From: Deltaproteobacteria bacterium
Lineage (GTDB): Bacteria > Campylobacterota_A > Desulfurellia > JAGGSF01
Assembly: GCA_021159305.1 (NCBI GenBank)
Contig: JAGGSB010000087.1
Span: forward strand, 2,927-66,926
DNA: 64,000 bases
Direction: 5' to 3'
Shown: positions 1-64,000 of the stretch, one piece after another
Position numbering within the stretch: the stretch's first letter is position 1
How the letters are laid out: each line of letters opens with the position of its first letter
The notes under the pieces: generated by a model
The model's input: the letters and a program-made list of their open reading frames with translations, nothing else
Database searches by the model: none
What the model was told of the DNA's origin: nothing
Program-made: the position numbers and the translations under genes

Positions 1-341
1 TTATATAACTTTTCCGCTCCTCTCATTGAACCATTGCCACCAATTACAACCAATCCTTCTATGCCGTTTTTAGCTATTACATTTAAAGCCTTTTTAAAAA
101 CATGTTCTTCTTTAAATTGAGGATAGCGAGATGTCATTAAAAATGTCCCCCCTTTTTGAACCGCATCCTCAATAACCTCAAAATCTATCTTTTTACAATT
201 GCCATTGACCAAACCTTTATAGCCCTCAAGAATAGATACCACCTCTACATTGTTCATAAAAGCTTCTACTGCAACACCTTTTATTGCTGCATTCATCCCC
301 GAACAATCCCCTCCACTGGTCAAAACAGCTATTCTTTTCAT
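1..341 (-). CDS. pfkA: 6-phosphofructokinase, N-terminal part (gene runs off the window at position 1)
   Basis: Hand translation of the minus strand from the ATG at 341 gives MKRIAVLTSGGDCSGMNAAIKGVAVEAF...GIEGLVVIGGNGSMRGAEKLY. This is the textbook PFK N-terminus (LTSGGDxxGMNAAI). The GGDGS motif reads GGNGS here. The ORF is absent from the six-frame track because it has no in-window stop. Confidence 0.8.
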   Translation of the reverse strand, partial: MKRIAVLTSGGDCSGMNAAIKGVAVEAFMNNVEVVSILEGYKGLVNGNCKKIDFEVIEDAVQKGGTFLMTSRYPQFKEEHVFKKALNVIAKNGIEGLVVIGGNGSMRGAEKLY

Positions 342-349
342 CTTTCTCC

Positions 350-1336
350 TCACAAATTTAAATGTGGTTCAGCATCTATGCTATTATAATCAAAAGTAGC
401 CCGATCCTTATTTTTATATGCAACCATAGCGATCATAGCTCCATTGTCCATACATAGATTGGGAGAAGGGAAGTAAATTTCAATATTCTTTCTATCACAC
501 ATGTCATAAAGTACTTCCCTTAAGCGAGAGTTACAGGCAACGCCACCGCCTATTACCATTCTTCTTGCCCCTGTTATATCTGCCGCTTTAAAAAGCCTCT
601 TTACTATTACATCAACCACGGATTCCTGAAAAGAAGCAGCAATGTTTGCCGCATCGGTTTTTGACAATTTACCCAAGTTTTCAACACACTTTTTGACAGC
701 CGTTTTTACGCCACTGAAACTGAAATTCAATGTTTCTTTTTTCTCCAAAGCCCTGGGAATATTAAAGAATGTAGCACTTCCTGTTTTTGACAAGCTGTCA
801 ATAACTGGTCCACCTGGAAAGGAAAAGCCCAACAAACGCGAAACTTTATCAAATGCCTCTCCTGCCGCATCATCCAATGTTTTTCCCAAAAGGTTATAAT
901 TTTTCTCACCTGAAACCAAATAAAGATGTGTATGACCTCCGGAGACAACCAATACCAAAAATGGATATTCAACATTGTGCTCCAAAAATATGGCGTTGAT
1001 ATGCCCCTCTATATGGTTTACCGACACTATAGGAATGTCTCTTTCATAACAAAACGCTTTAGCAAAACAAACACCAACCAACAAAGAGGGCATAAGCCCC
1101 GGACCTACAGTAACCCCTACCATATCTATTTGAGAAACACCTGCCTCCGCCATCGCTTTCTCTACACAAAGAGAAATTGCCTCGGTATGCATACGAGCAG
1201 CCATTTCTGGGACTACTCCTCCAAATCGTGCATGCACTTCATTCTGGTCAATAATCACATTAGATTTCAATATTGTATCTTCCAACACAGCACAGGAGGT
1301 ATCATCACAGGAAGTATCTATACCTAAAATGTACAT
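350..1336 (-). CDS. tsaD: tRNA N6-adenosine threonylcarbamoyltransferase TsaD (Kae1/Gcp family)
   Basis: 328 aa. MYILGIDTSCDDTSCAV N-terminus and HxEGH metal-binding motif (VNHIEGHI) are typical of TsaD. Confidence 0.9.
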   Translation of the reverse strand: MYILGIDTSCDDTSCAVLEDTILKSNVIIDQNEVHARFGGVVPEMAARMHTEAISLCVEKAMAEAGVSQIDMVGVTVGPGLMPSLLVGVCFAKAFCYERDIPIVSVNHIEGHINAIFLEHNVEYPFLVLVVSGGHTHLYLVSGEKNYNLLGKTLDDAAGEAFDKVSRLLGFSFPGGPVIDSLSKTGSATFFNIPRALEKKETLNFSFSGVKTAVKKCVENLGKLSKTDAANIAASFQESVVDVIVKRLFKAADITGARRMVIGGGVACNSRLREVLYDMCDRKNIEIYFPSPNLCMDNGAMIAMVAYKNKDRATFDYNSIDAEPHLNL

Positions 1337-2196
1337 AAATTCCTCTTTATATCCACAATCCGAATATTACTTTCATTCAAAACGCCAATGGACTCTCTCA
1401 ACGCCTCATATGTTATTTTATTACAATGAGCAATGGCTATTATCCGACCCTTCTCTCTAGCAGTATATAACGCATTGTTCAATTGTTTTTTAATACAGGA
1501 AACGTCTTTTACATTATCTAAGAATACATCCCTCCTGGCAAAAGGAATGCCTTCGTCCTCTGCCTCTAAATAACCAATACTATAAGGTGTAGTCATACTG
1601 TCCACAAAGAATAGGGATTTTTGTTTTAAAAATCGCATCATTACATCCATCTTGTCCGCAGACTGACTAAACTGAGAACCTTCATGAACATTCAATCCCT
1701 CGGCAAAAGGTACATTTTTATATGCCTTCTCCAATCTTTTGGTAATTTCTTCCTCTGATGCATCAACAAACAATGCCCCCGGGCCTAAGCCGTGAAACGG
1801 ATGATGAATGGGTTCACAAGGCATATGCAACATCACTGTATAACCCATCTCATGAAGCTTGTTCGCAATTTTCCCCGTATGAGGAGCATAAGGAAGACAA
1901 GAAAAGGCAAGAGGAATGTTAAGTCGAGCAAACATCAACGCCAACCTTTCGTCGTATCCCACATCATCAATAATAATAGAAATTTTCCCCTTAAAGACTT
2001 TTTTCTCTACATTCGTTAATGCAATTTTCTTAGGTTCCAGTTTCTTGATCGTAGCTTTTTCTTTAGGTAACTTTGATAATTTAACCGTTGCCACTGGCAG
2101 TGATACCTGTTTTTTTCTGTGAACATAATTCCCCACAAAGTATACTACGGTACCTACGCAATAAAGATAAATAATAATTTGAAGGGCTCTTTTCAT
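1324..2196 (-). CDS. divergent polysaccharide deacetylase family protein (YibQ-like), with N-terminal TM anchor
   Basis: 290 aa. N-terminal hydrophobic helix, then ISIIIDDVGYD...LPYAPH, typical of the YibQ/Polysacc_deac_2 family. In E. coli yibQ follows envC, which is consistent with the EnvC-like gene two ORFs upstream. Confidence 0.6.
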   Translation of the reverse strand: MKRALQIIIYLYCVGTVVYFVGNYVHRKKQVSLPVATVKLSKLPKEKATIKKLEPKKIALTNVEKKVFKGKISIIIDDVGYDERLALMFARLNIPLAFSCLPYAPHTGKIANKLHEMGYTVMLHMPCEPIHHPFHGLGPGALFVDASEEEITKRLEKAYKNVPFAEGLNVHEGSQFSQSADKMDVMMRFLKQKSLFFVDSMTTPYSIGYLEAEDEGIPFARRDVFLDNVKDVSCIKKQLNNALYTAREKGRIIAIAHCNKITYEALRESIGVLNESNIRIVDIKRNLCTF

Positions 2197-2199
2197 TTC

Positions 2200-3441
2200 C
2201 TACTTGTGCTTTATAATTTCAATAGCCTTTAAGAGACCAATAGCTCTGGAAAGCTGATAATCCTCTACTTTTTTGGTTTTAGTTTCTGCCTTTCTTAAAG
2301 CTTCAAGATGGTGGGGTAGATTTTCTTCCCTTAATACTTTGTTTTCCTTTATCTCTAATTTGCCCTGCGGCACATATATATCAGGAGTAATACCTAAAGC
2401 CTGAATGCATCTTCCAGATGGCGTATAATATTCTGCCGTAGTAAGGCTAAGCGCAGAACCATCTCCCATTGGGAATATCGTCTGCACACTTCCCTTACCA
2501 AAACTCTTTGTTCCCATAATAATAGCTCTCTTGTGATCCTGAAGGCAACCGGCAAAAATCTCCGATGCACTGGCTGAACCACCATTTATCAAAATCACAA
2601 TCGGATAAGTAGGCTCATCTCCACTATTCTTAGCATAATACATCTTGTCTTGCGTTTTCACCCTCCCTTTAGTGGAAACAATCAAGCCATCTTTTATAAA
2701 CAGGTCTGCGTTTCCAATCGCCTCCTTTAGAAGTCCCCCTGGATCGTTTCTCAAATCAATAACTAACCCATTTATCTTTCCAGAAAATTTTTTCAAAACC
2801 TTTTTCGTTTCCTTTGCTGTTCCATCCTGAAACTGTAATATATGAATATAACCAATTTTAGGAGAAATCATCTCATACTTTACACTCTTTATATGAATTA
2901 TATCCCTCACAATGACAATATCTATGGGCTTCTTAATCCCTTCCCTGGACACCGTTATTTTAACCTTTGTCTGGGGTTTTCCTCTTAAAATCTTTACCAC
3001 TTCCTTCAATGACATACCCAGGGTACTCTTGCCATCTATACGCATAATTATATCGCCTGCTTTCACCCCCGCTCTATAAGCAGGCGTATCTTCTATGGGA
3101 GAAATTACTGTGAGCAATTTATCCTTAATTGTTATCTCTATTCCTACACCACCAAATTTTCCCTTCGTTAAAACCTCTAATTCTTTAAATTCGTCCTCAT
3201 TCATATAGGAAGAGTGAGGATCTAAAGAACTCACCATTCCTTTGATAGCTGAGCCTATAAGTTCTTTATCGTTCACATCTTTAACATACTGTTTCTCTAC
3301 AGTCGCAAGCACATCAGAAAAAGTTTTCAGCTTGGCATATTTCCCTTTATTTTCTACACGAGCTGAAATAGAAACAACACTCAAAGCAAATAATACAACA
3401 ATAAAAACAAAGATTAAAAAACCAGTGTTTTTTCTTTTCAT
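2200..3441 (-). CDS. carboxyl-terminal processing protease (S41 family, Ctp/Prc) with PDZ domain
   Basis: 413 aa. Signal/TM N-terminus, PDZ region (GDIIMRIDGKST), S41 catalytic region (ILINGGSASASEIFAGCLQDHKRAIIMGTKSFGKG). Located after ftsEX-envC, as in Bacillus ftsEX-ctpB. Confidence 0.85.
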   Translation of the reverse strand: MKRKNTGFLIFVFIVVLFALSVVSISARVENKGKYAKLKTFSDVLATVEKQYVKDVNDKELIGSAIKGMVSSLDPHSSYMNEDEFKELEVLTKGKFGGVGIEITIKDKLLTVISPIEDTPAYRAGVKAGDIIMRIDGKSTLGMSLKEVVKILRGKPQTKVKITVSREGIKKPIDIVIVRDIIHIKSVKYEMISPKIGYIHILQFQDGTAKETKKVLKKFSGKINGLVIDLRNDPGGLLKEAIGNADLFIKDGLIVSTKGRVKTQDKMYYAKNSGDEPTYPIVILINGGSASASEIFAGCLQDHKRAIIMGTKSFGKGSVQTIFPMGDGSALSLTTAEYYTPSGRCIQALGITPDIYVPQGKLEIKENKVLREENLPHHLEALRKAETKTKKVEDYQLSRAIGLLKAIEIIKHK

Positions 3442-4595
3442 CTTTTTCTCCTTATATTTTTACAATTCAACCAATTCAAAGGATTCAATGCTAATATTCG
3501 TTTTCTTAACTCAAAATGCAAACATTCTGTCACTTTCCCCAACTGTCTGCCTGCAACTACAGTATCATGTTCTCTTACATCTACGGTATCCATCCCCGCA
3601 TAGATAGTATAATATTTATTCAAATGATTCAATATAATTGTTCCACCATACCCTGGTACATCGCCCACATAGTCCACACATCCCGAATAAACTGCATAAA
3701 CACTCTCTTTTTTATCTACACTAATATCTATCCCGTTATTCTTAGTGTAAATCCCTATTACTTTATCATATTTCTTTCCGAATTCGCCAATTATTGTACC
3801 TCTTCTCACTGGAAATATCAATTTCCTCTTAAGTAAATAAAAGGGTTTTCTTGCTGCTTCTTTTTTATATGTATACTTCTTCTTCAATTTCTCTTTAACA
3901 ATTTTTACCAACAATGCCTCTAAATATCTTCTTCTCTTTTTCAATTTGTAAACTTGAGATACATACATCCTTTTGCTATGTTTAAGTGATGCTAATAGAT
4001 AACCTTTTTTCTTTTTCTCTTGAATCAACGCTTTTTCCTGCCCATTTATATGAGATATTGCTTTTTTCTTCCTAAAAACAAGTATTCTTAACCAGTTCTC
4101 ATCTTTTTGCAGTCTTTCCAGTTTACCTGTATATTTCAAGATGCTTTCTTTAAAAACATCGGCAGTTTTCCCTAACATACACATTGTCCAGGAGGGAGAT
4201 ATATCTCTGCAAGAAGGAACATACTGCTCTTTCCTGAAAGATGTGACGAGAAAAGTCTTAAAATGAGCGTTTAAAAGCTCCCGGTTGTCTCCTATCTCTC
4301 TTTTTAAATATCCTATATTACCTTGTAACAGCGCAATGTGCTTTTCAATTTTTCTTACTTCTGTTTTCCCCTGCCTGATCTTTCCGTGAAGTTTTCCTAT
4401 TCGCTTGTCAATAGATATAATTTCTTTCTTTGTCTTAAAATATTTCTCTCTAATTATACTAAGTTTCTTTGTTTTCTTCTTTATTTTCCCCTTCACTTCT
4501 TTTAATTCTGTATGAATATGCGTGGTTTTATCTGCACAAAACACATTTGTAGAAAAGAAAAATAGCAAGAGAATCAGAAAACTAAAGCTTTTCAT
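3438..4595 (-). CDS. envC: murein hydrolase activator EnvC-like protein (coiled-coil plus C-terminal M23/LytM domain)
   Basis: 385 aa. Signal peptide, long K/E-rich coiled-coil, C-terminal LytM-like domain (GIDISVDKKESVYAVYSGCV...GGTIILNH). Follows ftsE-ftsX. Confidence 0.7.
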   Translation of the reverse strand: MKSFSFLILLLFFFSTNVFCADKTTHIHTELKEVKGKIKKKTKKLSIIREKYFKTKKEIISIDKRIGKLHGKIRQGKTEVRKIEKHIALLQGNIGYLKREIGDNRELLNAHFKTFLVTSFRKEQYVPSCRDISPSWTMCMLGKTADVFKESILKYTGKLERLQKDENWLRILVFRKKKAISHINGQEKALIQEKKKKGYLLASLKHSKRMYVSQVYKLKKRRRYLEALLVKIVKEKLKKKYTYKKEAARKPFYLLKRKLIFPVRRGTIIGEFGKKYDKVIGIYTKNNGIDISVDKKESVYAVYSGCVDYVGDVPGYGGTIILNHLNKYYTIYAGMDTVDVREHDTVVAGRQLGKVTECLHFELRKRILALNPLNWLNCKNIRRKR

Positions 4596-5448
4596 TCCTT
4601 ACAGCGAAAAGCGTACATAAAAACAAAACGAATACATTAAACAAAACTGCTATCAAAGAAAATCCACAGGCGGATAGAAAATCAGAGTTGCCCAAAAACG
4701 CTAAATTCTGTATAAAGTCCCTTATAAAAACAACAACCCCAAGGGATATAATTGTAGCCAGGATTATCCCTGCAAAGCTTACAAGAAACAATCCACTCAT
4801 TAAAAGTAGTTTTACTTTCTCTAAACTACATCCTAAAAGTTTTAATGTTAATACATCTTCTCTTAAATCGAGATAAAACAGCCTGCCCGTTAATAAAAAA
4901 ATGGCGATTTCTATTATAATAAAACCACATAAAAACAGAAGAGAAAAGGATAGAAAATGCTTGTAAGAATGCTCGTAGGACATAATAAGTCGCGACGGGA
5001 GGAGAACATCCTCCACACTTGAATATTGAAGCAGCTCATTCTTTATACTGTTCATCTCTTTTTCTTTTAAGAAACGAGGTTTTACAAAAATATCTGCAGA
5101 GTACGGGAGGGGATTGGAAAAATGCCTGGGTAATTTCACTCCCATATTCTTTTCCACCATATTCAAAGCCTGTTTTGAAGAAATGAGATGTAATGATTTT
5201 ATCCATTCTTTACTTTTTACACGCATACAAACATCATCTACCTTCTTAGATGGGGTATTTTCATGAAACACGATATACATATGAGCACGAGATTTAACTA
5301 CATTAAACCGACAATTGATAAGCAAAAAAACCAAAACAAGCAAAACAAGCACCAAGGTAAGGAGAAAGGATGTAAAAAAACATGTTCCGCTTAGTGTTTT
5401 ATTTTTACCGAGGATCTTGATTATATATCCCATATAATTTACCACCAT
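4582..5448 (-). CDS. ftsX: cell division ABC transporter permease FtsX
   Basis: 288 aa. Four predicted TM helices with a large periplasmic loop. Immediately downstream of, and overlapping, the FtsE ATPase gene. Confidence 0.7.
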   Translation of the reverse strand: MVVNYMGYIIKILGKNKTLSGTCFFTSFLLTLVLVLLVLVFLLINCRFNVVKSRAHMYIVFHENTPSKKVDDVCMRVKSKEWIKSLHLISSKQALNMVEKNMGVKLPRHFSNPLPYSADIFVKPRFLKEKEMNSIKNELLQYSSVEDVLLPSRLIMSYEHSYKHFLSFSLLFLCGFIIIEIAIFLLTGRLFYLDLREDVLTLKLLGCSLEKVKLLLMSGLFLVSFAGIILATIISLGVVVFIRDFIQNLAFLGNSDFLSACGFSLIAVLFNVFVLFLCTLFAVRNEKL

Positions 5449-6091
5449 TCAACACAAAGCTCTTTCCTTCCAATGAAGAAAGCTCTTTGCTAGAAAATAG
5501 AAGAATGCCCTTATCCTTACAAAAGTCCCCTTTTATTATATCTATCACCTTTTCAACAGAAGAAGGGGAAAGACACCTAAATGGCTCATCAGCTAAAATA
5601 ATGGGGGCATCAAGAGAAAAGATCATAGCCAAAGAAAGCCTTGCTTTTTCTCCGGGAGAAAGAAATATAACCTTTTTTTTAAAGACATCTCTCAAATCTA
5701 ATTGAGACAAAAACCGCTCTATCAAAGGCATAAATGCCGTCTTTTTTCTACCCCTCATCTTATTGATAAATAGAAGATTATCTAAGACATTCATATACTC
5801 AAACAAGCGAAAATTCTCAAAAAAAACGCTCATATATTGTCTCAGCAATAAGATATGCTCATACTTTTTCAACTCGGATGTATCCGCCCCCATTATGTTC
5901 ACCCTACCTCTTTCAGGGTAAATACTACATAAAATAATCTTAAGTAATGTGCTTTTTCCAGAACCTTCATCTCCTATAATCTTTATTACATCGCCTTTTT
6001 TTAAGTATAAATTTACACCTTGCAGGACCCAGTTGACCCTATCGTATGTTTTATATATGTCTTTCAAAAGAACTAATTCTTCTTCAACCAT
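5405..6091 (-). CDS. ftsE: cell division ABC transporter ATP-binding protein FtsE
   Basis: 228 aa. Walker A GDEGSGKST, ABC signature LSPGEKARLSLA, Walker B ILADEP. Confidence 0.75.
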   Translation of the reverse strand: MVEEELVLLKDIYKTYDRVNWVLQGVNLYLKKGDVIKIIGDEGSGKSTLLKIILCSIYPERGRVNIMGADTSELKKYEHILLLRQYMSVFFENFRLFEYMNVLDNLLFINKMRGRKKTAFMPLIERFLSQLDLRDVFKKKVIFLSPGEKARLSLAMIFSLDAPIILADEPFRCLSPSSVEKVIDIIKGDFCKDKGILLFSSKELSSLEGKSFVLNGGKLYGIYNQDPR

Positions 6092-6996
6092 TCTCTCACT
6101 GTATTGCTAATACCGACTGCATTAAACCCAAATTTACACAGAAGGTCATCACAACTACCCGATTCACCAAAAACATCGGGCATTCCTATACGCTTTAGTT
6201 TAACAGGATAATGTTCGCTCAAAAATTCTGCCACCGCACTACCCAAACCCCCAAAGATTGTATGTTCCTCTATGGTTACCATTTTTTTCGTTGATTTAGC
6301 AAAATCATAAAGCATCTCTTCATCAATAGGTTTCACCGTAGCCATATCTATTACAGATGCATCTATTCCCTCTTCCTCCAGCAATTTGGCCGCTTCCAAT
6401 GCATACCATACCAGAAATCCACAAGCAACCAATGTTACATCCCGTCCTGTCTTAAGCACCTTCCCTCTACCAAAAACAAAATCGCCTTTCGTAAAAACAG
6501 GAGATTTAGCCCGAGATGTTCTAATATAAACCGGTCCATCATTTTTAATGGTAGATAAAACAGCAGTGTAGGTCTCATTATAATCCGCCGGAACAACAAG
6601 CTTCATATTGGGAAGAGTTCTCATTAAAGAAATATCCAATACTGCCTGATGACTACCTCCATCCTCACCCAGATTTATCCCTCCATGAGAACCGCACAAA
6701 ACCACAGGCAATCTTTGGTATGTAATAGATTGCCTCACTGATTCAAATGCCCTTCCCGTAACAAATACGGCAAAAGAGGAAGCATAGGGTCTCTTGCCAC
6801 ATAAAGCCAATCCCGCTGATGTATCTACCATATTTGCCTCTGCAATACCCATATCAAAAAATCTCTCCGGAAAAGCTTCTTTAAACTTAGCGCTCTTTGT
6901 TGAACCTGCTAAATCTGCATCCAACGCCACTACATCTTTATCTTTTCTCCCCAATTCAAGCAATGCATCTCCATAAGCATCCCTAGTCGCCTTCAT
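6073..6996 (-). CDS. transketolase, C-terminal (pyrimidine-binding) subunit
   Basis: 307 aa. DMGIAEANMV...GSHGG motifs of the transketolase/DXS Pyr and C-terminal domains. Pairs with the adjacent N-terminal subunit gene to form a split transketolase. Confidence 0.85.
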   Translation of the reverse strand: MKATRDAYGDALLELGRKDKDVVALDADLAGSTKSAKFKEAFPERFFDMGIAEANMVDTSAGLALCGKRPYASSFAVFVTGRAFESVRQSITYQRLPVVLCGSHGGINLGEDGGSHQAVLDISLMRTLPNMKLVVPADYNETYTAVLSTIKNDGPVYIRTSRAKSPVFTKGDFVFGRGKVLKTGRDVTLVACGFLVWYALEAAKLLEEEGIDASVIDMATVKPIDEEMLYDFAKSTKKMVTIEEHTIFGGLGSAVAEFLSEHYPVKLKRIGMPDVFGESGSCDDLLCKFGFNAVGISNTVREWLKKN

Positions 6997-7795
6997 CTAT
7001 TTCCTCCAATGCCTTTTTCAATTCTTCATCTGTTGGAGCTACACCATGATACTCCACTTTATCTTCCATAAATGAAACCCCTTTACCTTTTATAGTATGG
7101 GCAATAATTACAGTGGGTGATCCCTTATTGTTTTTCGCCTCTTCAAATGCACTTATCAATTCAGAAAATTTGTGCCCATCAACAGATTTTGTATAAAGGC
7201 CAAAGGCCTTAAATTTCTCCTCCAGAGGATAGATGTTCATCACATCCCTGCATCTTCCATCTATCTGTAAAGTATTGTTATCTATAACTACACATAGATT
7301 ATCCAATTTATAATGGGAAGCGGACATAAAAGCCTCCCAAACCAGCCCTTCATCCATCTCTCCGTCACCCATCAAACAATAAACACGAAATGGATTTTTG
7401 TCCAATTTCCCGGCTAAAGCCATTCCACAAGCCTGGGGTAAACCATGAGCCAACGAACCGGTAGAAGCTTCTACCCCCGGCAAATATTTAGAATCTGGAT
7501 GTCCTTGTAAGGGACTACCCAATTTTCTCAATGTCCACAACATATCACGGGCGAAAACACCGGCCTTACTCAATACAGCGTACAAAGCAGGCGCAGCATG
7601 TCCTTTAGATAAAACAAACCTATCCCTGTTTTCATCAGATGGTTTTTTCGCGTCATAACTCATAACCTTGAAATAAAGACTAACCAATATCTCCACACAA
7701 GACAATGAACCTCCCACATGCCCCGATCCTGCTATATTGAGCATCAAAAGAATGTCCTTTCTGATCTCCTTAGCTATCTTTTCCAAGTCTTCCAT
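6983..7795 (-). CDS. transketolase, N-terminal (TPP-binding) subunit
   Basis: 270 aa. GSGHVGGSLSCVEIL and GDGEMDEG TPP-binding motifs. Confidence 0.85.
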   Translation of the reverse strand: MEDLEKIAKEIRKDILLMLNIAGSGHVGGSLSCVEILVSLYFKVMSYDAKKPSDENRDRFVLSKGHAAPALYAVLSKAGVFARDMLWTLRKLGSPLQGHPDSKYLPGVEASTGSLAHGLPQACGMALAGKLDKNPFRVYCLMGDGEMDEGLVWEAFMSASHYKLDNLCVVIDNNTLQIDGRCRDVMNIYPLEEKFKAFGLYTKSVDGHKFSELISAFEEAKNNKGSPTVIIAHTIKGKGVSFMEDKVEYHGVAPTDEELKKALEEIDEGD

Positions 7796-8753
7796 CTTTT
7801 CTCCTATAAATAAATTCTAACATATTTTGAATGGTAAAATCTTGTGGATAAACTACTTTTCCCCAATCCTTTAAAACCTTTGCCGTCACCGGCCCTATCG
7901 CTACAAACAAGCCTACATTTTTACTCCAATCTTTCCACATATCACCAAACAACTCAATTGTATGCTGAACCGTAGAAGGACTGGTAAACATAGCATAATC
8001 GATATAACTTACATTCTTTGCCCTCTTAACAAAAGCATAGCATAAAGGGGGAATAATGTTTCTATACAGAGAAAGTACCTTTATTTCCGCCCCCCTCTTC
8101 TTCAATTCCCGTTCTAAAACACCTCTCGTTTTCTCTGCCTGGGCAAGAAGTACCCTTCTGCCCCTTATATCCGACTCGGCTAAAGCCTCAACCAATTTTT
8201 CGCCTTTAAAGGTTTTAGGAACAACGGCCGCTCGTACTCCAAAATTATTTAAGACTTCCTCTGTTTTTTTGCCCACACAAGCAATTTTTATAGCATCCAA
8301 TTTTTTTATATCATCATTTAAAAATCTGAAAAAATAATTCACTCCCACTTTACTGGTAAAGATAATCCAGTCTACATCAGGAATTTTAACCTCTTTAACA
8401 AGAGGTTTAAACGATATAGAGGGAAAGGGGTAAACGCAATTTCCATCATGCTCCAGCTCAACCGTAACATTTATCAAATCATATTTTGACATAGAGAGAA
8501 AGACATGCTTCTTATCCAATGTATTTTCTTCTTTGTTTGTTTTGCTGTTCATAAGGATCAATCCTTCTTTCTTTTCCGCCTCAGAGGCATCCTTAAAAAA
8601 CACAACCTCTGTCTCCTCCCTGCAAAAGAGAAGCATGTTAGGCGAAAGGCCATCCTGAATGAAAATGCGTTTTGCAATTTCTAAAGACTTCCTTAGTTTT
8701 TCTGGAACAAGATATAAAGGCAAAGAATTTAGCACAAAAACTTCTCTATCCAT
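7770..8753 (-). CDS. hemD: uroporphyrinogen-III synthase (HemD-like) with N-terminal extension
   Basis: 327 aa. The C-terminal ~240 aa resemble the two-lobed HemD fold (IIFTSKVGVNYF...AIGPVTAKVL). Position downstream of hemA-hemC supports the call. The N-terminal ~90 aa are unassigned and the start is uncertain. Confidence 0.55.
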   Translation of the reverse strand: MDREVFVLNSLPLYLVPEKLRKSLEIAKRIFIQDGLSPNMLLFCREETEVVFFKDASEAEKKEGLILMNSKTNKEENTLDKKHVFLSMSKYDLINVTVELEHDGNCVYPFPSISFKPLVKEVKIPDVDWIIFTSKVGVNYFFRFLNDDIKKLDAIKIACVGKKTEEVLNNFGVRAAVVPKTFKGEKLVEALAESDIRGRRVLLAQAEKTRGVLERELKKRGAEIKVLSLYRNIIPPLCYAFVKRAKNVSYIDYAMFTSPSTVQHTIELFGDMWKDWSKNVGLFVAIGPVTAKVLKDWGKVVYPQDFTIQNMLEFIYRRKDGRLGKDS

Positions 8754-9624
8754 CTTTTATCAATTTATTCATCTTCTTTGCACACCTTTCCGGAAGCTCC
8801 TTCATACAAGAACTTTCTTCTACAAAGTTAAACATCTTCCATTCTTTGTCTTCTTTTACAGCATACATCACAGATAAAGTCGCCCCGTCTCCTTTTGATG
8901 CAACATAAGCACCTATAGGATCATTGCATCCTGCTCCCATTAGGCGTATAAACTCTCTTTCCGCACTGATACATTCAAATGTCTCCTTATCGTTTATAGA
9001 ATACACAATACCCTTTACATTCGAGGTATCCATTGTTTCTATTCCTATTATCCCTTGTCCGCAAGCGGGGACAATAGGCAATGTCTCCATGTTTATATTC
9101 AAGTTAAGCCTCTTCATGGCTGCTTTTGCCAAAACAAGTGCTTCATATTCACCTTTAAATAGTTTTTTTATTCTCGTATCCACATTTCCTCTCAAGGCCT
9201 TAAAACAAAGATCTTTTCTTAAGGCTTTCAACTGAACTATCCTTCTTAGAGAAGATGTACCAATCACTGCTCCTCTTTTTAAATCTTTAAAATATCCATC
9301 TCTACACAAAATAACATCGGATGGCTCTCCTCTTTTTAAAGTAGCGGCAATAGTAAGATGAGGGAAAAGAATCGCAGGAACATCCTTCATACTATGCACA
9401 GCTATATCAATCTCCCCATTTAAAAGTTTTTCTTCCAATATTTTCACAAACAAACCTTTCCCTCCATACAAGGATAAAGACTTATCTAAAAACCTGTCTC
9501 CTTCTGTCTTTATAACCTTTATTTGTACTGAAAGATTTGGAAAGTTACCAAGAATTGCTTTTTTTACTGCATTTGCTTGCCAAAGAGCTAATTTGCTACC
9601 CCTTGTTCCCAAAGTAATTGTCAT
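8746..9624 (-). CDS. hemC: hydroxymethylbilane synthase (porphobilinogen deaminase)
   Basis: 292 aa. LGTRGSKLALWQA N-terminus and cofactor-binding Cys region (GAGCNDPIGAY). Confidence 0.9.
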   Translation of the reverse strand: MTITLGTRGSKLALWQANAVKKAILGNFPNLSVQIKVIKTEGDRFLDKSLSLYGGKGLFVKILEEKLLNGEIDIAVHSMKDVPAILFPHLTIAATLKRGEPSDVILCRDGYFKDLKRGAVIGTSSLRRIVQLKALRKDLCFKALRGNVDTRIKKLFKGEYEALVLAKAAMKRLNLNINMETLPIVPACGQGIIGIETMDTSNVKGIVYSINDKETFECISAEREFIRLMGAGCNDPIGAYVASKGDGATLSVMYAVKEDKEWKMFNFVEESSCMKELPERCAKKMNKLIKDG

Positions 9625-10934
9625 TTTTTAGCATCGGCAGTTTCAGCAAAGAAACAGTGCGGACTGGCACTGGTGATTTCTAAAGCAAAAATCTTTTTTA
9701 TTGCCTCTATGTAAAGATCACCTTCAGGATGATTGAGAAAATCTTTTATGTTCTGCGTGGGCTCATGTAAAAGCTTATTGAGCACAGACTTAGTCATAGC
9801 CCCTATCAACATCTTATCCTTGTCTTCTATTCTATTTCCTAATTTTTTATACAACTTTTCCAATTCCTGATTTTTCAAAACATCGATCTTTTCCCTCAAT
9901 TTTGCCACTACCAATTCAAAGTCTAATGACTCTGTATAGCTAATATAACTCTCTACTTCTTGCTCGATAAGTTTTTCTGCTTTCTGGGCATCAGCTTCTC
10001 TAAATTTAATTGCCTCATTCACTATATCCTTCAGCTCATCTATGTTATATACAAAAACCCCAGGAATATCGGCTACACCATCTTCAACATCTCTCGGCAC
10101 AGCTATATCCATGATAAGCAGATTTTTTACCTTCTTTTCCACATCTTTTCTAAATATAACGGGTAGTGGAGAAGCAGTAGATGTTATTACCATATCCACA
10201 TCATTTATAAATCTTCCTATTTCATTCAGTGAAATAGCTCTTGCTCCACAGCTAAAAGCTAATTCTCCTGCTTTTTTTGGTGTCCTATCAACAATGTATG
10301 CCACATTCGCCTGCCCCGCAAGAAGATATTTTAAGGATAGCTGAGCCATTTCTCCCACGCCAACTATCATCGCTTTCTTTCCCTCAATACTACCACCAAA
10401 AAATTCCCTAATCTTAATTACCGCCGCATAACTTATAGAAACAGGTTTTTCGCCTAACCGGGTTTCCCTTCTCACCCTTCTAGCCACACCAAAAGCCCTT
10501 CTCATCAGTCTGTTTAAGGAAACCCCAGATGTAGAAAACTCCACCGAACACCTATATGCTTCCTTCATCTGCCCTAAAATCTGCGGTTCTCCTACAATCA
10601 ATGAATCTAAACTAGACGTCACTCTAAACACATGCCTTATCGCTTCTTCATCCAATCTTGTGTAAATAAAGGGTGTTATGTTCTCTTTCGCTATACCCTT
10701 AAAATCCTGTATAAAATCCAGAGTATTACTTATACAAAAACAGGGGTCCTTAGTTGCTCCAATTATTTCTACTCTATTACAGGTAGAGAGAATCATTACC
10801 TCATCAATACTCTTTTGAGCATACAATTTCCTCAACGGTATATCTATATTCTCGGCATCAAAAGAGAGCTGTTCTCTTAATGAGAAAGGGGATGTCTTAT
10901 GATTCAGCCCTACAACAAATATTACACGTTTCAT
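9621..10934 (-). CDS. hemA: glutamyl-tRNA reductase
   Basis: 437 aa. ILSTCNRVEI catalytic Cys motif, NADPH-binding GVGEMA, C-terminal dimerisation helix. Confidence 0.9.
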   Translation of the reverse strand: MKRVIFVVGLNHKTSPFSLREQLSFDAENIDIPLRKLYAQKSIDEVMILSTCNRVEIIGATKDPCFCISNTLDFIQDFKGIAKENITPFIYTRLDEEAIRHVFRVTSSLDSLIVGEPQILGQMKEAYRCSVEFSTSGVSLNRLMRRAFGVARRVRRETRLGEKPVSISYAAVIKIREFFGGSIEGKKAMIVGVGEMAQLSLKYLLAGQANVAYIVDRTPKKAGELAFSCGARAISLNEIGRFINDVDMVITSTASPLPVIFRKDVEKKVKNLLIMDIAVPRDVEDGVADIPGVFVYNIDELKDIVNEAIKFREADAQKAEKLIEQEVESYISYTESLDFELVVAKLREKIDVLKNQELEKLYKKLGNRIEDKDKMLIGAMTKSVLNKLLHEPTQNIKDFLNHPEGDLYIEAIKKIFALEITSASPHCFFAETADAKK

Positions 10935-10935
10935 A

Positions 10936-11907
10936 CTAATGTTCTCTATTTACCGAATAATCTATCAACGCCTCCAGAACTTCTCTGAATGGTGAAATTT
11001 CCATAAAACTTATCGCTTTCTTTGCCCGCTCAGCATAATCTTCTGCTTTTTTTAAACTATACACAATACCACTCCTCTCCTCTACTAATCGCTTTATCTT
11101 TAACAGGTTTTCTTTTTTCGCGTCAGATTTTTCCAATTTTCTCACTGCATCCATCAGATCTCCATCATCATTATGTAAGCTGTGTATTAAAGGTAAAGTT
11201 GCCTTACCTTCTCTTATATCCTTCATCGTCTCTTTTCCCATCTTTTCCTCGGTTCCCATATAATCTAATACATCATCATAGATCTGAAATGCAATACCTA
11301 AATTTTTCCCCATCTCAGAGAATAAATCTATTCTCTCCTTGTCACAACCGGAGAATATTGCTCCTACAACGCTACTTGCTTCAATTAAAATACCTGTCTT
11401 CATATATATTATCTCTAAATACTCTTTCTCCGTCAGTTCCGTTTTTCCCGTATTTTCTATCTCTTTTGTTTCTCCCTCAGAAAGAGTATAAGCTGCCTCT
11501 GATATTTTTTTGGCAATTTTCTTGTCATAGTCTAAAACCACATTATAAGCCAAAGAATACATATAGTCACCGGCGAGAATAGATGCTTCATTCCCAAACA
11601 AGCGGTTAGAAGAGATAACCCCTCTGCGCACATCAGCTTCATCTATCACATCATCGTGCAACAACGATGCAGTATGCACCAGTTCCATAATCGCTCCCAA
11701 CCTGTATAATGGTGTCATATCCCCCTCATAGTTTGAACATAGAGCAGAATAAACAACCAATAATGGTCTCAACCTTTTCCCTGTTTTAATTGTCTGGTTA
11801 AAAACCTGCCGAGTAAGAGAAGATTGGGGGACAAACATCTTATACAACTGTTCATTTATCTTTTTAGTGTGCGTAGATATAATTTTTTTTAACCTATCTT
11901 TATCCAT
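10936..11907 (-). CDS. trans-polyprenyl diphosphate synthase (IspB-like; hepta/octaprenyl, quinone side chain)
   Basis: 323 aa. First and second Asp-rich motifs LLHDDVIDEADVRRG and FQIYDDVLDY. Confidence 0.8.
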   Translation of the reverse strand: MDKDRLKKIISTHTKKINEQLYKMFVPQSSLTRQVFNQTIKTGKRLRPLLVVYSALCSNYEGDMTPLYRLGAIMELVHTASLLHDDVIDEADVRRGVISSNRLFGNEASILAGDYMYSLAYNVVLDYDKKIAKKISEAAYTLSEGETKEIENTGKTELTEKEYLEIIYMKTGILIEASSVVGAIFSGCDKERIDLFSEMGKNLGIAFQIYDDVLDYMGTEEKMGKETMKDIREGKATLPLIHSLHNDDGDLMDAVRKLEKSDAKKENLLKIKRLVEERSGIVYSLKKAEDYAERAKKAISFMEISPFREVLEALIDYSVNREH

Positions 11908-11911
11908 ATTA

Positions 11912-14287
11912 CTAAACCAAAGACACTCCTACTATTACATCTCCTTCTTCCAATTTCTGCAATCTAACACCTAAGGCTACGCGAGAAAGTTTCTTTACAT
12001 CTTTTGTATCTATGCGTATAACCCTACCCTTATTCGTTATAATGATTAAATTTTTCCCTTTTACGTCCGGCAACACCTCCACAACATATCCGCCTTTCTC
12101 TACATTTGTGCCCTTCACCCCTCTACTACCTCTATGTGTTTTTCTTATCTTATCTATAGATATCTTTTTACCATAACCTTTTTCTGTAACTAAGATAATA
12201 TTCTCATAACCTCTACAAGCAGAAATCACCTTATCCTCGCCTATTAATCTCATTCCTATGACACCCCGAGCACCTCTTCCCATCTCCCTCACATCACCTA
12301 CATCAAATCTTCCTAAAAAACCTTTGTGAGTAGAGGCAAGTATATCTCCCTTGTCTATATTAAATACCTTAACTACAAAATCTCCTTTTTTTAATGAGAG
12401 TGCTATCTTTCCGCTTTTACCTCCATCTAAAAGAGATACTTTTGTCTTTTTTATAATTCCTTGTTCTGTAATAAATACAAAATATGGCGCTTTTTCTTTC
12501 TCTAAAGAAACAACTGCCCTGATTTGTTCGCCCTCTTGTAGGTTTATTATGGTGGACATAGGCTTGCCCTTGCCATAGAAGGTTGCCTCTGGAATAAGAT
12601 ATGCTTTTAAGGTAAATACCCTGCCATAGTTGGTAAAAAAATATAATAAATCAAGATTGTTCGCCGAGACAACAAGATAACCCACATCATCTGCTCTTAA
12701 TGCCTCTTTTCTTCCCTTTCCCCCTCGAGCTTGAGGAATAAAACTACTTGCAGGAATTCTCTTTACATAGTCTCTCCGAGTACAGGTTATAACAACCTCT
12801 TCTGGTTTTACTATATCTTCAAGACTTAAAGCCTTCTCGCTCTCTTTTATCCATGTTCTTCTATCATCTCCGTATCTCTTCTTAATATCCAAAAGCTCAT
12901 TGGCTATTACTTTATACAGTTCATCTTCCCGAGAGAGAATTTTTTTATAATAAGCAATGTCTTTTAATAAAGAGGCGTGTTCCTCCTGTATTTTTTTTCT
13001 CTCCAATGAAACCAAACGAGAGAGCTTCATATCCAATATCGCTTGAACCTGCAATACAGAAAGGGCAAATTTGGCCATCAACCTTTCTTTCGCCTCAGAT
13101 GTAGTCTTCGATGATTTTATAATCTTCACTACTTCCTCAATGTTGTTGCAGGCAATTTCCAAACCCTCTAAAATATGCGCTCTTTCCTCGGCTTTCTTTA
13201 AAAGAAATTTAGTCCTGCGTGTTACGCAAATCTTTCTATGTTCTACAAATATTCCAATTAAGGCCTTAAGCGTAAGAAGTTTAGGTACTCCCTTATCCAA
13301 TGCCAGCATATGAATGCCGAATGTCGTTTCTAATGATGTAAATTTATAAAGTCTATTCAAGAGCACGGATGTGTTTTCTCCCTTCTTTGGCTCAATCACA
13401 ATTCTTATACCTTCCTTGCTGGATTCATCTCTCAAATCTAATATTCCTTCAATTCTGTTTTCCTTTATTAGATTTGCAATGGATTGTACCAAAATGGATT
13501 TATTCACAGAAAATGGTATCTCGTAAATGACGATGCGTTTTTTCTTCCTTTCTTCCTCTATCTTTACCTTCGCTCGCACCTTTATTTTTCCATTTCCCGT
13601 ACTATACGCATCTCTGATACCATCCTTGCCTACAATGATGCCGCCGGTGGGAAAATCCGGTCCTTTAACAAATTCCATTAATTCACGGTCCTGTAGTTCA
13701 CCCTTTCTTTCTATGTAAAAGATTGTGGCATCTATAACCTCTCTCAAATTATGAGGAGGCATATTACATGAATAACCTACAGCAATACCTGAACTACCAT
13801 TAATCAAAAGATTCGGCAAGGATGATGGAAGTATCACCGGTTCCTTTAATGTATCGTCATAGTTGGGACGAAAATCCACCGTATTCTTATCTAAATCTCT
13901 TAACATCTCTTCAGTAATATTCAATAGGCGTGCTTCTGTATAACGCATAGCTGCCGGTGGATCACCGTCTATAGAACCAAAATTCCCCTGACCATCTATC
14001 AAAGGATACCTTAAAGAGAAATTTTGAGCCATACGCACCAAAGCTTCATATACCGCAGTATCTCCATGAGGATGATATTTTCCTATCACATCACCTACAA
14101 TACGAGCGCACTTTCTATGTGGCTTACTATGTGTAAAACCGAGTTCATGGCAAGCATATAAAATTCGCCTATGCACAGGTTTTAAACCATCACGAGCATC
14201 CGGGATTGCTCTGCCTACGATAACACTCATTGCATAGTCCATATAGGATTCTTGTAGGTTTTCTTTTATATCTATTAATTGTTCCAT
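11912..14287 (-). CDS. gyrA: DNA gyrase subunit A
   Basis: 791 aa. N-terminus [27 protein letters not shown] with active-site Tyr region. C-terminal beta-pinwheel repeats. Confidence 0.95.
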
Positions 14288-14288
14288 C

Positions 14289-17751
<3,463 letters not shown>

Positions 17752-17877
17752 GTTTTCTCCTATTATTCTTACTATAGTATTTATTAAAAAGATAGTAGTT
17801 GTAGTAAGGGGGGTTATTTTTGTTTAAATATATTTTTAATTTGTTAAATATGGGATTGTTATTGTTTATAAATATGT
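17752..17877. promoter_or_regulatory. dnaA-dnaN intergenic AT-rich region; candidate oriC segment / DNA-unwinding element
   Basis: 126 bp and extremely AT-rich, with short direct repeats (tgtttataaatatgttcataaatgtttatttt). Canonical position of oriC in many bacteria. No clear TTATCCACA boxes seen. Confidence 0.35.
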
Positions 17878-19167
17878 TCATAAATGTTTATTTTTTGACA
17901 TAACGGGTAAATTTTTTTCTAAATTTTCTATTTCATGTCTAAAAACTTCATCTTTTTGTATTGAATCTTCTATTTTTTTAACAGCGTGGATAATTGTTGC
18001 ATGACTATTTATGTTAAATTTTGATTTAATTTCCGATAGAGAGTGGTTAGTTAGTTTTCTTATTAGATATATGGCAATTTTTCGCGGCTTAATAATTTCT
18101 TTATTTCTTTTACGGGACAACATATTATCTAATGTAATATGGTAGTTGTCGGCGATAGCTTGTTGAATATTCTCCATGCTTAATTTTTCTTTTTTATAAG
18201 CAATCTCTTCGCTAAGAACATTTTTTGCGAATTCAAGGTCTATAGGGTGCTTTATAATTGAGGAGTAGGCACCGATTTTTATAAGTACACCTTCTATTTC
18301 TCTCACATTTGTATCTATATATTTTGCTAAAAGGTTTATTACATCATCACTTATTTCTATATTATTAAATTGTGCTTTTCTTTTAATAATAGCTATTCGT
18401 GTTTCAAGCTCTGGTGGCTGGATATCCACAATAAGCCCCCAGTTAAATCGTGATTTTAATCTATCTTCTATATCAGGAATAAGAGCGGGGGGATTATCTG
18501 AGGTAATCACAATTTGTCTTTGTCCTTCGTATAGTGTATTAAATGTGTGAAAAAACTCTTCTGCTGTTCTCTCTTTGCCAGAGATAAATTGTATATCATC
18601 TATAAGAAGTAAGTCTATGTTTCTATATTTATTTCTAAACTCTAACATTGTCTTGTTTTGAATAGATGTGATGAGTTCATTGGTAAATTCTTCACTGGAA
18701 ATATAAATAATATTTAAATTATCGTTTATGTTATAGGTGTGGTTATAAATGGCATGCAGAAGATGTGTTTTTCCTAAACCCACTCCGCCGTATATAAACA
18801 GTGGATTATAAGCTTCACCAGGATGTTCGGCTACAGCATAACTGGCGGCATAGGCTAATTGATTATTGGGGCCAACTACAAAATTGTCAAATGTATATTT
18901 TCTACTAATATTATCCTTCTTTTTATTTTGTTTCCTTGTATACTCACTATTTTTTATCTTTATTTTTACCTTTTTACCTTTTATTTTCTCTAATATTTTT
19001 TCCATCATATCTAAGTAGTGATTTTCTATCCATTTTTGTACAAAAAGATTAGGGACAGAAAAGACAAAGTCTTCCCCGTCAATTTTTTTCTCTGTAATTT
19101 GTGATATCCACACATCACATTCCTTCCCGTATTGCTTGTATAGTTCGTCACACAATTTATCCCACAT
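17878..19167 (-). CDS. dnaA: chromosomal replication initiator protein DnaA
   Basis: 429 aa. AAA+ Walker A GGVGLGKTHLL, sensor motifs, C-terminal HTH DNA-binding domain. Confidence 0.95.
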   Translation of the reverse strand: MWDKLCDELYKQYGKECDVWISQITEKKIDGEDFVFSVPNLFVQKWIENHYLDMMEKILEKIKGKKVKIKIKNSEYTRKQNKKKDNISRKYTFDNFVVGPNNQLAYAASYAVAEHPGEAYNPLFIYGGVGLGKTHLLHAIYNHTYNINDNLNIIYISSEEFTNELITSIQNKTMLEFRNKYRNIDLLLIDDIQFISGKERTAEEFFHTFNTLYEGQRQIVITSDNPPALIPDIEDRLKSRFNWGLIVDIQPPELETRIAIIKRKAQFNNIEISDDVINLLAKYIDTNVREIEGVLIKIGAYSSIIKHPIDLEFAKNVLSEEIAYKKEKLSMENIQQAIADNYHITLDNMLSRKRNKEIIKPRKIAIYLIRKLTNHSLSEIKSKFNINSHATIIHAVKKIEDSIQKDEVFRHEIENLEKNLPVMSKNKHL

Positions 19168-19376
19168 GTTTTTAGATTATATATTTTTGGTGGGTTTTTT
19201 TCAAGCAAGTGAATTGCTGTAAAAATCGGAGTTTTTACGGCAATGATTATCCTTATTAAGAAAATAAGGAGACAATCTGTGGGGCTAACTGCCGTTCATA
19301 TTAAGTATAAAAAAGGGAAGCAGATCCTGGCCCCATCATCCATTAGATAGACAATGGGGCCTCTGGTAGAAGGGTT
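19168..19376. promoter_or_regulatory. dnaA upstream leader/promoter region with GC-rich hairpins and DnaA-box-like elements; alternative oriC segment
   Basis: 209 bp non-coding. Contains TGATTATCC (7/9 match to TTATCCACA) and AAACCCACCAAA on the minus strand, which resembles the Thermotoga 12-mer DnaA box AAACCTACCACC. Also palindromes ccttattttcttaataagg and gtaaaaactccgatttttac, and a GC-rich stem-loop. Confidence 0.35.
19329..19361 (-). terminator. possible terminator hairpin after the cytochrome operon (GGCCCCAT/ATGGGGCC stem, 17-nt loop)
   Basis: Perfect 8-bp GC-rich stem 16 nt after the cytochrome c stop codon. The U-run (CCCUUUUUU) lies only ~14 nt further downstream, so it is not a textbook intrinsic terminator. 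Confidence 0.3.
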
Positions 19377-19682
19377 TTATTTCTTTAGAGTATTCGTATA
19401 TGCATTTACATCTGCCAACTCTTTTTCCGTCAGCTTACCTTTCAACATCTTCATCTGTGCTTCTTTGCCTATCCATTCTTTTAATTCCTGCACAGTATAA
19501 GTTTCTCCCTTAAAGAGTTTTGTTAATTTGAATGGTTTAGAACCATCTTTACCGTGACAAGCCTTACACATTCCTTTTCCATTATAGATCGCTTTACCAG
19601 CACCTACATCTTGAGCAAAACTCAAAGAGGAAGCACCAGCTACAAACAACACTGCCGCTGCTAAACAAATGAACTTTTTCAT
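19377..19682 (-). CDS. monoheme c-type cytochrome (class I), periplasmic
   Basis: Single CKACH heme-binding motif. I place the start at the internal ATG at 19680-19682 because a perfect AAGGAGG lies 5 nt upstream of it. That start gives the signal peptide MKKFICLAAAVLFVAGASSLSFA. The ORF-track start at 19730 lacks an SD. Confidence 0.75.
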   Translation of the reverse strand: MKKFICLAAAVLFVAGASSLSFAQDVGAGKAIYNGKGMCKACHGKDGSKPFKLTKLFKGETYTVQELKEWIGKEAQMKMLKGKLTEKELADVNAYTNTLKK

Positions 19683-19731
19683 AAAAACCTCCTTGGATGT
19701 TTTTACGCTCAAATCTTTAATTTGTGTCATT

Positions 19732-20922
19732 TTACTTCACCTCCTTTACACTTTTTTTCTCCCACGGATCTAGAAATAAAGAGAAAATGATCATCAAGAT
19801 AAATGGTAGAATTAAAAGACAAATACCTACACCCACACCTTCATGTGTTCCAAATACCTCCGTAAAATGGAATGTTCCCAACAAACTGCGAGAAAGTTCC
19901 TGTCCCCCTATAACCACATTCCATCTCATCAAAAAAACAGAACCTAAAACAAATAACGATGCAATAAGCATTAATCCTTGTCGTAGGTGCTTTTTGGACC
20001 ATGGTATTATCCACTCCAAGAATATAAGAATAATAAACGGAACACCTGAGCCGATGATTGCTTGTCCCCATACATAACTACCCATTAGCTCATTTTTTAT
20101 AAGATCTTTTATGGGCATTGTTGCTTCTATGTGTGCATAGAATATTTGTAATATTTCCAATCCCTCAAATGCTAAATCAACAATTATAAAGCCAAATAAC
20201 AGCTGAATAAAGGAATTTAAAGTTTTGTGATTCATTGGTTCTCTTTTTATAATCACACAGCAGATCCAATAAAGTACATACATCATCGCTACACCAGACA
20301 CTACTGCCGAAAGCAAGAATATGAATGGCATTAACGGAGATGCCCACCAGTGATTTGCCTTTATTGAACCAAAGATAAACCCTACATATCCGTGCAAGAA
20401 ACAGGCTGAAGGAATGCCAATAATGGCTAATATATGAGCGACCTTGTGAACAGTTTTCAGTGCCTTCTCAGAAACATCATGTGAACCCAATAACAATATC
20501 CGTAGGATAAATCTACGGAAAGATGGTTTTTTACTTTCTGCGCCTTCTACAATTTTTTCTCTAAAGTTGAACCATATTTCCAGAAGCAATATAAATAAAT
20601 ACCATAGATATACGAAACCAAACCCAGCCATGGCAGAAGTAAGATGCGGAGTCATAAATATTTCAAATCCTCTTAAGTGATGTGTTAAGTGAAATTCAAG
20701 GGGCATTGCACAAACAAGAAGAAAACCCAACGAACAGATTAAAGCAAGTCTTGATACAGGCTTAAAGTTTTCATCATGAAATACTTCATAGAATGCAGAA
20801 ACAACGAATGCTCCCGCCACCAATCCTGTTATATAGGGGTATATAACCAGCATGAAGCTCCACTGAAACCAACCCTCATTGGGATAAATAAACCCTTTTA
20901 TAAGACTCAAATCTACTGGCAT
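19732..20922 (-). CDS. NrfD/PsrC-family polytopic membrane quinol-interacting subunit
   Basis: 396 aa, ~8-10 predicted TM helices. Length and hydropathy match the NrfD/PsrC/ActC/HmcC family. Start overlaps the upstream FeS gene stop (TAATG). GGAGGTG SD. Confidence 0.75.
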   Translation of the reverse strand: MPVDLSLIKGFIYPNEGWFQWSFMLVIYPYITGLVAGAFVVSAFYEVFHDENFKPVSRLALICSLGFLLVCAMPLEFHLTHHLRGFEIFMTPHLTSAMAGFGFVYLWYLFILLLEIWFNFREKIVEGAESKKPSFRRFILRILLLGSHDVSEKALKTVHKVAHILAIIGIPSACFLHGYVGFIFGSIKANHWWASPLMPFIFLLSAVVSGVAMMYVLYWICCVIIKREPMNHKTLNSFIQLLFGFIIVDLAFEGLEILQIFYAHIEATMPIKDLIKNELMGSYVWGQAIIGSGVPFIILIFLEWIIPWSKKHLRQGLMLIASLFVLGSVFLMRWNVVIGGQELSRSLLGTFHFTEVFGTHEGVGVGICLLILPFILMIIFSLFLDPWEKKSVKEVK

Positions 20923-21683
20923 TATCTCACCTCCGAATTAATCCCGTTATATTCAACCCTCGCTTCACAACCCATATCGGGTTTCAACTCACTGACTCTA
21001 TATTTCTCAACAAATTTACTTATGTCGCTGTTTTTATCTTTCAGGTCACCAAATATTCTCGCTTCTACCGGACAGGCTTCCACGCAAGCTGGGTTCAATC
21101 CTTTTGTAATACGGTGGTAACACCAGGTGCACTTATCCGCACATCCTACTTCATCGTTCATATATCTTGCACCAAAAGGACAGGCCTCTATGCAATATCT
21201 ACAACCAATGCAGTAATCGTTGTCTACCAAAACCACACCATCCTTGGTCTGATATGTCGCTCCTACTGGACATACCTGGACACAAGCAGGAACTGCACAC
21301 TGATTGCATAGTTTAGGCACAAAAAAGGCTTTTGAAACCTCTTTTTCTTTGTATTTATCAGGAAAGCTGTCATATCCTCCATTCGGTGAATCAACCTTTG
21401 GTTTTTCTTCACCTTTAAGGTACACATACCTTTCCACCCAGCACCGAAAATGATATGGATCTTTTGGAACATCATTTTCCTCTTTGCACGCTCTCACACA
21501 AGACCCGCATCCTATACACTTAGTAGAATCTATACCAAAGCCCCAATAATGCTTAGACCAATCGTATCCTTTTAACCAATCTTTTTCTTCCTGTGCAGAT
21601 GCAGAAGGTTTCAATACAGTGAGATAAACACCAGCGGCTAAGGTAATTGTTCCTGTTGCTTTTATAAAATCTCTTCTTTTCAT
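20922..21683 (-). CDS. Tat-exported 4x[4Fe-4S] ferredoxin-type subunit (NrfC/PsrB/ActB2-like)
   Basis: Twin-arginine signal MKRRDFIKATGTITLAAG...ASA. Four Cys clusters (CIGCGSCVRAC, CNQCAVPACVQVCP, CIGCRYCIEACP, CTWC...CVEACP). ATG at 21683 is 5 nt after AGGAGG. The track start at 21689 is a GTG overlapping the SD. Confidence 0.8.
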   Translation of the reverse strand: MKRRDFIKATGTITLAAGVYLTVLKPSASAQEEKDWLKGYDWSKHYWGFGIDSTKCIGCGSCVRACKEENDVPKDPYHFRCWVERYVYLKGEEKPKVDSPNGGYDSFPDKYKEKEVSKAFFVPKLCNQCAVPACVQVCPVGATYQTKDGVVLVDNDYCIGCRYCIEACPFGARYMNDEVGCADKCTWCYHRITKGLNPACVEACPVEARIFGDLKDKNSDISKFVEKYRVSELKPDMGCEARVEYNGINSEVR

Positions 21684-21692
21684 TTCCACCTC

Positions 21693-22167
21693 CTATTTAT
21701 AAAATGCAGGTTTGTGAGTATTTGTATGACAGGTTGTACATGCCATGCCGGGAAAATGAGCCTCTGGTCCTTTCAATGTTATCTGTGGCATACTCTTTGG
21801 CTTTGAAGGTAACATTTCATGACAATACATACACTGTTTGGTTACATCTGGTATCTTGCAACCATGAGAAAGAACAACTCCTTCCTTAGGATGGGCTACC
21901 CCAAGACCATGACAGGCTTCACATTGCAAATCCCTATGAGCACTTGACGGTTCCTTGGAACACAAATCATTGTATTCCTGCTCGTGACAGGTTTTACAGG
22001 CCTCCTTTCCTACAAGTTTTGTTGGAATGTTCAGCTGTTTGGATATATTAGCTGCTCTATAATGACCAAACACACCCATACTTTTCGGTTTGGTGAGACT
22101 TTTCAGAGCGACATAAGCTACAACAATAATAAGCACAATCAAAAAGACTCTTGCTGTCCAACTCATT
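21693..22167 (-). CDS. membrane-anchored tetraheme cytochrome c, NapC/NirT/NrfH family
   Basis: Four CxxCH motifs (CKTCH, CEACH, CMYCH, CTTCH) after one N-terminal TM helix. Length ~158 aa matches NrfH/NapC. ATG at 22167 is preceded by AAGGAGG. The track start at 22196 is a GTG with no SD. Confidence 0.7.
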
Positions 22168-22196
22168 CCCAACCTCCTTTTTACAAAATTATTCAC

Positions 22197-22225
22197 ATTA
22201 TAAATGAAATATCAAAAGTTGTAAA
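22197..22225 (-). promoter_or_regulatory. sigma70-like promoter for the cytochrome/FeS/NrfD operon
   Basis: Minus strand reads TTTACA, a 17-nt spacer, then TATAAT, ~30 nt upstream of the SD/ATG of the tetraheme gene. Confidence 0.4.
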
Positions 22226-22231
22226 TAAAAA

Positions 22232-22918
22232 TTAAACCCATTTTTTTAGCTTTTCTTTTGCTTTTTCCACCTCCTCTTCATTTATTGAACTTATTTTCAC
22301 AAAAACATTACCATCCCTGCCATAAGAACCTATCTTTACATTATATCTTTTTAGAGTTTCTTTAATAGCAAATATAATTTGCGATTCTTTTTTTTCTGTC
22401 TTCAACCACTCTGTATATATCTTTTCCCCCTGAAAACATCCTTTTATCTTTTCAAACATAGCTTTCATCTCTTTAGGCACGCCAGGCAAAACAAATATTC
22501 TATCTTCAACGATAAAGCCAGGAGCTACACCCACATCGTTTTCTATGAGACTGCACCCCTCGGGTAAATCTGCCATTTTTAGCACATTTTCTATTCTTGC
22601 CTTTTCTTTTATGCCCTTTTCTCTTATTTTTTCTTTTATTGTTTGTTCGGCGATTTTGTCTCTTACAATCTTTTTATTCAAGGCCTGTGCTACAGCTTCT
22701 CTGGTCTTATCATCAGGAGTAGGACCCAATCCACCGGTTATAATAATCTTATCTCGGTAATTTTGAATTTCATCGGCAATAGCGAAAACATCATCGGGCA
22801 AGGTAATAATCTTTTCCGGAATACTGCCTAAATCTGTCAATCTCTTTGCCAGATAGGTAGCATTCGTGTTTTCTATATCTCCGGCCAAAAGCTCATCGCC
22901 GATACAGAGAATCACCAT
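22232..22918 (-). CDS. CinA-like / molybdopterin-binding (MoCF biosynthesis) domain protein, stand-alone
   Basis: 228 aa. N-terminus VILCIGDELLAGDIENTNATYLAKRL and GGLGPTPDDKTREA are signature motifs of the CinA N-terminal/MoaB-MogA fold. It lacks the CinA C-terminal deamidase domain. Confidence 0.6.
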   Translation of the reverse strand: MVILCIGDELLAGDIENTNATYLAKRLTDLGSIPEKIITLPDDVFAIADEIQNYRDKIIITGGLGPTPDDKTREAVAQALNKKIVRDKIAEQTIKEKIREKGIKEKARIENVLKMADLPEGCSLIENDVGVAPGFIVEDRIFVLPGVPKEMKAMFEKIKGCFQGEKIYTEWLKTEKKESQIIFAIKETLKRYNVKIGSYGRDGNVFVKISSINEEEVEKAKEKLKKWV

Positions 22919-23441
22919 CTCTCCTGCCTTTCAGAAATATGTTCTTATTCTCCTCTATAGATTTTGTAAAAACCTTTCCAATCGAAGATAACCATATATT
23001 TTCCTCAAAAGGCAATAGAGGAGAAACAAAACCTGTCATATATGTATTTAAAAAACGCATATCTTTGATGCTTTTGCAATCAACAATTACAAATCCTCTT
23101 TTCTGCAAATCCCGCTCTATATTTTCTGGATAGCTGGAATCTGCTGGTTTTATTTTCATACTTGACGATATACCAATGCCCTCTTTTTTTAAATATTTTA
23201 AGTATCTTAAGGCTTCTAACATCTCAAAGGAAAGAAGAATGTCGCCTTCTCCCATGGGTACTGTTGGTGAATATACCTTATGTGAAAATCTCACGAAGGT
23301 GATTACACTGCCTCCTCTCTGTGCCATACCGTGAACTTCAGATTTTTTTACATCAAAATTAGATAACATTGCGCAAATAGAGATAAGTTCGCCTGTTTTT
23401 AGGATTCCCTGTCCTCCCACACCACAGATTACGATATTCAT
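22893..23441 (-). CDS. iorB: indolepyruvate:ferredoxin oxidoreductase subunit beta
   Basis: I place the start at the ATG overlapping the iorA stop (ATGA). It then begins MNIVICGVGGQGILKTGE, the typical IorB/OFOR-gamma-like fold. Confidence 0.8.
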   Translation of the reverse strand: MNIVICGVGGQGILKTGELISICAMLSNFDVKKSEVHGMAQRGGSVITFVRFSHKVYSPTVPMGEGDILLSFEMLEALRYLKYLKKEGIGISSSMKIKPADSSYPENIERDLQKRGFVIVDCKSIKDMRFLNTYMTGFVSPLLPFEENIWLSSIGKVFTKSIEENKNIFLKGRRDGDSLYRR

Positions 23442-25123
23442 TCTATCGCTCCAAATGGACAGACTTGTTTGCATAAGTTACATCCATTACAGAGAGAAGA
23501 AATAATATCCATTTTATCTCCCTTTTTTTGTATGGCTGGACACCCCAACGAAAGACATACATTACACCCCGTGCATTTCTCAGCATTGATATACAGTGGT
23601 TCTTTTTTTTCTACTATCAACGCACAGGGAGCACGGGCAATGATAACCGAGATATCATCTCTTTCAATTTCTTCTGAAATAGTTTCTTTTAATTCTTCTA
23701 AATCAAAAGGGTTAACAATTCTTATATGCTCTACCCCACAGGCTTCTACTATGTCCTCTATGGGAATTTTCTGGGTTTCTCTTCCCTTTGCATCTTTTCC
23801 TGTTCCCGGATGTGGTTGATGTCCTGTCATTGCAGTGGTCATATTATCCAGGATAATGATGGTATCCGTTCCCTTGTTGTAAACACTGTTTAAAACACCA
23901 GTAATACCGGAGTGATAAAAGGTAGAATCACCAATTACAGCCACCGCTTTCTTGTCATTTAATTTAGAAAAGGCATGAAGGGCATTTACTCCCGCTCCCA
24001 TGCATAGAATAAAATCCATACTACGAAGCGGCGGAAGCACTGCTAAACTATAACATCCTATATCTCCCAAAACCGTAAGTTTTAATTTATGTAAAATGTA
24101 AAATACGCCTCTATGCGGACACCCAGGACAGAGAACGGGAGGCCGAGCAGGCACATCTATACTTTTGGGAATCTCTTCATTTAATATTTCTTTTTTTAAT
24201 TTTTCTACACTCATCTCAAATGAGCCAGATATAGTTTGGACATTTAACCCCATTGCTTTTATCTGCTCTCCTATAAATGGATCTACCTCTTCTACAACAT
24301 ACACCTTATCTACGGAATGACAGAACTGTTCTATTTTTTTTCGGGGTAGAGGAAAAGACATTGTAATCTTTAAGATAGATGCATCTTCAAATGCCTCCCT
24401 GACATAATTATAAGATACACCACAGGTAATAATTCCCAATTTTTTTGACCTCATCTCTATTTTGTTGTAAGAAAAATTATCTGAAAAATCTCTTAATTTA
24501 TCTAATCTTTCCATCATTCTTATCTTCATTTTCCTGGCGTAGGCAGGTATGGCTGCATACTTTTGTGAGTCTTTTTTATATAATTTTTTGAATTCTGTGC
24601 GCCTGCCTTCAATGTTCACAACACATTTAGAATGAGATAATCTAGTTGTAATCCTTAAAAGAATAGGAGTATCAAATTTTTCCGATAGATCAAATAATAA
24701 TTTTGTGAGTTCGTATGCTTCCTGGCTGTCAGATGGTTCAAATAGTGGTATTTTTGCAGATAGAGCATACCAACGGTTGTCCTGCTCGTTTTGCGAGGAA
24801 TGCATATTGGGATCATCTGCTGAAACTATAAGTAGACCTCCATTTACACCAGTATAAGAAAGTGTCATTAGAGGATCCGCCGCAATATTCAGACCTACAT
24901 GCTTACTGGCATAAAGAGATCTGACGCCAGAAAGGGAGGCACCTATTACACACTCCAGAGCCACTTTCTCATTGACTGCCCATTCTGTTTCTATCTCAGG
25001 AAATTTTGAAAGTGTTTCTAATATCTCTGTGGATGGTGTGCCAGGATAAGATGAGGCATATCTTACCCCTGCTTCATGGCTACCGTATGCAATAGATTCG
25101 TTACCAGATAAGAAACTGCGCAT
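23438..25123 (-). CDS. iorA: indolepyruvate:ferredoxin oxidoreductase subunit alpha (TPP-binding, 2x[4Fe-4S] C-terminus)
   Basis: 561 aa. TPP motif GDSTFYHSG, C-terminal CTGCNVC...CP and CNGCNLCKQVCP ferredoxin motifs. Confidence 0.85.
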   Translation of the reverse strand: MRSFLSGNESIAYGSHEAGVRYASSYPGTPSTEILETLSKFPEIETEWAVNEKVALECVIGASLSGVRSLYASKHVGLNIAADPLMTLSYTGVNGGLLIVSADDPNMHSSQNEQDNRWYALSAKIPLFEPSDSQEAYELTKLLFDLSEKFDTPILLRITTRLSHSKCVVNIEGRRTEFKKLYKKDSQKYAAIPAYARKMKIRMMERLDKLRDFSDNFSYNKIEMRSKKLGIITCGVSYNYVREAFEDASILKITMSFPLPRKKIEQFCHSVDKVYVVEEVDPFIGEQIKAMGLNVQTISGSFEMSVEKLKKEILNEEIPKSIDVPARPPVLCPGCPHRGVFYILHKLKLTVLGDIGCYSLAVLPPLRSMDFILCMGAGVNALHAFSKLNDKKAVAVIGDSTFYHSGITGVLNSVYNKGTDTIIILDNMTTAMTGHQPHPGTGKDAKGRETQKIPIEDIVEACGVEHIRIVNPFDLEELKETISEEIERDDISVIIARAPCALIVEKKEPLYINAEKCTGCNVCLSLGCPAIQKKGDKMDIISSLCNGCNLCKQVCPFGAIE

Positions 25124-25155
25124 CTTTGCTCATGGTAGCTTTTCTCATAGAAAAG

Positions 25156-26196
25156 TCAATTGTCTTTTTCTTCTAAAAATTTAATGACGCCCCTTGAGAT
25201 GCCTTCAGCAATACATCTCCTGTATTTTTTTCCTGAAAGGAGTTGTGCATCTGAGGGATTTGTCACAAACAACGTTTCCACCAATATGCTGGGCATACGG
25301 GTATCCACTAAAACATAGAAAGGAGCTTGTTTTACACCGATGTTTTGAGATACACCGTGCAATTCTCTGACAATATCTTTCTGCACATAATAAGCAAGTT
25401 TTTTTGATATATTGAGCTTTGCACTTTGTATTAAAGAAAGTATTATCTTGTTTATATCACCCATCTTTTCGATGGGCACATTATTTTCGCGGGCTGCAAT
25501 CTGTATTGCCCTCTTATCGGATGTCGCATTCAATATCCAGGTGGATGTACCTCTCACCTTTTTATTATTGCAAGCATTACAATGAATAGAGACAAACACA
25601 TCTGCGCCTTTCTCATTGGCAATGTGCGCCCTTTTGGAAAGTGGGATAAAAACATCTGTTTTTCGGGTAAGGTATACATTTACGCCCCTCCTGGAAAGTT
25701 TCTTCTTTACTTCCTTTGCAATCTTTAAAACAATATCCTTTTCCCTTATCCCTTTAATCCCTACCGCTCCGGGATCTTTCCCCCCATGTCCAGGATCAAC
25801 AACTACTGTGTATTTTTTTGTTTTTTTCGAAGAAATAACAATTATTTGCCGAAACTTCTGCTTGGCAAACTTTGTCACCCAACTTTCTGGATAATCTTTG
25901 ATTAAAAGGTTCAGGGCTTTTATCCTTTCACTCTTATAATATGACAGTTTGTATCTCTTATACAAATCATTAAAGATGCATGCTCTTCTGTAGACAGATA
26001 TAGGTGCATATTTGGTTTTTGAATAATTTTCATATAGATATTTGTATTCATTGGCTACCTTTAAGAGTTTTTCCTTGTTAAAATTGTATGTATAATATGT
26101 TTCTCTATAGGATGCATTTTCATAGAGCGATTCTGCCCCTCTGTAGGTGAACGAAATACACAAGATGACAAGAAAGAAAAATAATATTTTCTTCAT
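25156..26196 (-). CDS. N-acetylmuramoyl-L-alanine amidase (Amidase_3, AmiC-like) with signal peptide
   Basis: 346 aa. Amidase_3 motifs VVDPGHGG and ADVFVSIHCNA, N-terminal signal peptide. Confidence 0.85.
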   Translation of the reverse strand: MKKILFFFLVILCISFTYRGAESLYENASYRETYYTYNFNKEKLLKVANEYKYLYENYSKTKYAPISVYRRACIFNDLYKRYKLSYYKSERIKALNLLIKDYPESWVTKFAKQKFRQIIVISSKKTKKYTVVVDPGHGGKDPGAVGIKGIREKDIVLKIAKEVKKKLSRRGVNVYLTRKTDVFIPLSKRAHIANEKGADVFVSIHCNACNNKKVRGTSTWILNATSDKRAIQIAARENNVPIEKMGDINKIILSLIQSAKLNISKKLAYYVQKDIVRELHGVSQNIGVKQAPFYVLVDTRMPSILVETLFVTNPSDAQLLSGKKYRRCIAEGISRGVIKFLEEKDN

Positions 26197-26239
26197 AATA
26201 TATTGAATTATATTTTATTTTTATTATCTTTCAAATGTA

Positions 26240-26647
26240 ATGAGAATGCTGGGCATAGATTACGGAGATAAAAGAGTAGGCATTGCGGTAAGTGATTCTA
26301 TGAATATAATAGCTACGGGTTTTGAGATCTGGAAAAACGAGAAGGGTTTATATAAAAAGATTGAAACGATGGTAAAGGAATATGATGTGGGGACGGTTGT
26401 TGTAGGCATGCCCATTAATATGGATGGTACCTGTGGCTTAAGAGTAGAAATCACAAGAGCATTTGTAGAGAAATTAAAAAAAATCCTGAGAGGAATAAAG
26501 ATAACAACCTGGGATGAAAGACTTTCCACGAGTTTTTCTCTAAAAATTCTATCTGAAGCATCAGTTAAGGGAAGGAAGAAAAAAAAGACTGTCGATAAAA
26601 TAGCAGCGGCGTTTATACTCCAGGGCTATTTAGATTCTACCAAATGA
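26240..26647 (+). CDS. ruvX: Holliday junction resolvase-like protein RuvX/YqgF
   Basis: 135 aa, MRMLGIDYGDKRVGIAVSD RNase H-like fold N-terminus. Confidence 0.9.
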   Translation: MRMLGIDYGDKRVGIAVSDSMNIIATGFEIWKNEKGLYKKIETMVKEYDVGTVVVGMPINMDGTCGLRVEITRAFVEKLKKILRGIKITTWDERLSTSFSLKILSEASVKGRKKKKTVDKIAAAFILQGYLDSTK

Positions 26648-27648
26648 AGATAAATGTAAAGAAACTATTAATCGCAAACTTTATTTTATATGTCCTGATC
26701 TTAGCAATAATAATCTGTATCTTTATTTCCTTTAATCATTATCTGCATTCACCTGCATCTTTAAAAGAGGAGGTAAAGTATGTATCTATAGATAAAGGAG
26801 AAGAAATAAAAGATATCATAAGAAAATTGCATAAAGAAAAAATTATAAAAAAGGCAGACTGGTTTTACTATTATGTCATTTTGAGTGGTATATCTAAAAA
26901 GATAAAAGCAGGGATGCATAAGTTTTCCACACATTTAACTCCTAAAGAAGTAGGGATAGAGCTTATGTCTTCTAAAGTTCCTGCCATAAAGGTAACTATA
27001 CCCGAAGGCTATACTATAGAACAGATTGCTCAAGTTTTAGACAGCTCTCATATAATAAAAAAAGAAAAGTTTTTGGAAACTTGTAATAATAAGGAATTTG
27101 TCCACAGCCTTTACATAAACGGAACATCTTTAGAAGGATTTTTATTTCCAGACACTTACCTCTTTTATTGTGGGGAGAAAGCAAAGGATATAATTAGAAC
27201 AATGGTAAACAGGTTCAATGAGGTATACAGCAGGTTATCTCCATCTGAGACTGCAGACAGATATAAAATCTTGAAGATAGCCTCTATTGTAGAAAAGGAA
27301 ACAGCCAGGAACGAGGAAAAGGCGATGGTTGCTGCCGTTATATATAATAGGTTAAAAAAAGGCATAAAATTGTGTATGGATTCAACAGTAATTTACGGAT
27401 TATCAAACTTTGATGGAAACTTAAAAAAGGAGGACTTGACAAAATCCACACCTTATAACACTTACCTATTTTATGGACTTCCCCCCACTCCTATCTGTAA
27501 TCCCGGCAAAAAGTCTCTCATTGCCGCCCTCCATCCTGCGAGTGTGGATTATCTCTACTTTGTTTCTAAAAACGATGGAACACATATATTTTCCAAAAAC
27601 TTGAAAGAACATGGAATATGGGTAAACAAATATCAAAAGAAAATCTGA
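26644..27648 (+). CDS. mltG: endolytic murein transglycosylase MltG (YceG family)
   Basis: 334 aa. N-terminal TM, YceG-like domain with catalytic region (EKETARNEEKAMVAAVIYNRL). Confidence 0.85.
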   Translation: MKINVKKLLIANFILYVLILAIIICIFISFNHYLHSPASLKEEVKYVSIDKGEEIKDIIRKLHKEKIIKKADWFYYYVILSGISKKIKAGMHKFSTHLTPKEVGIELMSSKVPAIKVTIPEGYTIEQIAQVLDSSHIIKKEKFLETCNNKEFVHSLYINGTSLEGFLFPDTYLFYCGEKAKDIIRTMVNRFNEVYSRLSPSETADRYKILKIASIVEKETARNEEKAMVAAVIYNRLKKGIKLCMDSTVIYGLSNFDGNLKKEDLTKSTPYNTYLFYGLPPTPICNPGKKSLIAALHPASVDYLYFVSKNDGTHIFSKNLKEHGIWVNKYQKKI

Positions 27649-28976
27649 AATACTATATAAAAACATTTGGCTGTCAGATGAATGAGCGAGATTCAGAAAA
27701 AATGGCAGCAACCCTTGAGAATAAAGGCTATTTGTCTTCCTCTCCTCAAGATGCAGACATTCTAATGGTAAATAGCTGTGCAGTGAGAGAAAAGGCTGAA
27801 CAGAAGCTATATAGTTTTATCGGTCGTCTCATTCATAAAAAGAAAAAGGGTGCGAAACTCATTGTTTGCGGCTGTGTTGTTCAATACAAGGGAAAAGAAA
27901 TATTGAACAGATTTAAAGATGTAGATGCTGTTTTGAATACGCGGAGGATAGAAGATTTTGAACAGGTTTTAAAAGATGTATTGAATGGGGAAAGAATAAT
28001 GTATATTCCCTCAACAATGCACAACCCTAACAAAATATTACCTCACTTAAAAGATAGGACAGGTGCCTTTGTGGACATTACCTATGGTTGTAATAATTTT
28101 TGTTCCTACTGCATTGTTCCTTATACCAGGGGGAAGGAAATCAGCAGGGAGAAAGAATACATCATAAAAGAGATAAGAATGTTAGCTCAAGGTGGGGTTA
28201 AAGAGATAACGCTGCTGGGGCAAAATGTAAATTCTTATGGAAAAGGGCTCTATAAGAATTATAACTTTGTTGATCTTTTATACGATGTTAGCAAAATTGA
28301 TGATATACAGAGAATAAGATTTGTTACATCTCATCCTAAGGACTTCTCATACTCTCTCATCTCAGCAATTAAAGAAATAGATAAGCTTTGCAAACATATT
28401 CATTTGCCTGTTCAGAGTGGTTCAAATAGAATATTGGAGCTTATGAGAAGAAAATATACAAGGGAAGAATATATAGAAAAAGCATTGCTCTTTAAAGAAA
28501 CAACAAAAGGAAGCATTACCACAGATATCATTATTGGATTTCCTACGGAAACGGATTATGATTTTGAACAAACGATGGATATGCTGAGAAAAATACGATT
28601 TGATTTCTCCTTTTCCTTTAAATATTCACCAAGACCTTTTACGGCCGCTGCTTCTACAAAGGAAAGAGTGCCGAAGGAAACAAAGGAAAAAAGATTAGAA
28701 AAATTTCAAAATTTACAGGAAAAAATTACATGGGAAAGCAACTTAAGGGATGTGGGGAAGATATTTAATGTTTTGGTGGAAGGAAATGCTAAAAGAGGCG
28801 ATCTTCTCACAGGCAGAACAACAACAAACAAGATAGTAAATTTTTCAGGAGAGGCAAAAAAAGGAAAAATAGTTAAAGTCGTTATTCAGGAGGCAAAAAA
28901 ACATAGTTTGCAGGGAAACATGGAGGACAGTTATGGTAAGTTTGAAAATCAAAGATGTGGATTTTTACGGAGATAA
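27618..28976 (+). CDS. miaB: tRNA-2-methylthio-N6-dimethylallyladenosine synthase (radical SAM methylthiotransferase)
   Basis: 452 aa. N-terminal MTTase Cys triad (FGCQMN...NSCAV...GCV), radical SAM CSYC, C-terminal TRAM domain. Confidence 0.85.
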   Translation: MGKQISKENLKYYIKTFGCQMNERDSEKMAATLENKGYLSSSPQDADILMVNSCAVREKAEQKLYSFIGRLIHKKKKGAKLIVCGCVVQYKGKEILNRFKDVDAVLNTRRIEDFEQVLKDVLNGERIMYIPSTMHNPNKILPHLKDRTGAFVDITYGCNNFCSYCIVPYTRGKEISREKEYIIKEIRMLAQGGVKEITLLGQNVNSYGKGLYKNYNFVDLLYDVSKIDDIQRIRFVTSHPKDFSYSLISAIKEIDKLCKHIHLPVQSGSNRILELMRRKYTREEYIEKALLFKETTKGSITTDIIIGFPTETDYDFEQTMDMLRKIRFDFSFSFKYSPRPFTAAASTKERVPKETKEKRLEKFQNLQEKITWESNLRDVGKIFNVLVEGNAKRGDLLTGRTTTNKIVNFSGEAKKGKIVKVVIQEAKKHSLQGNMEDSYGKFENQRCGFLRR

Positions 28977-29358
28977 AGGAAGCATCGTCTTGGAAGATAA
29001 TTCAAATGGGCTTTATGAATTTTCTATAGCAAAAGATAAAGCTTGCATTCTCTCCCTTGTTCTCCTGGGCGTTTATGTTCCGGAAAACAACTTCTATAAG
29101 TTGTTAGATAATCTATTTAGCAGGGTAAACTTATCGGTAAATGCCGTAATAATAGCCGATACGTGGACAGAGGATAGTCTTGCTCAAGTAGAAATTGTTG
29201 GCAAAAATTTTTGTGAACGATATTGGTTGAATTTTCCCGATGCGTTGATCATAAGTGTCCTGTATAATGCCCCTATATATAGCAAAAAGGAGTTGAAAGG
29301 AGTATATATAGAAAGAAACTGGATGCGTTTTGCCGAGGAGATGCTGCACATTTTATGA
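28933..29358 (+). CDS. hypothetical protein, divergent bifunctional-nuclease (DUF151)-like fold
   Basis: 141 aa. Spacing pattern VLLED..G.Y.F.I....A..L.L.L.G...P....KLL..L......V..VII.D resembles DUF151. The conserved RPLTHDL stretch reads ENNFYKL. It overlaps the miaB 3' end by 44 nt. Confidence 0.4.
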   Translation: MVSLKIKDVDFYGDKGSIVLEDNSNGLYEFSIAKDKACILSLVLLGVYVPENNFYKLLDNLFSRVNLSVNAVIIADTWTEDSLAQVEIVGKNFCERYWLNFPDALIISVLYNAPIYSKKELKGVYIERNWMRFAEEMLHIL

Positions 29359-30368
29359 ATATCAGAGAAAAATTAGAGAAGGAAGAAGAAAACTCACTTC
29401 ACAAGAATGCTGCATTTTCTTGTTCTGCTAAGGGAAGAAAAAGAAAAGAAACATTGGATGATGTGAGAACAGAGTTTATGAGAGATAGAGATCGTATCAT
29501 CCATTGCAAGGCTTTTCGCAGATTACAGCATAAAACACAGGTTTTTCTCTCTCCTACCAGTGATCACTACCGCACACGCCTAACACACACGCTGGAGGTT
29601 GCTCAAATTGCTAAAACTATTAGTAAAGCATTGTTTTTAAATGAAACGCTTACCGAAGCCATAGCATTAGGACATGATTTGGGACACACTCCGTTTGGTC
29701 ACGCCGGCGAAGCAGCCTTAAATAAAATAAGTAAAAATGGCTTTAAACACGAAATACAAAGCCTGAGAATAGTAGACATTATAGCAAAGGAGGGCAATGG
29801 ATTAAACCTCACCGAAGAGGTAAGAGATGGAATATTAAAGCATTCGAAGGGAAGAGGTAGTATAGTGACTAAAGATATGCCATACACATTAGAAGGCCAA
29901 ATCGTGAGGATTTCAGACTGTATTGCCTATGTGAATCACGATATTGACGATGCCATTCGTGCAGGCATTATTGAAAAGGGTGACCTACCCAAACCGATAA
30001 CAAATATTTTGGGAAACAGTCATTCAAAAAGAATTGCTACTCTGGTTAAAAGTGTAATCAAAGCAACAGCGGACAATAATTATCACCATATAGATATGGA
30101 AAATGAAGTTTTGGAGGCATTGGAAGATTTGAGGAATTTCTTATTTGAAAATGTTTACTTTAATGAAAAAGTATTAAGTGTAGCAAAAAAGGCAGAAAAG
30201 ATAATACAGGAACTCTTTTATTATTTCTTAGAACACGCAGAACAGATAAAAAAACAGTTTACAAAGGATAGAGAAACAGTAGTTATAGATTATATATCAG
30301 GTATGACGGATAGGTTTGCTTTAGAGACTTATAAAGACATATTTTTGCCCAAACCGTGGGGGGAATAA
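29355..30368 (+). CDS. dGTP triphosphohydrolase-like HD-domain protein
   Basis: 337 aa. RDRDRIIHCKAFRRLQHKTQVF and HD motif LGHDLGHTPFGHAGE. Confidence 0.85.
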   Translation: MNIREKLEKEEENSLHKNAAFSCSAKGRKRKETLDDVRTEFMRDRDRIIHCKAFRRLQHKTQVFLSPTSDHYRTRLTHTLEVAQIAKTISKALFLNETLTEAIALGHDLGHTPFGHAGEAALNKISKNGFKHEIQSLRIVDIIAKEGNGLNLTEEVRDGILKHSKGRGSIVTKDMPYTLEGQIVRISDCIAYVNHDIDDAIRAGIIEKGDLPKPITNILGNSHSKRIATLVKSVIKATADNNYHHIDMENEVLEALEDLRNFLFENVYFNEKVLSVAKKAEKIIQELFYYFLEHAEQIKKQFTKDRETVVIDYISGMTDRFALETYKDIFLPKPWGE

Positions 30369-31664
30369 ATGAAAGAGATAGAAGAGGCAAAAGAGATTTT
30401 ATCTAACTTTAAGGAATTTGAAATATACGGGGAAGAAGAACAGGAGACAAATTACGACTTAAAGGAAAACGAACTCAGCTTATTGAAGAAAAGAGAAAAG
30501 GGATTAGCCTTTAGAGTTATTGAAGGAGGACATAAAATAGATTTTTGCATAGCCTGTTTTCCTGACTGGCAAAATAAATTGAAGGACATAACTTATAATC
30601 TAAAAAACTGGAGCGAGTTGGTAAAAAAAGAAGATATATCTTTGCCTGAAGCAAGATTTGGCTATAGGTCTGAAGAAAAAAGGGAACTAATAGACGAAAA
30701 AGACTTACTTGATAAAGTAAGACATATAAAAGATACAGCTCAAACTATAGATAAAAGAGTAAGGGTAAAACAGGTAAGTTCTTCTATGGTGAAAAAATGT
30801 ATCTCTATCTGGAGCAATAAAGGCATAGATTGTACGGATGAACATGTTCTCTATACCGCCGAGGGAATGGCTTTAGCCGTAGATAAAGATGCTCAGATAG
30901 GCTTCTGTGCAAAAGATGGAACCATATTTAATACAATAGATGCAGAAGAAATTGGTAGAAAGATGGCATCTCGGGCTATAGAAAAATTGGGTGCAAAAAC
31001 ATTAGAAAAAGGTACATACAACATCGTTCTTTCGTCACGAGTGATGAGACAATTTTTATCCTTCTTTTCTTCTGCCTTTGAAGGAGATTCAGTTTTAAAA
31101 CACGCAACGATATTGGAGGATAGAATCGGAACCAAGATTGTTTCAGCCCTCATAAACATAATAGATGACGGGACAATGGAAAGTGGAGTGGGTACATCCC
31201 TATGTGATTGCGAAGGTATTCCTACCCAAAAAACAAAATTAGTAGAAAACGGTATTTTAAAAAATTTCCTCCATAATTCATTTACCAGCAAGGAGTTAAA
31301 TTATGAAAATACGGCTAACGCCTTTCGTGAAAATTATAGACAAACCCTAAAAATCACTCCCACGAACATCTATATAGAAAATGGAGCAGAAAAAAACATA
31401 CTTCTTTTAATGAACAACGGACTGTATATCACGGAGCTTTTGGGATTACATACTGCAAATCAAATAACAGGTGATTTTTCCGTAGGTATATCAGGTCAAA
31501 AAATAAAAAATGGGAGGAAATACGAACCATTTAGGGGAGCCACTATGACAGGTAATATTCTTACACTTTTAAGCAAGGTTTTTGCCATTTCTGAAAAGAT
31601 AGAATTTCTTTCCGCTGTAGGAGCACCAGATATAGGCATAGAAGATGTATCTGTTGGAGGATAA
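30369..31664 (+). CDS. TldD/PmbA family metallopeptidase
   Basis: 431 aa. C-terminal motifs GLHTANQITGDFSVG and GAPDIGIEDVSVGG typical of PmbA/TldD. Only one member of the usual pair is present. Confidence 0.75.
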   Translation: MKEIEEAKEILSNFKEFEIYGEEEQETNYDLKENELSLLKKREKGLAFRVIEGGHKIDFCIACFPDWQNKLKDITYNLKNWSELVKKEDISLPEARFGYRSEEKRELIDEKDLLDKVRHIKDTAQTIDKRVRVKQVSSSMVKKCISIWSNKGIDCTDEHVLYTAEGMALAVDKDAQIGFCAKDGTIFNTIDAEEIGRKMASRAIEKLGAKTLEKGTYNIVLSSRVMRQFLSFFSSAFEGDSVLKHATILEDRIGTKIVSALINIIDDGTMESGVGTSLCDCEGIPTQKTKLVENGILKNFLHNSFTSKELNYENTANAFRENYRQTLKITPTNIYIENGAEKNILLLMNNGLYITELLGLHTANQITGDFSVGISGQKIKNGRKYEPFRGATMTGNILTLLSKVFAISEKIEFLSAVGAPDIGIEDVSVGG

Positions 31665-33191
31665 ATGAATCCAGAGATTATCATTCTTGATTTTGGTTCT
31701 CAATATACTCAACTTATTGCGAGAAAGATGAGAGAAAAAGGTGTTTACGCAGAAATCTATCCATTTGATGTACAGACAGAAAAACTTAAATGTGCAAAGG
31801 GGATTATTCTTTCTGGAGGGCCCATGAGCGTGTGGGAGAAGGATGCACCCATTCCCTCATTGGGTATTTTCAAATTGCCTGTTCCTATTTTGGGTATTTG
31901 TTATGGAATGCAGTTATTCGTCCATTTATTTGGAGGAAAGGTGTCAAGCAGCTCAAAAAGAGAATATGGACCCAGCAACCTATATATAGAGAAAAATGAG
32001 GAGCTATTTGAGGGAATTGAGGACAAATCCTTAGTTTGGATGAGTCATGGTGATAAAATAGACAAGCTTCCGCCTCAATTTGTTCGTATCGCTCACACCG
32101 ACAATTCACCCTTTGCTGCCATCAGGGATAAAGAAAAGAAGGTATGGTTGCTGCAATTTCACCCTGAGGTCTACCACACTCAATATGGAGAAAAGATGCT
32201 CGAAAATTTTGCTTATAGAATATGTCATGTTTCCGGGGGGTGGACGATAGAGCATTTCATATCTTCAAAAATAGAAGAGACGAGAAGAAAAGTAGGCAAA
32301 AGTAATATTCTATGTGCACTCTCGGGTGGAGTAGATTCTTCTGTTTTAGTTTGTCTTTTACACAAAGCAGTTGGGGAAAATGTGATTCCTGTTTTTATAA
32401 ATAACGGTTTATTGAGAAAAAATGAAGAAACAGAAGTAAGGAATGCGCTCAAAAAAATGGGAATAGATATTCATTATGTGGATGCCTCTCGTTCTTTCTT
32501 ACGGAGATTGAAGAGCATTGAAGATCCAGAAAAGAAGAGAATGATTATTGGAGAAGAATTCATCAATGTCTTCTATGAAGTAGCTAAAATGTATAAGAAT
32601 GTGGATTTTTTGGCACAGGGCACATTATATCCTGATGTAATTGAAAGCAGGCAGGTAAAAGGACCATCGGCAAGGATAAAAACGCATCATAATGTGGGTG
32701 GACTGCCGCAAAACTTGAAATTCAAACTTGTAGAACCACTAAAAGAATTATTTAAAGATGAAGTGAGAAAAATAGGAAAGATTTTGGGACTGCCGGAAGA
32801 CTATGTTAAAAGGCAGCCCTTCCCAGGACCGGGTCTGGCAATAAGGATTATTGGAGAGGTAACAAAGGAAAAACTGGATATACTGAGAAATAGCGATGAT
32901 ATTATCACCAGTGAGATAAGAAAAGCTGGATTTTATGATAGATTATGGCAATCCTTTGCTATATTCTTACCTATATGTACGGTAGGAGTGATGGGTGATA
33001 AGAGAACATACGATTATACAATAGCCATAAGGGCGGTGGAGAGTAAAGACGGTATGACAGCCGATTGGGCAAAACTTCCCTATGAACTTTTGAGCAAGAT
33101 ATCCACTAGAATAATAAATGAGGTAGCTGGCGTGAACAGAGTGGTCTATGATATATCCAGCAAACCGCCAGCAACAATAGAATGGGAGTAA
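31665..33191 (+). CDS. guaA: GMP synthase (glutamine-hydrolysing)
   Basis: 508 aa. GATase-1 Cys (GICYGMQ), PP-loop SGGVDSSV, conserved C-terminus ending IEWE. Confidence 0.95.
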
Positions 33192-33200
33192 GGAGAATGA

Positions 33201-34148
33201 GTGGATAGGCGCATTACATTGAAAAATACATCCTATATAACTTTTTTATTAGATAAAAACGAAGAAAAACTAAAGGACATCAATAGAATATTTGGTGTTG
33301 ATGCAATTTTTAGAGGGGGAGATGTAGTTATCTCTGGAAAGGCAGATAGCGTAAAGAAAGCGTCTGTCTTTTTTCAGGATATAGATAAAATGATCAATGA
33401 AGGACATTATCTCTCAAAAAAGGATTTTGAAAATGTTTTAAAGACTGTGGATGTTTCAAAAAATATCAGAGTAGAAGCTATTTTCGCCACTGAAACGCTG
33501 CACAATAAAGCAAAGAAGCTTATACCAAAAACTGTTGCTCAACGCAATTGTATAGAGGCTATCAAGAACAATACAATAACAGTATGCGTTGGGCCAGCAG
33601 GAACGGGAAAAACCTACTTAAGCGTGGCGATGGCCTTGTTTTACCTTTTAAAGAAAAAGGTAAAAAGGATTATCCTTACCAGACCGGCCGTAGAAGCAGG
33701 AGAAAAATTGGGTTTTCTGCCTGGCGATATGTATGAAAAGGTACATCCGTATATGAGACCTTTATATGATGCATTATACGATATTTTGGACATAGATAGA
33801 GTAACTAGATTATTAAATCAAGGAAGAATTGAAATTATTCCGTTAGCATATATGAGAGGAAGAACATTAAATGATGCGTTTATTATTCTCGATGAGGCAC
33901 AGAATACATCGCCCACTCAGATGAAGATGTTTTTAACGAGACTGGGATTTAATTCAAAAGCAGTAATTACGGGTGATGTTACACAGATAGATTTGCCCAC
34001 TACAGAAGAATCGGGACTTATAGATGTAAGGGAAACATTGGCTTTTGTTGAGGACCTGAAGATTGTTTATTTCACTAAAGATGATGTAGTAAGAAATCCC
34101 ATAGTAACAAAAATTATTGAGGCCTATGAAAGAAAAGAAGCAAAATAA
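33201..34148 (+). CDS. phoH: PhoH-like ATPase (PhoH/YbeZ)
   Basis: 315 aa. Walker A GPAGTGKTYL, Walker B FIILDEAQN. Conserved phoH-yqfF-ybeY gene order. Confidence 0.9.
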   Translation: MDRRITLKNTSYITFLLDKNEEKLKDINRIFGVDAIFRGGDVVISGKADSVKKASVFFQDIDKMINEGHYLSKKDFENVLKTVDVSKNIRVEAIFATETLHNKAKKLIPKTVAQRNCIEAIKNNTITVCVGPAGTGKTYLSVAMALFYLLKKKVKRIILTRPAVEAGEKLGFLPGDMYEKVHPYMRPLYDALYDILDIDRVTRLLNQGRIEIIPLAYMRGRTLNDAFIILDEAQNTSPTQMKMFLTRLGFNSKAVITGDVTQIDLPTTEESGLIDVRETLAFVEDLKIVYFTKDDVVRNPIVTKIIEAYERKEAK

Positions 34149-36372
34149 AGCAAAGAAAAAGATAAACAACTTTTTCAATATTATCTCAAAATATGTAACA
34201 AGCATATATGCTATGTTGGCTGTTACATTTGTGGTGACCAGCTTTCTATTCTTCCCTTCCAGAGGTCTTATCTACAATTTGCATGTAGGCGATGTTTCCC
34301 CACAAACGATTAGGGCAGAAGAAAATTTGCTTATTGAAGATAAGGTATCTACACAATTGCATATAAATGAAGCAAAAAAAAATGTTACACCCATATTTGA
34401 TTTTAATCACTCCGTTTATTTGGAAGTAGTGCACAATGTAGAAAACTCATTTTCTATGGGTAGAAATGCTTTGCCAAAGCTTACTACTAAACAAAATAGA
34501 AAAAAATTTGAAACCACATTCTTTAAAACCATAGGTATAGAAACTGATCATTCCATTTTTGAAAGATTGATTAGATTAAAATTCTCTCCTGAGATAGAGA
34601 GAGCAATAATCAATGCATGTATGCAATTGAAAGATAAACCCATAGTATCTATGAAAAAAGGGGTTGGACTTACACCTAAGGTGATTACGGTAAAAGATTT
34701 GCAAACAGGTGGACAGAAACAGATGAAAAGTTCCTCTATTACAGATGTAGAAAAGGTAAAATTTGAAATCTATGAAAATATAATATCTTCAAAACAAAGC
34801 TACGCTCACCAGTTTTTGATATGGGACATCACAAAAAAGCTTATTCGTCCAAATTTGTTCTACAACAGTGCAGAGACCAAAAAAATGAAAGATGAAGCGG
34901 TAGCTAAAGTAGACAAAGCATTTATTCAGGTAAAAAAAGGACAGGTAATTGTTAGAGAAGGAAATATTATAACAGCTGCAGATTACGCAAAGCTCACTGC
35001 AATGAACATGCTAAAGTATAAGCAAAATGTCATCTTTGATTATGCCAGAATCATTCTTCTTTTAGTTGCTTTCGGTTTCTTTTCTTATTTCATTATGCAA
35101 TATATGGGCAAAAAGTACTTAGAAAATGAGAACTATATAAAGTTGTTCTTAGCCACTTTTCTCTTAAATATTGTTGTAGTCAAGGTTTACGAGTATTTAG
35201 CCAGTAATATCTCATACAGCAATGCGCTATTGTCCAAGATTTCTATTTTATATGCCACCCCTTTTGCGTTTGGAGCAGTGCTTATAGCATTAACGATAAG
35301 TTTTGAGTTTTCTTTAATATTTGCCTTTCTGCTCTCTGCCTGTGTTTTTCTCCTTCCTGACAAAACAGTTAATATGCAAATTGCCCTCTATGTTTTCCTG
35401 GGAAGTGCAGGTGGTTCTCTTTGCATTTCAAAACGCAAAGAACGAGTAGGAATTATAAAAACAGGGATAAATATTTCGCTAATAAGCACTGCATTAATAT
35501 TAGTTTTTTCCATGCATGAAGGTTTCTTTTCCGTTCATACATTAATTTCCTGTGTCTTCGGTATTATTTCCGGCATTACGGTTATTCTGATAGTTTCTGG
35601 TATACTGCCTATATACGAATGGCTTTTCGGTATCTCTACAAACATAAGACTGATGGAATTGGGGAATTTGAACCATCCCTTATTGAGAGAATTAGCTTTA
35701 AAAGCCCCAGGCACATATCAGCACAGTATTGCTATGAGTAGTTTGGCAGAAGCGGCAGCTCAAGCGATAGACGCTGACTCCGTTTTAGCTAAGGTTGGTG
35801 CCTACTATCATGATATAGGCAAAATGTCCAAACCCCTGTACTTCGTAGAAAATCAGATGGGTGGTGTAAATAAGCATGATAAACTTTCTCCTCCAATGAG
35901 TGCATTGATACTTATAGATCATGTAAAAGAGGGGATACTTTTGGCGAATAAATACAGATTGGGCAGAAGAATAAAAGATATTATTCAACAGCATCACGGA
36001 ACAACACTTATCAAGTATTTTTATAGTAAAGCAAAAGAAAAGAAAATGGATGTAAAGGAAGAAGAATTTAGATACAAGGGACCGAAACCACAAACGAGAG
36101 AAGCAGGTATTATTATGATTGCCGATCAGGTAGAGGCAATCTCTCGCACATTAAGTGAACCCAGTATCTCACATATTAGACAATTGGTAAAAAAGACAAC
36201 CACCGATATCTTTTTGGATGGACAATTAGATGAATGTGAGTTAACACTTGCAGACCTCGATAAGATTTCCAATGCATTTGTAAAGGTATTAAGCGGCATG
36301 TTTCATTATCGCATAGATTATCCGGAGACAGCGGGTGAAAACGGAAGTACAGCAAAGCAAGGGAAGAATTAG
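34117..36372 (+). CDS. 7TM-receptor with intracellular HD hydrolase domain (PgpH/YqfF family)
   Basis: 751 aa. Extracellular N-terminal domain, 7 TM helices, C-terminal HD/HDIG motif (HSIAMSSLAE...YYHDIGK). Confidence 0.8.
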   Translation: MRPMKEKKQNKAKKKINNFFNIISKYVTSIYAMLAVTFVVTSFLFFPSRGLIYNLHVGDVSPQTIRAEENLLIEDKVSTQLHINEAKKNVTPIFDFNHSVYLEVVHNVENSFSMGRNALPKLTTKQNRKKFETTFFKTIGIETDHSIFERLIRLKFSPEIERAIINACMQLKDKPIVSMKKGVGLTPKVITVKDLQTGGQKQMKSSSITDVEKVKFEIYENIISSKQSYAHQFLIWDITKKLIRPNLFYNSAETKKMKDEAVAKVDKAFIQVKKGQVIVREGNIITAADYAKLTAMNMLKYKQNVIFDYARIILLLVAFGFFSYFIMQYMGKKYLENENYIKLFLATFLLNIVVVKVYEYLASNISYSNALLSKISILYATPFAFGAVLIALTISFEFSLIFAFLLSACVFLLPDKTVNMQIALYVFLGSAGGSLCISKRKERVGIIKTGINISLISTALILVFSMHEGFFSVHTLISCVFGIISGITVILIVSGILPIYEWLFGISTNIRLMELGNLNHPLLRELALKAPGTYQHSIAMSSLAEAAAQAIDADSVLAKVGAYYHDIGKMSKPLYFVENQMGGVNKHDKLSPPMSALILIDHVKEGILLANKYRLGRRIKDIIQQHHGTTLIKYFYSKAKEKKMDVKEEEFRYKGPKPQTREAGIIMIADQVEAISRTLSEPSISHIRQLVKKTTTDIFLDGQLDECELTLADLDKISNAFVKVLSGMFHYRIDYPETAGENGSTAKQGKN

Positions 36373-36772
36373 TAAAAAGTGGATAAAAAATATTATGGGT
36401 TTTTTGGGCGAGCAGTTTGCATTGAAAGATGTAGAGGTAAGTATTCTTATAACAGATGATGAAAAAATGAAAATATTGAACAAAAAGTATAGAGGTATAA
36501 ATGAATCTACGGATGTTCTCTCTTTTTCACTGAGAGAAGGAGAAGATAATGTATTCTACAAATTACTGGGGGATATCGTGATCTCCTGGGACAGAGCAAA
36601 AAAGGATGCAAGAGAAATAAAAATACCATTAAAGGAAGAACTGGCCACTTTACTTATCCACGGTTTTTTGCATCTTATGGAGTATAAGGATGACAACGAA
36701 GAAAATTTTTGTAAAATGAAAAAAAAACAGGAAGAACTCCTTCTTGTGTTAAAAGAGAAGAACTATGTTTAG
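36335..36772 (+). CDS. ybeY: rRNA maturation endoribonuclease YbeY
   Basis: 145 aa. TDVLSF and [11 protein letters not shown] zinc-binding motifs. Start may be the internal ATG at 36395. Confidence 0.85.
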
Positions 36773-37499
36773 AGGGATAAGAGAAGACATTCGCACTGTA
36801 TTTGAAAGAGACCCTGCGGCAAGAAATAGTTTTGAGATTTTTTTCTGCTATCCAGGACTACATGCATTATGGGGACATCGGATTGCCCATTTTTTCTGGA
36901 AACATAAGCTGAGATTTATTGGAAGGTTTGTTTCTCACATAAGCCGATTTTTCACGGGCATTGAAATTCATCCGGGAGCAAAAATAGGAAGAAGGTTTTT
37001 TATTGATCACGGAATGGGGATAGTCATTGGCGAGACTACAGAAATTGGTGATGATGTAACACTCTATCAGGGAGTAACATTGGGCGGAACAAGCCTAAAA
37101 AAGGTAAAGAGACATCCCACTCTAAAAAATAATGTGGTTGTGGGCGGAGGAGCAAAGGTCTTAGGTGCAATTACCATAGGGGAAAATAGTAGGGTAGGCG
37201 CAAGCAGTGTTGTAGTAGGGAATGTACCACCAAATTCCACTGTTGTAGGTATACCAGGAAGAGTAATCAAGAAAAAGGAAATGATCGAAGGCGTAGATTT
37301 AGAACACGCGAAAATTCCAGACATTGAAGGAAAGTTAATGCGCTACCTCCTGCATAGAGTGGAAAGAATAGAAAGAGAATTAAAGGCACTATCAAAAGGA
37401 GATAAAGAATCAATGGAAAAAGAAAGGCTGAAAGAAGCAGAAGAATTAAAAAAGATTGAGGAGTATATTAAAAGCTTTGATATAAAAAGTTTAAAGTAA
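36765..37499 (+). CDS. cysE: serine O-acetyltransferase with C-terminal coiled-coil extension
   Basis: 244 aa. Left-handed beta-helix hexapeptide repeats and the SAT signature ([23 protein letters not shown]). Confidence 0.85.
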
Positions 37500-37500
37500 A

Positions 37501-38124
37501 ATGCAGATACAAATTTATATTTTAGCCATCGTTATATTGATTTTTTCTATTGTTGTGCATGAGGTTATGCACGGATATATAGCCTATAGGTTAGGAGATA
37601 ACACTGCAAAATTCATGGGCAGGTTAACACTTAATCCTATTTCGCACATAGATTTACTTGGTACAATTATTATCCCCTTGCTTCTCATTGTTTCCAGATC
37701 TCCCATTCTGTTTGGATGGGCAAAACCTGTTCCTGTAAATTTCAACAATCTACATAATCCCAAGAGAGACTCCGTATATGTAGCGCTGGCAGGTCCTGCT
37801 TCAAATTTTGTGTTAGCTATTATATTTGCCATTTTTTATCATCTATTCTCTTTTTCCCCGCTACTTAGTACGGTTTTTTGGTACGGCGTTTACATAAATT
37901 TGATTTTAGGTATATTTAATCTCGTTCCTATCCCACCGTTGGATGGAGGAAGAATAGCGGTAGGTCTTCTGCCATGGAAGTATTCCTGCATGTTAGAGAG
38001 ACTTGAACCGTTTGGTTTGTATATAGTTATTATCTTATTATTTTTGAGATTCTTTGATTTTACCGTTTTCCCGCTGGTGCAATATCTATCAAGGCTTCTT
38101 ATAGGAGGTAGTTTTTATGGATAG
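37501..38124 (+). CDS. site-2 protease family zinc metalloprotease (M50)
   Basis: 207 aa. Multi-TM, HEVMHG zinc motif and NLVPIPPLDGGRI LDG motif. Confidence 0.7.
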   Translation: MQIQIYILAIVILIFSIVVHEVMHGYIAYRLGDNTAKFMGRLTLNPISHIDLLGTIIIPLLLIVSRSPILFGWAKPVPVNFNNLHNPKRDSVYVALAGPASNFVLAIIFAIFYHLFSFSPLLSTVFWYGVYINLILGIFNLVPIPPLDGGRIAVGLLPWKYSCMLERLEPFGLYIVIILLFLRFFDFTVFPLVQYLSRLLIGGSFYG

Positions 38125-39100
38125 AGTCTTAAGTGGAATGAGACCTACGGGGAATCTGCACTTAGGCAACCTGTATGGTGCACTGAATAATTGGATAAAA
38201 CTACAAAATGAGAATTATCAAACATTCTATTTTGTGGCTGACCTTCATGCCCTAACTACAGATTTTGCTCATTCTACTCATTTAAAAGAAGAAACAATGA
38301 ATATGGTCATCGATTGGTTTTCATTTGGTCTAAACCCTGAAAAAAGTACGATATTTGTACAATCAAAAATAGAGGAACATGCAGAATTATTCACCATCTT
38401 TTCAATGATAACACCTGTCTCCTGGTTGGAAAGAAACCCCTCCTACAAAGATGTCGTATCTCAAATAGGAGAGAAAGCTGCAGGCAACTTTGGCTTTTTA
38501 GGCTACCCCGTTTTGATGACTGCAGATATTACCATGTATAAGGCAAGATATGTACCGGTGGGTTTCGATCAGCTACCACATCTGGAATTGGCAAGAGAAA
38601 TTGTAAGAAGATTTAATTACTTGACAAAAAAAGATGTGTTTTTAGAGCCGCAAGCACTTCTCTCCACCGCTCCCAAGATATTGGGTATAGACGGCAGAAA
38701 AATGAGTAAATCTTATGGCAATGCCATCTATCTGAGTGATAATGAGGAAGAAACAAGGAAAAAAATAAAGGTCATGTTCACAGATCCTCAGCGTTTGAGA
38801 AAAAACGATGCAGGAAGACCTGATATGTGTGGAGTATTCTACCTACATCAGATTTTTAGCGATAAACAAAAGATAAAAGAAATAGAAGGAGGATGCAAAA
38901 ACGCTTCAATAGGATGTGTAGATTGTAAGAATATACTCATAAAAAACATCAATGAAAAATTGAGACCTTACAGAGAAAAAAGAGTAATATGGGAAAAGAG
39001 AAAAGGAGATATTCTTTCTATATTCGAGGAAGGAGCAAGAAAGGCACGCCAAGAATCGGAAAAAACAATGGAGGAGGTAAGAGAAGCGGTTTTCGGATGA
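38117..39100 (+). CDS. trpS: tryptophan--tRNA ligase
   Basis: 327 aa. Class I HIGH-like TGNLHLGN and KMSKS motifs. Confidence 0.9.
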   Translation: MDRVLSGMRPTGNLHLGNLYGALNNWIKLQNENYQTFYFVADLHALTTDFAHSTHLKEETMNMVIDWFSFGLNPEKSTIFVQSKIEEHAELFTIFSMITPVSWLERNPSYKDVVSQIGEKAAGNFGFLGYPVLMTADITMYKARYVPVGFDQLPHLELAREIVRRFNYLTKKDVFLEPQALLSTAPKILGIDGRKMSKSYGNAIYLSDNEEETRKKIKVMFTDPQRLRKNDAGRPDMCGVFYLHQIFSDKQKIKEIEGGCKNASIGCVDCKNILIKNINEKLRPYREKRVIWEKRKGDILSIFEEGARKARQESEKTMEEVREAVFG

Positions 39101-39103
39101 TTT

Positions 39104-40441
39104 CTACTTTAAAAAATTACGGTCAATATAGTTTGTATCGTAATCTTTGTTCTTAAATTGGTTATTGCTTATTAGTTTTTTGAAGAATTGAATGTTTGTC
39201 TTTATTCCCTCTACAATAAATTCATCCAGTGCCCTTTTCATACGCTCAATTGTTTCATTTCTCGTGTTACCTCTGACAATAAGTTTGGCAATAAGCGAAT
39301 CATAATACGGGGTTACGGTACACCCACTGTAGATGGCTGTATCCACGCGTACACCAGGTCCACCAGGGATAAATAACTTTTCTATTTTCCCGGGAGAAGG
39401 AACAAATCTCTCGTCCTCAGCGTTTATTCTGCATTCCATACTATGAAATTTAAGACTCACATCTTCTTGACTTATATTTAATTTTTCACCAGCAGCAAGT
39501 TTAATTTGCTCTTTCATAATATCTATCCCCGTACATGTTTCTGTAACAGGATGCTCCACCTGAATACGGGTGTTCACTTCTATGAAGTAAAAGTTCCCCT
39601 GCTCGTCCAGCAAAAACTCTATTGTACCCACATTCTCATAGTTAAGAATTTTAGCTATCTTAACAGCTGTATTTAAGATTTCTTTTCTCTTTTCTTCTGA
39701 AAGAAATGGCGATGGGGATTCTTCTAAGAGTTTCTGATGTCTTCTTTGTAATGTGCAATCTCTCTCAAATAAATGTATTGCATTGCCGAATTTGTCAGCA
39801 AGGATTTGCACCTCTACATGTTTTGGATGTTCGATAAACTTTTCCATGTATATATCAGCCTTGCCAAAAGACACTCTCGCTTCTTCATGCGCTGCGAGAA
39901 AGGCATTTTCTATATTCTCTTCTTCTCTTATAACTCGCAGTCCTCTTCCGCCGCCGCCCCACACTGCCTTGAGCAAGACGGGATAACCTATCTTCTCGGC
40001 AATTTCTTTTGCCTCGCCTGCAGATTGCACAATACCATCACTACCTAAGATGGTAGGGATATTAGTCTTCTTCAGCTGTTTTTTCACTTCCAGCTTGTTA
40101 GACAAATGTTTCATTACGGGTATTGGAGGTCCAATAAATGTAACATCCAAATCTCTACAAACCCCAGCAAAAGAGGGATTTTCTGATAAAAATCCATATC
40201 CTGGATGAACAGCGTCTGCATTTGTCTGCAAAATAGCCTCTGCTATAGCCACAATATTTAAGTAGCTTTTATCCGAGCTTGAGGGACCAATACATATTTT
40301 CTCATCACTTATTTTTACAGGGATACTTTCTCTATCTTCATATGAGTAAACGACAACTGTTCTTATACCCAATTCCTTACAGGCTCTTATGACTCTCAGC
40401 GCTATCTCACCCCTATTAGCAACAAGGATTGTCTTAAACAT
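39104..40441 (-). CDS. accC: biotin carboxylase (acetyl-CoA carboxylase subunit)
   Basis: 445 aa. ATP-grasp motifs. Follows the biotin carboxyl carrier protein gene in accB-accC order. Confidence 0.9.
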   Translation of the reverse strand: MFKTILVANRGEIALRVIRACKELGIRTVVVYSYEDRESIPVKISDEKICIGPSSSDKSYLNIVAIAEAILQTNADAVHPGYGFLSENPSFAGVCRDLDVTFIGPPIPVMKHLSNKLEVKKQLKKTNIPTILGSDGIVQSAGEAKEIAEKIGYPVLLKAVWGGGGRGLRVIREEENIENAFLAAHEEARVSFGKADIYMEKFIEHPKHVEVQILADKFGNAIHLFERDCTLQRRHQKLLEESPSPFLSEEKRKEILNTAVKIAKILNYENVGTIEFLLDEQGNFYFIEVNTRIQVEHPVTETCTGIDIMKEQIKLAAGEKLNISQEDVSLKFHSMECRINAEDERFVPSPGKIEKLFIPGGPGVRVDTAIYSGCTVTPYYDSLIAKLIVRGNTRNETIERMKRALDEFIVEGIKTNIQFFKKLISNNQFKNKDYDTNYIDRNFLK

Positions 40442-40869
40442 TAGGCTTTCTTGACTAAAAACAGTGTTGTTCCATATTCCACGCGCTGAGCATCTTTTAC
40501 CATTACCTTCTTGATTATACAGGGAAATTCTGCCTCAATTTCATTCATTACCTTCATTGCCTCAATAATACACAGAACATCGCCTTTTTTTACATCCTGC
40601 CCCTGTTCTACATAGGGAGGCGCTCCGGGGGACGGTGAGCAATAAAATGTACCCACCATGGGTGATTTTATCTCTATTAGTTCCTCATCTTTGCTTGGTT
40701 TTTTAATCTCCTCTTCTTTTTCAATAGCAGATTTTGATTGAACTGAGGATATTACCTGAGGCTGCTCTTTTTTCAATGAGATGTAAAAATCGTCATCTCT
40801 ATACTTGAACTCTGTCATTTTACTCTTTTGCACTAAAACTATAAGCTTTTTGATTAATTTAATATCCAT
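40441..40869 (-). CDS. accB: biotin carboxyl carrier protein
   Basis: 142 aa, biotinyl-lysine motif EAMKVMNEI. Confidence 0.8.
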   Translation of the reverse strand: MDIKLIKKLIVLVQKSKMTEFKYRDDDFYISLKKEQPQVISSVQSKSAIEKEEEIKKPSKDEELIEIKSPMVGTFYCSPSPGAPPYVEQGQDVKKGDVLCIIEAMKVMNEIEAEFPCIIKKVMVKDAQRVEYGTTLFLVKKA

Positions 40870-40944
40870 AACACCTCCAATTTGTTAATAAATATCACAA
40901 GATGTAATTTCTTTCAACGATTAAAATTCATAAATTTATAAGGG

Positions 40945-42489
40945 TTATCTATACATTTGCTCTTTTTTGGGTACCCACCACTCTATAAAATTGTACATAA
41001 TGCCTGCCTTTTCTTGCTCTATTCCCTTAAACCTTTTGTGTACTACGGATATGCCACGAGGGAAATACAAAACGATATAGGGAACTTTGTCCATAATAAT
41101 CTCGTTTATTCTTTCATAAATCTCTTTTCTCTTATTTATATTGAATGTTTCCCTCCCTTTTTTTAACAATTTATCCACTTCTTTATTCTTAAAATATACA
41201 AAGTTGAACTCCTTTACCTGCGAGGAATGCCACAACGCATATTCATCAGGATCTACCCCCAATTGCCATCCCAATAGCACAGCATCAAAAGAACCAGATT
41301 CCAATAATCTTAAAAAAGCTTGCCATTCTAAAATCCTGATATTTATCTTTATTCCTACACTTTTAAGAAACTGCTGAATCATTATCGCCGCATAGTTTCT
41401 GTCTGTATTCCCCTGGTTGGTCAAAATGGTAAATTCAAATCTTTTACCATCCTTATCCAGATATCCATCTCTATTGCTGTCAGAAAAGCCCGCTTCTCTC
41501 AACAGTTTCCTCGCTTTTTCGGGATCATAGTTGTAGATTTTCTTTTTTTGAAAGGCAAATGAGCGTGGAGAATATATACAATCGTAAACATCACTATATC
41601 CTAAAAGAATAGTATTCGCTATCTTCTCTCTATCTATAGCATAGCAGATAGCCTTTCTTACACGTTCGTCAGAAAAAAGCTTGACCCGCAGGTTAAGTCC
41701 AACATAGGTGAAACCAGCACTGGGCGTGACAAATACCTGAAATTTTTCTCTCATCTTCCGTTTAAATTCATAGATATACTGCATGGGATTTAGCCCCATC
41801 ATATCTATGTGACCAGTATAGAGTTCCAAAAGCATTGTAGAGGCATCGGGAATGATTCTATAAATAACTTTATCTATGCGTGGTCTATCTCTAAAATACA
41901 AAGGATTGGCAACGAGTGTAATTTCCTGCCCCGCCTTCCATCTCAAGAGTTTATACGGACCTGTGCCTATGGGATGTCTATTGAATATATCTGTATTTAA
42001 ATCTTTCCCTTTTAAGATATGTTCAGGAATAATGCCCATCATCCAGGAAGAAAGTGCAGGAGCAAAAGGAACTTTATATTCCACAGAGATGATATATTTG
42101 CTTATTATCTTCACATCCTTTATCAAAAGGAAATCGCCACTATAGGGCGTAGCCACTGTTCCATCGGTGAGTTTTTTATAGGTAAAGAAGACATCACGAG
42201 CTGTAAATTCCACACCATCCTGCCATAGAACATTCTTTCTCAAATAAAATGTGATTTTTTTTCCTCCATCTTCTATTTTAAAACTTTTTGCTAAATCACC
42301 TACAATATTTAAATCTTTGTCATACTTTAAAAGTCCATTGAATATCAAAGAGGATATATCACTGGATGCAGAATCTGTAGATAACATAGGAATAAGTCTC
42401 TTTGGTTCACCAATAGAACCTATAATAATGGTTGAAGAAAACGAAACAGAAGGAAAAAGCAAAAATAACAGAATTAATGCTACTCTCAC
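40945..42489 (-). CDS. ABC transporter substrate-binding protein, family 5 (peptide/nickel, OppA/DppA-like); orphan, no adjacent permease/ATPase genes
   Basis: 514 aa. Signal peptide, SBP_bac_5 architecture (WQDGVEFTARDVFFTY...). Confidence 0.8.
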   Translation of the reverse strand: MRVALILLFLLFPSVSFSSTIIIGSIGEPKRLIPMLSTDSASSDISSLIFNGLLKYDKDLNIVGDLAKSFKIEDGGKKITFYLRKNVLWQDGVEFTARDVFFTYKKLTDGTVATPYSGDFLLIKDVKIISKYIISVEYKVPFAPALSSWMMGIIPEHILKGKDLNTDIFNRHPIGTGPYKLLRWKAGQEITLVANPLYFRDRPRIDKVIYRIIPDASTMLLELYTGHIDMMGLNPMQYIYEFKRKMREKFQVFVTPSAGFTYVGLNLRVKLFSDERVRKAICYAIDREKIANTILLGYSDVYDCIYSPRSFAFQKKKIYNYDPEKARKLLREAGFSDSNRDGYLDKDGKRFEFTILTNQGNTDRNYAAIMIQQFLKSVGIKINIRILEWQAFLRLLESGSFDAVLLGWQLGVDPDEYALWHSSQVKEFNFVYFKNKEVDKLLKKGRETFNINKRKEIYERINEIIMDKVPYIVLYFPRGISVVHKRFKGIEQEKAGIMYNFIEWWVPKKEQMYR

Positions 42490-42812
42490 GGTGCTTTTAT
42501 AGGCAGCTCTGGTAACGGTTTTTGTGCTTTCTGAGGCACAGCCTTTTCTGTTTTCGTTTTTTTCATTATTGTTTTTGTTTTACTTTTGTAAAAAATAAGA
42601 GAGATGCTAACGGAATTTGCCATAAACATAAATACTAAAATCCATGTAACCTTTGTTAAGAATGGCAAAGCTCCTCTTGCGCCAAACATCGTCTCTGCCG
42701 CGCCTGCACCAAAAGAAACACCCATCTCTGCTCCCCTTCCCTTCTGTAACAAGATAAGGAAGATAATTATAAATGCCAATATGACTTGAACAACAATAGA
42801 AATATAAAGCAT
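42486..42812 (-). CDS. secG: preprotein translocase subunit SecG
   Basis: 108 aa. Two TM helices and the LLQKGRGAEMG motif. Sits downstream of tpiA, a common arrangement. Confidence 0.8.
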   Translation of the reverse strand: MLYISIVVQVILAFIIIFLILLQKGRGAEMGVSFGAGAAETMFGARGALPFLTKVTWILVFMFMANSVSISLIFYKSKTKTIMKKTKTEKAVPQKAQKPLPELPIKAP

Positions 42813-43561
42813 TACAATCCCTTTACACGAATAAATTCATTTACTATTTTAACAAAACTTTCTTTATGTAAGCTTGCTCCTCCAATAAGGAAGCCATCAA
42901 TATCCTTTTCCTTTGCCAATGTTTCAGCATTTTCCACCTTTACACTACCTCCATATATAACAGGAATATCCTTTCCTGTTATGTGTTTTGTTAATTTCTT
43001 TATGAACCTGTGCGATTCCTGAGCCTGCTGGGGAGTAGCTATTTTTCCAGTGCCTATCGCCCATACTGGCTCATAAGCAATAATTAATCTTTCCATCTCT
43101 GTTTTATCAAGAGTTTTTGTAATTTGAGAAGCTAAGACATCTTCTGTTTTGCCATTTTCTCTGTCTTCCAATTTCTCTCCAATACAAAGTATTGGTAAAA
43201 TATCCCATCTCTTGCAGGCTAATAATTTATTCCTCAACATGGCATCATCTTCGTTAAAATAATTCCTCCTCTCTGAATGTCCAACCAATGTTAAAGAACA
43301 ACCTATGCTCTTTAACATAAGAGGTGAAACCTCCCCTGTATATGCACCCTCATCCTGAAAGTATATATTTTGAGCGCCGGCCTGAATTACCGAACCAAAC
43401 AAAGCATCTTGAACATCTTTTAGAAAGATAGTCGGCGGAAAGACAAAGATATCAGCCTTCCTTGATTGTTGACCTAAATTTTCTTTCAGCTCAAGCGCTA
43501 AATTCAATACCTCAGAATGGGTAAAATGCATCTTCCAATTACCAGCAACAATATATTTCAT
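42812..43561 (-). CDS. tpiA: triosephosphate isomerase
   Basis: 249 aa, AGNWKMH, GHSERR and AYEPVWAIGTG motifs. Confidence 0.95.
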   Translation of the reverse strand: MKYIVAGNWKMHFTHSEVLNLALELKENLGQQSRKADIFVFPPTIFLKDVQDALFGSVIQAGAQNIYFQDEGAYTGEVSPLMLKSIGCSLTLVGHSERRNYFNEDDAMLRNKLLACKRWDILPILCIGEKLEDRENGKTEDVLASQITKTLDKTEMERLIIAYEPVWAIGTGKIATPQQAQESHRFIKKLTKHITGKDIPVIYGGSVKVENAETLAKEKDIDGFLIGGASLHKESFVKIVNEFIRVKGL

Positions 43562-44781
43562 TCTAATGCCTCTATACCAGGTAATGTTCCTTTCTCTAAA
43601 AACTGCAAACTCGCCCCTCCTCCTGTAGAAATGAAGGTAATTCCATCGCTTTCTTTCGCTTTTTTTATAGCACCATCCGTATCCCCTCCGCCCACGATGC
43701 TCATTGCAGGGCTTGATGCTACCTCGTGAGCAATAGAATTTGTGCCCCTTGCAAATTTATCTATCTCATAGACACCGAGAGGACCATTCCACACAATAGT
43801 AGCCGTATCTTCCAATACCTCACTGAATAACTTGCAAGAAGCAGGGCCGATGTCCGCGGCAAACCACTTGCAAGGAATTTCTTGATAAGGTACTATTTTA
43901 GTCACTGCGTCTTCTTCTATTCTTTCTGCTACTACAAAATCTACAGGTGGATACAGTTTTATCTTTTTATCTTTGGCCTGGGAAATAACAAATTTTGCCT
44001 GTTCAATAGAATCTTCATCAAACAGAGACGAACCCGCAGAAAAACCCATAGCATGGAGAAAAGTAAACGCCATTCCTCCACCTATAATTACCTTGTCCAA
44101 ATGATCTAACAGATTTATCAATGCTCCCAACTTTGTAGATATTTTTACACCACCCAGGATGAGGGCAAAGGGTCTCGCAGGATTTTCCAATATTTTTCTC
44201 CAATATCCCATCTCTTTCAATAGCAGAAGACCCGCTGCTTTTTTCTTGCACATCTTAGGCAGAGCATGCACCGATGCATTTCTTCTATGAGAAGTGCCAA
44301 ATGCATCACTTACATATATATCAAATAACCTCTTCAGTTGCCGGGCAAACACCTCGTCGTCTCTTCTCTCTCCATCGTAGAAACGCAGGTTTTCTAACAG
44401 GATAACATCTCCCTTTTTCATGGACGAAATTGTTTTTTCTACCTTTTCTCCTACGCAATCATCAACAAACAAAACCTTTTTCTTTAAAGCCTTAGACAGG
44501 TTCTCTGCAACCGGATATAGTGAGTACTGGGAATCTCTTTTTTTTGGTCTGCCAAGATGAGATGCCAGTATAACTTTTGCCCTCCTACTCAAAGCATACT
44601 CAATTGTGGGTAGCGTTTCTCTTATCCTCCTTTCGTCGCTGATATTTCCATCTTTATCCAAGGGCACATTAAAATCACAGCGAATAAATACTTTTTTACC
44701 ATCTATATCCAGATCTTTTATACTTTTCACTTTCTCCCTACCCATAACACCAAGTCTCTTAACCTGCAGGAATAAGCCCAC
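43558..44781 (-). CDS. pgk: phosphoglycerate kinase
   Basis: ~400 aa, [11 protein letters not shown]-terminal motif. True start is probably the internal ATG at ~44745, given the overlap with gap. Confidence 0.95.
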
Positions 44782-45731
44782 TCGTTGTCATACCAGGAAA
44801 GAACCTTAACCATAGTCCCACCCATTACCTTCGTGGAAAGACCATCTACGACCGCAGAACAGCTATTCCCAACGATATCTCGAGAAACTATTGGTTCTTC
44901 GGTGTATCCCAATATTCCCTTCATCTCATTTTCAGAAGCTTTCCTGAAAGCATTGTTTACCTCTTCCACGGTAACATTCTTTTTAAGAATTGTTATTATA
45001 TCGGATATAGCCCCATCGACAGTGGGCACGCGCATCGCCATCCCATCAAATTTTCCCTTCAAGGAAGGAATAACCTGGGTTACCGCTACAGCAGCATTGG
45101 TAGTAGTAGGAATAATAGACATCGCAGCTGACCGAGCTCTTCTTAAATCCTTATGAGGAGCATCCAATAATCTTTGGTCATTGGTGTAAGAATGAACAGT
45201 GGTCATCAGTGCCTTTTCTACACCAAAACTCTCTTCCAATACCTTCATTACCGGTGTGAGGCTATTGGTAGTGCAGGAAGCATTGGAAATAATATTGTGT
45301 TTCTCAGGATTGTAATCTTTTTCATTGATTCCCATATTGATCATTACCGCATCTTTATCTTCATTTTTATATCTGGCACTAAGCACTACCTTCTTTGCTC
45401 CAGCTTGTAGATGCTTGCGGCAGTCTTCCAATTTGGTAAACAATCCCGTTGACTCTAACACAACATCTATGCCCATATCTTTCCAGGGCAGTTTTGCAGG
45501 GTCTCTTTCTGCTAAAATCTTGATCTCCTTACCATTTACTGTAATAAAACCCTTGCCTGCTTCAATATCGTAGGGAAGTATGCCAAAAGTAGAATCATAT
45601 TTTAAAAGGTGAGCTAAAGTATGAGCATCTGTAATATCATTTGTAGCTACTATATCTATTTCATCATATCCCGCACACGCTCGGAAGAACATCCGACCTA
45701 TCCTACCAAATCCATTGATCGCTACTTTCAT
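44727..45731 (-). CDS. gap: glyceraldehyde-3-phosphate dehydrogenase (type I)
   Basis: 334 aa. NGFGRIGR Rossmann motif and active-site ASCTTN. Confidence 0.95.
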
Positions 45732-45810
45732 TTTTCACATCTCCTTTATTTTTTTATCAAATTACAACAAAATTATTTCTTTTGCAAGACAGTTTCGCTA
45801 TTATGAATAG

Positions 45811-46941
45811 ATGAAAAAAATACTATTTGTGTTAGGCGGACTGGATTTTGGTGGTATAGAGGTTTCACTGCTGGGTGTATGCAAGTATCTTAAAAGAAAA
45901 GGAAACTTTTATCCTGTTGTTTTGAATATCTCCGGACATGGAGATATGAACAAAAATTTTAGAGAAGAGGGAATAGAGCTTATAAATTTGAAAAACAACA
46001 ATGAAAGAACACTTTCCTGTCATAGATTAGATACCAGTTTCACTTTAAGAAGAATAATAAAAAACATTCATCCCCGTATTATTCACACTATGACCTTTCC
46101 TGCCGATTATCATACAAGGTTAGCCACATTGGGTATAAATATTCCCATAATCACACATATACAAAGTGCAAAGATAGAAAAAAAATGGCACAGGAGATTT
46201 TTTAATCGTCTGTTTTCTTCAAAAACTACATTGTATATTGCCGTATCTAAAAAGGTAAAAGAAATAGTAGAAAAGTGGCATACGAATAAAAAGCCTGTTT
46301 ATGTTTTATACAATGCCATAGATACAGAAAGATATAGAATACCTTCAAAGGAAGAGATAAAAGAAATGAAAGAAAAATTGAATATTAACAATGAATTTAT
46401 CATAGGCAGTGTGGGAAGAATGTTTATTGCTGCAAAGGGATTTGATATCTTAATAAGGGCATTCAAAAAAATACTGGATAAAGATATAAAGATGAAACTT
46501 GTCTTGGTGGGTTCTGGAAAAGATGAAAAACTCTTAAAAGATCTGGCAACTTCTTTAAACATACAAAAACAGGTAATCTTTACAGGTTACAAGAAAGATG
46601 CATATAAATATATGAGAATGATGGATTTGTTCATTATGCCATCTCTGTATGAAGGATTTGGCAATGTGCATTTAGAGGCAATGTATATGGGAGTGCCCTG
46701 TATTATATCAAGATATGTTCCATCCCTTGAGATTGCAGAGGATAGTGCATTTAAAATTAAACCCAACGAGAAAGAGATTGTGGACGCTGTTTTATATTTA
46801 ATGGAAAACAAAAAACTAAGAGAAAATATGGTGAAAGAAGGAAAGAGAATCATTCAATCCTTCACCACGGAAAGATATGTAGAAAAGCTGGAGAAGATAT
46901 ATGAAGATATTGGTAAGCGTTATTACACCCACCTACAATAG
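45811..46941 (+). CDS. glycosyltransferase family 4
   Basis: 376 aa, GT-B fold with EGFGNVHLEAMYMGVPCI (EX7E-like) motif. Confidence 0.8.
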   Translation: MKKILFVLGGLDFGGIEVSLLGVCKYLKRKGNFYPVVLNISGHGDMNKNFREEGIELINLKNNNERTLSCHRLDTSFTLRRIIKNIHPRIIHTMTFPADYHTRLATLGINIPIITHIQSAKIEKKWHRRFFNRLFSSKTTLYIAVSKKVKEIVEKWHTNKKPVYVLYNAIDTERYRIPSKEEIKEMKEKLNINNEFIIGSVGRMFIAAKGFDILIRAFKKILDKDIKMKLVLVGSGKDEKLLKDLATSLNIQKQVIFTGYKKDAYKYMRMMDLFIMPSLYEGFGNVHLEAMYMGVPCIISRYVPSLEIAEDSAFKIKPNEKEIVDAVLYLMENKKLRENMVKEGKRIIQSFTTERYVEKLEKIYEDIGKRYYTHLQ

Positions 46942-47800
46942 AAAAGAGCTGCTTTCCCGTGCTATAAAAAGTCTGCTCAAACAAACCTATACAAATTTTG
47001 AATCTATTGTTGTAGATGATGCTTCAAGTGATAATACAAAACAGGTCGTAAAAAGTTTCGCCGATGAGAGGATAAGTTATATTCGTCTATCTAAAAATAA
47101 AGGAGCTTTGGGTGCAAAGAATGAAGGCATAAGAAAAGCAAGGGGAAAAATCATTACATTTCTGGATAGTGATGATGAATTTTTGCCCGATGCCTTGGAA
47201 AAGATTGTAGATGCATTCAATTTTCTAAAAGAGGCAAAGGCTATATTCTTTGATTGTATAAATGAAAATGGAAAAATTACAGGAAAATGGACAGTAAAAA
47301 ACACATTTGTTACATTTCCAGAGCATTTGTGCAGAAAGATATATGGTGAATTTTTGCCTGCCTTAAGGAGAGAGGTATTTGAAAAAGAGATGTTCAATGA
47401 AGAGATGAGAAGCAACGAAAAAGAATTTTTCGCAAGGGTGTTAAAGAGATACGGAAAAATCCATTATGTTCCTGAGGTATGCAGGATATATCATCAAGAA
47501 GCACCCCATCGCATCACGGGGAAAGAACACATCTTTAAAAATTCACTACAGACCGCTTGTGACCTAAAGATATTCATAGATGAGTTCAAGCAGGATTTCT
47601 TGAGACTCTGTCCCGAGAGATTTTATTATTATACTTATACCATAGGGAAAAACTATTTGTTAGGAGGGGAAAATAAAAAAGCACGATATTTCTTCAAACA
47701 ATGTCTGCATCACCATTTAAATCTAAGGGTTTTAACAAAATGGATACTCACCTTTGGTGGCAGCAGTATCTATAGATATTATTTTATGAGAAGGACTTGA
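46901..47800 (+). CDS. glycosyltransferase family 2
   Basis: 299 aa. SVITPTYNR...VVDDASSDNT and DSDD motifs. Confidence 0.85.
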   Translation: MKILVSVITPTYNRKELLSRAIKSLLKQTYTNFESIVVDDASSDNTKQVVKSFADERISYIRLSKNKGALGAKNEGIRKARGKIITFLDSDDEFLPDALEKIVDAFNFLKEAKAIFFDCINENGKITGKWTVKNTFVTFPEHLCRKIYGEFLPALRREVFEKEMFNEEMRSNEKEFFARVLKRYGKIHYVPEVCRIYHQEAPHRITGKEHIFKNSLQTACDLKIFIDEFKQDFLRLCPERFYYYTYTIGKNYLLGGENKKARYFFKQCLHHHLNLRVLTKWILTFGGSSIYRYYFMRRT

Positions 47801-48881
47801 TCTTCTTATTTATCTTTGTAAAAAAGGAAGAGCTATAGGTGATAAGCTGTCTTGCAAAGATGAGTTTCTTTTTATGGGGATGTATGCGAGGAACAAATAA
47901 TGGATTTGAATGCGAAGAAAAATACCCCTTTTCTGTTGTATAGCAAAATTTATAACCTGTCTTCTTTGCCAGCCTTACCGCTATGTCATCGTATTCACCA
48001 AATGGCCAGCTTAAATGATTTACTTTTGAATTAAAAGATGATTCTATTATCTTCTTTGATTTAGAAAGTTCTTCCTCTGTTCTTTTGATTCTTTCTTGCT
48101 CTGTTTCATAATGACCGAGGGATGAAAAATTATTTATCACCCTTCTTAATTCTCTTTGCCAGTTGTTTTTTAAAGATGCATCTTCTGCAAAACCTGCAGC
48201 TGCTCTTTTTACCTCATCCTTTACAAAAAATCTTCTGGAGGAAACAACACTTTTCATGGGGAAAATGGGCAAACCATAAAATAGCTTTTCTTCTTCCAAT
48301 GCATAGGGAAGTGACCAGCTATGTTTAATCTTAAGAGAAGGGTTGTAGAAACCTATGAGCTTATGAGAACAAAAGTGTCTTACATGAAGGTGGGTATGGG
48401 ATTGAATGCTGAATACATCTCTCATGTTGTAAATCTCCTCATAGGAGAGAAACTCTGATGATGTTCCGTTTTTTAAAAATTCTTTATTCGCCTTATCCAT
48501 ACCAGAGGGAATAAATAGTTCATTAAAATTTATTTTCCCATCCCAGTAATCAAACAATGTCTTCCTTAAAATTGTATGTTTGTTGATGCGAGAAGTGGCT
48601 AAAAATAATATTGCCTTCAACCCTAATTTCTTTAAAATAGGATAGGCATAGATGAAATTATCCACATATCCATCATCAAAGGTAATAACAACGCCTTTTG
48701 ATTTTTTCTCATTTAGATCATCTGCTGTAAGATGATTAAAAAAGCGTTTTATAAACTTCATCTGCCAGTAGAATACATCTAAAGGCATTGCTTCACCATC
48801 GTCCTTCGGACTTATCCTGTGGTAACAGAGAACAGCTACAGCCATGGCTCCATTATAAGCGAAACAATTTTGAAATAACAA
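47784..48881 (-). CDS. polysaccharide deacetylase (NodB-homology) family protein
   Basis: 365 aa, VITFDDGYVDNF and LGLKAILFLAT motifs. Confidence 0.7.
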   Translation of the reverse strand: MLFQNCFAYNGAMAVAVLCYHRISPKDDGEAMPLDVFYWQMKFIKRFFNHLTADDLNEKKSKGVVITFDDGYVDNFIYAYPILKKLGLKAILFLATSRINKHTILRKTLFDYWDGKINFNELFIPSGMDKANKEFLKNGTSSEFLSYEEIYNMRDVFSIQSHTHLHVRHFCSHKLIGFYNPSLKIKHSWSLPYALEEEKLFYGLPIFPMKSVVSSRRFFVKDEVKRAAAGFAEDASLKNNWQRELRRVINNFSSLGHYETEQERIKRTEEELSKSKKIIESSFNSKVNHLSWPFGEYDDIAVRLAKKTGYKFCYTTEKGYFSSHSNPLFVPRIHPHKKKLIFARQLITYSSSFFTKINKKIKSFS

Positions 48882-48929
48882 CTATTATAGTTAAAGGATT
48901 GATTTTTTAATACTTTTATAGTAAATATA

Positions 48930-49478
48930 ATGCACATGATGGAAGTTAGAATTCACGGAAGAGGGGGACAGGGAGCGGTTGTCGCATCTCAAATTCTTGC
49001 TTTAGCAGCAATGAAAGAAGGCAAATATGTGCAATCCTTTCCGGAGTTTGGTGTGGAGAGAAGGGGTGCCACGGTAGAGGCATTTGTAAGGATAGCAGAT
49101 AAAAAGATAAATGAAAGATGCAAGATATATCATCCTCACTATGTAGTTGTCATGGACCCTGCACTTGTAAACATAGTTGATGTAACTGAAGGTATAAGGG
49201 AAAACGGATGGGTACTCATAAATACAAGTAAAACACCTACGGATTTCTCTTTTCATGCCAATGTAACTACGATAGATGCTTTTTCTATCGCCACTGAAAA
49301 AGAATTGGGCTCACATGGGCATCCCATTGTAAATACCACTATTTTAGGAGCATTTGTAAAGATAGCCCCGGTTGTTAACATCAAAACCCTGGTAGAAGCA
49401 ATAAAGGAAAGTATTTCTTCAAATACAGAAAAAAATGTAGAAGCGGCGTTAGCTGCCTATGATAAGGTAAAAATATGA
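48930..49478 (+). CDS. 2-oxoacid:ferredoxin oxidoreductase subunit gamma
   Basis: 182 aa, IHGRGGQGAVVASQILA. First gene of a G-D-A-B ordered OFOR operon. Confidence 0.85.
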   Translation: MHMMEVRIHGRGGQGAVVASQILALAAMKEGKYVQSFPEFGVERRGATVEAFVRIADKKINERCKIYHPHYVVVMDPALVNIVDVTEGIRENGWVLINTSKTPTDFSFHANVTTIDAFSIATEKELGSHGHPIVNTTILGAFVKIAPVVNIKTLVEAIKESISSNTEKNVEAALAAYDKVKI

Positions 49479-50995
49479 AATTTCGCGCATCGGAACTGCC
49501 GCTTACTCCAATTTCTCTAAAAAATACAATTTCTATTAGAACAGGAGACTGGAAATATGTGGAGCCATTCTATGAAGGAAAATTAGCTCCCTGCATCTCT
49601 GCCTGTCCGGTGGGAACGGATATCACCAGTTGTATTGCCCTTTTAGCTAAAGAAGAATTTCAAGAAGCAGCTAAACTGTGGAAAGAAAGTAATCCCTTTC
49701 CTGGTGTGTGCGGCAGAGTATGTCCCAGATTTTGTGAGAGGGAATGTCTTCGTAAAAACTTAGGTGGAAGCGTAAAAATTCACCTTTTAGAAAGGTTCAT
49801 TGGGGATTTAAATATTTATGTTCAAAACAAAATTCAGAAAAACGGGAAGAAAATAGCTATCGTAGGCTCTGGCCCGGCAGGACTTGCCTGTGCTTATCAT
49901 CTTTCAAGAAAGGGATATGAAGTAACCATTTTTGAAAAAGAAAATCTTTTAGGAGGGCTCCTGCGCGCTATTCCCTCTTACCGATTACCTCCGGAAATTG
50001 TAGATAAAGAGATTGAAGGAATTTTAAAACAGGGAATGGATATAGAAATAAATAAAGAGTTGGGAAAAGATTTTTCCTTGGAAGAGTTAAAACAAAAATT
50101 TGATGCAATCTGTATAGCCACAGGACTGAAGGAAAGAAAGTTGAATATAAAAGGAGCGAAACTTTCTAATGTATGGAGTGGCAGAGAATTCTTAAAACTG
50201 AATAAGGATATACAAAACAAAAAGATTGCCGTAATCGGCGGCGGAGATACGGCTATAGATGCGGCGAGAACAGCTTTAAGAAGAGATTCAAAGGTTGATA
50301 TCTTTTACAGACGGAGAATGGAAGATATGCCTGCTAATCCTTATGAAGTAGAAGAAGCCATAGAAGAAGGTGTTGATATAAAATACTTATCCGAACCTTT
50401 AAAAATAGAAAAATACAACTCTTTTCTCAGGCTTTTTTTAAAAAAGAAAGCAGATGAAAAAGACGAATTTTTCATCAGTACAGATGGAGTGGTGATAGCA
50501 ATTGGCGAAGAGAGAGAAATGGTTAACAACGAAATAAAGGATACTTTTCTCTGCGGCGATATACTAACGCAAAAAGGAACAGTGTCTCATGCCATTGGTT
50601 CTGGTAAAGAGGTTGCTTCTTTAATTCATGAATACTTTTTTGGAGAAGAAACTTCTACTGCTTTACCTATTGCGAAGTTTGAAGACTTAAATTTAGATTA
50701 TTTCAAGGAAGAGTATCCACCAGAAGAGAAAAAAAGAGATATATCTCAAAGGATAAAGGATTTTGATGAGGTATATCAGGGATTAACAAAAGAAGAGGTA
50801 ATAAAAGAAGCAAAGAGATGTTTTGGTTGTGGAAAGTGCAATGGATGCGATAACTGTTATGTATTTTGTCCTGACGCAGCTATTTCTAAACAAGATGGGA
50901 AATACATTATAGATTATGACCATTGTAAGGGCTGTGGTATATGTATGGAAGAATGTCCCAGAAGTGTAATTTCCATGAGGAGAACAGAAAAATGA
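49475..50995 (+). CDS. fusion protein: GltD/NfnB-like FAD/NAD(P)H oxidoreductase (N-terminal ~400 aa) plus OFOR delta-type 2x[4Fe-4S] ferredoxin (C-terminal ~90 aa)
   Basis: 506 aa. N-terminus: CISACPVGTD...FPGVCGRVCPRFCEREC (GltD-type FeS), FAD site IAIVGSGPAGLACA, NAD(P)H site IAVIGGGDTAIDAA. C-terminus: CNGCDNCYVFCP and CKGCGICMEECP. It occupies the delta position between gamma and alpha. The stop overlaps the alpha start (ATGA). Confidence 0.8.
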   Translation: MKFRASELPLTPISLKNTISIRTGDWKYVEPFYEGKLAPCISACPVGTDITSCIALLAKEEFQEAAKLWKESNPFPGVCGRVCPRFCERECLRKNLGGSVKIHLLERFIGDLNIYVQNKIQKNGKKIAIVGSGPAGLACAYHLSRKGYEVTIFEKENLLGGLLRAIPSYRLPPEIVDKEIEGILKQGMDIEINKELGKDFSLEELKQKFDAICIATGLKERKLNIKGAKLSNVWSGREFLKLNKDIQNKKIAVIGGGDTAIDAARTALRRDSKVDIFYRRRMEDMPANPYEVEEAIEEGVDIKYLSEPLKIEKYNSFLRLFLKKKADEKDEFFISTDGVVIAIGEEREMVNNEIKDTFLCGDILTQKGTVSHAIGSGKEVASLIHEYFFGEETSTALPIAKFEDLNLDYFKEEYPPEEKKRDISQRIKDFDEVYQGLTKEEVIKEAKRCFGCGKCNGCDNCYVFCPDAAISKQDGKYIIDYDHCKGCGICMEECPRSVISMRRTEK

Positions 50996-52143
50996 AAAAA
51001 CTTCTTACCGGAAATTATGCTGCCTCTTACGGTGCCATACTATCCCGGGCAGAGGTTATCTCTGCTTACCCCATTACACCCCAGACCCAAATTGTAGAAA
51101 AACTATCTACTATGGTGGCAGAGGGAAAATTGGATGCCGAATTTATCAATGTAGAATCGGAACGCTCAGCCCTGGCAGTATGTATGGGTGCATCTGCAAC
51201 AGGTGCCCGTGCATTTACGGCAACTTCAGCCCAGGGATTAGCTCTTATGCATGAACTTTTGCACTGGGCAGCAGGTGCACGTTTACCTTTGGTCTTGGTT
51301 AATGTCAACCGGGCAATGGCTCCTGGCTGGACAGTATGGTGTGATGAAAACGACAGCCTGTCGCAGAGAGATACGGGTTGGATACAGCTTTATTGTGAAA
51401 GTAATCAGGAAGTATTAGATACGGTTATTCAAGCCTACAAAATTGCAGAAAAGATTATGTTACCGGTGATGATTTGTATGGACGGTATATTTCTATCTCA
51501 TACCCAGGAGGTAGTGGATGTTCCAGAGCAAGAAAAAGTAGACAGGTTTCTTCTCCCTTACAAGCCACCGTTTTCCCTGGACACATCTTCTCCTCATGCC
51601 TTTGGCAGTCTTGTGCCCCCTCATGTTTATTTTGAGTTTCGCTACAAATTGCAGCAGGCGATGGATGAGGCGCAAACAGAAATTGAGAAAACAGGCAAAG
51701 AATTTGGAAATACATTTGGAAGAGATTATGGACTTTTGGATGAATATCTCCTGAATGATGCAGAGGTAGCTATTGTTGCTTTAGGAACAGTGTGCGGAAC
51801 ATGCAGAGTAGCAATAGATAGATTAAATGAAAAAGGAAACAAGATCGGAATGCTCAGAATAAGAACATTTAGACCATTGCCTAAGAAAAAAATAATAGAG
51901 AGTTTAAAAGATGTAAAAAAGATTATTATAATAGACAGAAACATTTCCTACGGTCACCATGGTATTTTACACGAGGAGATAAAATCCGCATTTTATAGAA
52001 AACTAAATATGCCCCTGTTTGGTTTTATTGCCGGGTTAGGGGGTAGAGACATTACGCCCGAAGATATCGAACAGATGGTAAACTACACATTGAAACATGA
52101 AGAGCCAGATACAGACATTCTATGGTGGGGAGTAAATAAATGA
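50992..52143 (+). CDS. 2-oxoacid:ferredoxin oxidoreductase subunit alpha
   Basis: Starts MKKLLTGNYAASYGA at the ATG overlapping the upstream stop. ~383 aa. Confidence 0.9.
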   Translation: MKKLLTGNYAASYGAILSRAEVISAYPITPQTQIVEKLSTMVAEGKLDAEFINVESERSALAVCMGASATGARAFTATSAQGLALMHELLHWAAGARLPLVLVNVNRAMAPGWTVWCDENDSLSQRDTGWIQLYCESNQEVLDTVIQAYKIAEKIMLPVMICMDGIFLSHTQEVVDVPEQEKVDRFLLPYKPPFSLDTSSPHAFGSLVPPHVYFEFRYKLQQAMDEAQTEIEKTGKEFGNTFGRDYGLLDEYLLNDAEVAIVALGTVCGTCRVAIDRLNEKGNKIGMLRIRTFRPLPKKKIIESLKDVKKIIIIDRNISYGHHGILHEEIKSAFYRKLNMPLFGFIAGLGGRDITPEDIEQMVNYTLKHEEPDTDILWWGVNK

Positions 52144-53045
52144 AAATATTTACCATACCCGAAGAAGAAAATATGAACTCGGGGCATGTCGCCTGTCCAG
52201 GGTGTGCCTCTGCGTTGTCAATGAGGTTTGCTTTAAAAGCATTGGGAAGAGAAACTATCCTCACCGTTCCTGCCTGCTGCTGGTCTGTTATAGATGGTCC
52301 TTTTCCTTATTCTGCGGTAAAAGTGCCTTTATTTCATATTGCTTTCGGCACAACTGCAGCCTTTGCTTCCGGCATCAAAGCCGCTTTAAAAATGAAGAAT
52401 AAAAAAGCCAATGTCGTGGTATGGTGTGGAGATGGAGAGGCATTTGATATAGGTTTCCAAACCTTATCTGGGGCTGCAGAGAGAAAGGAGAATATTATCT
52501 TTGTATGTTATGATAATGAAGGCTATATGAATACGGGAATCCAACGCTCTTCTGCTACACCAATAAAAGCCTGGACAACTACTACTCCCCAAAAATATCC
52601 TAAACAGGAATTTAAAAAAGATTTAATGGAGATCTTTGCTGCCCATAGGATTCCCTATGCCGCAACAGCGACGGTGGCTTTTCCTGAAGATATGATAAGA
52701 AAATTTTCTAAAGCCAAAGAAATAGAAGGATTAAAACTTATTCATATTCTTTCTCCATGCCCCCCAGGGTGGAAATTTCCAGAGAACCTTACTATAAAAA
52801 TTTCTCGTTTGGCTGTAGAAACAGGGATTTTTCCACTTTATGAAATAGAGCACGGTGAAAAGTATACGATAAACCATATACCAAAGTGGTTACCAGTAGA
52901 GGACTATTTGAAGAAGCAAGGAAGGTTTTCTCATCTAACAGGAAAGGATTACCAAGAAAAAAAAGCATCTGTTGAAAAAAAATGGCTTGAGCTTAGAGAA
53001 AAATCTAAATCTCTTGAAAAAATTCCAAAATTAAGTAATAATTAA
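52140..53045 (+). CDS. 2-oxoacid:ferredoxin oxidoreductase subunit beta (TPP-binding)
   Basis: 301 aa. Cys ligands CPGC...C and TPP motif GDGEAFDIG. Confidence 0.9.
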   Translation: MKIFTIPEEENMNSGHVACPGCASALSMRFALKALGRETILTVPACCWSVIDGPFPYSAVKVPLFHIAFGTTAAFASGIKAALKMKNKKANVVVWCGDGEAFDIGFQTLSGAAERKENIIFVCYDNEGYMNTGIQRSSATPIKAWTTTTPQKYPKQEFKKDLMEIFAAHRIPYAATATVAFPEDMIRKFSKAKEIEGLKLIHILSPCPPGWKFPENLTIKISRLAVETGIFPLYEIEHGEKYTINHIPKWLPVEDYLKKQGRFSHLTGKDYQEKKASVEKKWLELREKSKSLEKIPKLSNN

Positions 53046-53076
53046 CTTACACTTACAAGTTTAAAAGGAGGTAAAG

Positions 53077-54240
53077 ATGATAAGGTTACATGAATACCAG
53101 GCAAAGCGGATATTTTTATCCTATGACATTTCTGTTCCTACGGGATATGTTGCCTTTTCACCGGACGATGCCTGGAAAATAGCGTTGGAAATCGGTCCGC
53201 CTGTGGTTTTAAAGGCACAAATTCACGCTGGGGGAAGAGGATTGGCCGGTGGTGTAAAAATTGCCAAAACAGCAGATGAAGCAAAAGAAATCGCCTCTCA
53301 GATATTAGGAAAAAAATTGGTTACTGCACAAACAGGATCTCAGGGAATAATAGTAAAAAGATTGTTGGTGGAAGAAGCAGTAAATATAGATAGAGAAATA
53401 TACTTCAGTATTGTCGTTGATAGAAAAACATGTAAGCCGGCAATTATTGCCTCATCTGCCGGTGGAATGGCGATTGAAGAAATTGCAAAAAATCATCCCG
53501 AACAGATTATTACTGAACCCATTGAACCAATAGTGGGCATTATGCCCTATCAAATAAGAAGATTAAGTGATTTCTTAGGATTTGATAATAATAAAAAAGA
53601 GGCAGCACATATCTTCACCACACTGTACAAAATATTTGTGGAAAAAGACTGTAGGTTAGTAGAGACCAATCCTTTAGTTCTGTGTAAAAATGGCAGTTTG
53701 ATGGCCATAGATGCAAAGATGAGCATTGATGAAGATGCATTATTCAGACAAAAAGATATGGCAAGACTATGGGATATTACACAATCAGATCCGTCTGAGT
53801 TGGAAGCACAAAAACATAAACTGAGTTTTGTAAGATTAGATGGTAATATTGGCTGTATGGTGAATGGAGCAGGATTGTCTATGGCTACAATGGACCTCAT
53901 AAAGATGCATGGAGGAGAACCAGCAAATTTCCTTGATGTTGGCGGCAAAGCAACACCAGAAACAATTGCCAAAGGTTTTGAAATAATATTAAATGATCCT
54001 TCAGTGCGAGCAATATTGGTAAACATATTCGGCGGCATTGTTAGATGCGATAGGGTAGCAGACGGAATCATAAAAGCTGTACAACAGGTTAATGTGAATG
54101 TACCAGTTGCAATACGGCTTGCAGGCACAAACAGAGAAGAAGCAATAAGTATATTAAAAAAAGCTCCATTTAAATTTTCAGTTATGGATGATTTAAATGA
54201 AGCAGCGAAAGAAGTCGTTAAGTTAGCAAAGAGTGCTTAG
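53077..54240 (+). CDS. sucC: succinate--CoA ligase beta subunit
   Basis: 387 aa, MIRLHEYQAKRIF ATP-grasp N-terminus and GGIVRCD motif. Confidence 0.9.
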   Translation: MIRLHEYQAKRIFLSYDISVPTGYVAFSPDDAWKIALEIGPPVVLKAQIHAGGRGLAGGVKIAKTADEAKEIASQILGKKLVTAQTGSQGIIVKRLLVEEAVNIDREIYFSIVVDRKTCKPAIIASSAGGMAIEEIAKNHPEQIITEPIEPIVGIMPYQIRRLSDFLGFDNNKKEAAHIFTTLYKIFVEKDCRLVETNPLVLCKNGSLMAIDAKMSIDEDALFRQKDMARLWDITQSDPSELEAQKHKLSFVRLDGNIGCMVNGAGLSMATMDLIKMHGGEPANFLDVGGKATPETIAKGFEIILNDPSVRAILVNIFGGIVRCDRVADGIIKAVQQVNVNVPVAIRLAGTNREEAISILKKAPFKFSVMDDLNEAAKEVVKLAKSA

Positions 54241-54251
54241 GGAGGAAAAAA

Positions 54252-55127
54252 ATGTCTGTATGTGTTAATGAATCAACAAAAGTAGTAGTGCAAGGTATAA
54301 CAGGAAAAGAGGGAAATTTTCACGCTTTTCAGTGTAAACAATATGGCACTCAAGTTGTGGCAGGTGTTACCCCGGGAAAGGAAGGAGAAGAAGTGGCTGG
54401 CATTCCTGTATTCAACACGGTGAAAAAGGCAGTTGAAGAAACGAAAGCAAATACTTCACTTATTTTTGTACCACCGCCATTTGCGATGGACTCAGTACTG
54501 GAAGCAATAGACGCAGGAATAAAGACTGTTGTGTGTATTACAGAAGGAATACCTATAATGGATATGGTAAAGGTAAGAACGGTGGTGAAAGCAGAAGGAG
54601 TTACATTTATCGGTCCTAATACGCCAGGCATCATTACTGCAGGCGAGGCAAAATTAGGCATTATGCCAGGATTCATATTTAAAAAAGGCTCTGTAGGTAT
54701 AATGTCAAGAAGTGGAACACTGCTTTACGAAGTTGCGGATCAGGTAACAAAATCAGGGTTAGGAGAATCTACTGCTTTAGGTATAGGAGGAGATCCGATT
54801 ATAGGCACAGATTATATATACTGGGTGAAATTGTTTGAAGAAGACCCTCAGACCAAAGCCATCTTTATTATTGGAGAAATAGGTGGAATGATGGAGGAAG
54901 AAACAGCAGAATTTATAAAGTCAAACATTAAAAAACCTGTTTTTGCATTTATTTCTGGAAGGACTGCGCCACCCGGGAAAAGAATGGGTCACGCAGGAGC
55001 AATTATTATGGGTGGCAAGGGTGGTGCAGAGACAAAGATTAAAGCTTTAAGAAAAGCAGGTGTAACAGTTATAGAAAACATTACAGAAGTGGGTAAAATA
55101 ATGAAGGAGAAAATGAGTAAAGGTTAA
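54252..55127 (+). CDS. sucD: succinate--CoA ligase alpha subunit
   Basis: 291 aa, CoA-binding domain and active-site His in MGHAGAII. Confidence 0.9.
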   Translation: MSVCVNESTKVVVQGITGKEGNFHAFQCKQYGTQVVAGVTPGKEGEEVAGIPVFNTVKKAVEETKANTSLIFVPPPFAMDSVLEAIDAGIKTVVCITEGIPIMDMVKVRTVVKAEGVTFIGPNTPGIITAGEAKLGIMPGFIFKKGSVGIMSRSGTLLYEVADQVTKSGLGESTALGIGGDPIIGTDYIYWVKLFEEDPQTKAIFIIGEIGGMMEEETAEFIKSNIKKPVFAFISGRTAPPGKRMGHAGAIIMGGKGGAETKIKALRKAGVTVIENITEVGKIMKEKMSKG

Positions 55128-57658
55128 ACTTTTACTATCTTTTTCTCTCTGATAAATACCAGAAAAGTTTCCACTAAATAGGAGGGATGTAAGGTGCGGA
55201 AGAGTTTTTTGTAACTGTGCATCTTCGCTCTGTGCTTATCTATGTTTTCTCTGCTGAAGGTTTCTGTTTTGTAGTCAAAGATAAGAATCTTTTTGCCTTC
55301 TATTACGCGATCAACAATGTATGTTTTATCTTTCATGCAAACAGATAGTTCATTTCTTCCGGATTGGGAGAAGATAAACTGTGCTATTTTGCCGTTTAAA
55401 AAATCTTCTATCGTTTTTCTTGCTTGTTTCCACAAATTATCTGAGACAAATAAAAACCGGCTCTTTATTTTCTTTTCTATTTCATCCAATCTTCCAAAAT
55501 CATCTTCTGTATTTATCATCTCTAAAAAGGCATGGATTATTTTCCCGAATAGACGAGTTTCTCTTTCGCCCAAAATTTCTTCCACCTTTTCCATACCACC
55601 CCACCATATCTTGTTTAGTGGTTCACAATAATTCTTTTCCTCTATTTTTTTAGCCTTAGACCATTTTTCTTTTATTCCATCTCTAAAGGGTATATTTATA
55701 TACCTATTAATTTCGTTAAACCAGGTTTTACCTTTTTTCCCGTAACCCGAGATATACAATTCATATTTGGCTCGGGTTAAAGCAACATACAGAATATTTA
55801 ATTCCTCTTGAATACATTTTTCATTTTCTTCCTCAAATATTTCTCTTAAGTTTGGCAATTTCTCTCTCTCTTTCTTGGTATGCATCTTATATATTCCCCG
55901 AAATGTAAAATTGTCATCATAGGAAAAAATAAATTTATTCTTGCGTGGATCCAAACCCAAACTGAAGTCTGTCTCAGGCAGAATCACCGCATCAAATTCC
56001 AATCCCTTCGCCTTATGTATCGTTGAAAGCCTGATTGTCTTTCGGTGTTCTGGATGCTGGATATAAAACCTCTCTCTGTTTTCCTCTAAATATTGCAGGA
56101 ATAACAAAAGCAACGGTGGATTTTCTCTTTCATAATCTGCTGCTATGTCTAAAAGCATAGCAATATTATCAGTAACCGATTCTCCTGCTTGTTCCACAAT
56201 TTTCAAAATCAATGCATTTAGAGAAATATGGTTAACCTTAGGCGTAAGAGACTCAATTTTTTTTGTACAAAGTCCATATTTGTAATATTCATCTTGTTGA
56301 GGTAAAAAATATAAAGCATTCATTATATTTCTTACCTCCGGCACATCCAATAAAAACAGTTTTCCCTCTGCAATATAAGGTATGTTTTGTTCGTCAAATA
56401 TCTTACATATATCATTGATCATCCTACCTGTTCTGGTTAATATTGCCACCTCTTGTCCACGCCTTATAAGCTCCTTTGCTTTTTCCACGGTTTGATTTAT
56501 AACCTCTTCTCTTGTTTCAAATCTGTTTACCTCTACATATCCTTCTTCATCTATTACTGCCTCCTGAGATGCGTAATCATCAAGTAAACGGAGAAATAGG
56601 TTGTTTACAAAATTCACTATCCTTTTTGAACTTCTGTAATTTTTATCCAGTGAAATAGTTTTAATCTTTCCCTTAAATCTTTTCTCTACATGGTGGAATA
56701 GTCCTGCTTCTCCACCTCTAAATCTATATATGGATTGCTTTGTATCCCCCACATAAAACAGGCTTCCCTTTTCTTCCTTAGTGCCTATGCCCGATGTAAT
56801 CTCTTCTACCAGTGGTTCTAATATCTTCCATTGGATAACACTAATATCTTGAAATTCATCAATCAAAAGATGCTTTACTCTTCCGTCTAAGCGAAAGTAA
56901 AAATAGTCTTTATCTATACTCTTTTGAAAAAGGTTGTGAACCAAAACCTCCATATCGTGGAAGGTTACAATGTTCCTCTTTTGTTTTAATTCTTCCCATG
57001 AACGCAAAAAAGAAAAGAATGAAAAACACAAAGCATGAAGATAGGGATCAGAAGGAAATTCATGATATCGCTCTTTTATATCTATTTCCCTCATGTACAA
57101 CTCTTCCATCAAATCAAGCAGGAATTTCTTAACATTCAAGCTAACAGAATGATGAAAACCATACAGTTTTTCTATGGATTCCTGCAATATTTCATTCTTC
57201 TCCGCGTTTTCGAACAGTGTATCTATTATTTCTCTCAAATATCTCTTTACTTCACTTTCCTCAACAATTCTGTATCCAGGCAATCTACCTGCCTCAAAGG
57301 GAAATAAACCTATAACTGAAGAAAAGAAGCTGTGCACAGTAGAGATATTCAAAGAAAATCCACATTTATATAAATTATTTAATATAAGTTGTATTTTACC
57401 TCTTGCTTTTTCCCTGTCATTATCCAAAACAGTTAATAGCTCATCATCTTCCCCTCTTACAATATTTTCAATTCTCTCTCTAAGTTTCCTGCGAATATCA
57501 CAGATAGCACTATTGGAGAAGGTAATCACCAAAATTTCCTCATATCCCACACCTTTATAAAGTAAAGCAATGAGGCGAGAGATGAGGGAATATGTCTTCC
57601 CTGTACCAGCAGAAGCTAAAACGGCAATATTTTCTTCAGGATTACACAAATCTACCAT
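55124..57658 (-). CDS. addA: AddA-type helicase-nuclease (UvrD-like SF1A helicase with C-terminal PD-(D/E)xK nuclease), compact
   Basis: 844 aa. Helicase motifs I ASAGTGKT, II DEFQD, III GDTKQSIYRFRGGE, V/VI TIHKAKGLEFDAV and VALTRA. C-terminal RecB-nuclease motif IVDRVIEGKKILIFDYKT. Confidence 0.75.
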   Translation of the reverse strand: MVDLCNPEENIAVLASAGTGKTYSLISRLIALLYKGVGYEEILVITFSNSAICDIRRKLRERIENIVRGEDDELLTVLDNDREKARGKIQLILNNLYKCGFSLNISTVHSFFSSVIGLFPFEAGRLPGYRIVEESEVKRYLREIIDTLFENAEKNEILQESIEKLYGFHHSVSLNVKKFLLDLMEELYMREIDIKERYHEFPSDPYLHALCFSFFSFLRSWEELKQKRNIVTFHDMEVLVHNLFQKSIDKDYFYFRLDGRVKHLLIDEFQDISVIQWKILEPLVEEITSGIGTKEEKGSLFYVGDTKQSIYRFRGGEAGLFHHVEKRFKGKIKTISLDKNYRSSKRIVNFVNNLFLRLLDDYASQEAVIDEEGYVEVNRFETREEVINQTVEKAKELIRRGQEVAILTRTGRMINDICKIFDEQNIPYIAEGKLFLLDVPEVRNIMNALYFLPQQDEYYKYGLCTKKIESLTPKVNHISLNALILKIVEQAGESVTDNIAMLLDIAADYERENPPLLLLFLQYLEENRERFYIQHPEHRKTIRLSTIHKAKGLEFDAVILPETDFSLGLDPRKNKFIFSYDDNFTFRGIYKMHTKKEREKLPNLREIFEEENEKCIQEELNILYVALTRAKYELYISGYGKKGKTWFNEINRYINIPFRDGIKEKWSKAKKIEEKNYCEPLNKIWWGGMEKVEEILGERETRLFGKIIHAFLEMINTEDDFGRLDEIEKKIKSRFLFVSDNLWKQARKTIEDFLNGKIAQFIFSQSGRNELSVCMKDKTYIVDRVIEGKKILIFDYKTETFSRENIDKHRAKMHSYKKLFRTLHPSYLVETFLVFIREKKIVKV

Positions 57659-60354
57659 TTAAGCCATCTCTTGCAGATTGTTTTATAAAAGCACATATTG
57701 CATTTTTCCTCCTGCTCTGTAAAACAAAAAGGGCAATCTTCATCTAAGATAAGAGCAAATATCTCGTCTAATTCGTCCTGGAATTTTTTTATATCTATCT
57801 TTTCTGCCTTTAAACAAAAATCCTTCTTCAGGTCGTAAAATCCCAATTGCACAATATTTTCCGCCTTTGTATATCCCGTTTTATCTAAAAGCAATGCATA
57901 GAACGGTAACTGAACATTCACAAGTTCATTCTTCTTTTTTATATAAGTTTTTTTTATATATCCTGTCTTGTAATCCAAAATAGCATATTCCCCATCTCTT
58001 ACATCTATGCGATCTATTATTCCCTTTATCTTTATCAGGGTATCGTTTTTTAGTCGATATTCAGCTTTTCTCCTCATCTCCAGTTCTTTTATCTTCCATC
58101 CTTCGTTGAATCGCTTTTCTTCCTCATTAAAAAAGTTTTCAAACTTTTTAATATACATTTTCATTCGCCATTCATCGTAAAATGTAGCGGTTTTTGAGAG
58201 CAATTCTTTTTCAAACAGTTGTTTTAACTCAGACCACGACTTACCTTTTTGATAAATCTTTTTCAAAGCATCATGTACAATAACCCCATAATCTACCGCT
58301 TCCATCTCTCCCTTCCATTTTCGTGGTTCAGGGATGCCCACCACATTCTTTAGATAGAATTTATAGGGACAAAAGAGAAAATCATTTACAGAGGTAGCAG
58401 AATAATTGATATTTAACAATTTTTCACGAAAATCTTTCTTTCTTGGTAATGTTAATTCTTTTTTTGTATTGATGCTTTTCTGGACAACTGCCTTGCAGTT
58501 GCCAGCAAATGTTACATTTGTCTGAACAACTGCTTGAGGAAAAAGAATTTTGGCATCTATCTTCTTAGACTGAAATGGATACAAAAAGCGACTCTCTTCC
58601 TGTCCCTTTTTTTCATTTACCCGAGAGGCAAAATAGACATAAGGATGGGCTTTTGAAAGTTCATCAAAATAACACGCAAATAAAGCTTCTCTATCGTCTG
58701 CTGTGGGAAGGCCCACCCGCTTTCTAATATAGGTGTTGAGGAAATATTCTTTTTCACTCTTTTTTGGAAACACACCCTCCGTCAGTGAAGGAACGATTAT
58801 CGCTTTAAAATCTATACCTCTCGCTTCCAGCACGCCGAGCAGCTGTATGCCGTTTTCCCTTTCTCCATAAAGAGAAATACGCTTTTCATTACCCAAACTC
58901 AAAAATAGATGAACAATAGAATGAAAATCAGACAAATGGAACATTTGCTGACAACTGCCCTGCAGTTGATCAGAGAAATCATCTTTATTGAGATTTGCAA
59001 CAAAATCCATTTCATCTAAAATCTCATGATAGGCGTCTCTTTCATAAATATTGATAGACTCTCTACTATATTTATCCAGAATATGTCTCAATTTTTGGCA
59101 AAATGTCTCTATTTTATTTGTATCACACAGAGAAAAGATTTCTCTTAAAAGTACTTCTATCTCCTCATACCCTTCTATATGCTCGGTAAATATGTCAAAT
59201 CTCACCTTTTTCTCATTTTCTATATTTTCTTCCACTTTTTTGGCATATTCATTCATCATTTTTAAAAAAGGATGCCTCAAAAAAGACAAGAACTCAGCAC
59301 AATAAAAATCAGCTTCTCTAACATCGCATAGACTTTTTACAAATACATAACTCAACGATGTCTTAAAGGGCAAACCAGAGGAATAGTTGTAAGGAATACC
59401 CATCTTCTCTAAAAATGAGATAAGAGGCATAGCCAGGGATTCATCGGGTAAAATGACGGCAATTTCATTTAGGGGAATGTTCTTCTTGTCTGTTCTTTCT
59501 ATTGCCTTTATGACAAATGCTATTTCTTCCATCGTGTTTTGACATTGAAAAACCTCCACCTCAGGTAAAATTTGTGGGTAAGGACAATAAGACAGTTCTA
59601 TAGTTTCATCAAGCTTTAATCCTTCAATATTTTTGTACACAAAATCGTTTTCTTCCCACGAGATTATCCAGTCTACAGTAAATAATCTGGAAAGGGTATT
59701 TAGTATCTTTTTTTCCTTCTTTGTTATAGCCAGAAAACCAGAAAAATACAATTTACTCAAAGGTAAAACAGGTGATGTAGATACAAATTCCTCTACCTTT
59801 TTTAATCTTTCTGCATCATCCAGAAACCCATTTGCCTTTAATATCTTTTTGTAAGAAACAAATACATTCTGCAAAAGATCTATATGCTTTTCATAATCGC
59901 TGTACAAAGCTTCTTTCTTCAGATCATCAAAATTTATCTCTTCTTTTTCCAGCTCTTGAAAAAAACTCCCCAATTTTACACCGATAGTTACAAACTTTAA
60001 AAAATCTTCCCATAGCTCCTTGCTTGCATTTAGATTTTCTAATTCTTTTCTATAATTTTTCAGTACATTCCACAAAAGGAGATTTAAGGTAGGTTTTCCA
60101 GGAAATACTCTTTCTTCACCGCTACTTAATAGCAACCAATCGTAAAACTCTACGATGGAAAATAACCTCGGAGGAATAAATACACTATCTATTTCTTTTA
60201 ACAACCTTTTCTTAAAGTAATAAGCAGCCCTTTTTGAAGGAAAAACACAACAGAGAGAAGAAAAATCGGGCAAAAAACTCTCATTTTCTTTTAGAAAATA
60301 GCTCACTGCTGTTTTCAGAAAGGGTTGTTGAATGGGAATTTTTATCAATTTCAT
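57652..60354 (-). CDS. addB: AddB-type subunit (inactivated helicase-like N-terminus, C-terminal RecB-family nuclease with Fe-S Cys ligands)
   Basis: 900 aa. No Walker A. C-terminal IIDRIDVRDGEYAILDYKTG and QLPFYALLL nuclease motifs, flanked by Cys (CPYKFY ... CNMCFYKTIC, C-x2-C-x5-C) like the AddB iron-staple. Upstream of and overlapping addA. Confidence 0.7.
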   Translation of the reverse strand: MKLIKIPIQQPFLKTAVSYFLKENESFLPDFSSLCCVFPSKRAAYYFKKRLLKEIDSVFIPPRLFSIVEFYDWLLLSSGEERVFPGKPTLNLLLWNVLKNYRKELENLNASKELWEDFLKFVTIGVKLGSFFQELEKEEINFDDLKKEALYSDYEKHIDLLQNVFVSYKKILKANGFLDDAERLKKVEEFVSTSPVLPLSKLYFSGFLAITKKEKKILNTLSRLFTVDWIISWEENDFVYKNIEGLKLDETIELSYCPYPQILPEVEVFQCQNTMEEIAFVIKAIERTDKKNIPLNEIAVILPDESLAMPLISFLEKMGIPYNYSSGLPFKTSLSYVFVKSLCDVREADFYCAEFLSFLRHPFLKMMNEYAKKVEENIENEKKVRFDIFTEHIEGYEEIEVLLREIFSLCDTNKIETFCQKLRHILDKYSRESINIYERDAYHEILDEMDFVANLNKDDFSDQLQGSCQQMFHLSDFHSIVHLFLSLGNEKRISLYGERENGIQLLGVLEARGIDFKAIIVPSLTEGVFPKKSEKEYFLNTYIRKRVGLPTADDREALFACYFDELSKAHPYVYFASRVNEKKGQEESRFLYPFQSKKIDAKILFPQAVVQTNVTFAGNCKAVVQKSINTKKELTLPRKKDFREKLLNINYSATSVNDFLFCPYKFYLKNVVGIPEPRKWKGEMEAVDYGVIVHDALKKIYQKGKSWSELKQLFEKELLSKTATFYDEWRMKMYIKKFENFFNEEEKRFNEGWKIKELEMRRKAEYRLKNDTLIKIKGIIDRIDVRDGEYAILDYKTGYIKKTYIKKKNELVNVQLPFYALLLDKTGYTKAENIVQLGFYDLKKDFCLKAEKIDIKKFQDELDEIFALILDEDCPFCFTEQEEKCNMCFYKTICKRWLKW

Positions 60355-60366
60355 ATTGAATGGATT

Positions 60367-60927
60367 TTAATAGTTGTCAAAACACAAAATAGATTCATAT
60401 CCTTCATCAATACAAGCCTTTCTTAAACTATCTATTGCTTCTTTGGAGGCCCCTAAATAAACCAATTTTTGTGCATCCAGAAGAAATCCCTTGTTTATAC
60501 AAGCCTTTATTAGAGCATCTACTTCCTCCATTGAAAGCTTTCTTTTTCTCATTTTAAGCACTTCTAAGACCTCGGGGACCCATCCGTTTCTGATACAGTC
60601 TTTTATTAATAGTTCATACTTTTCCTTTGATGTTCCCAGCCTGGCTGCGTCTATGGCTGCTCCAATCCATCCCTTGCTTCTATAAAAATCCACTATGGGG
60701 TTAATTTCCTTTAATGGAATATTTAAGATTTTCATTACACTGCGGATTTCTTCAACATGTCCGGCGTTGATGTGAGCCATTATTAAAAAAATCCTCATTT
60801 TTTTTGAAGCCCCCAACTTGGCTTTCCTTAAAGCCTGATCGAGATCGTTTCTTTCTATATAGGCTTTTACCAGCGAATCAATCTTTTCTGTTTTATTCAT
60901 TTTAATCATCTCCTTACATTTCTCCAT
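60367..60927 (-). CDS. hypothetical tandem-repeat protein (about five ~33-aa helical repeats, [IV]DxLxKACIxxG...LG[AT]SKE)
   Basis: 186 aa. Repeats visible by eye: IDSLVKAYIERN..LGASKK, IGAAIDAARLGTSKEK, VDALIKACINKGF..LGASKEA, IDSLRKACIDEGY. No recognisable enzymatic motif. Confidence 0.5.
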   Translation of the reverse strand: MEKCKEMIKMNKTEKIDSLVKAYIERNDLDQALRKAKLGASKKMRIFLIMAHINAGHVEEIRSVMKILNIPLKEINPIVDFYRSKGWIGAAIDAARLGTSKEKYELLIKDCIRNGWVPEVLEVLKMRKRKLSMEEVDALIKACINKGFLLDAQKLVYLGASKEAIDSLRKACIDEGYESILCFDNY

Positions 60928-60970
60928 TTATCATAGTTCTTTTCTCATATTGGTCAATATTTCATTTTAT

Positions 60971-60998
60971 TTGACTTCTGCCCTAATCTAAATATAAT
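60971..60998 (+). promoter_or_regulatory. near-consensus sigma70 promoter upstream of the HTH-cupin regulator gene
   Basis: TTGACT, a 16-nt spacer, then TATAAT, ~80 nt upstream of the AGGAGA SD and the ATG at 61081. Confidence 0.45.
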
Positions 60999-61080
60999 TT
61001 AAGAAGTTAATTTATTTAACAGTGGATAGTGCTCGCAAACATATAGTTAGAATTTAAACAACCTAAAGGAGATAAAGATT

Positions 61081-61623
61081 ATGGAAATGTGTGAAAAAAT
61101 TAAGTCTTTGAGAAAGAAAAAGGGTTATACTTTAAAAGTTTTAGCAGACAAAGTGGGATGTACGGATGCTTATATCTCTCAGATAGAAACAGGCAAAGCT
61201 GTTCCTTCTATCTCTATTTTAAAAAAATTGGCTGAGTCTTTAAATGAAGACATGAGAGATTTAATATGTGATGAAAGAAGGGAAGATAAAATATTTCTTA
61301 ATGCTAAAGAAAGAACAAAAATCATCTATCCGGAGAGTAAGATACGAGCAGAACTGCTGGTTAAAAAAATTACCACCAAAGCTATGGAACCTTTGTATAA
61401 GGTGATACCTGTTGGCGAGAGCAGTAAGGGAATACATCAACATGAAGGAGAAGAATTCGGTTATATACTGAAGGGTAGCTTGGAATTATGTGTGGAAGAC
61501 CAAAAAAAGGTACTTTATAAAGGAGATAGTTTTTACTTCAACGCACATAAACCGCATTCCTATAAGAATGTCGGAGATGAAGATGTAGAAACAATTTGGG
61601 TTGTTGTACCACCTGTATTATAA
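61081..61623 (+). CDS. XRE-family HTH transcriptional regulator with C-terminal cupin sensor domain
   Basis: 180 aa. Cro/C1-type HTH (LKVLADKVGCTDAYISQIETGKAVPSISILKKLAESL) plus cupin motifs (GEEFGYILKG ... HKPHSYKN). Confidence 0.85.
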   Translation: MEMCEKIKSLRKKKGYTLKVLADKVGCTDAYISQIETGKAVPSISILKKLAESLNEDMRDLICDERREDKIFLNAKERTKIIYPESKIRAELLVKKITTKAMEPLYKVIPVGESSKGIHQHEGEEFGYILKGSLELCVEDQKKVLYKGDSFYFNAHKPHSYKNVGDEDVETIWVVVPPVL

Positions 61624-62217
61624 CTGGTAAACATTTAAGACATGATGACAAAATGGCAACTTACATGCAAGCTTCAGTCCATGTAATGGTAAAGAAGAGG
61701 TAGTTGTAAAATGAAAGAAATAGCCGTTGCAAATTTCTCTTATCTTTTTCAAGATAAAAGAATTAATGGATACTGCCCTTAAACTCACATAATTATAAAA
61801 AGAGTCAAATTTCATCTTTTCAAATCTCTCGTTCCTTATATCACAAGAAAGTTTAAGTGTTGCGCATACAAACCGAAGGAAGGCAGCTTTTTTCCCGTTT
61901 GATTCTACAAGTGTAACATACATATCAGGTTCATATATCTTGGCAGCTAACCCCGGAAAACCTGCCCCAGAACCAACATCTAACAGCTTCCCTCTATCTT
62001 CATCTTTTATTACTTTAAATAACAAGAGTGATTCACACAACTGATATTTGACTAAATTTTCAAAGGAAGCAGAAAAAAGATTTATCTTTCTGTTCCATTT
62101 AAAAAGTAGCTGCATATACAACCAGAAGTTATCTGCATTTTTTCCTTCTATGTCAATTTCATAAAGGCAATTTCTAAACAACTCTGTAAATTTTTCTTCA
62201 CTTAAGATTTCCGACAT
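61618..62217 (-). CDS. rsmG: 16S rRNA (guanine527-N7)-methyltransferase RsmG (GidB)
   Basis: 199 aa, SAM-binding LLDVGSGAGFPGL. Confidence 0.85.
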   Translation of the reverse strand: MSEILSEEKFTELFRNCLYEIDIEGKNADNFWLYMQLLFKWNRKINLFSASFENLVKYQLCESLLLFKVIKDEDRGKLLDVGSGAGFPGLAAKIYEPDMYVTLVESNGKKAAFLRFVCATLKLSCDIRNERFEKMKFDSFYNYVSLRAVSINSFILKKIREICNGYFFHFTTTSSLPLHGLKLACKLPFCHHVLNVYQL

Positions 62218-62260
62218 AAAACCTTCTCTGGAAGTTTATACTATAAAATGATTCTCTTAA

Positions 62261-63127
62261 TCAACTGCTAAAAACAATGGTTTTGTTTCCATACACCAAG
62301 ATTCTATTTTCCAGATGTAGCTTTATTGCTCGAGAAAACACTATCTTTTCTATATCTCTACCTTTGTAAATTAAGTCCTCTATAGAATCTCTATGCGTAA
62401 CCCGAATTACATCCTGTTCAATGATCGGCCCAGCATCAAGTTCACCAGTTACATAATGGCTGGTAGCCCCAATGACTTTCACTCCTCTTTCCCTGGCCTG
62501 ACGGTAAGGATGAGAACCTGCAAAGGCAGGTAAAAATGAGTGATGAATGTTGATAATACAGTTTGGATAGTGGGAAATAAATTGTGGCGTTAAGATTTGC
62601 ATATAGCGTGCAAGTGCAATTAAATCTATATTGTGTTCTTTAAGAAGAGCCAACTCCTTTTTTTCCACTGTCATCTTTGTTTGTGAATTAATTGGAAATA
62701 CATAAAAGGGAATTCCAAAGGTTTTTGCCACTGGACTTAAATCTGGATGATTGCCAATAATTAACTTAATATTGGTCACAAACTCACCTGCACTATGCCG
62801 TAGAAGAATTTCATACAAGCAATGAGATGCTTTTGAAACAAAGATAGCCATGTTGGGGATATCATCTGTAAAATATAGGCGCCAATCTACCTGAAAACGT
62901 TGAGCCAAAGAACTAAACGCCCTTGACATCTCTTGTCTTCCTAAATCAAAACCATTCATTTCCCATTCAATCCGCATAAAAAATTGCCCTTTTTCTGTGT
63001 CCGTGTATTGATCAGCGTGGACAATATTTCCCTTATGTTCATAAATAAATTGAGAAACTGAGGCTACAATGCCCTTTTTATCAGGACAAGAAAGCAACAG
63101 AACAGCATGATTTCGTAATGAATCCAT
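62261..63127 (-). CDS. purU: formyltetrahydrofolate deformylase
   Basis: 288 aa. N-terminal ACT domain plus formyltransferase domain (NIHHSFLPAFAG, HYVTGELDAGPII). Confidence 0.85.
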   Translation of the reverse strand: MDSLRNHAVLLLSCPDKKGIVASVSQFIYEHKGNIVHADQYTDTEKGQFFMRIEWEMNGFDLGRQEMSRAFSSLAQRFQVDWRLYFTDDIPNMAIFVSKASHCLYEILLRHSAGEFVTNIKLIIGNHPDLSPVAKTFGIPFYVFPINSQTKMTVEKKELALLKEHNIDLIALARYMQILTPQFISHYPNCIINIHHSFLPAFAGSHPYRQARERGVKVIGATSHYVTGELDAGPIIEQDVIRVTHRDSIEDLIYKGRDIEKIVFSRAIKLHLENRILVYGNKTIVFSS

Positions 63128-63210
63128 TTCACCACTCTACTTTAATGTTTTAGAGTATCATGCCATGAAACAGGCTTTAGGTCAACACTTACAATATGTT
63201 TCACGTGAAA

Positions 63211-64000
63211 CTATTTCCCCAGGCAAAATGTAGAAAACATTTTATCTAACATATCTTCTGTGGTTACATTTCCTATCAACTCACCCAAAGCATCTATAAT
63301 AAACTGTATTTCTATAGAAATTAGAGCAGGGTCTATGTTGTCTTTAATGTGTCGTCTTAAAATCGGAATTTTCCCCATGGCTTTTTCTAATGTTTTCTTT
63401 TGTCTCTCATTTGTAACGGCAATCTCGCTGTCATTCACATTATAAGAAATAATCTGCCCGTAAATTTCCTTCTTCAATTTATCCAAGCCTCTGTTATCTA
63501 AAAGACAACCTTCTACTATGGGACATTGAGGGAAAAAATCTGCCAATTTCTCTTTATTTATTTTCTTGTCTAAATCTACTTTATTCGCAAATATAACCTT
63601 TCTGCAGGAGGCATTCTTCAGCAAATCTATAATAACTTTATCTTCCTCATCCAATTCTCTCGATACATCCAGAACAAAAACCACTATATCTGCTTTTTCT
63701 ATGGAATTTTTACTACGTTCTACTCCCAAACTTTCTATTAAACCTTCTGTTTTTCTTATACCTGCTGTATCTAAAATCCTAAACGGCACACCATTTAAAG
63801 TAATATATTCGGATATCACATCTCTCGTCGTACCGGGAATATCTGTTACAATCGCCCGTTCATCATTTAATAAAGCGTTGAGAAGAGAAGATTTGCCTAC
63901 ATTTGGTTTCCCCACTATAGACAAGGTAACGCCACTTACAATATTTATACCTATAGAGGCAGACTGCAAGAGCTTATCCAACACACCATAAATATCATCC
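63211..64000 (-). CDS. mnmE: tRNA modification GTPase MnmE (TrmE), C-terminal part; N-terminus lies beyond the window end
   Basis: G-domain IVGKPNVGKSSLLNAL, DTAGIR, and the characteristic C-terminal CLGK. The reading frame stays open to position 64000. Confidence 0.85.
   Translation of the reverse strand, partial: DDIYGVLDKLLQSASIGINIVSGVTLSIVGKPNVGKSSLLNALLNDERAIVTDIPGTTRDVISEYITLNGVPFRILDTAGIRKTEGLIESLGVERSKNSIEKADIVVFVLDVSRELDEEDKVIIDLLKNASCRKVIFANKVDLDKKINKEKLADFFPQCPIVEGCLLDNRGLDKLKKEIYGQIISYNVNDSEIAVTNERQKKTLEKAMGKIPILRRHIKDNIDPALISIEIQFIIDALGELIGNVTTEDMLDKMFSTFCLGK

Follow-up and report, generated by a model that had tools for sequence, protein, structure and literature searches.

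A candidate head-less menaquinol:cytochrome c oxidoreductase of the tetrahaem–FeS–NrfD kind, encoded by a four-gene operon of a Desulfurellaceae-like lineage

Results

The four-gene operon described here probably encodes a head-less menaquinol:cytochrome c oxidoreductase resembling Cbc4 and alternative complex III (ACIII). It occupies positions 19377-22225 on the minus strand of the window, the whole 64-kb stretch of DNA analysed, and comprises genes for a tetrahaem cytochrome c (cyt4), an iron-sulfur (FeS) protein, an NrfD-family membrane protein and a monohaem cytochrome c, in that order. A quinol:cytochrome c role is the most economical reading of this gene set and is also the published hypothesis for its homologues. 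Many anaerobes, and many metal-respiring or electroactive microbes, have no obvious bc1 complex or ACIII. To our knowledge, the way in which electrons pass from the quinone pool to periplasmic cytochromes in such organisms is only partly understood, and the tetrahaem–FeS–NrfD complex as a whole has never been purified or assayed.

Organisation of the operon

All four redox ORFs that the first-pass annotation had placed in one minus-strand operon exist, with corrected starts. The tetrahaem cytochrome gene (21693-22166, 157 residues) begins with an ATG at 22166 behind a GGAGG Shine-Dalgarno sequence; an upstream GTG at 22196 overlaps the -10 box, and gene callers applied to identical contigs also give 157 residues. 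The FeS gene (20922-21683, 253 residues) follows after 9 nt and overlaps by 1 nt (TAATG) with the NrfD-family gene (19732-20922, 396 residues). The last gene (19377-19682) encodes a 101-residue precursor from an internal ATG behind AAGGAGG. Its ORF is extendable to 19730, the junction with the NrfD gene being about 1-50 nt, and the NCBI annotation is of a 101-residue 'c-type cytochrome'. On our reading of the sequence a GGAGG-type Shine-Dalgarno site precedes each of the four genes.

A putative sigma-70-like promoter, TTTACA-17-TATAAT (22197..22225, minus strand), is present as first reported and agrees with the consensus at 11 of 12 positions. However, the count of promoter-like sites across the region equals the chance expectation, so that its assignment as the operon's own promoter is plausible only. 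On the 3' side of the last gene lies a terminator-like region (19309..19361, minus strand) with an inverted repeat (GGCCCCAT...ATGGGGCC), a second short stem and a T-run; the terminator-like site at 19334-19317 is followed by CCTTTTTTAT. An Rfam search of the whole window found no RNA elements. Measured against two relatives, dN/dS for the four genes is 0.10-0.34 (0.16-0.22 for the tetrahaem cytochrome gene), and the operon is under purifying selection.

The tetrahaem cytochrome

The first subunit has the membrane anchor and the four CxxCH motifs originally ascribed to it, the anchor being an N-terminal transmembrane helix. The anchor is separated from haem 1 by a spacer of about 30 residues, and the linker carries a conserved SFGxYGHYR-type motif. 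In alignments of 28 and 62 sequences His77, His137 and His151 are invariant and His92 is near-invariant, which suggests four bis-His haems with these residues as the predicted ligands. A word-seeded search with the protein alone found only three close relatives, and a locus-derived profile was required to recover the family.

The earlier label 'NapC/NrfH-type' could not be upheld. Pfam matches are to Cytochrome_C554 and C7; PF03264 (Cytochrom_NNT, NapC/NirT) has no match in the protein at E ≤ 0.01, nor in any of 120 family members among the matches listed. The family profile gives a partial match to NrfH (2j7a_C, E = 0.005) and a weak match to ActA (8k9e_A, E = 1.2e-3). An AF2 model built from 62 sequences is of low confidence (pLDDT 67.8, pTM 0.34) and gave no usable Foldseek match. 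Given the lack of PF03264 and the partial, weak match to NrfH, we rejected, at the level of HMM evidence, assignment as a NapC/NrfH quinol dehydrogenase; the conserved spacer and the presence of a dedicated NrfD subunit likewise indicate that the cytochrome is not the quinol-oxidising component. Its role is probably CbcS/ActA-like.

The FeS and NrfD-family subunits

The FeS subunit proved to be the Tat-signal 4x[4Fe-4S] protein that had been proposed. It carries its own N-terminal twin-arginine signal (RRDFIK), as do 60 of 73 homologues, and its 16 cysteines, which fall into four ferredoxin motifs, are at least 99% conserved among those 73. Pfam Fer4_11 matches with E = 2.9e-25, and the comparison with PsrB (2vpw_B) gives E = 5.7e-41. 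The best NCBIfam models are TtrB (195.7 bits against a cut-off of 416) and DsrO (190.4 against 200), both below cut-off; NrfC (145 against 377.6) and QrcC (91.4 against 400) are sub-threshold too. We take it to be a probable periplasmic, Tat-exported protein of the PsrB/NrfC/DsrO/CbcT type.

HMM searches also uphold placement of the third subunit in the NrfD family, with a Pfam NrfD (PF03916) score of 104.8 bits against a cut-off of 25.8 (E = 9.3e-30, residues 19-341). The NCBIfam models for NrfD (45.9 bits against 347.6) and DsrP (30.1 against 350) both remain below threshold. About nine transmembrane helices are predicted. PDB sequence searches with the protein and with a 16-sequence profile gave no match, and the predicted fold is the only link from this subunit to the ActC and PsrC structures. 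The AF2 model (pLDDT 83.8, pTM 0.86) has the two four-helix bundles of PsrC and ActC. Its best structural matches are ActC chains of ACIII (TM 0.70-0.75), with further matches to ActF and PsrC, and it is closer to the quinol-binding ActC than to the non-quinone ActF or the 8-TM PsrC.

His78 and Ser96 of the NrfD subunit are invariant in 59 sequences. They lie 18 residues apart, the same spacing as the quinone-site residues His74 and Ser92 of E. coli NrfD (PMC8076601), the comparison being by spacing only. Read with the helix positions of the AF2 model, the K/R-rich loops at residues 120-151, 226-231 and 306-310, together with the C-terminus, would place the loop between His78 and Ser96 on the periplasmic side.

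The monohaem cytochrome c

The signal peptide and single haem previously described for the fourth subunit are confirmed: the protein has a Sec signal (...SFA/QD), one CKACH motif and no lipobox. Its Pfam assignment is marginal, with Cytochrom_C (PF00034) at 21.5 bits against a cut-off of 21.3 and PF13442 at 25.2 against 27. The best PDB relatives are cytochrome c4 (6q2u_A, E = 5.7e-6), c554 and c6, and a methionine aligns with the Met-ligand segment of cytochrome c4. These features point to a soluble, Sec-exported class I cytochrome with predicted His/Met ligation. Class I cytochromes c have positive potentials, normally far above that of menaquinone, and electron flow from menaquinol to a carrier of this class would therefore be downhill.

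Absence of a catalytic subunit

The claim that the operon lacks a catalytic head was borne out. From the precomputed Pfam annotation of identical contigs, which covers nearly the whole window, no molybdopterin, NrfA or other multihaem reductase, or oxidase gene is present in the 64 kb, which otherwise contain only housekeeping genes. No molybdopterin subunit lies beside the module in close relatives, and none of eight sampled large ORFs flanking homologous modules contained a hidden molybdopterin head.

Neither the FeS nor the NrfD subunit reaches the NCBIfam cut-offs set for Nrf, Dsr, Qrc, Hmc or Ttr, which places the operon outside those complexes. For NrfABCD, NrfC and NrfD are sub-threshold and genes for NrfA and NrfB are absent from the window; for DsrMKJOP, the same holds for DsrO and DsrP, and the window has no DsrMKJ genes; for QrcABCD, QrcC is below cut-off and neither a QrcB-like gene nor a hexahaem QrcA is found. 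A complex iron-sulfur molybdoenzyme (Psr, Ttr, Dms or Arr) was rejected for want of a molybdopterin A subunit in the window, the relatives and the sampled neighbourhoods. ACIII proper was also rejected: the FeS protein is a 253-residue, Fer4-only polypeptide, there is a single NrfD gene, and the cytochrome is tetrahaem and not pentahaem.

Distribution and genomic position

The three core genes strictly co-occur, and all 75 assessable loci, which span several bacterial phyla and the archaeon Methanoperedens, have them in the order cyt4-FeS-NrfD. Among species-representative genomes there are at least 594 relatives of the module and at least 1340 of the small cytochrome. The genes beside this core vary, and include multihaem cytochromes, a DsrMK-like fusion and an unknown membrane protein. 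A monohaem c gene accompanies the module only in the window lineage and at loci L008 and L091; this fourth gene alone is specific to the Desulfurellaceae-like lineage. GyrB of the window lineage clusters with Desulfurellaceae and Campylobacterota MAGs, which relates it to sulfur reducers. A literature search on terminal oxidases of Desulfurellaceae and Hippea found nothing specific.

The position next to dnaA, first described as unusual, does not appear to be meaningful. In the synteny comparison, which covered locus L091, DAHP synthase rather than dnaA follows the operon in a relative with 88% identity, and a DnaA-box scan found no cluster beside the operon.

Discussion

Proposed function

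In the function that we favour, menaquinol would be oxidised at a periplasm-side site of the NrfD subunit, where the N-terminal PNE motif meets His78 from the end of TM2 and Ser96 from the start of TM3, and its protons would be released into the periplasm. The Tat-exported subunit, docked on NrfD, would take up the electrons in its four [4Fe-4S] clusters and hand them to the membrane-tethered cytochrome with its four bis-His haems of low potential. From there they would reach the monohaem cytochrome c, a soluble class I (His/Met) carrier, which would deliver them to a terminal enzyme, periplasmic or in the membrane, whose gene would lie elsewhere in the genome. Proton translocation by the NrfD subunit, such as has been proposed for ACIII and Qrc, may come in addition. 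We infer that the four proteins form a single complex, and the haem ligands and potentials, the coupling to protons and the terminal acceptor are proposed in the same sense. The direction of electron flow is deduced solely from the predicted haem potentials.

The earlier proposal of a minimal quinol:cytochrome c oxidoreductase therefore survives in part. The head-less composition and the resemblance of the NrfD subunit to ActC support it as the best reading, but the NapC/NrfH assignment, the supposed novelty of the complex and the significance attached to dnaA have all fallen away.

A different role, which we regard as unlikely, is that of a dedicated membrane anchor and electron feeder for one periplasmic reductase encoded elsewhere, which could be a multihaem enzyme acting on sulfite, another sulfur compound or nitrite, comparable to MccCD-MccA or SirCD; the module would then be no general bc1-type hub. 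The FeS subunit does score highest on the TtrB and DsrO models, and in Dissulfuribacter an NrfD protein whose gene lies near those for a tetrahaem cytochrome and an FeS protein is up about 100-fold under H2/sulfite. The accessory genes beside the shared core are also very different among related loci, which suggests lineage-specific partners. On the other hand, neither the window nor three close relatives contain a linked candidate reductase, and the linked fourth gene encodes a simple soluble carrier rather than an enzyme. As only the downstream part of the pathway is concerned, such a role is compatible with menaquinol:cytochrome c oxidoreduction.

We consider it quite improbable that the complex runs in reverse as a Qrc-like cytochrome c:menaquinone oxidoreductase, carrying electrons from the periplasmic oxidation of H2, formate or reduced sulfur to menaquinone, for example in sulfur or polysulfide respiration by a Desulfurellaceae-type organism. 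Qrc and Nhc do employ such an FeS-NrfD redox dimer for electron flow towards the quinone (Table 1, PMC8076601). Four bis-His haems are typically of low potential, CbcS lying at about -150 mV, and the GyrB grouping places the lineage among the kin of sulfur reducers. The linked partner, however, is a c4/c6-like class I monohaem protein, from whose predicted positive potential quinone reduction would be uphill. The QrcB-like subunit and hexahaem QrcA are also missing, and QrcC reaches only 91 bits against 400. A chance or decaying arrangement of ORFs without joint function can be dismissed, being refuted by the low dN/dS of all four genes, the tight or overlapping junctions with a Shine-Dalgarno site per gene, the invariant gene order and the conservation of all cofactor ligands.

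A bolder form of the favoured role is doubtful, namely a self-sufficient, proton-translocating 'mini-ACIII' that is the sole such enzyme of a Desulfurellaceae-like thermophile and feeds an O2 or N-oxide branch through the c4-like cytochrome. If true, no smaller quinol:cytochrome c oxidoreductase would be known, and a lineage whose members count as strict anaerobes living by sulfur reduction would have a high-potential branch. The three-subunit core would then represent a widespread, overlooked third solution to quinone-cytochrome electron transfer besides bc1/b6f and ACIII. As it stands, the window operon adds a lineage-specific variant and no new principle. A compact thermophile version with a simple soluble monohaem partner could serve biochemists and structural biologists as a convenient model of the family as a whole, Geobacter Cbc4 and the Methanoperedens clusters linked to metal-dependent methane oxidation included.

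Comparison with known systems

The claim that this composition matches no named complex holds for Nrf, Dsr, Qrc, Hmc and Ttr, but the core has the composition of Cbc4, and counterparts from Methanoperedenaceae and cable bacteria have been published. The NrfD-type clusters of Methanoperedenaceae have been described as candidate menaquinone:cytochrome c oxidoreductases (PMC7327174, PMC7082337), and are head-less with the same proposed role. The window module shares with them homologous genes in the same order, without a catalytic subunit. Their NrfD proteins are 46-49% identical to that of the window over 97% of the length, the cyt4 homologues match with E = 1e-17 to 1e-20, and an FeS homologue is present; in Ca. 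M. nitroreducens the small cytochrome gene comes first, then FeS, then NrfD, as in the window. The small cytochrome of the archaea differs from the window protein in its haem motifs, of which three are CxxCH and one is CX4CH. Cytochromes with 5 to 12 haems, to which a part in extracellular electron transfer is ascribed, flank the archaeal clusters, whereas the window has a single soluble class I monohaem cytochrome c.

Cbc4 (CbcSTU, GSU0068-0070) of Geobacter sulfurreducens is a proposed quinol:cytochrome c oxidoreductase. Compared with its published description only (bioRxiv 10.1101/2025.04.14.648717), the window module has the same architecture: an anchored tetrahaem cytochrome (anchor of about 29 residues, linker of about 30, four bis-His haems), a 4x[4Fe-4S] protein and an integral membrane subunit. 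The CbcS sequence was compared through primer-derived fragments only; DFGVHE at residues 30-35 and the first haem cysteine at 64 fit the FG motif and spacing, but the fragments lack the family-invariant Gly34. The cbcSTU operon, in contrast to the window, is not reported to include a gene for a monohaem cytochrome c. For CbcS, which is able to reduce PpcA, Eapp is -139 to -151 mV; a cbcS deletion was without phenotype on either Fe(III) or Mn(IV).

ACIII, whose ActC is the nearest structural relative of the NrfD subunit, offers an analogous chain from an NrfD-type quinol site through FeS clusters and a TM-anchored multihaem cytochrome to a monohaem cytochrome. The window module differs in having no molybdopterin-like ActB1 domain, no ActF and no ActD, in the four haems of its cytochrome as opposed to five, in clusters that are all four-Cys, in a monohaem cytochrome with a Sec signal and no lipobox, and in its four subunits as against six to eight.

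The 'DsrOhPh-tetrahaem' locus of cable bacteria and Desulfobulbales, termed a 'candidate alternative complex III' and speculated to move quinol electrons to periplasmic cytochromes (PMC13047784), likewise combines a DsrO-like FeS protein, a DsrP/NrfD-like protein and an all-bis-His tetrahaem cytochrome without a catalytic subunit. Compared by description only, it has another gene order and a separate small TMH1 gene. NrfHA and NapC/NirT share with the window a small, N-terminally anchored tetrahaem cytochrome c, but the window protein has a long linker between membrane and haem 1, and quinol oxidation is here assigned to NrfD. The window operon belongs to the already described tetrahaem–FeS–NrfD kind, of which it is a lineage-specific variant.

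Operon organisation

ORF calling and reading of the sequence confirmed the four-gene redox operon proposed in the first-pass annotation. Four closely packed ORFs occupy 19377-22225 on the minus strand, and encode a tetrahaem cytochrome c, an FeS protein, an NrfD-family protein and a soluble monohaem cytochrome c. All four are under purifying selection, with dN/dS values of 0.10-0.34 against two relatives (78-91% amino-acid identity). The starts of three of the four genes were revised. The tetrahaem cytochrome gene begins at ATG 22166 (minus strand), preceded by AAAGGAGG, giving a protein of 157 aa, the length also obtained by gene callers on identical metagenome contigs; an alternative GTG at 22196 overlaps the -10 hexamer. 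The FeS gene starts at ATG 21683 (minus strand; 253 aa) and the last gene most likely at an internal ATG, 19682 (minus strand), which follows AAGGAGG and yields a precursor of 101 aa that carries a Sec signal peptide, as in the NCBI annotation (MCD6130396.1, 101 aa). From first to last, the genes are 9 nt apart, overlap by TAATG and are 1-50 nt apart. Upstream lies a promoter-like site, TTTACA-17-TATAAT (22225-22197, minus strand), with 11 of 12 positions matching, and downstream a hairpin followed by a T-run. Since a scan of the AT-rich operon region found such matches at a frequency not above chance, this site is a plausible operon promoter, not a demonstrated one.

The redox subunits

The FeS protein carries a twin-arginine signal (RRDFIK) and 16 cysteines in four ferredoxin motifs, each at least 99% conserved among 73 homologues, 60 of which share the twin-arginine motif. 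Its closest PDB relative is PsrB (E = 5.7e-41), and none of the named NCBIfam equivalogs reaches its cut-off, the top models being TtrB (195.7 bits, cut-off 416) and DsrO (190.4, cut-off 200). The NrfD-family protein (396 aa; Pfam NrfD, E = 9.3e-30) has no PDB relative detectable by sequence. Its AF2 model, made with 59 sequences (pLDDT 83.8, pTM 0.86), has nine long helices and best matches ActC of alternative complex III (ACIII; 8k9e_C, 6btm_C and 6f0k_C, TM 0.70-0.75, E = 5e-8 to 1.5e-7), with ActF ranking next and PsrC after it. Residues H78 and S96 are invariant, and their spacing of 18 residues equals that of the quinone-site pair His74/Ser92 in E. coli NrfD (PMC8076601); the distribution of K/R-rich loops would place the H78-S96 segment on the periplasmic side.

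The tetrahaem cytochrome consists of an N-terminal TM helix, a spacer of ~30 residues with conserved P27, F30-G31, G34 and R37, and four CxxCH motifs. These motifs are invariant across two alignments (28 and 62 homologues), as are H77, H137 and H151, and H92 is at least 90% conserved there, which gives the predicted ligands for four bis-His haems. Pfam matches are to Cytochrome_C554, C7 and c3_2, and the family profile matched 6i5b, 5ze8, MtrA, c554, NrfB and the N-terminal part of octahaem nitrite reductases in the PDB, as well as ActA of ACIII (E = 1.2e-3). The NapC/NrfH-type label originally given to this subunit is not supported by these searches: Pfam returned no NapC/NirT match, PF03264 is carried by none of the 120 listed homologues, and NrfH was matched only in part (E = 0.005).

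The monohaem cytochrome c has a single CKACH motif and a marginal Pfam match. Its relatives are cytochromes c4 (E = 5.7e-6), c554, c6 and c552, and one of its methionines aligns with the Met-ligand segment of cytochrome c4. It was seen only in the window lineage and two close relatives, L008 (85%) and L091 (88%).

Genomic surroundings

Nearly the whole window is covered by Pfam annotation precomputed on identical contigs. It contains dnaA, dnaN, gyrB, gyrA, rnpA, yidC, mnmE and gidB; genes for polyprenyl synthase, hemA, hemC, hemD, transketolase and the cell envelope; iorAB, a CinA-like MoCF domain protein and addAB-like helicases; and genes for glycolysis, 2-oxoacid:ferredoxin oxidoreductases and sucCD. 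No gene in this annotation encodes a molybdopterin oxidoreductase, an NrfA-type reductase or a terminal oxidase, which bears out the earlier claim that no catalytic subunit accompanies the operon in the window. The source MAG carries the NCBI label 'Deltaproteobacteria bacterium', and its GyrB groups at 90% with MAGs named as Desulfurellaceae and Campylobacterota.

A meaning in the position beside dnaA, earlier called unusual, found no support. In L091, DAHP synthase and not dnaA comes after the operon, and no DnaA-box cluster adjoins the operon in the window, so the adjacency is incidental. DnaA-box-like 9-mers are over-represented window-wide (37 found, ~21 expected) and are not clustered in 19168-19376, the spacer between the monohaem c gene and dnaA. 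The GC-skew sign change at ~26.2 kb coincides with a divergence of gene orientation (25156-26196 minus, 26240 onward plus), and elsewhere the skew tracks the coding strand. In L001, a JGI metagenome contig otherwise identical to the window, dnaA is called as two ORFs of 109 and 301 aa (11756-13044) against the intact 429-aa gene at 17878-19167, probably because of a frameshift or of variation in the assembly or the population.

Directly upstream of the operon, 22232-22918 (minus strand) encodes a 228-aa MoCF_biosynth (CinA/MoaB-type) protein with a weak FLAD1_M domain and without a PncC deamidase domain; its place after iorAB is kept in all three close relatives (L008, L091 and L092). The polyprenyl synthase, hemA, hemC and hemD genes lie after gyrA at 7770-11907 (minus strand), ~8-12 kb from the operon, and L091 has a ResB gene for cytochrome c biogenesis ~5 kb downstream of it.

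Conservation of the module

Close relatives of the NrfD protein share 95%, 88% and 85% identity with it; the next are hundreds at 41-49%, Ca. Methanoperedens foremost. A scan of species-representative genomes gave at least 594 relatives, and the best 80 of these come from Acidobacteriota, Methanoperedenaceae, Thermodesulfobacteriota, Anaeromyxobacter, Chloroflexota, Bacteroidota, Gemmatimonadota, Ignavibacteriae, Zixibacteria and others. The order small cytochrome, FeS, NrfD is present in 75 of these 80 loci, the remaining five being cut by a contig end. The small cytochrome usually has four haems; that of Methanoperedens has three CxxCH and one CX4CH, and a few lineages have forms with six or eight haems. 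The octahaem form (~245 aa, 8 CxxCH; L054, L056, L064, L066, L075 and L079) seems to have arisen by duplication of the tetrahaem domain within the gene. Two paralogous modules are adjacent in L029, L064 and L075.

The genes after this core vary by lineage. In Methanoperedens they encode 5- to 12-haem cytochromes. In three Thermodesulfobacteriota/'Deltaproteobacteria' MAG loci (L013:9240-11288, L077:7292-9232 and L078:9221-11134) there follows a fusion of a NarI-like membrane domain, a 4Fe-4S dicluster and two CCG domains, resembling DsrM/DsrK or HdrE/HdrD, and then a heptahaem cytochrome; the gene set is DsrMKJOP-like, with the tetrahaem cytochrome replacing DsrJ. Many loci from Acidobacteriota and Bacteroidota have, directly 3' of the NrfD gene, a gene for a conserved polytopic membrane protein of ~550-600 aa (L022:9221-10951, L087:2918-4591, L032:9166-10872, L083:2644-4287 and ~20 further loci). 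This protein, which matches no Pfam family and has a coiled-coil-like segment at its N-terminus, may represent an additional module subunit, so far undescribed, in these phyla. Eight sampled large ORFs flanking homologous modules encode secretins, tricorn-type proteases, kinases, a SpoIIE phosphatase and a cytochrome b-multihaem fusion, and none of the eight a molybdopterin enzyme. In one Acidobacteriota MAG the ORF immediately upstream of the module (L019:3212-6613) encodes a 1133-aa protein in which cytochrome b/b6 (PF00033, PF00032) is fused to a multihaem c domain with 9 CxxCH.

Proposed electron transfer

The operon probably encodes a chain from menaquinol through NrfD, the FeS protein and the tetrahaem cytochrome to the monohaem cytochrome c; this is the best reading of the evidence. 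Menaquinol would be oxidised at the periplasm-side site of NrfD, and electrons would traverse the four [4Fe-4S] clusters, then the four bis-His haems of the tethered cytochrome, and pass by way of the soluble class I cytochrome c to a terminal enzyme. NrfD may also translocate protons, as proposed for ACIII and Qrc. That the subunits form one complex, the direction of flow, the potentials, the coupling to protons and the acceptor are all inferred. The module could instead serve one specific reductase encoded elsewhere, which bears on the downstream partner only; this seems unlikely, and no candidate reductase is linked to the module in the window or its three close relatives. A reverse, Qrc-like reaction is quite improbable: the dedicated carrier is of class I and c4-like, which counts against it and argues for downhill flow to a fairly positive acceptor. 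Quinol:cytochrome c oxidoreductase activity, as initially proposed, is a reasonable assignment, and it agrees with published hypotheses for homologues.

Comparison with known systems

The composition had been taken as unnamed, probably because the NrfD-complex review (PMC8076601) does not list it. That view does not hold, as the head-less tetrahaem-FeS-NrfD architecture has three precedents in the literature. Geobacter Cbc4 (CbcSTU), proposed to be a quinol:cytochrome c oxidoreductase, comprises the anchored tetrahaem CbcS (anchor residues 1-29, linker 30-58, four bis-His haems, Eapp about -139 to -151 mV), the 4x[4Fe-4S] protein CbcT and the integral membrane protein CbcU. By its published description it shares the core architecture of the window module. 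As to sequence, CbcS fragments derived from cloning primers (residues 30-35 DFGVHE, first haem Cys at residue 64) fit the FG motif and spacing of the family but not its invariant Gly34. In Methanoperedenaceae, an NrfD-like and a 4Fe-4S protein are encoded in clusters together with multihaem cytochromes; these clusters, whose expression accompanies Mn(IV)-dependent methane oxidation, have been read as menaquinone:cytochrome c oxidoreductases, and sequence comparison shows their homology to the window genes. A DsrOh-DsrPh-tetrahaem locus, formerly called 'candidate alternative complex III', occurs in cable bacteria and other taxa. In Dissulfuribacter, H2/sulfite conditions strongly induce an NrfD/tetrahaem/FeS set that is possibly similar. 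The window module is a new, lineage-specific member of this widespread, genomically recognised family, from which its soluble monohaem c, as accessory gene, sets it apart, and its value is chiefly as a compact thermophilic model for the family.

Follow-up and report, generated by a model that had tools for sequence, protein, structure and literature searches.

Does a 2-oxoacid:ferredoxin oxidoreductase (OFOR) whose delta subunit is fused to a flavoprotein still pass its electrons to ferredoxin, and which 2-oxoacid does it use? These questions are raised by a locus in the 64,000-nucleotide stretch of DNA analysed here ("the window"). The explanation we favor, with somewhat better than even confidence, is a Por/Vor-type, NADP+-linked OFOR with a permuted flavoprotein in its delta subunit, for which 2-oxoglutarate is suggested as the substrate in the source lineage.

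The operon and its genes

The four-gene 2-oxoacid oxidoreductase operon is confirmed. In the ORF list, genes for gamma, a 506-aa delta/flavoprotein fusion, alpha, beta, SucC and SucD follow one another on the + strand, exactly at the positions claimed by an earlier sequence-only reading (Table 1). The gamma stop and the fusion start share four nucleotides (ATGA), and such overlaps indicate translational coupling. An alternative ATG at 50941 would give an alpha subunit of 400 aa, but the start at 50992 is more likely because of its ATGA overlap and an NCBIfam alignment that begins at residue 3. By Pfam, NCBIfam and motif reading, every OFOR and flavoprotein domain is intact, and so is every cofactor motif. 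A gap of 31 nt, in which no terminator-like site was found, separates beta from sucC, which has its own AAAGGAGG Shine-Dalgarno sequence; sucCD may be co-transcribed with the OFOR genes in the source lineage. Both ligase subunits pass their NCBIfam equivalog cutoffs (SucC, 527.5 bits, cutoff 370; SucD, 414.9 bits, cutoff 336), and SucD has the phosphohistidine loop GHAGA at residue 246.

Table 1. Genes of the locus and parts of the fusion protein (positions in the window)
Feature	Position	Strand	Basis
OFOR gamma subunit, 182 aa	48930..49478	+	PF01558 POR, TIGR02175
Delta subunit with inserted, putatively circularly permuted NfnB/GltD-like FAD/NADP(H) flavoprotein, 506 aa	49475..50995	+	Pfam, PRK12771
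PorD-type N-terminal arm, residues 1-36 (TGDWKYVEPFYEGK)	49475..49582	+	chimera scoring
Fer4_20 domain, residues 37-113	49583..49813	+	PF14691
FAD domain with embedded NADP(H) domain, residues 126-391	49850..50647	+	PF07992, NfnB alignments
Putative permuted counterpart of the helix and first Cys pair at the NfnB N-terminus, residues 419-452	50729..50830	+	HMMER alignment
PorD-type 2x[4Fe-4S] core and stop codon, residues 453-506	50831..50995	+	PorD_Arch, PorD_KorD, VorD
Delta motif CNGCDNCYVFCP, residues 455-466	50837..50872	+	
Delta motif CKGCGICMEECP, residues 484-495	50924..50959	+	
OFOR alpha subunit, 383 aa from ATG at 50992	50992..52143	+	POR_N, PFOR_II
OFOR beta subunit, 301 aa	52140..53045	+	TPP_enzyme_C, PRK11864
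sucC, ADP-forming succinate-CoA ligase beta subunit, 387 aa	53077..54240	+	NF001913
sucD, succinate-CoA ligase alpha subunit, 291 aa	54252..55127	+	NF004230

The sequence-only reading had proposed a check of nucleotides 50650-50800 for a frameshift. A sequencing or assembly error that joined a GltD-like gene to porD is rejected, and we give it next to no credence: five relatives of 504-508 aa with 81-91% identity come from independent assemblies, query coverage is 98-100% in all 120 best matches, and uninterrupted full-length homologues number in the thousands across many phyla. The invariant residues N406, F410, R426 and E432 lie in the questioned interval (residues 392-442) and span the suspected junction. 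A simple gene join also cannot yield one ORF with a PorD arm at its N-terminus and the PorD core at its C-terminus. We found no support for the frameshift; the fusion is genuine. As had been stated, the window has no stand-alone delta gene; the only other CxxCxxCxxxCP motifs in it belong to an IorA-like and an NrfC-like ORF at 21-25 kb.

The fusion had been treated as unusual, but its family is large, already in NCBIfam as PRK12771 and mentioned in the DsrL literature. A survey of its spread, which the sequence-only reading had called for, covered 80 loci from GTDB species in more than 15 phyla, and the gamma, alpha and beta genes adjoin the fusion in 64 of them, in two conserved orders.

Architecture of the delta fusion

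The delta-position gene had been described as a GltD/NfnB-type module of about 400 N-terminal residues followed by about 90 residues of delta. Pfam and motif searches bear out the fusion and its FAD and NAD(P)H motifs, but not this layout. There is no clean domain boundary near residue 410, where one had been placed, and the first 36 or so residues are a PorD arm and not the start of the GltD-like module. Instead, a circularly permuted NfnB/GltD-like module appears to be inserted after the PorD arm and before the PorD dicluster of delta. Pfam places Fer4_20 (83 bits, cutoff 25.8), Pyr_redox_2 (residues 126-346, 95.3 bits) and a 4Fe-4S dicluster (454-499) in the protein. PRK12771 aligns with residues 20-503 (model 30-564 of 566; 454 bits, cutoff 516), the PorD_Arch, PorD_KorD and VorD models match residues 449-506, and the delta subunit 9bt4_G is matched at 4e-10. 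The flavoprotein motifs are GSGPAG (131-136), R170, GGGDTAID (255-262), YRR (278-280) and GD (361-362), and the delta core cysteines are C455/458/461/465-P and C484/487/490/494-P.

A chimera of residues 1-36 and 455-506 was scored on the PorD models. Against TIGR02179 PorD_KorD it reached 82.4 bits (cutoff 60.05, model 6-76 of 78), versus 66.0 bits for the C-terminus alone (model 26-76), and against PorD_Arch 83.9 versus 67.1 bits. T23, W26 and P31 of the arm are invariant in the homologue alignment. The AF2 model (pLDDT 84.3, pTM 0.84) has pLDDT below 50 at residues 1-23, as expected of a partner-binding arm. Its best Foldseek matches are the A subunits of NfnABC/StnABC (TMq 0.76-0.78), and the modeled fold is closest to their NfnL-like domain.

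Residues 419-452 align without gaps to 4ylf_B 9-42 (14/34 identities) and 5jca_L 12-45 (13/34; HMMER), and R426, E432, E445, R448, C449 and C452 are invariant. The P. furiosus counterparts Cys42 and Cys45 are the first two cluster ligands of the NfnB-type protein (PMC12221290). By alignment to 4ylf_B and 5jca_L, the Fer4_20 part supplies six of the eight ligands listed for the two NfnB-type [4Fe-4S] clusters (C40, C44, C83, C87, C91 and E106; ligand list from PMC7596348). C449 and C452 are predicted to complete the distal cluster, and the fusion is predicted to carry four [4Fe-4S] clusters. An N-terminal FeS pair had been reported; with these two predicted ligands the pair is not wholly N-terminal. 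The predicted cluster ligands number 16, fifteen cysteines and Glu106; like YRR and R170 (67/67), all of them are conserved without exception in 67 homologues. The permuted Cys pair runs directly into the delta dicluster, and the resulting contiguous motif, RCxxCxxCxxCxxCxxxCP, occurs in 74/74 OFOR-linked homologues versus 3/16 unlinked ones.

Cofactor and electron route

The sequence-only reading expected the fusion to link the oxidoreductase to NAD(P)(H), and because YRR is invariant the predicted cofactor is narrowed to NADP(H). Because its delta subunit contains a flavoprotein predicted to bind NADP(H), the enzyme probably forms NADPH itself rather than reduced ferredoxin, and it most likely works in the oxidative direction: 2-oxoacid + CoA + NADP+ -> acyl-CoA + CO2 + NADPH. 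The 2-oxoacid would be decarboxylated on TPP in beta, and single electrons would move from the beta [4Fe-4S] cluster through the two delta clusters and on to the distal NfnB-type cluster (C449, C452, C40, C91) and next the proximal one (C44, C83, C87, E106), to be gathered in pairs on FAD and passed as hydride to NADP+ at YRR 278-280. The delta clusters may still reduce free ferredoxin as well.

The flavoprotein could instead be a side exit of a ferredoxin-reducing OFOR, serving as a tethered Fd:NADP+ valve or in NADPH-dependent reactivation or protection of the clusters. OFOR delta clusters are the normal ferredoxin docking site, the pLDDT of 60-70 in the C-terminal domain is compatible with mobility, and the Azoarcus evansii KGOR reportedly delivers electrons to both ferredoxin and NADP+ (Ebenau-Jehle et al. 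2003). We consider this improbable: the contiguous motif sets the distal flavoprotein cluster beside the first delta cluster in every OFOR-linked homologue, which implies a hard-wired chain, and the strictly conserved YRR and FAD motifs imply selection for NADP(H) turnover.

Still less probable, and in our view very unlikely, is reductive operation as a 2-oxoglutarate synthase that is driven by NAD(P)H, possibly with confurcation, and supplies a reductive or reversible TCA cycle; NAD(P)H-driven 2-oxoglutarate synthesis and confurcation had been raised by the sequence-only reading. In its favor, GuaA comparison (60-63% identity) gives Thermosulfidibacter, Desulfurobacterium, Hippea and Desulfurella as the closest named relatives, and rTCA/roTCA metabolism is known from these genera; the FAD of NfnB-type proteins is able to bifurcate in NfnSL, and the delta clusters could in principle take a second, low-potential input. 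Against this, carboxylation driven by NADPH only (E0' about -500 to -520 mV versus -320 mV) is about 35-39 kJ/mol uphill and thermodynamically implausible. By established redox potentials, NADP+-linked 2-oxoacid oxidation is exergonic by the same 35-39 kJ/mol, which makes the reaction effectively oxidative and non-bifurcating. Two criteria for bifurcation are Arg333 of P. furiosus NfnI-B and an NfnA partner (PMC12221290). The position equivalent to Arg333 is Asn288 here and I, F, N, V, Y or L, never R, across 67 homologues, and no NfnA gene was found in or beside the operon, which also lacks a third electron port; the missing Arg and NfnA argue against bifurcation.

The NADP+-linked oxidative enzyme that we prefer has precedents in the A. 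evansii NADP+-KGOR, DsrL, stand-alone Fnor and the NfnL domain of NfnABC. YRR, common to NfnB, DsrL-2 and the fusion, marks NADP(H) specificity in the first two (PMC7596348). The alpha subunit of the A. evansii KGOR belongs to the same flavoprotein superfamily as the fusion (PMC10134865). Stand-alone NfnB-like proteins that, like the fusion locus, lack Arg333 and NfnA are simple, non-energy-conserving Fd:NADP+ oxidoreductases (PMC12221290). The closest structural relatives use the module as a plain, non-bifurcating NADPH port: in NfnABC, NADPH reduces FAD, a one-electron Fe-S relay follows, and bifurcation takes place elsewhere in the complex (PMC11829005).

The substrate and the sucCD linkage

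By their profile and structure matches, the catalytic subunits appear Por/Vor-like and not Kor-like; Por/Vor models score far above Kor/Oor models for alpha, beta and gamma. The top NCBIfam models are PorA_Arch, VorA, the Vor beta subunit and PorG, and every Por/Vor equivalog is matched slightly under its cutoff. Gamma matches POR (1.3e-39), PorC_KorC (TIGR02175; 207.8 bits, cutoff 81) and the PorG equivalog PRK08534 (215.5 bits, cutoff 225). Alpha matches POR_N (249 bits), PFOR_II (114 bits), PorA_Arch (478.9 bits, cutoff 550) and VorA (455 bits), and beta matches TPP_enzyme_C (73.9 bits), PRK11864 (396.6 bits, cutoff 405) and PorB (357.6 bits). Beta has the TPP motif GDG-x27-N from residue 97 onward, and by motif reading its Cys19, 22, 46/47 and 207 are assigned to the proximal [4Fe-4S] cluster. 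Among solved structures, the four-subunit PFOR 9bt4 matches best (alpha to 9bt4_B, 357.7 bits; beta to 9bt4_C, 246 bits); alpha matches the OGOR structures at only 88 and 79 bits. The alpha pocket segment NR107AMAPGWTV115W116 is PFOR-like, and the Thr of YPITP (26-30), R107 and V115 agree with the pyruvate-site residues of PFOR. Both OGOR structures have Lys/Arg at the place of W116. The distinctive W113 ("PGW") is common to type-I alphas and occurs in neither PFOR nor type-II loci.

The sequence-only reading favored a KOR. The sucCD adjacency on which it drew stands, and it is the sole source of the suggestion of 2-oxoglutarate, whereas the Por/Vor and 9bt4 scores speak against KOR. Adjacency is confined to a compact clade (L001 and L087-89), where three of four sampled lineages keep it, is absent beside the 82%-identical operon of the relative L090, and occurs at 0/80 loci of other lineages; it is specific to the source lineage. 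Neighbors elsewhere are mixed (amino-acid dehydrogenase, TRAP DctP, HMGL-like and IorA-like genes). For the source lineage we put the chance of a 2-oxoglutarate substrate at about even. A less likely possibility, though the foremost rival, is the same NADP+-linked design acting on pyruvate (or a branched-chain or other 2-oxoacid), with sucCD placed by central-carbon co-regulation or by chance. The profiles, the 9bt4 match, the pocket residues and the heterogeneous, sucCD-free neighborhoods outside the clade all agree with it. It is opposed by the missed Por/Vor cutoffs, by W113, which means that the pocket is not simply PFOR-like, and by the tight sucCD linkage within the clade; no functional reason is known why succinyl-CoA synthetase should accompany a pyruvate enzyme.

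With its wide distribution and its precedents in biochemistry, the delta-flavoprotein design is interesting without being new. If 2-oxoglutarate is the substrate, the operon would turn 2-oxoglutarate into succinate with the gain of one NADPH and one ATP.

The operon and its surroundings

The six-gene layout that the sequence-only reading had proposed, a four-gene 2-oxoacid:acceptor oxidoreductase (OFOR) operon followed by sucC and sucD, was reproduced to the nucleotide in the ORF listing as six co-oriented ORFs. The gamma, alpha and beta subunits of a four-subunit Por/Vor-type enzyme (pyruvate or 2-ketoisovalerate type) are encoded together, with ATGA overlaps at the gamma/fusion, fusion/alpha and alpha/beta junctions. 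Both subunits of the ADP-forming succinate-CoA ligase SucCD exceed their equivalog-level cutoffs, and the His loop of the alpha subunit is present. A strong Shine-Dalgarno sequence precedes each of sucC and sucD. No terminator-like site was found between the beta gene and sucC in the terminator scan, whose signals, like those of the promoter scan, were at or below shuffle expectation.

Features of the window, with the basis of each identification
Feature	Position	Strand	Identification	Basis
gamma	48930-49478	+	PF01558	Pfam/NCBIfam
fusion, 506 aa	49475-50995	+	Fer4_20 37-113, Pyr_redox_2 126-346, C-terminal 4Fe-4S dicluster 454-499	Pfam
alpha	50992-52143	+	POR_N and PFOR_II, YPITP	Pfam and motif reading
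beta	52140-53045	+	TPP_enzyme_C, GDG…N, Cys ligands	Pfam and motif reading
sucC	53077-54240	+	527.5 bits (equivalog cutoff 370)	NCBIfam
sucD	54252-55127	+	414.9 bits (equivalog cutoff 336); catalytic His loop GHAGA at residue 246	NCBIfam and motif
AddAB-like pair	55124-60354	-	UvrD-type helicase, 844 aa; PD-(D/E)XK nuclease protein, 900 aa	
dnaA-gyrB-gyrA stretch	11912-19731			
gyrA	11912-14287	-		
gyrB	14289-16661	-		
dnaA	17878-19167	-		
genes downstream of iorAB	19732-22918	-	NrfD-like membrane protein, NrfC-like four-cluster protein, small cytochrome c, MoCF_biosynth protein	
second OFOR (iorAB)	22893-25123	-	IorA-like, 561 aa (POR_N, TPP_enzyme_C, C-terminal dicluster); IorB-like, 193 aa	

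A six-frame motif scan of the window gave no other delta-like gene, as had been claimed; the only other dicluster motifs are in the IorA-like ORF and the NrfC-like ORF, 25 kb upstream. A frameshift joining two adjacent genes had been named as a possible artefact, and we reject it, since five clusters of relatives from independent assemblies have the same length (504-508 aa, 81-91% identity to the fusion), gene order is kept at their loci, and coverage of the query is 98-100% in every one of the best 120 matches to the fusion, whose domains are identical in kind. The stretch for which re-sequencing had been proposed is spanned by family-invariant residues.

The flanking genes are housekeeping genes (gap-pgk-tpi, accC, trpS, cysE, guaA, miaB, mltG, purU, rsmG, mnmE and dnaA-gyrB-gyrA). 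Relatives of GuaA at 80-95% identity occur in MAGs only, and the nearest MAG carries the label "Campylobacterota bacterium". GuaA is 60-63% identical to the proteins of Thermosulfidibacter, Desulfurobacterium, Hippea and Desulfurella. The source lineage is uncultured and its nearest named relatives are thermophilic anaerobes with rTCA/roTCA metabolism. The replication origin of the chromosome probably lies within the window: GC content is at its lowest (0.28) at 16-18 kb, next to dnaA-gyrB-gyrA, dnaA is followed by a gap of 564 bp, and the GC skew changes sign near 26 kb. The second OFOR is unrelated to the first, so the organism has several 2-oxoacid oxidoreductases; what looks like a quinone-interacting redox module is directly downstream of it. 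The AddAB-like pair is convergent with sucD, with stop codons overlapping by 4 nt, and is kept at the loci of close relatives (L001, L087-89).

Architecture of the fusion protein

The sequence-only reading had described a complete GltD-type module followed by a delta subunit. The fusion itself stands, and all of the motifs cited for it (GSGPAG, GGGDTAID and two CxxCxxCxxxCP) were found, but the simple order of modules has to be revised on account of a permutation, a PorD arm and a contiguous cysteine motif. [quoted passage not shown] In alignments, its residues 37-391 match NfnB structures from NfnB residue ~45 on. The missing N-terminus of NfnB is found near the other end of the chain, where residues 419-452 (KKRDISQRIKDFDEVYQGLTKEEVIKEAKRCFGC) match residues 9-42 of Thermotoga maritima NfnB and residues 12-45 of Pyrococcus furiosus NfnI-B, both without gaps. 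The two cysteines that end this stretch in NfnB are the first two cluster ligands (PMC12221290). Because residues 419-452 align to the NfnB N-terminus and end in this first-ligand cysteine pair, the NfnB-like module is taken as circularly permuted.

We assigned clusters by combining the ligand list of PMC7596348 with the alignment to NfnB structures. By this assignment, C449, C452, C40 and C91 would hold the distal NfnB-type cluster, with C44, C83, C87 and E106 as the ligands of the proximal cluster. All eight ligands for two [4Fe-4S] clusters of NfnB type are therefore present, with C449 and C452 contributed from the permuted position, and all are invariant in 67/67 homologues. The classical positions of the N-terminal cysteine pair are F/L/V and D/E/N in the same 67 proteins.

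The first ~36 residues of the fusion (…TGDWKYVEPFYEGK) are the N-terminal arm of PorD, as judged by a chimera test: with residues 1-36 joined to 455-506, TIGR02179 gave 82.4 bits (cutoff 60.05) over model positions 6-76, compared with 66.0 bits over positions 26-76 for the C-terminal part alone. Both parts of a delta subunit, the N-terminal arm and the two CxxCxxCxxxCP motifs, are thus present, separated by an insertion of ~416 residues. The permuted cysteine pair continues directly into the first delta motif (RC449xxC452xxC455xxC458xxC461xxxC465P). Among the loci of this analysis, the contiguous motif RCxxCxxCxxCxxCxxxCP occurs in 74/74 OFOR-linked homologues versus 3/16 unlinked ones. Given the permutation, the arm and the contiguous motif, the most apt description of the fusion is a PorD subunit whose arm and core are separated by a permuted NfnB-like flavoprotein. 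Its predicted cofactors are four [4Fe-4S] clusters and one FAD.

The AlphaFold model of the fusion is confident (pLDDT 84, pTM 0.84), with the arm disordered. In fold it is closest to the NfnL-like domains of NfnABC/StnABC (TMq 0.76-0.78), ahead of classical NfnB (0.64). Alignment of the window clade (504-508 aa) with the ~581-aa majority of the family showed three missing segments, ~16 aa at the 'GEPDESGRRRP' hairpin, ~17 aa before the GD motif and a linker of ~25 aa; the model is confident around the deletion sites (pLDDT 82-95), and the window-clade protein looks like a streamlined form. The three deletions that define this compact clade total about 75 aa. The match to NCBIfam NF009410/PRK12771 ("NAD(P)-binding protein") covers model positions 30-564 of 566 at 454.3 bits, below the cutoff of 516, a shortfall that fits the deletions.

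Electron acceptor and substrate

The cofactor motifs and cluster ligands are all intact and conserved. Electrons would pass from TPP in the beta subunit to the beta cluster and the two delta clusters, and onward through the distal and proximal NfnB-type clusters to FAD and NADP+. In NfnB, a YRR motif binds the 2'-phosphate, and it tracks NADP(H) use in DsrL-2 (PMC7596348). The equivalent residues Y278-R279-R280 are invariant in 67/67 homologues, from which we predict use of NADP(H) and not NAD(H).

The sequence-only reading had raised NAD(P)H-driven synthesis of 2-oxoglutarate, perhaps with electron confurcation. Bifurcating NfnAB (NfnSL) enzymes are recognized by an adjacent nfnA, an extended NfnB N-terminus and, close to FAD, a conserved Arg333 (P. 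furiosus numbering; PMC12221290). The fusion has none of the three and was rejected as a member of that group: there is no nfnA-like gene within or beside the operon, the N-terminus is the PorD arm, and the residue equivalent to Arg333 is Asn288, with Arg in 0/67 homologues. For these reasons bifurcation by the fusion is unlikely. In its closest structural relatives, the corresponding module oxidizes NADPH and relays single electrons along an Fe-S chain, and bifurcation takes place elsewhere in the complex (PMC11829005); stand-alone relatives are non-energy-conserving Fd:NADP+ oxidoreductases, as has been shown for the Cac_0764/Tsac_1705-type Fnor (Huang et al. 2025, PMC12221290). The 2-oxoacid couples have E0' values of about -500 to -520 mV versus -320 mV for NADP+, so that oxidation of a 2-oxoacid with NADP+ is exergonic by about 35-39 kJ/mol and carboxylation driven by NADPH is correspondingly unfavourable. 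The proposed NAD(P)H-driven synthesis is not supported. A reversible confurcating 2-oxoglutarate synthase, in which NADPH at the FAD and reduced ferredoxin at the delta clusters would together carboxylate succinyl-CoA supplied by SucCD, strikes us as highly improbable. Oxidation with transfer of electrons to NADP+ is the reading we prefer.

The 2-oxoglutarate (KOR) assignment made from the sequence has its only support in the adjacent, tightly linked and canonical sucCD pair; alpha, beta and gamma are much more similar to Por/Vor than to Kor/Oor, the 2-oxoglutarate type. Linkage of sucCD to the OFOR operon is kept in L001 (87% identity) and L087-89 (81%); sucCD was not found within 7 kb in any of the 80 other loci listed. 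In L090, a further close relative (82% identity), short unannotated ORFs and ORFs with NAD kinase hits occupy the downstream position instead of sucCD. These are an unannotated 86-aa ORF followed by two ORFs with NAD kinase Pfam matches, one of them weak (L090 9363-11051). Such a neighbour is intriguing for an enzyme predicted to be NADP+-dependent, although it may be coincidence.

The NCBIfam scores for Kor/Oor fell far below their cutoffs (PRK08659 178 bits against 411, PRK09627 141 against 579, PRK09628 48 against 364 and OorC 25 against 216). The window proteins also missed every Por/Vor equivalog cutoff, with 479 bits for PorA_Arch (cutoff 550) and 455 for VorA (646) in the alpha subunit, and 396.6 for Vor-beta (405), 357.6 for PorB (405) and 215.5 for PorG (225). 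By these scores, the enzyme lies within the Por/Vor clade without being an equivalog. Among solved structures, the four-subunit PFOR 9bt4 scores highest (alpha 358, beta 246 and delta 42 bits), and the alpha subunit scores 88 and 79 bits with the OGOR structures 8ys5 and 6n2n. The pocket alignment showed a PFOR-like segment in the window alpha (T27 of YPITP, R107, V115/W116), with Lys or Arg opposite W116 in both OGOR structures. Our literature search on OGOR specificity determinants gave nothing useful, so the argument from K/R versus W116 is suggestive at most. Taken with the sucCD linkage, we regard the case for 2-oxoglutarate as the substrate as evenly balanced.

Relatives, distribution and implications

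Scanning GTDB at one genome per species gave at least 80 homologue loci. The PorD/flavoprotein family is very widespread, and alpha and/or beta genes adjoin the fusion gene in 64 of the 80 loci listed. The gene order of the window, gamma-fusion-alpha-beta (type I), accounts for 23 complete cases among the loci listed, in Thermodesulfobacteriota, Bacteroidota, Acidobacteriota, Planctomycetota and others; the downstream neighbours of the other type I operons are heterogeneous, with no consensus. The order gamma-alpha-beta-fusion (type II) is found in Actinomycetota and Proteobacteria (L032-L039, L044, L046-L068 and others), including the cultured Gleimia europaea (L037) and Varibaculum cambriense (L067). 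Type I alphas share a distinctive Trp, W113, and type II alphas are nearly identical to PFOR in the pocket; substrate specificity probably differs between the types. The type II pocket segment (NRAIGAPINIWNDH, YPISPQT) hardly differs from its counterpart in the solved PFOR 9bt4, and the type II enzymes may be pyruvate:NADP+ oxidoreductases of cultured Actinomycetota and many Betaproteobacteria. In a Candidatus Fraserbacteria MAG, a 1004-aa fusion of an IorA-like OFOR subunit with Fer4_20 and Pyr_redox_2 (L043 10696-13710) is directly downstream of a type I operon; the wiring of OFORs to such a flavoprotein module apparently arose more than once.

Three unlinked homologues examined for neighbours (L076, L082 and L045) have dsrAB adjacent, which identifies them as DsrL. 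The L076 and L045 proteins and the unlinked L047, L075, L027 and L065, with similar N-termini, have neither the PorD-like arm nor the RCxxCxxCxxCxxCxxxCP motif; these six were assigned to the DsrL type, with dsrAB neighbours examined in two of them (L076 and L045). The dsrAB-linked L082 protein, from Desulforhopalus, does carry the motif. In DsrL, the positions of the N-terminal ligands of NfnB are reported to be occupied by Ser/Thr or Arg (Loeffler et al., PMC7596348), and some DsrL proteins may also have the permuted cysteine pair. The fusion resembles DsrL in its order of Fer4_20, FAD/NAD(P) domain, linker and C-terminal 2x[4Fe-4S] ferredoxin and in its YRR logic (PMC7596348). We nevertheless rejected it as a DsrL because its gene is inside an OFOR operon and not linked to dsrAB. 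No NIR_SIR-type gene was found in the ~36 annotated window ORFs, a scan that excludes ~20 ORFs of at least 150 aa (350-11907 and elsewhere). Loeffler et al. (PMC7596348) explicitly left POR/VOR-linked homologues out of DsrL, a passage from which it is clear that the family has been noticed but not studied. The literature searched contained no direct description of a GltD-delta fusion. We know of no characterization of the family in its four-subunit form.

The principle that attaching a flavoprotein can render an OFOR NAD(P)-dependent is established, as seen in the NADP+-dependent KGOR of Azoarcus evansii, in the phenylglyoxylate:NAD+ oxidoreductase PadEFGHI and in the pyruvate:NADP+ oxidoreductase (PNO) of Euglena and Cryptosporidium. 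The A. evansii enzyme is reported to reduce NADP+ directly through an extra ~62 kDa FAD/Fe-S/NADPH-binding subunit. Its reported role is an oxidative one in the TCA cycle, with specificity for 2-oxoglutarate and NADP+, and it is said to be an (alpha-beta-gamma)2 enzyme with subunits of 63, 62 and 37 kDa. These sizes imply a KorAB-like core with fused gamma-alpha, whereas the window has four Por/Vor-like genes (182, 506, 383 and 301 aa) and no ~63-kDa fused CoA-binding subunit. The extra subunit of the A. evansii enzyme is placed in the GltD/NfnB/DsrL superfamily by PMC10134865, and the window likewise encodes a GltD/NfnB-superfamily FAD/Fe-S/NADPH subunit with OFOR catalytic subunits. L036 and L046 have four separate genes, with ORF sizes unlike those of the three-subunit KGOR, and the best 120 matches to the Rhodocyclaceae fusion (L036) bear MAG names only; none is a named member of Azoarcus, Aromatoleum or Bradyrhizobium. 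Models of the Pad subunits gamma, alpha, beta and delta gave 156, 326, 232 and 60 bits with the window proteins. Pad reportedly has a separate epsilon subunit and uses NAD+, and PNO has a P450-reductase-type FMN/FAD domain fused to a single-chain PFOR; unlike the window fusion, neither is known to have an NfnB-like module inserted in delta. PFOR PorABCD (9bt4) resembles the window enzyme in its gamma-delta-alpha-beta gene logic and in having the YPITP, Arg and TPP motifs. Its delta, however, is a ferredoxin-like protein of 85 aa by which free ferredoxin is reduced, and the window alpha differs from the 9bt4 alpha at the pocket residue W113.

[quoted passage not shown] It is, however, a free protein fed by soluble ferredoxin, whereas in the window fusion the PorD-core "ferredoxin" is covalently attached and the module is permuted. 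The best sequence and fold matches are with the NfnL-like domain of NfnA/StnA (PDB 9bov, 9n5u and 8oh5; 254 and 253 bits), which shares the order of flavoprotein followed by …EAxRCxxCG and is an NADPH/FAD port to an Fe-S wire in the Bfu-type NfnABC/StnABC transhydrogenases (PMC11829005). In these proteins a formate-dehydrogenase-like domain comes after the module, which docks on a bifurcating BfuBC core; in the window fusion PorD comes next, and the predicted docking partner is the OFOR. In domain layout the fusion corresponds to DsrL, and in the predicted chemistry of its module to Fnor and to the NfnL of NfnABC. Specific to the window are the Por/Vor-type four-gene core, the delta insertion with its permuted ligand pair, the compact 506-aa form and the sucCD linkage.

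The permuted, inserted topology is a tidy example of a soluble Fd:NADP+ reductase hard-wired into an Fe-S enzyme. For specialists the surprise is moderate to low, and the practical importance of the family lies in annotation and in metabolic inference from MAGs. The PorD arm, RCxxCxxCxxCxxCxxxCP, YRR and the lack of an Arg333 equivalent form a signature that could serve in annotation to tell the family from DsrL, NfnB and GltD. Pipelines label these genes as "pyruvate/2-oxoacid:ferredoxin oxidoreductase" subunits plus "FAD-dependent oxidoreductase" or "glutamate synthase", and metabolic reconstructions of MAGs would consequently assign to the organism either ferredoxin reduction or, as a sign of carbon fixation through the reductive TCA cycle, a reversible OGOR/POR. 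If electrons do reach NADP+, the step would be effectively irreversible and NADPH-yielding, and with NADP+ as the acceptor the inferred redox balance and carbon-fixation potential would change.
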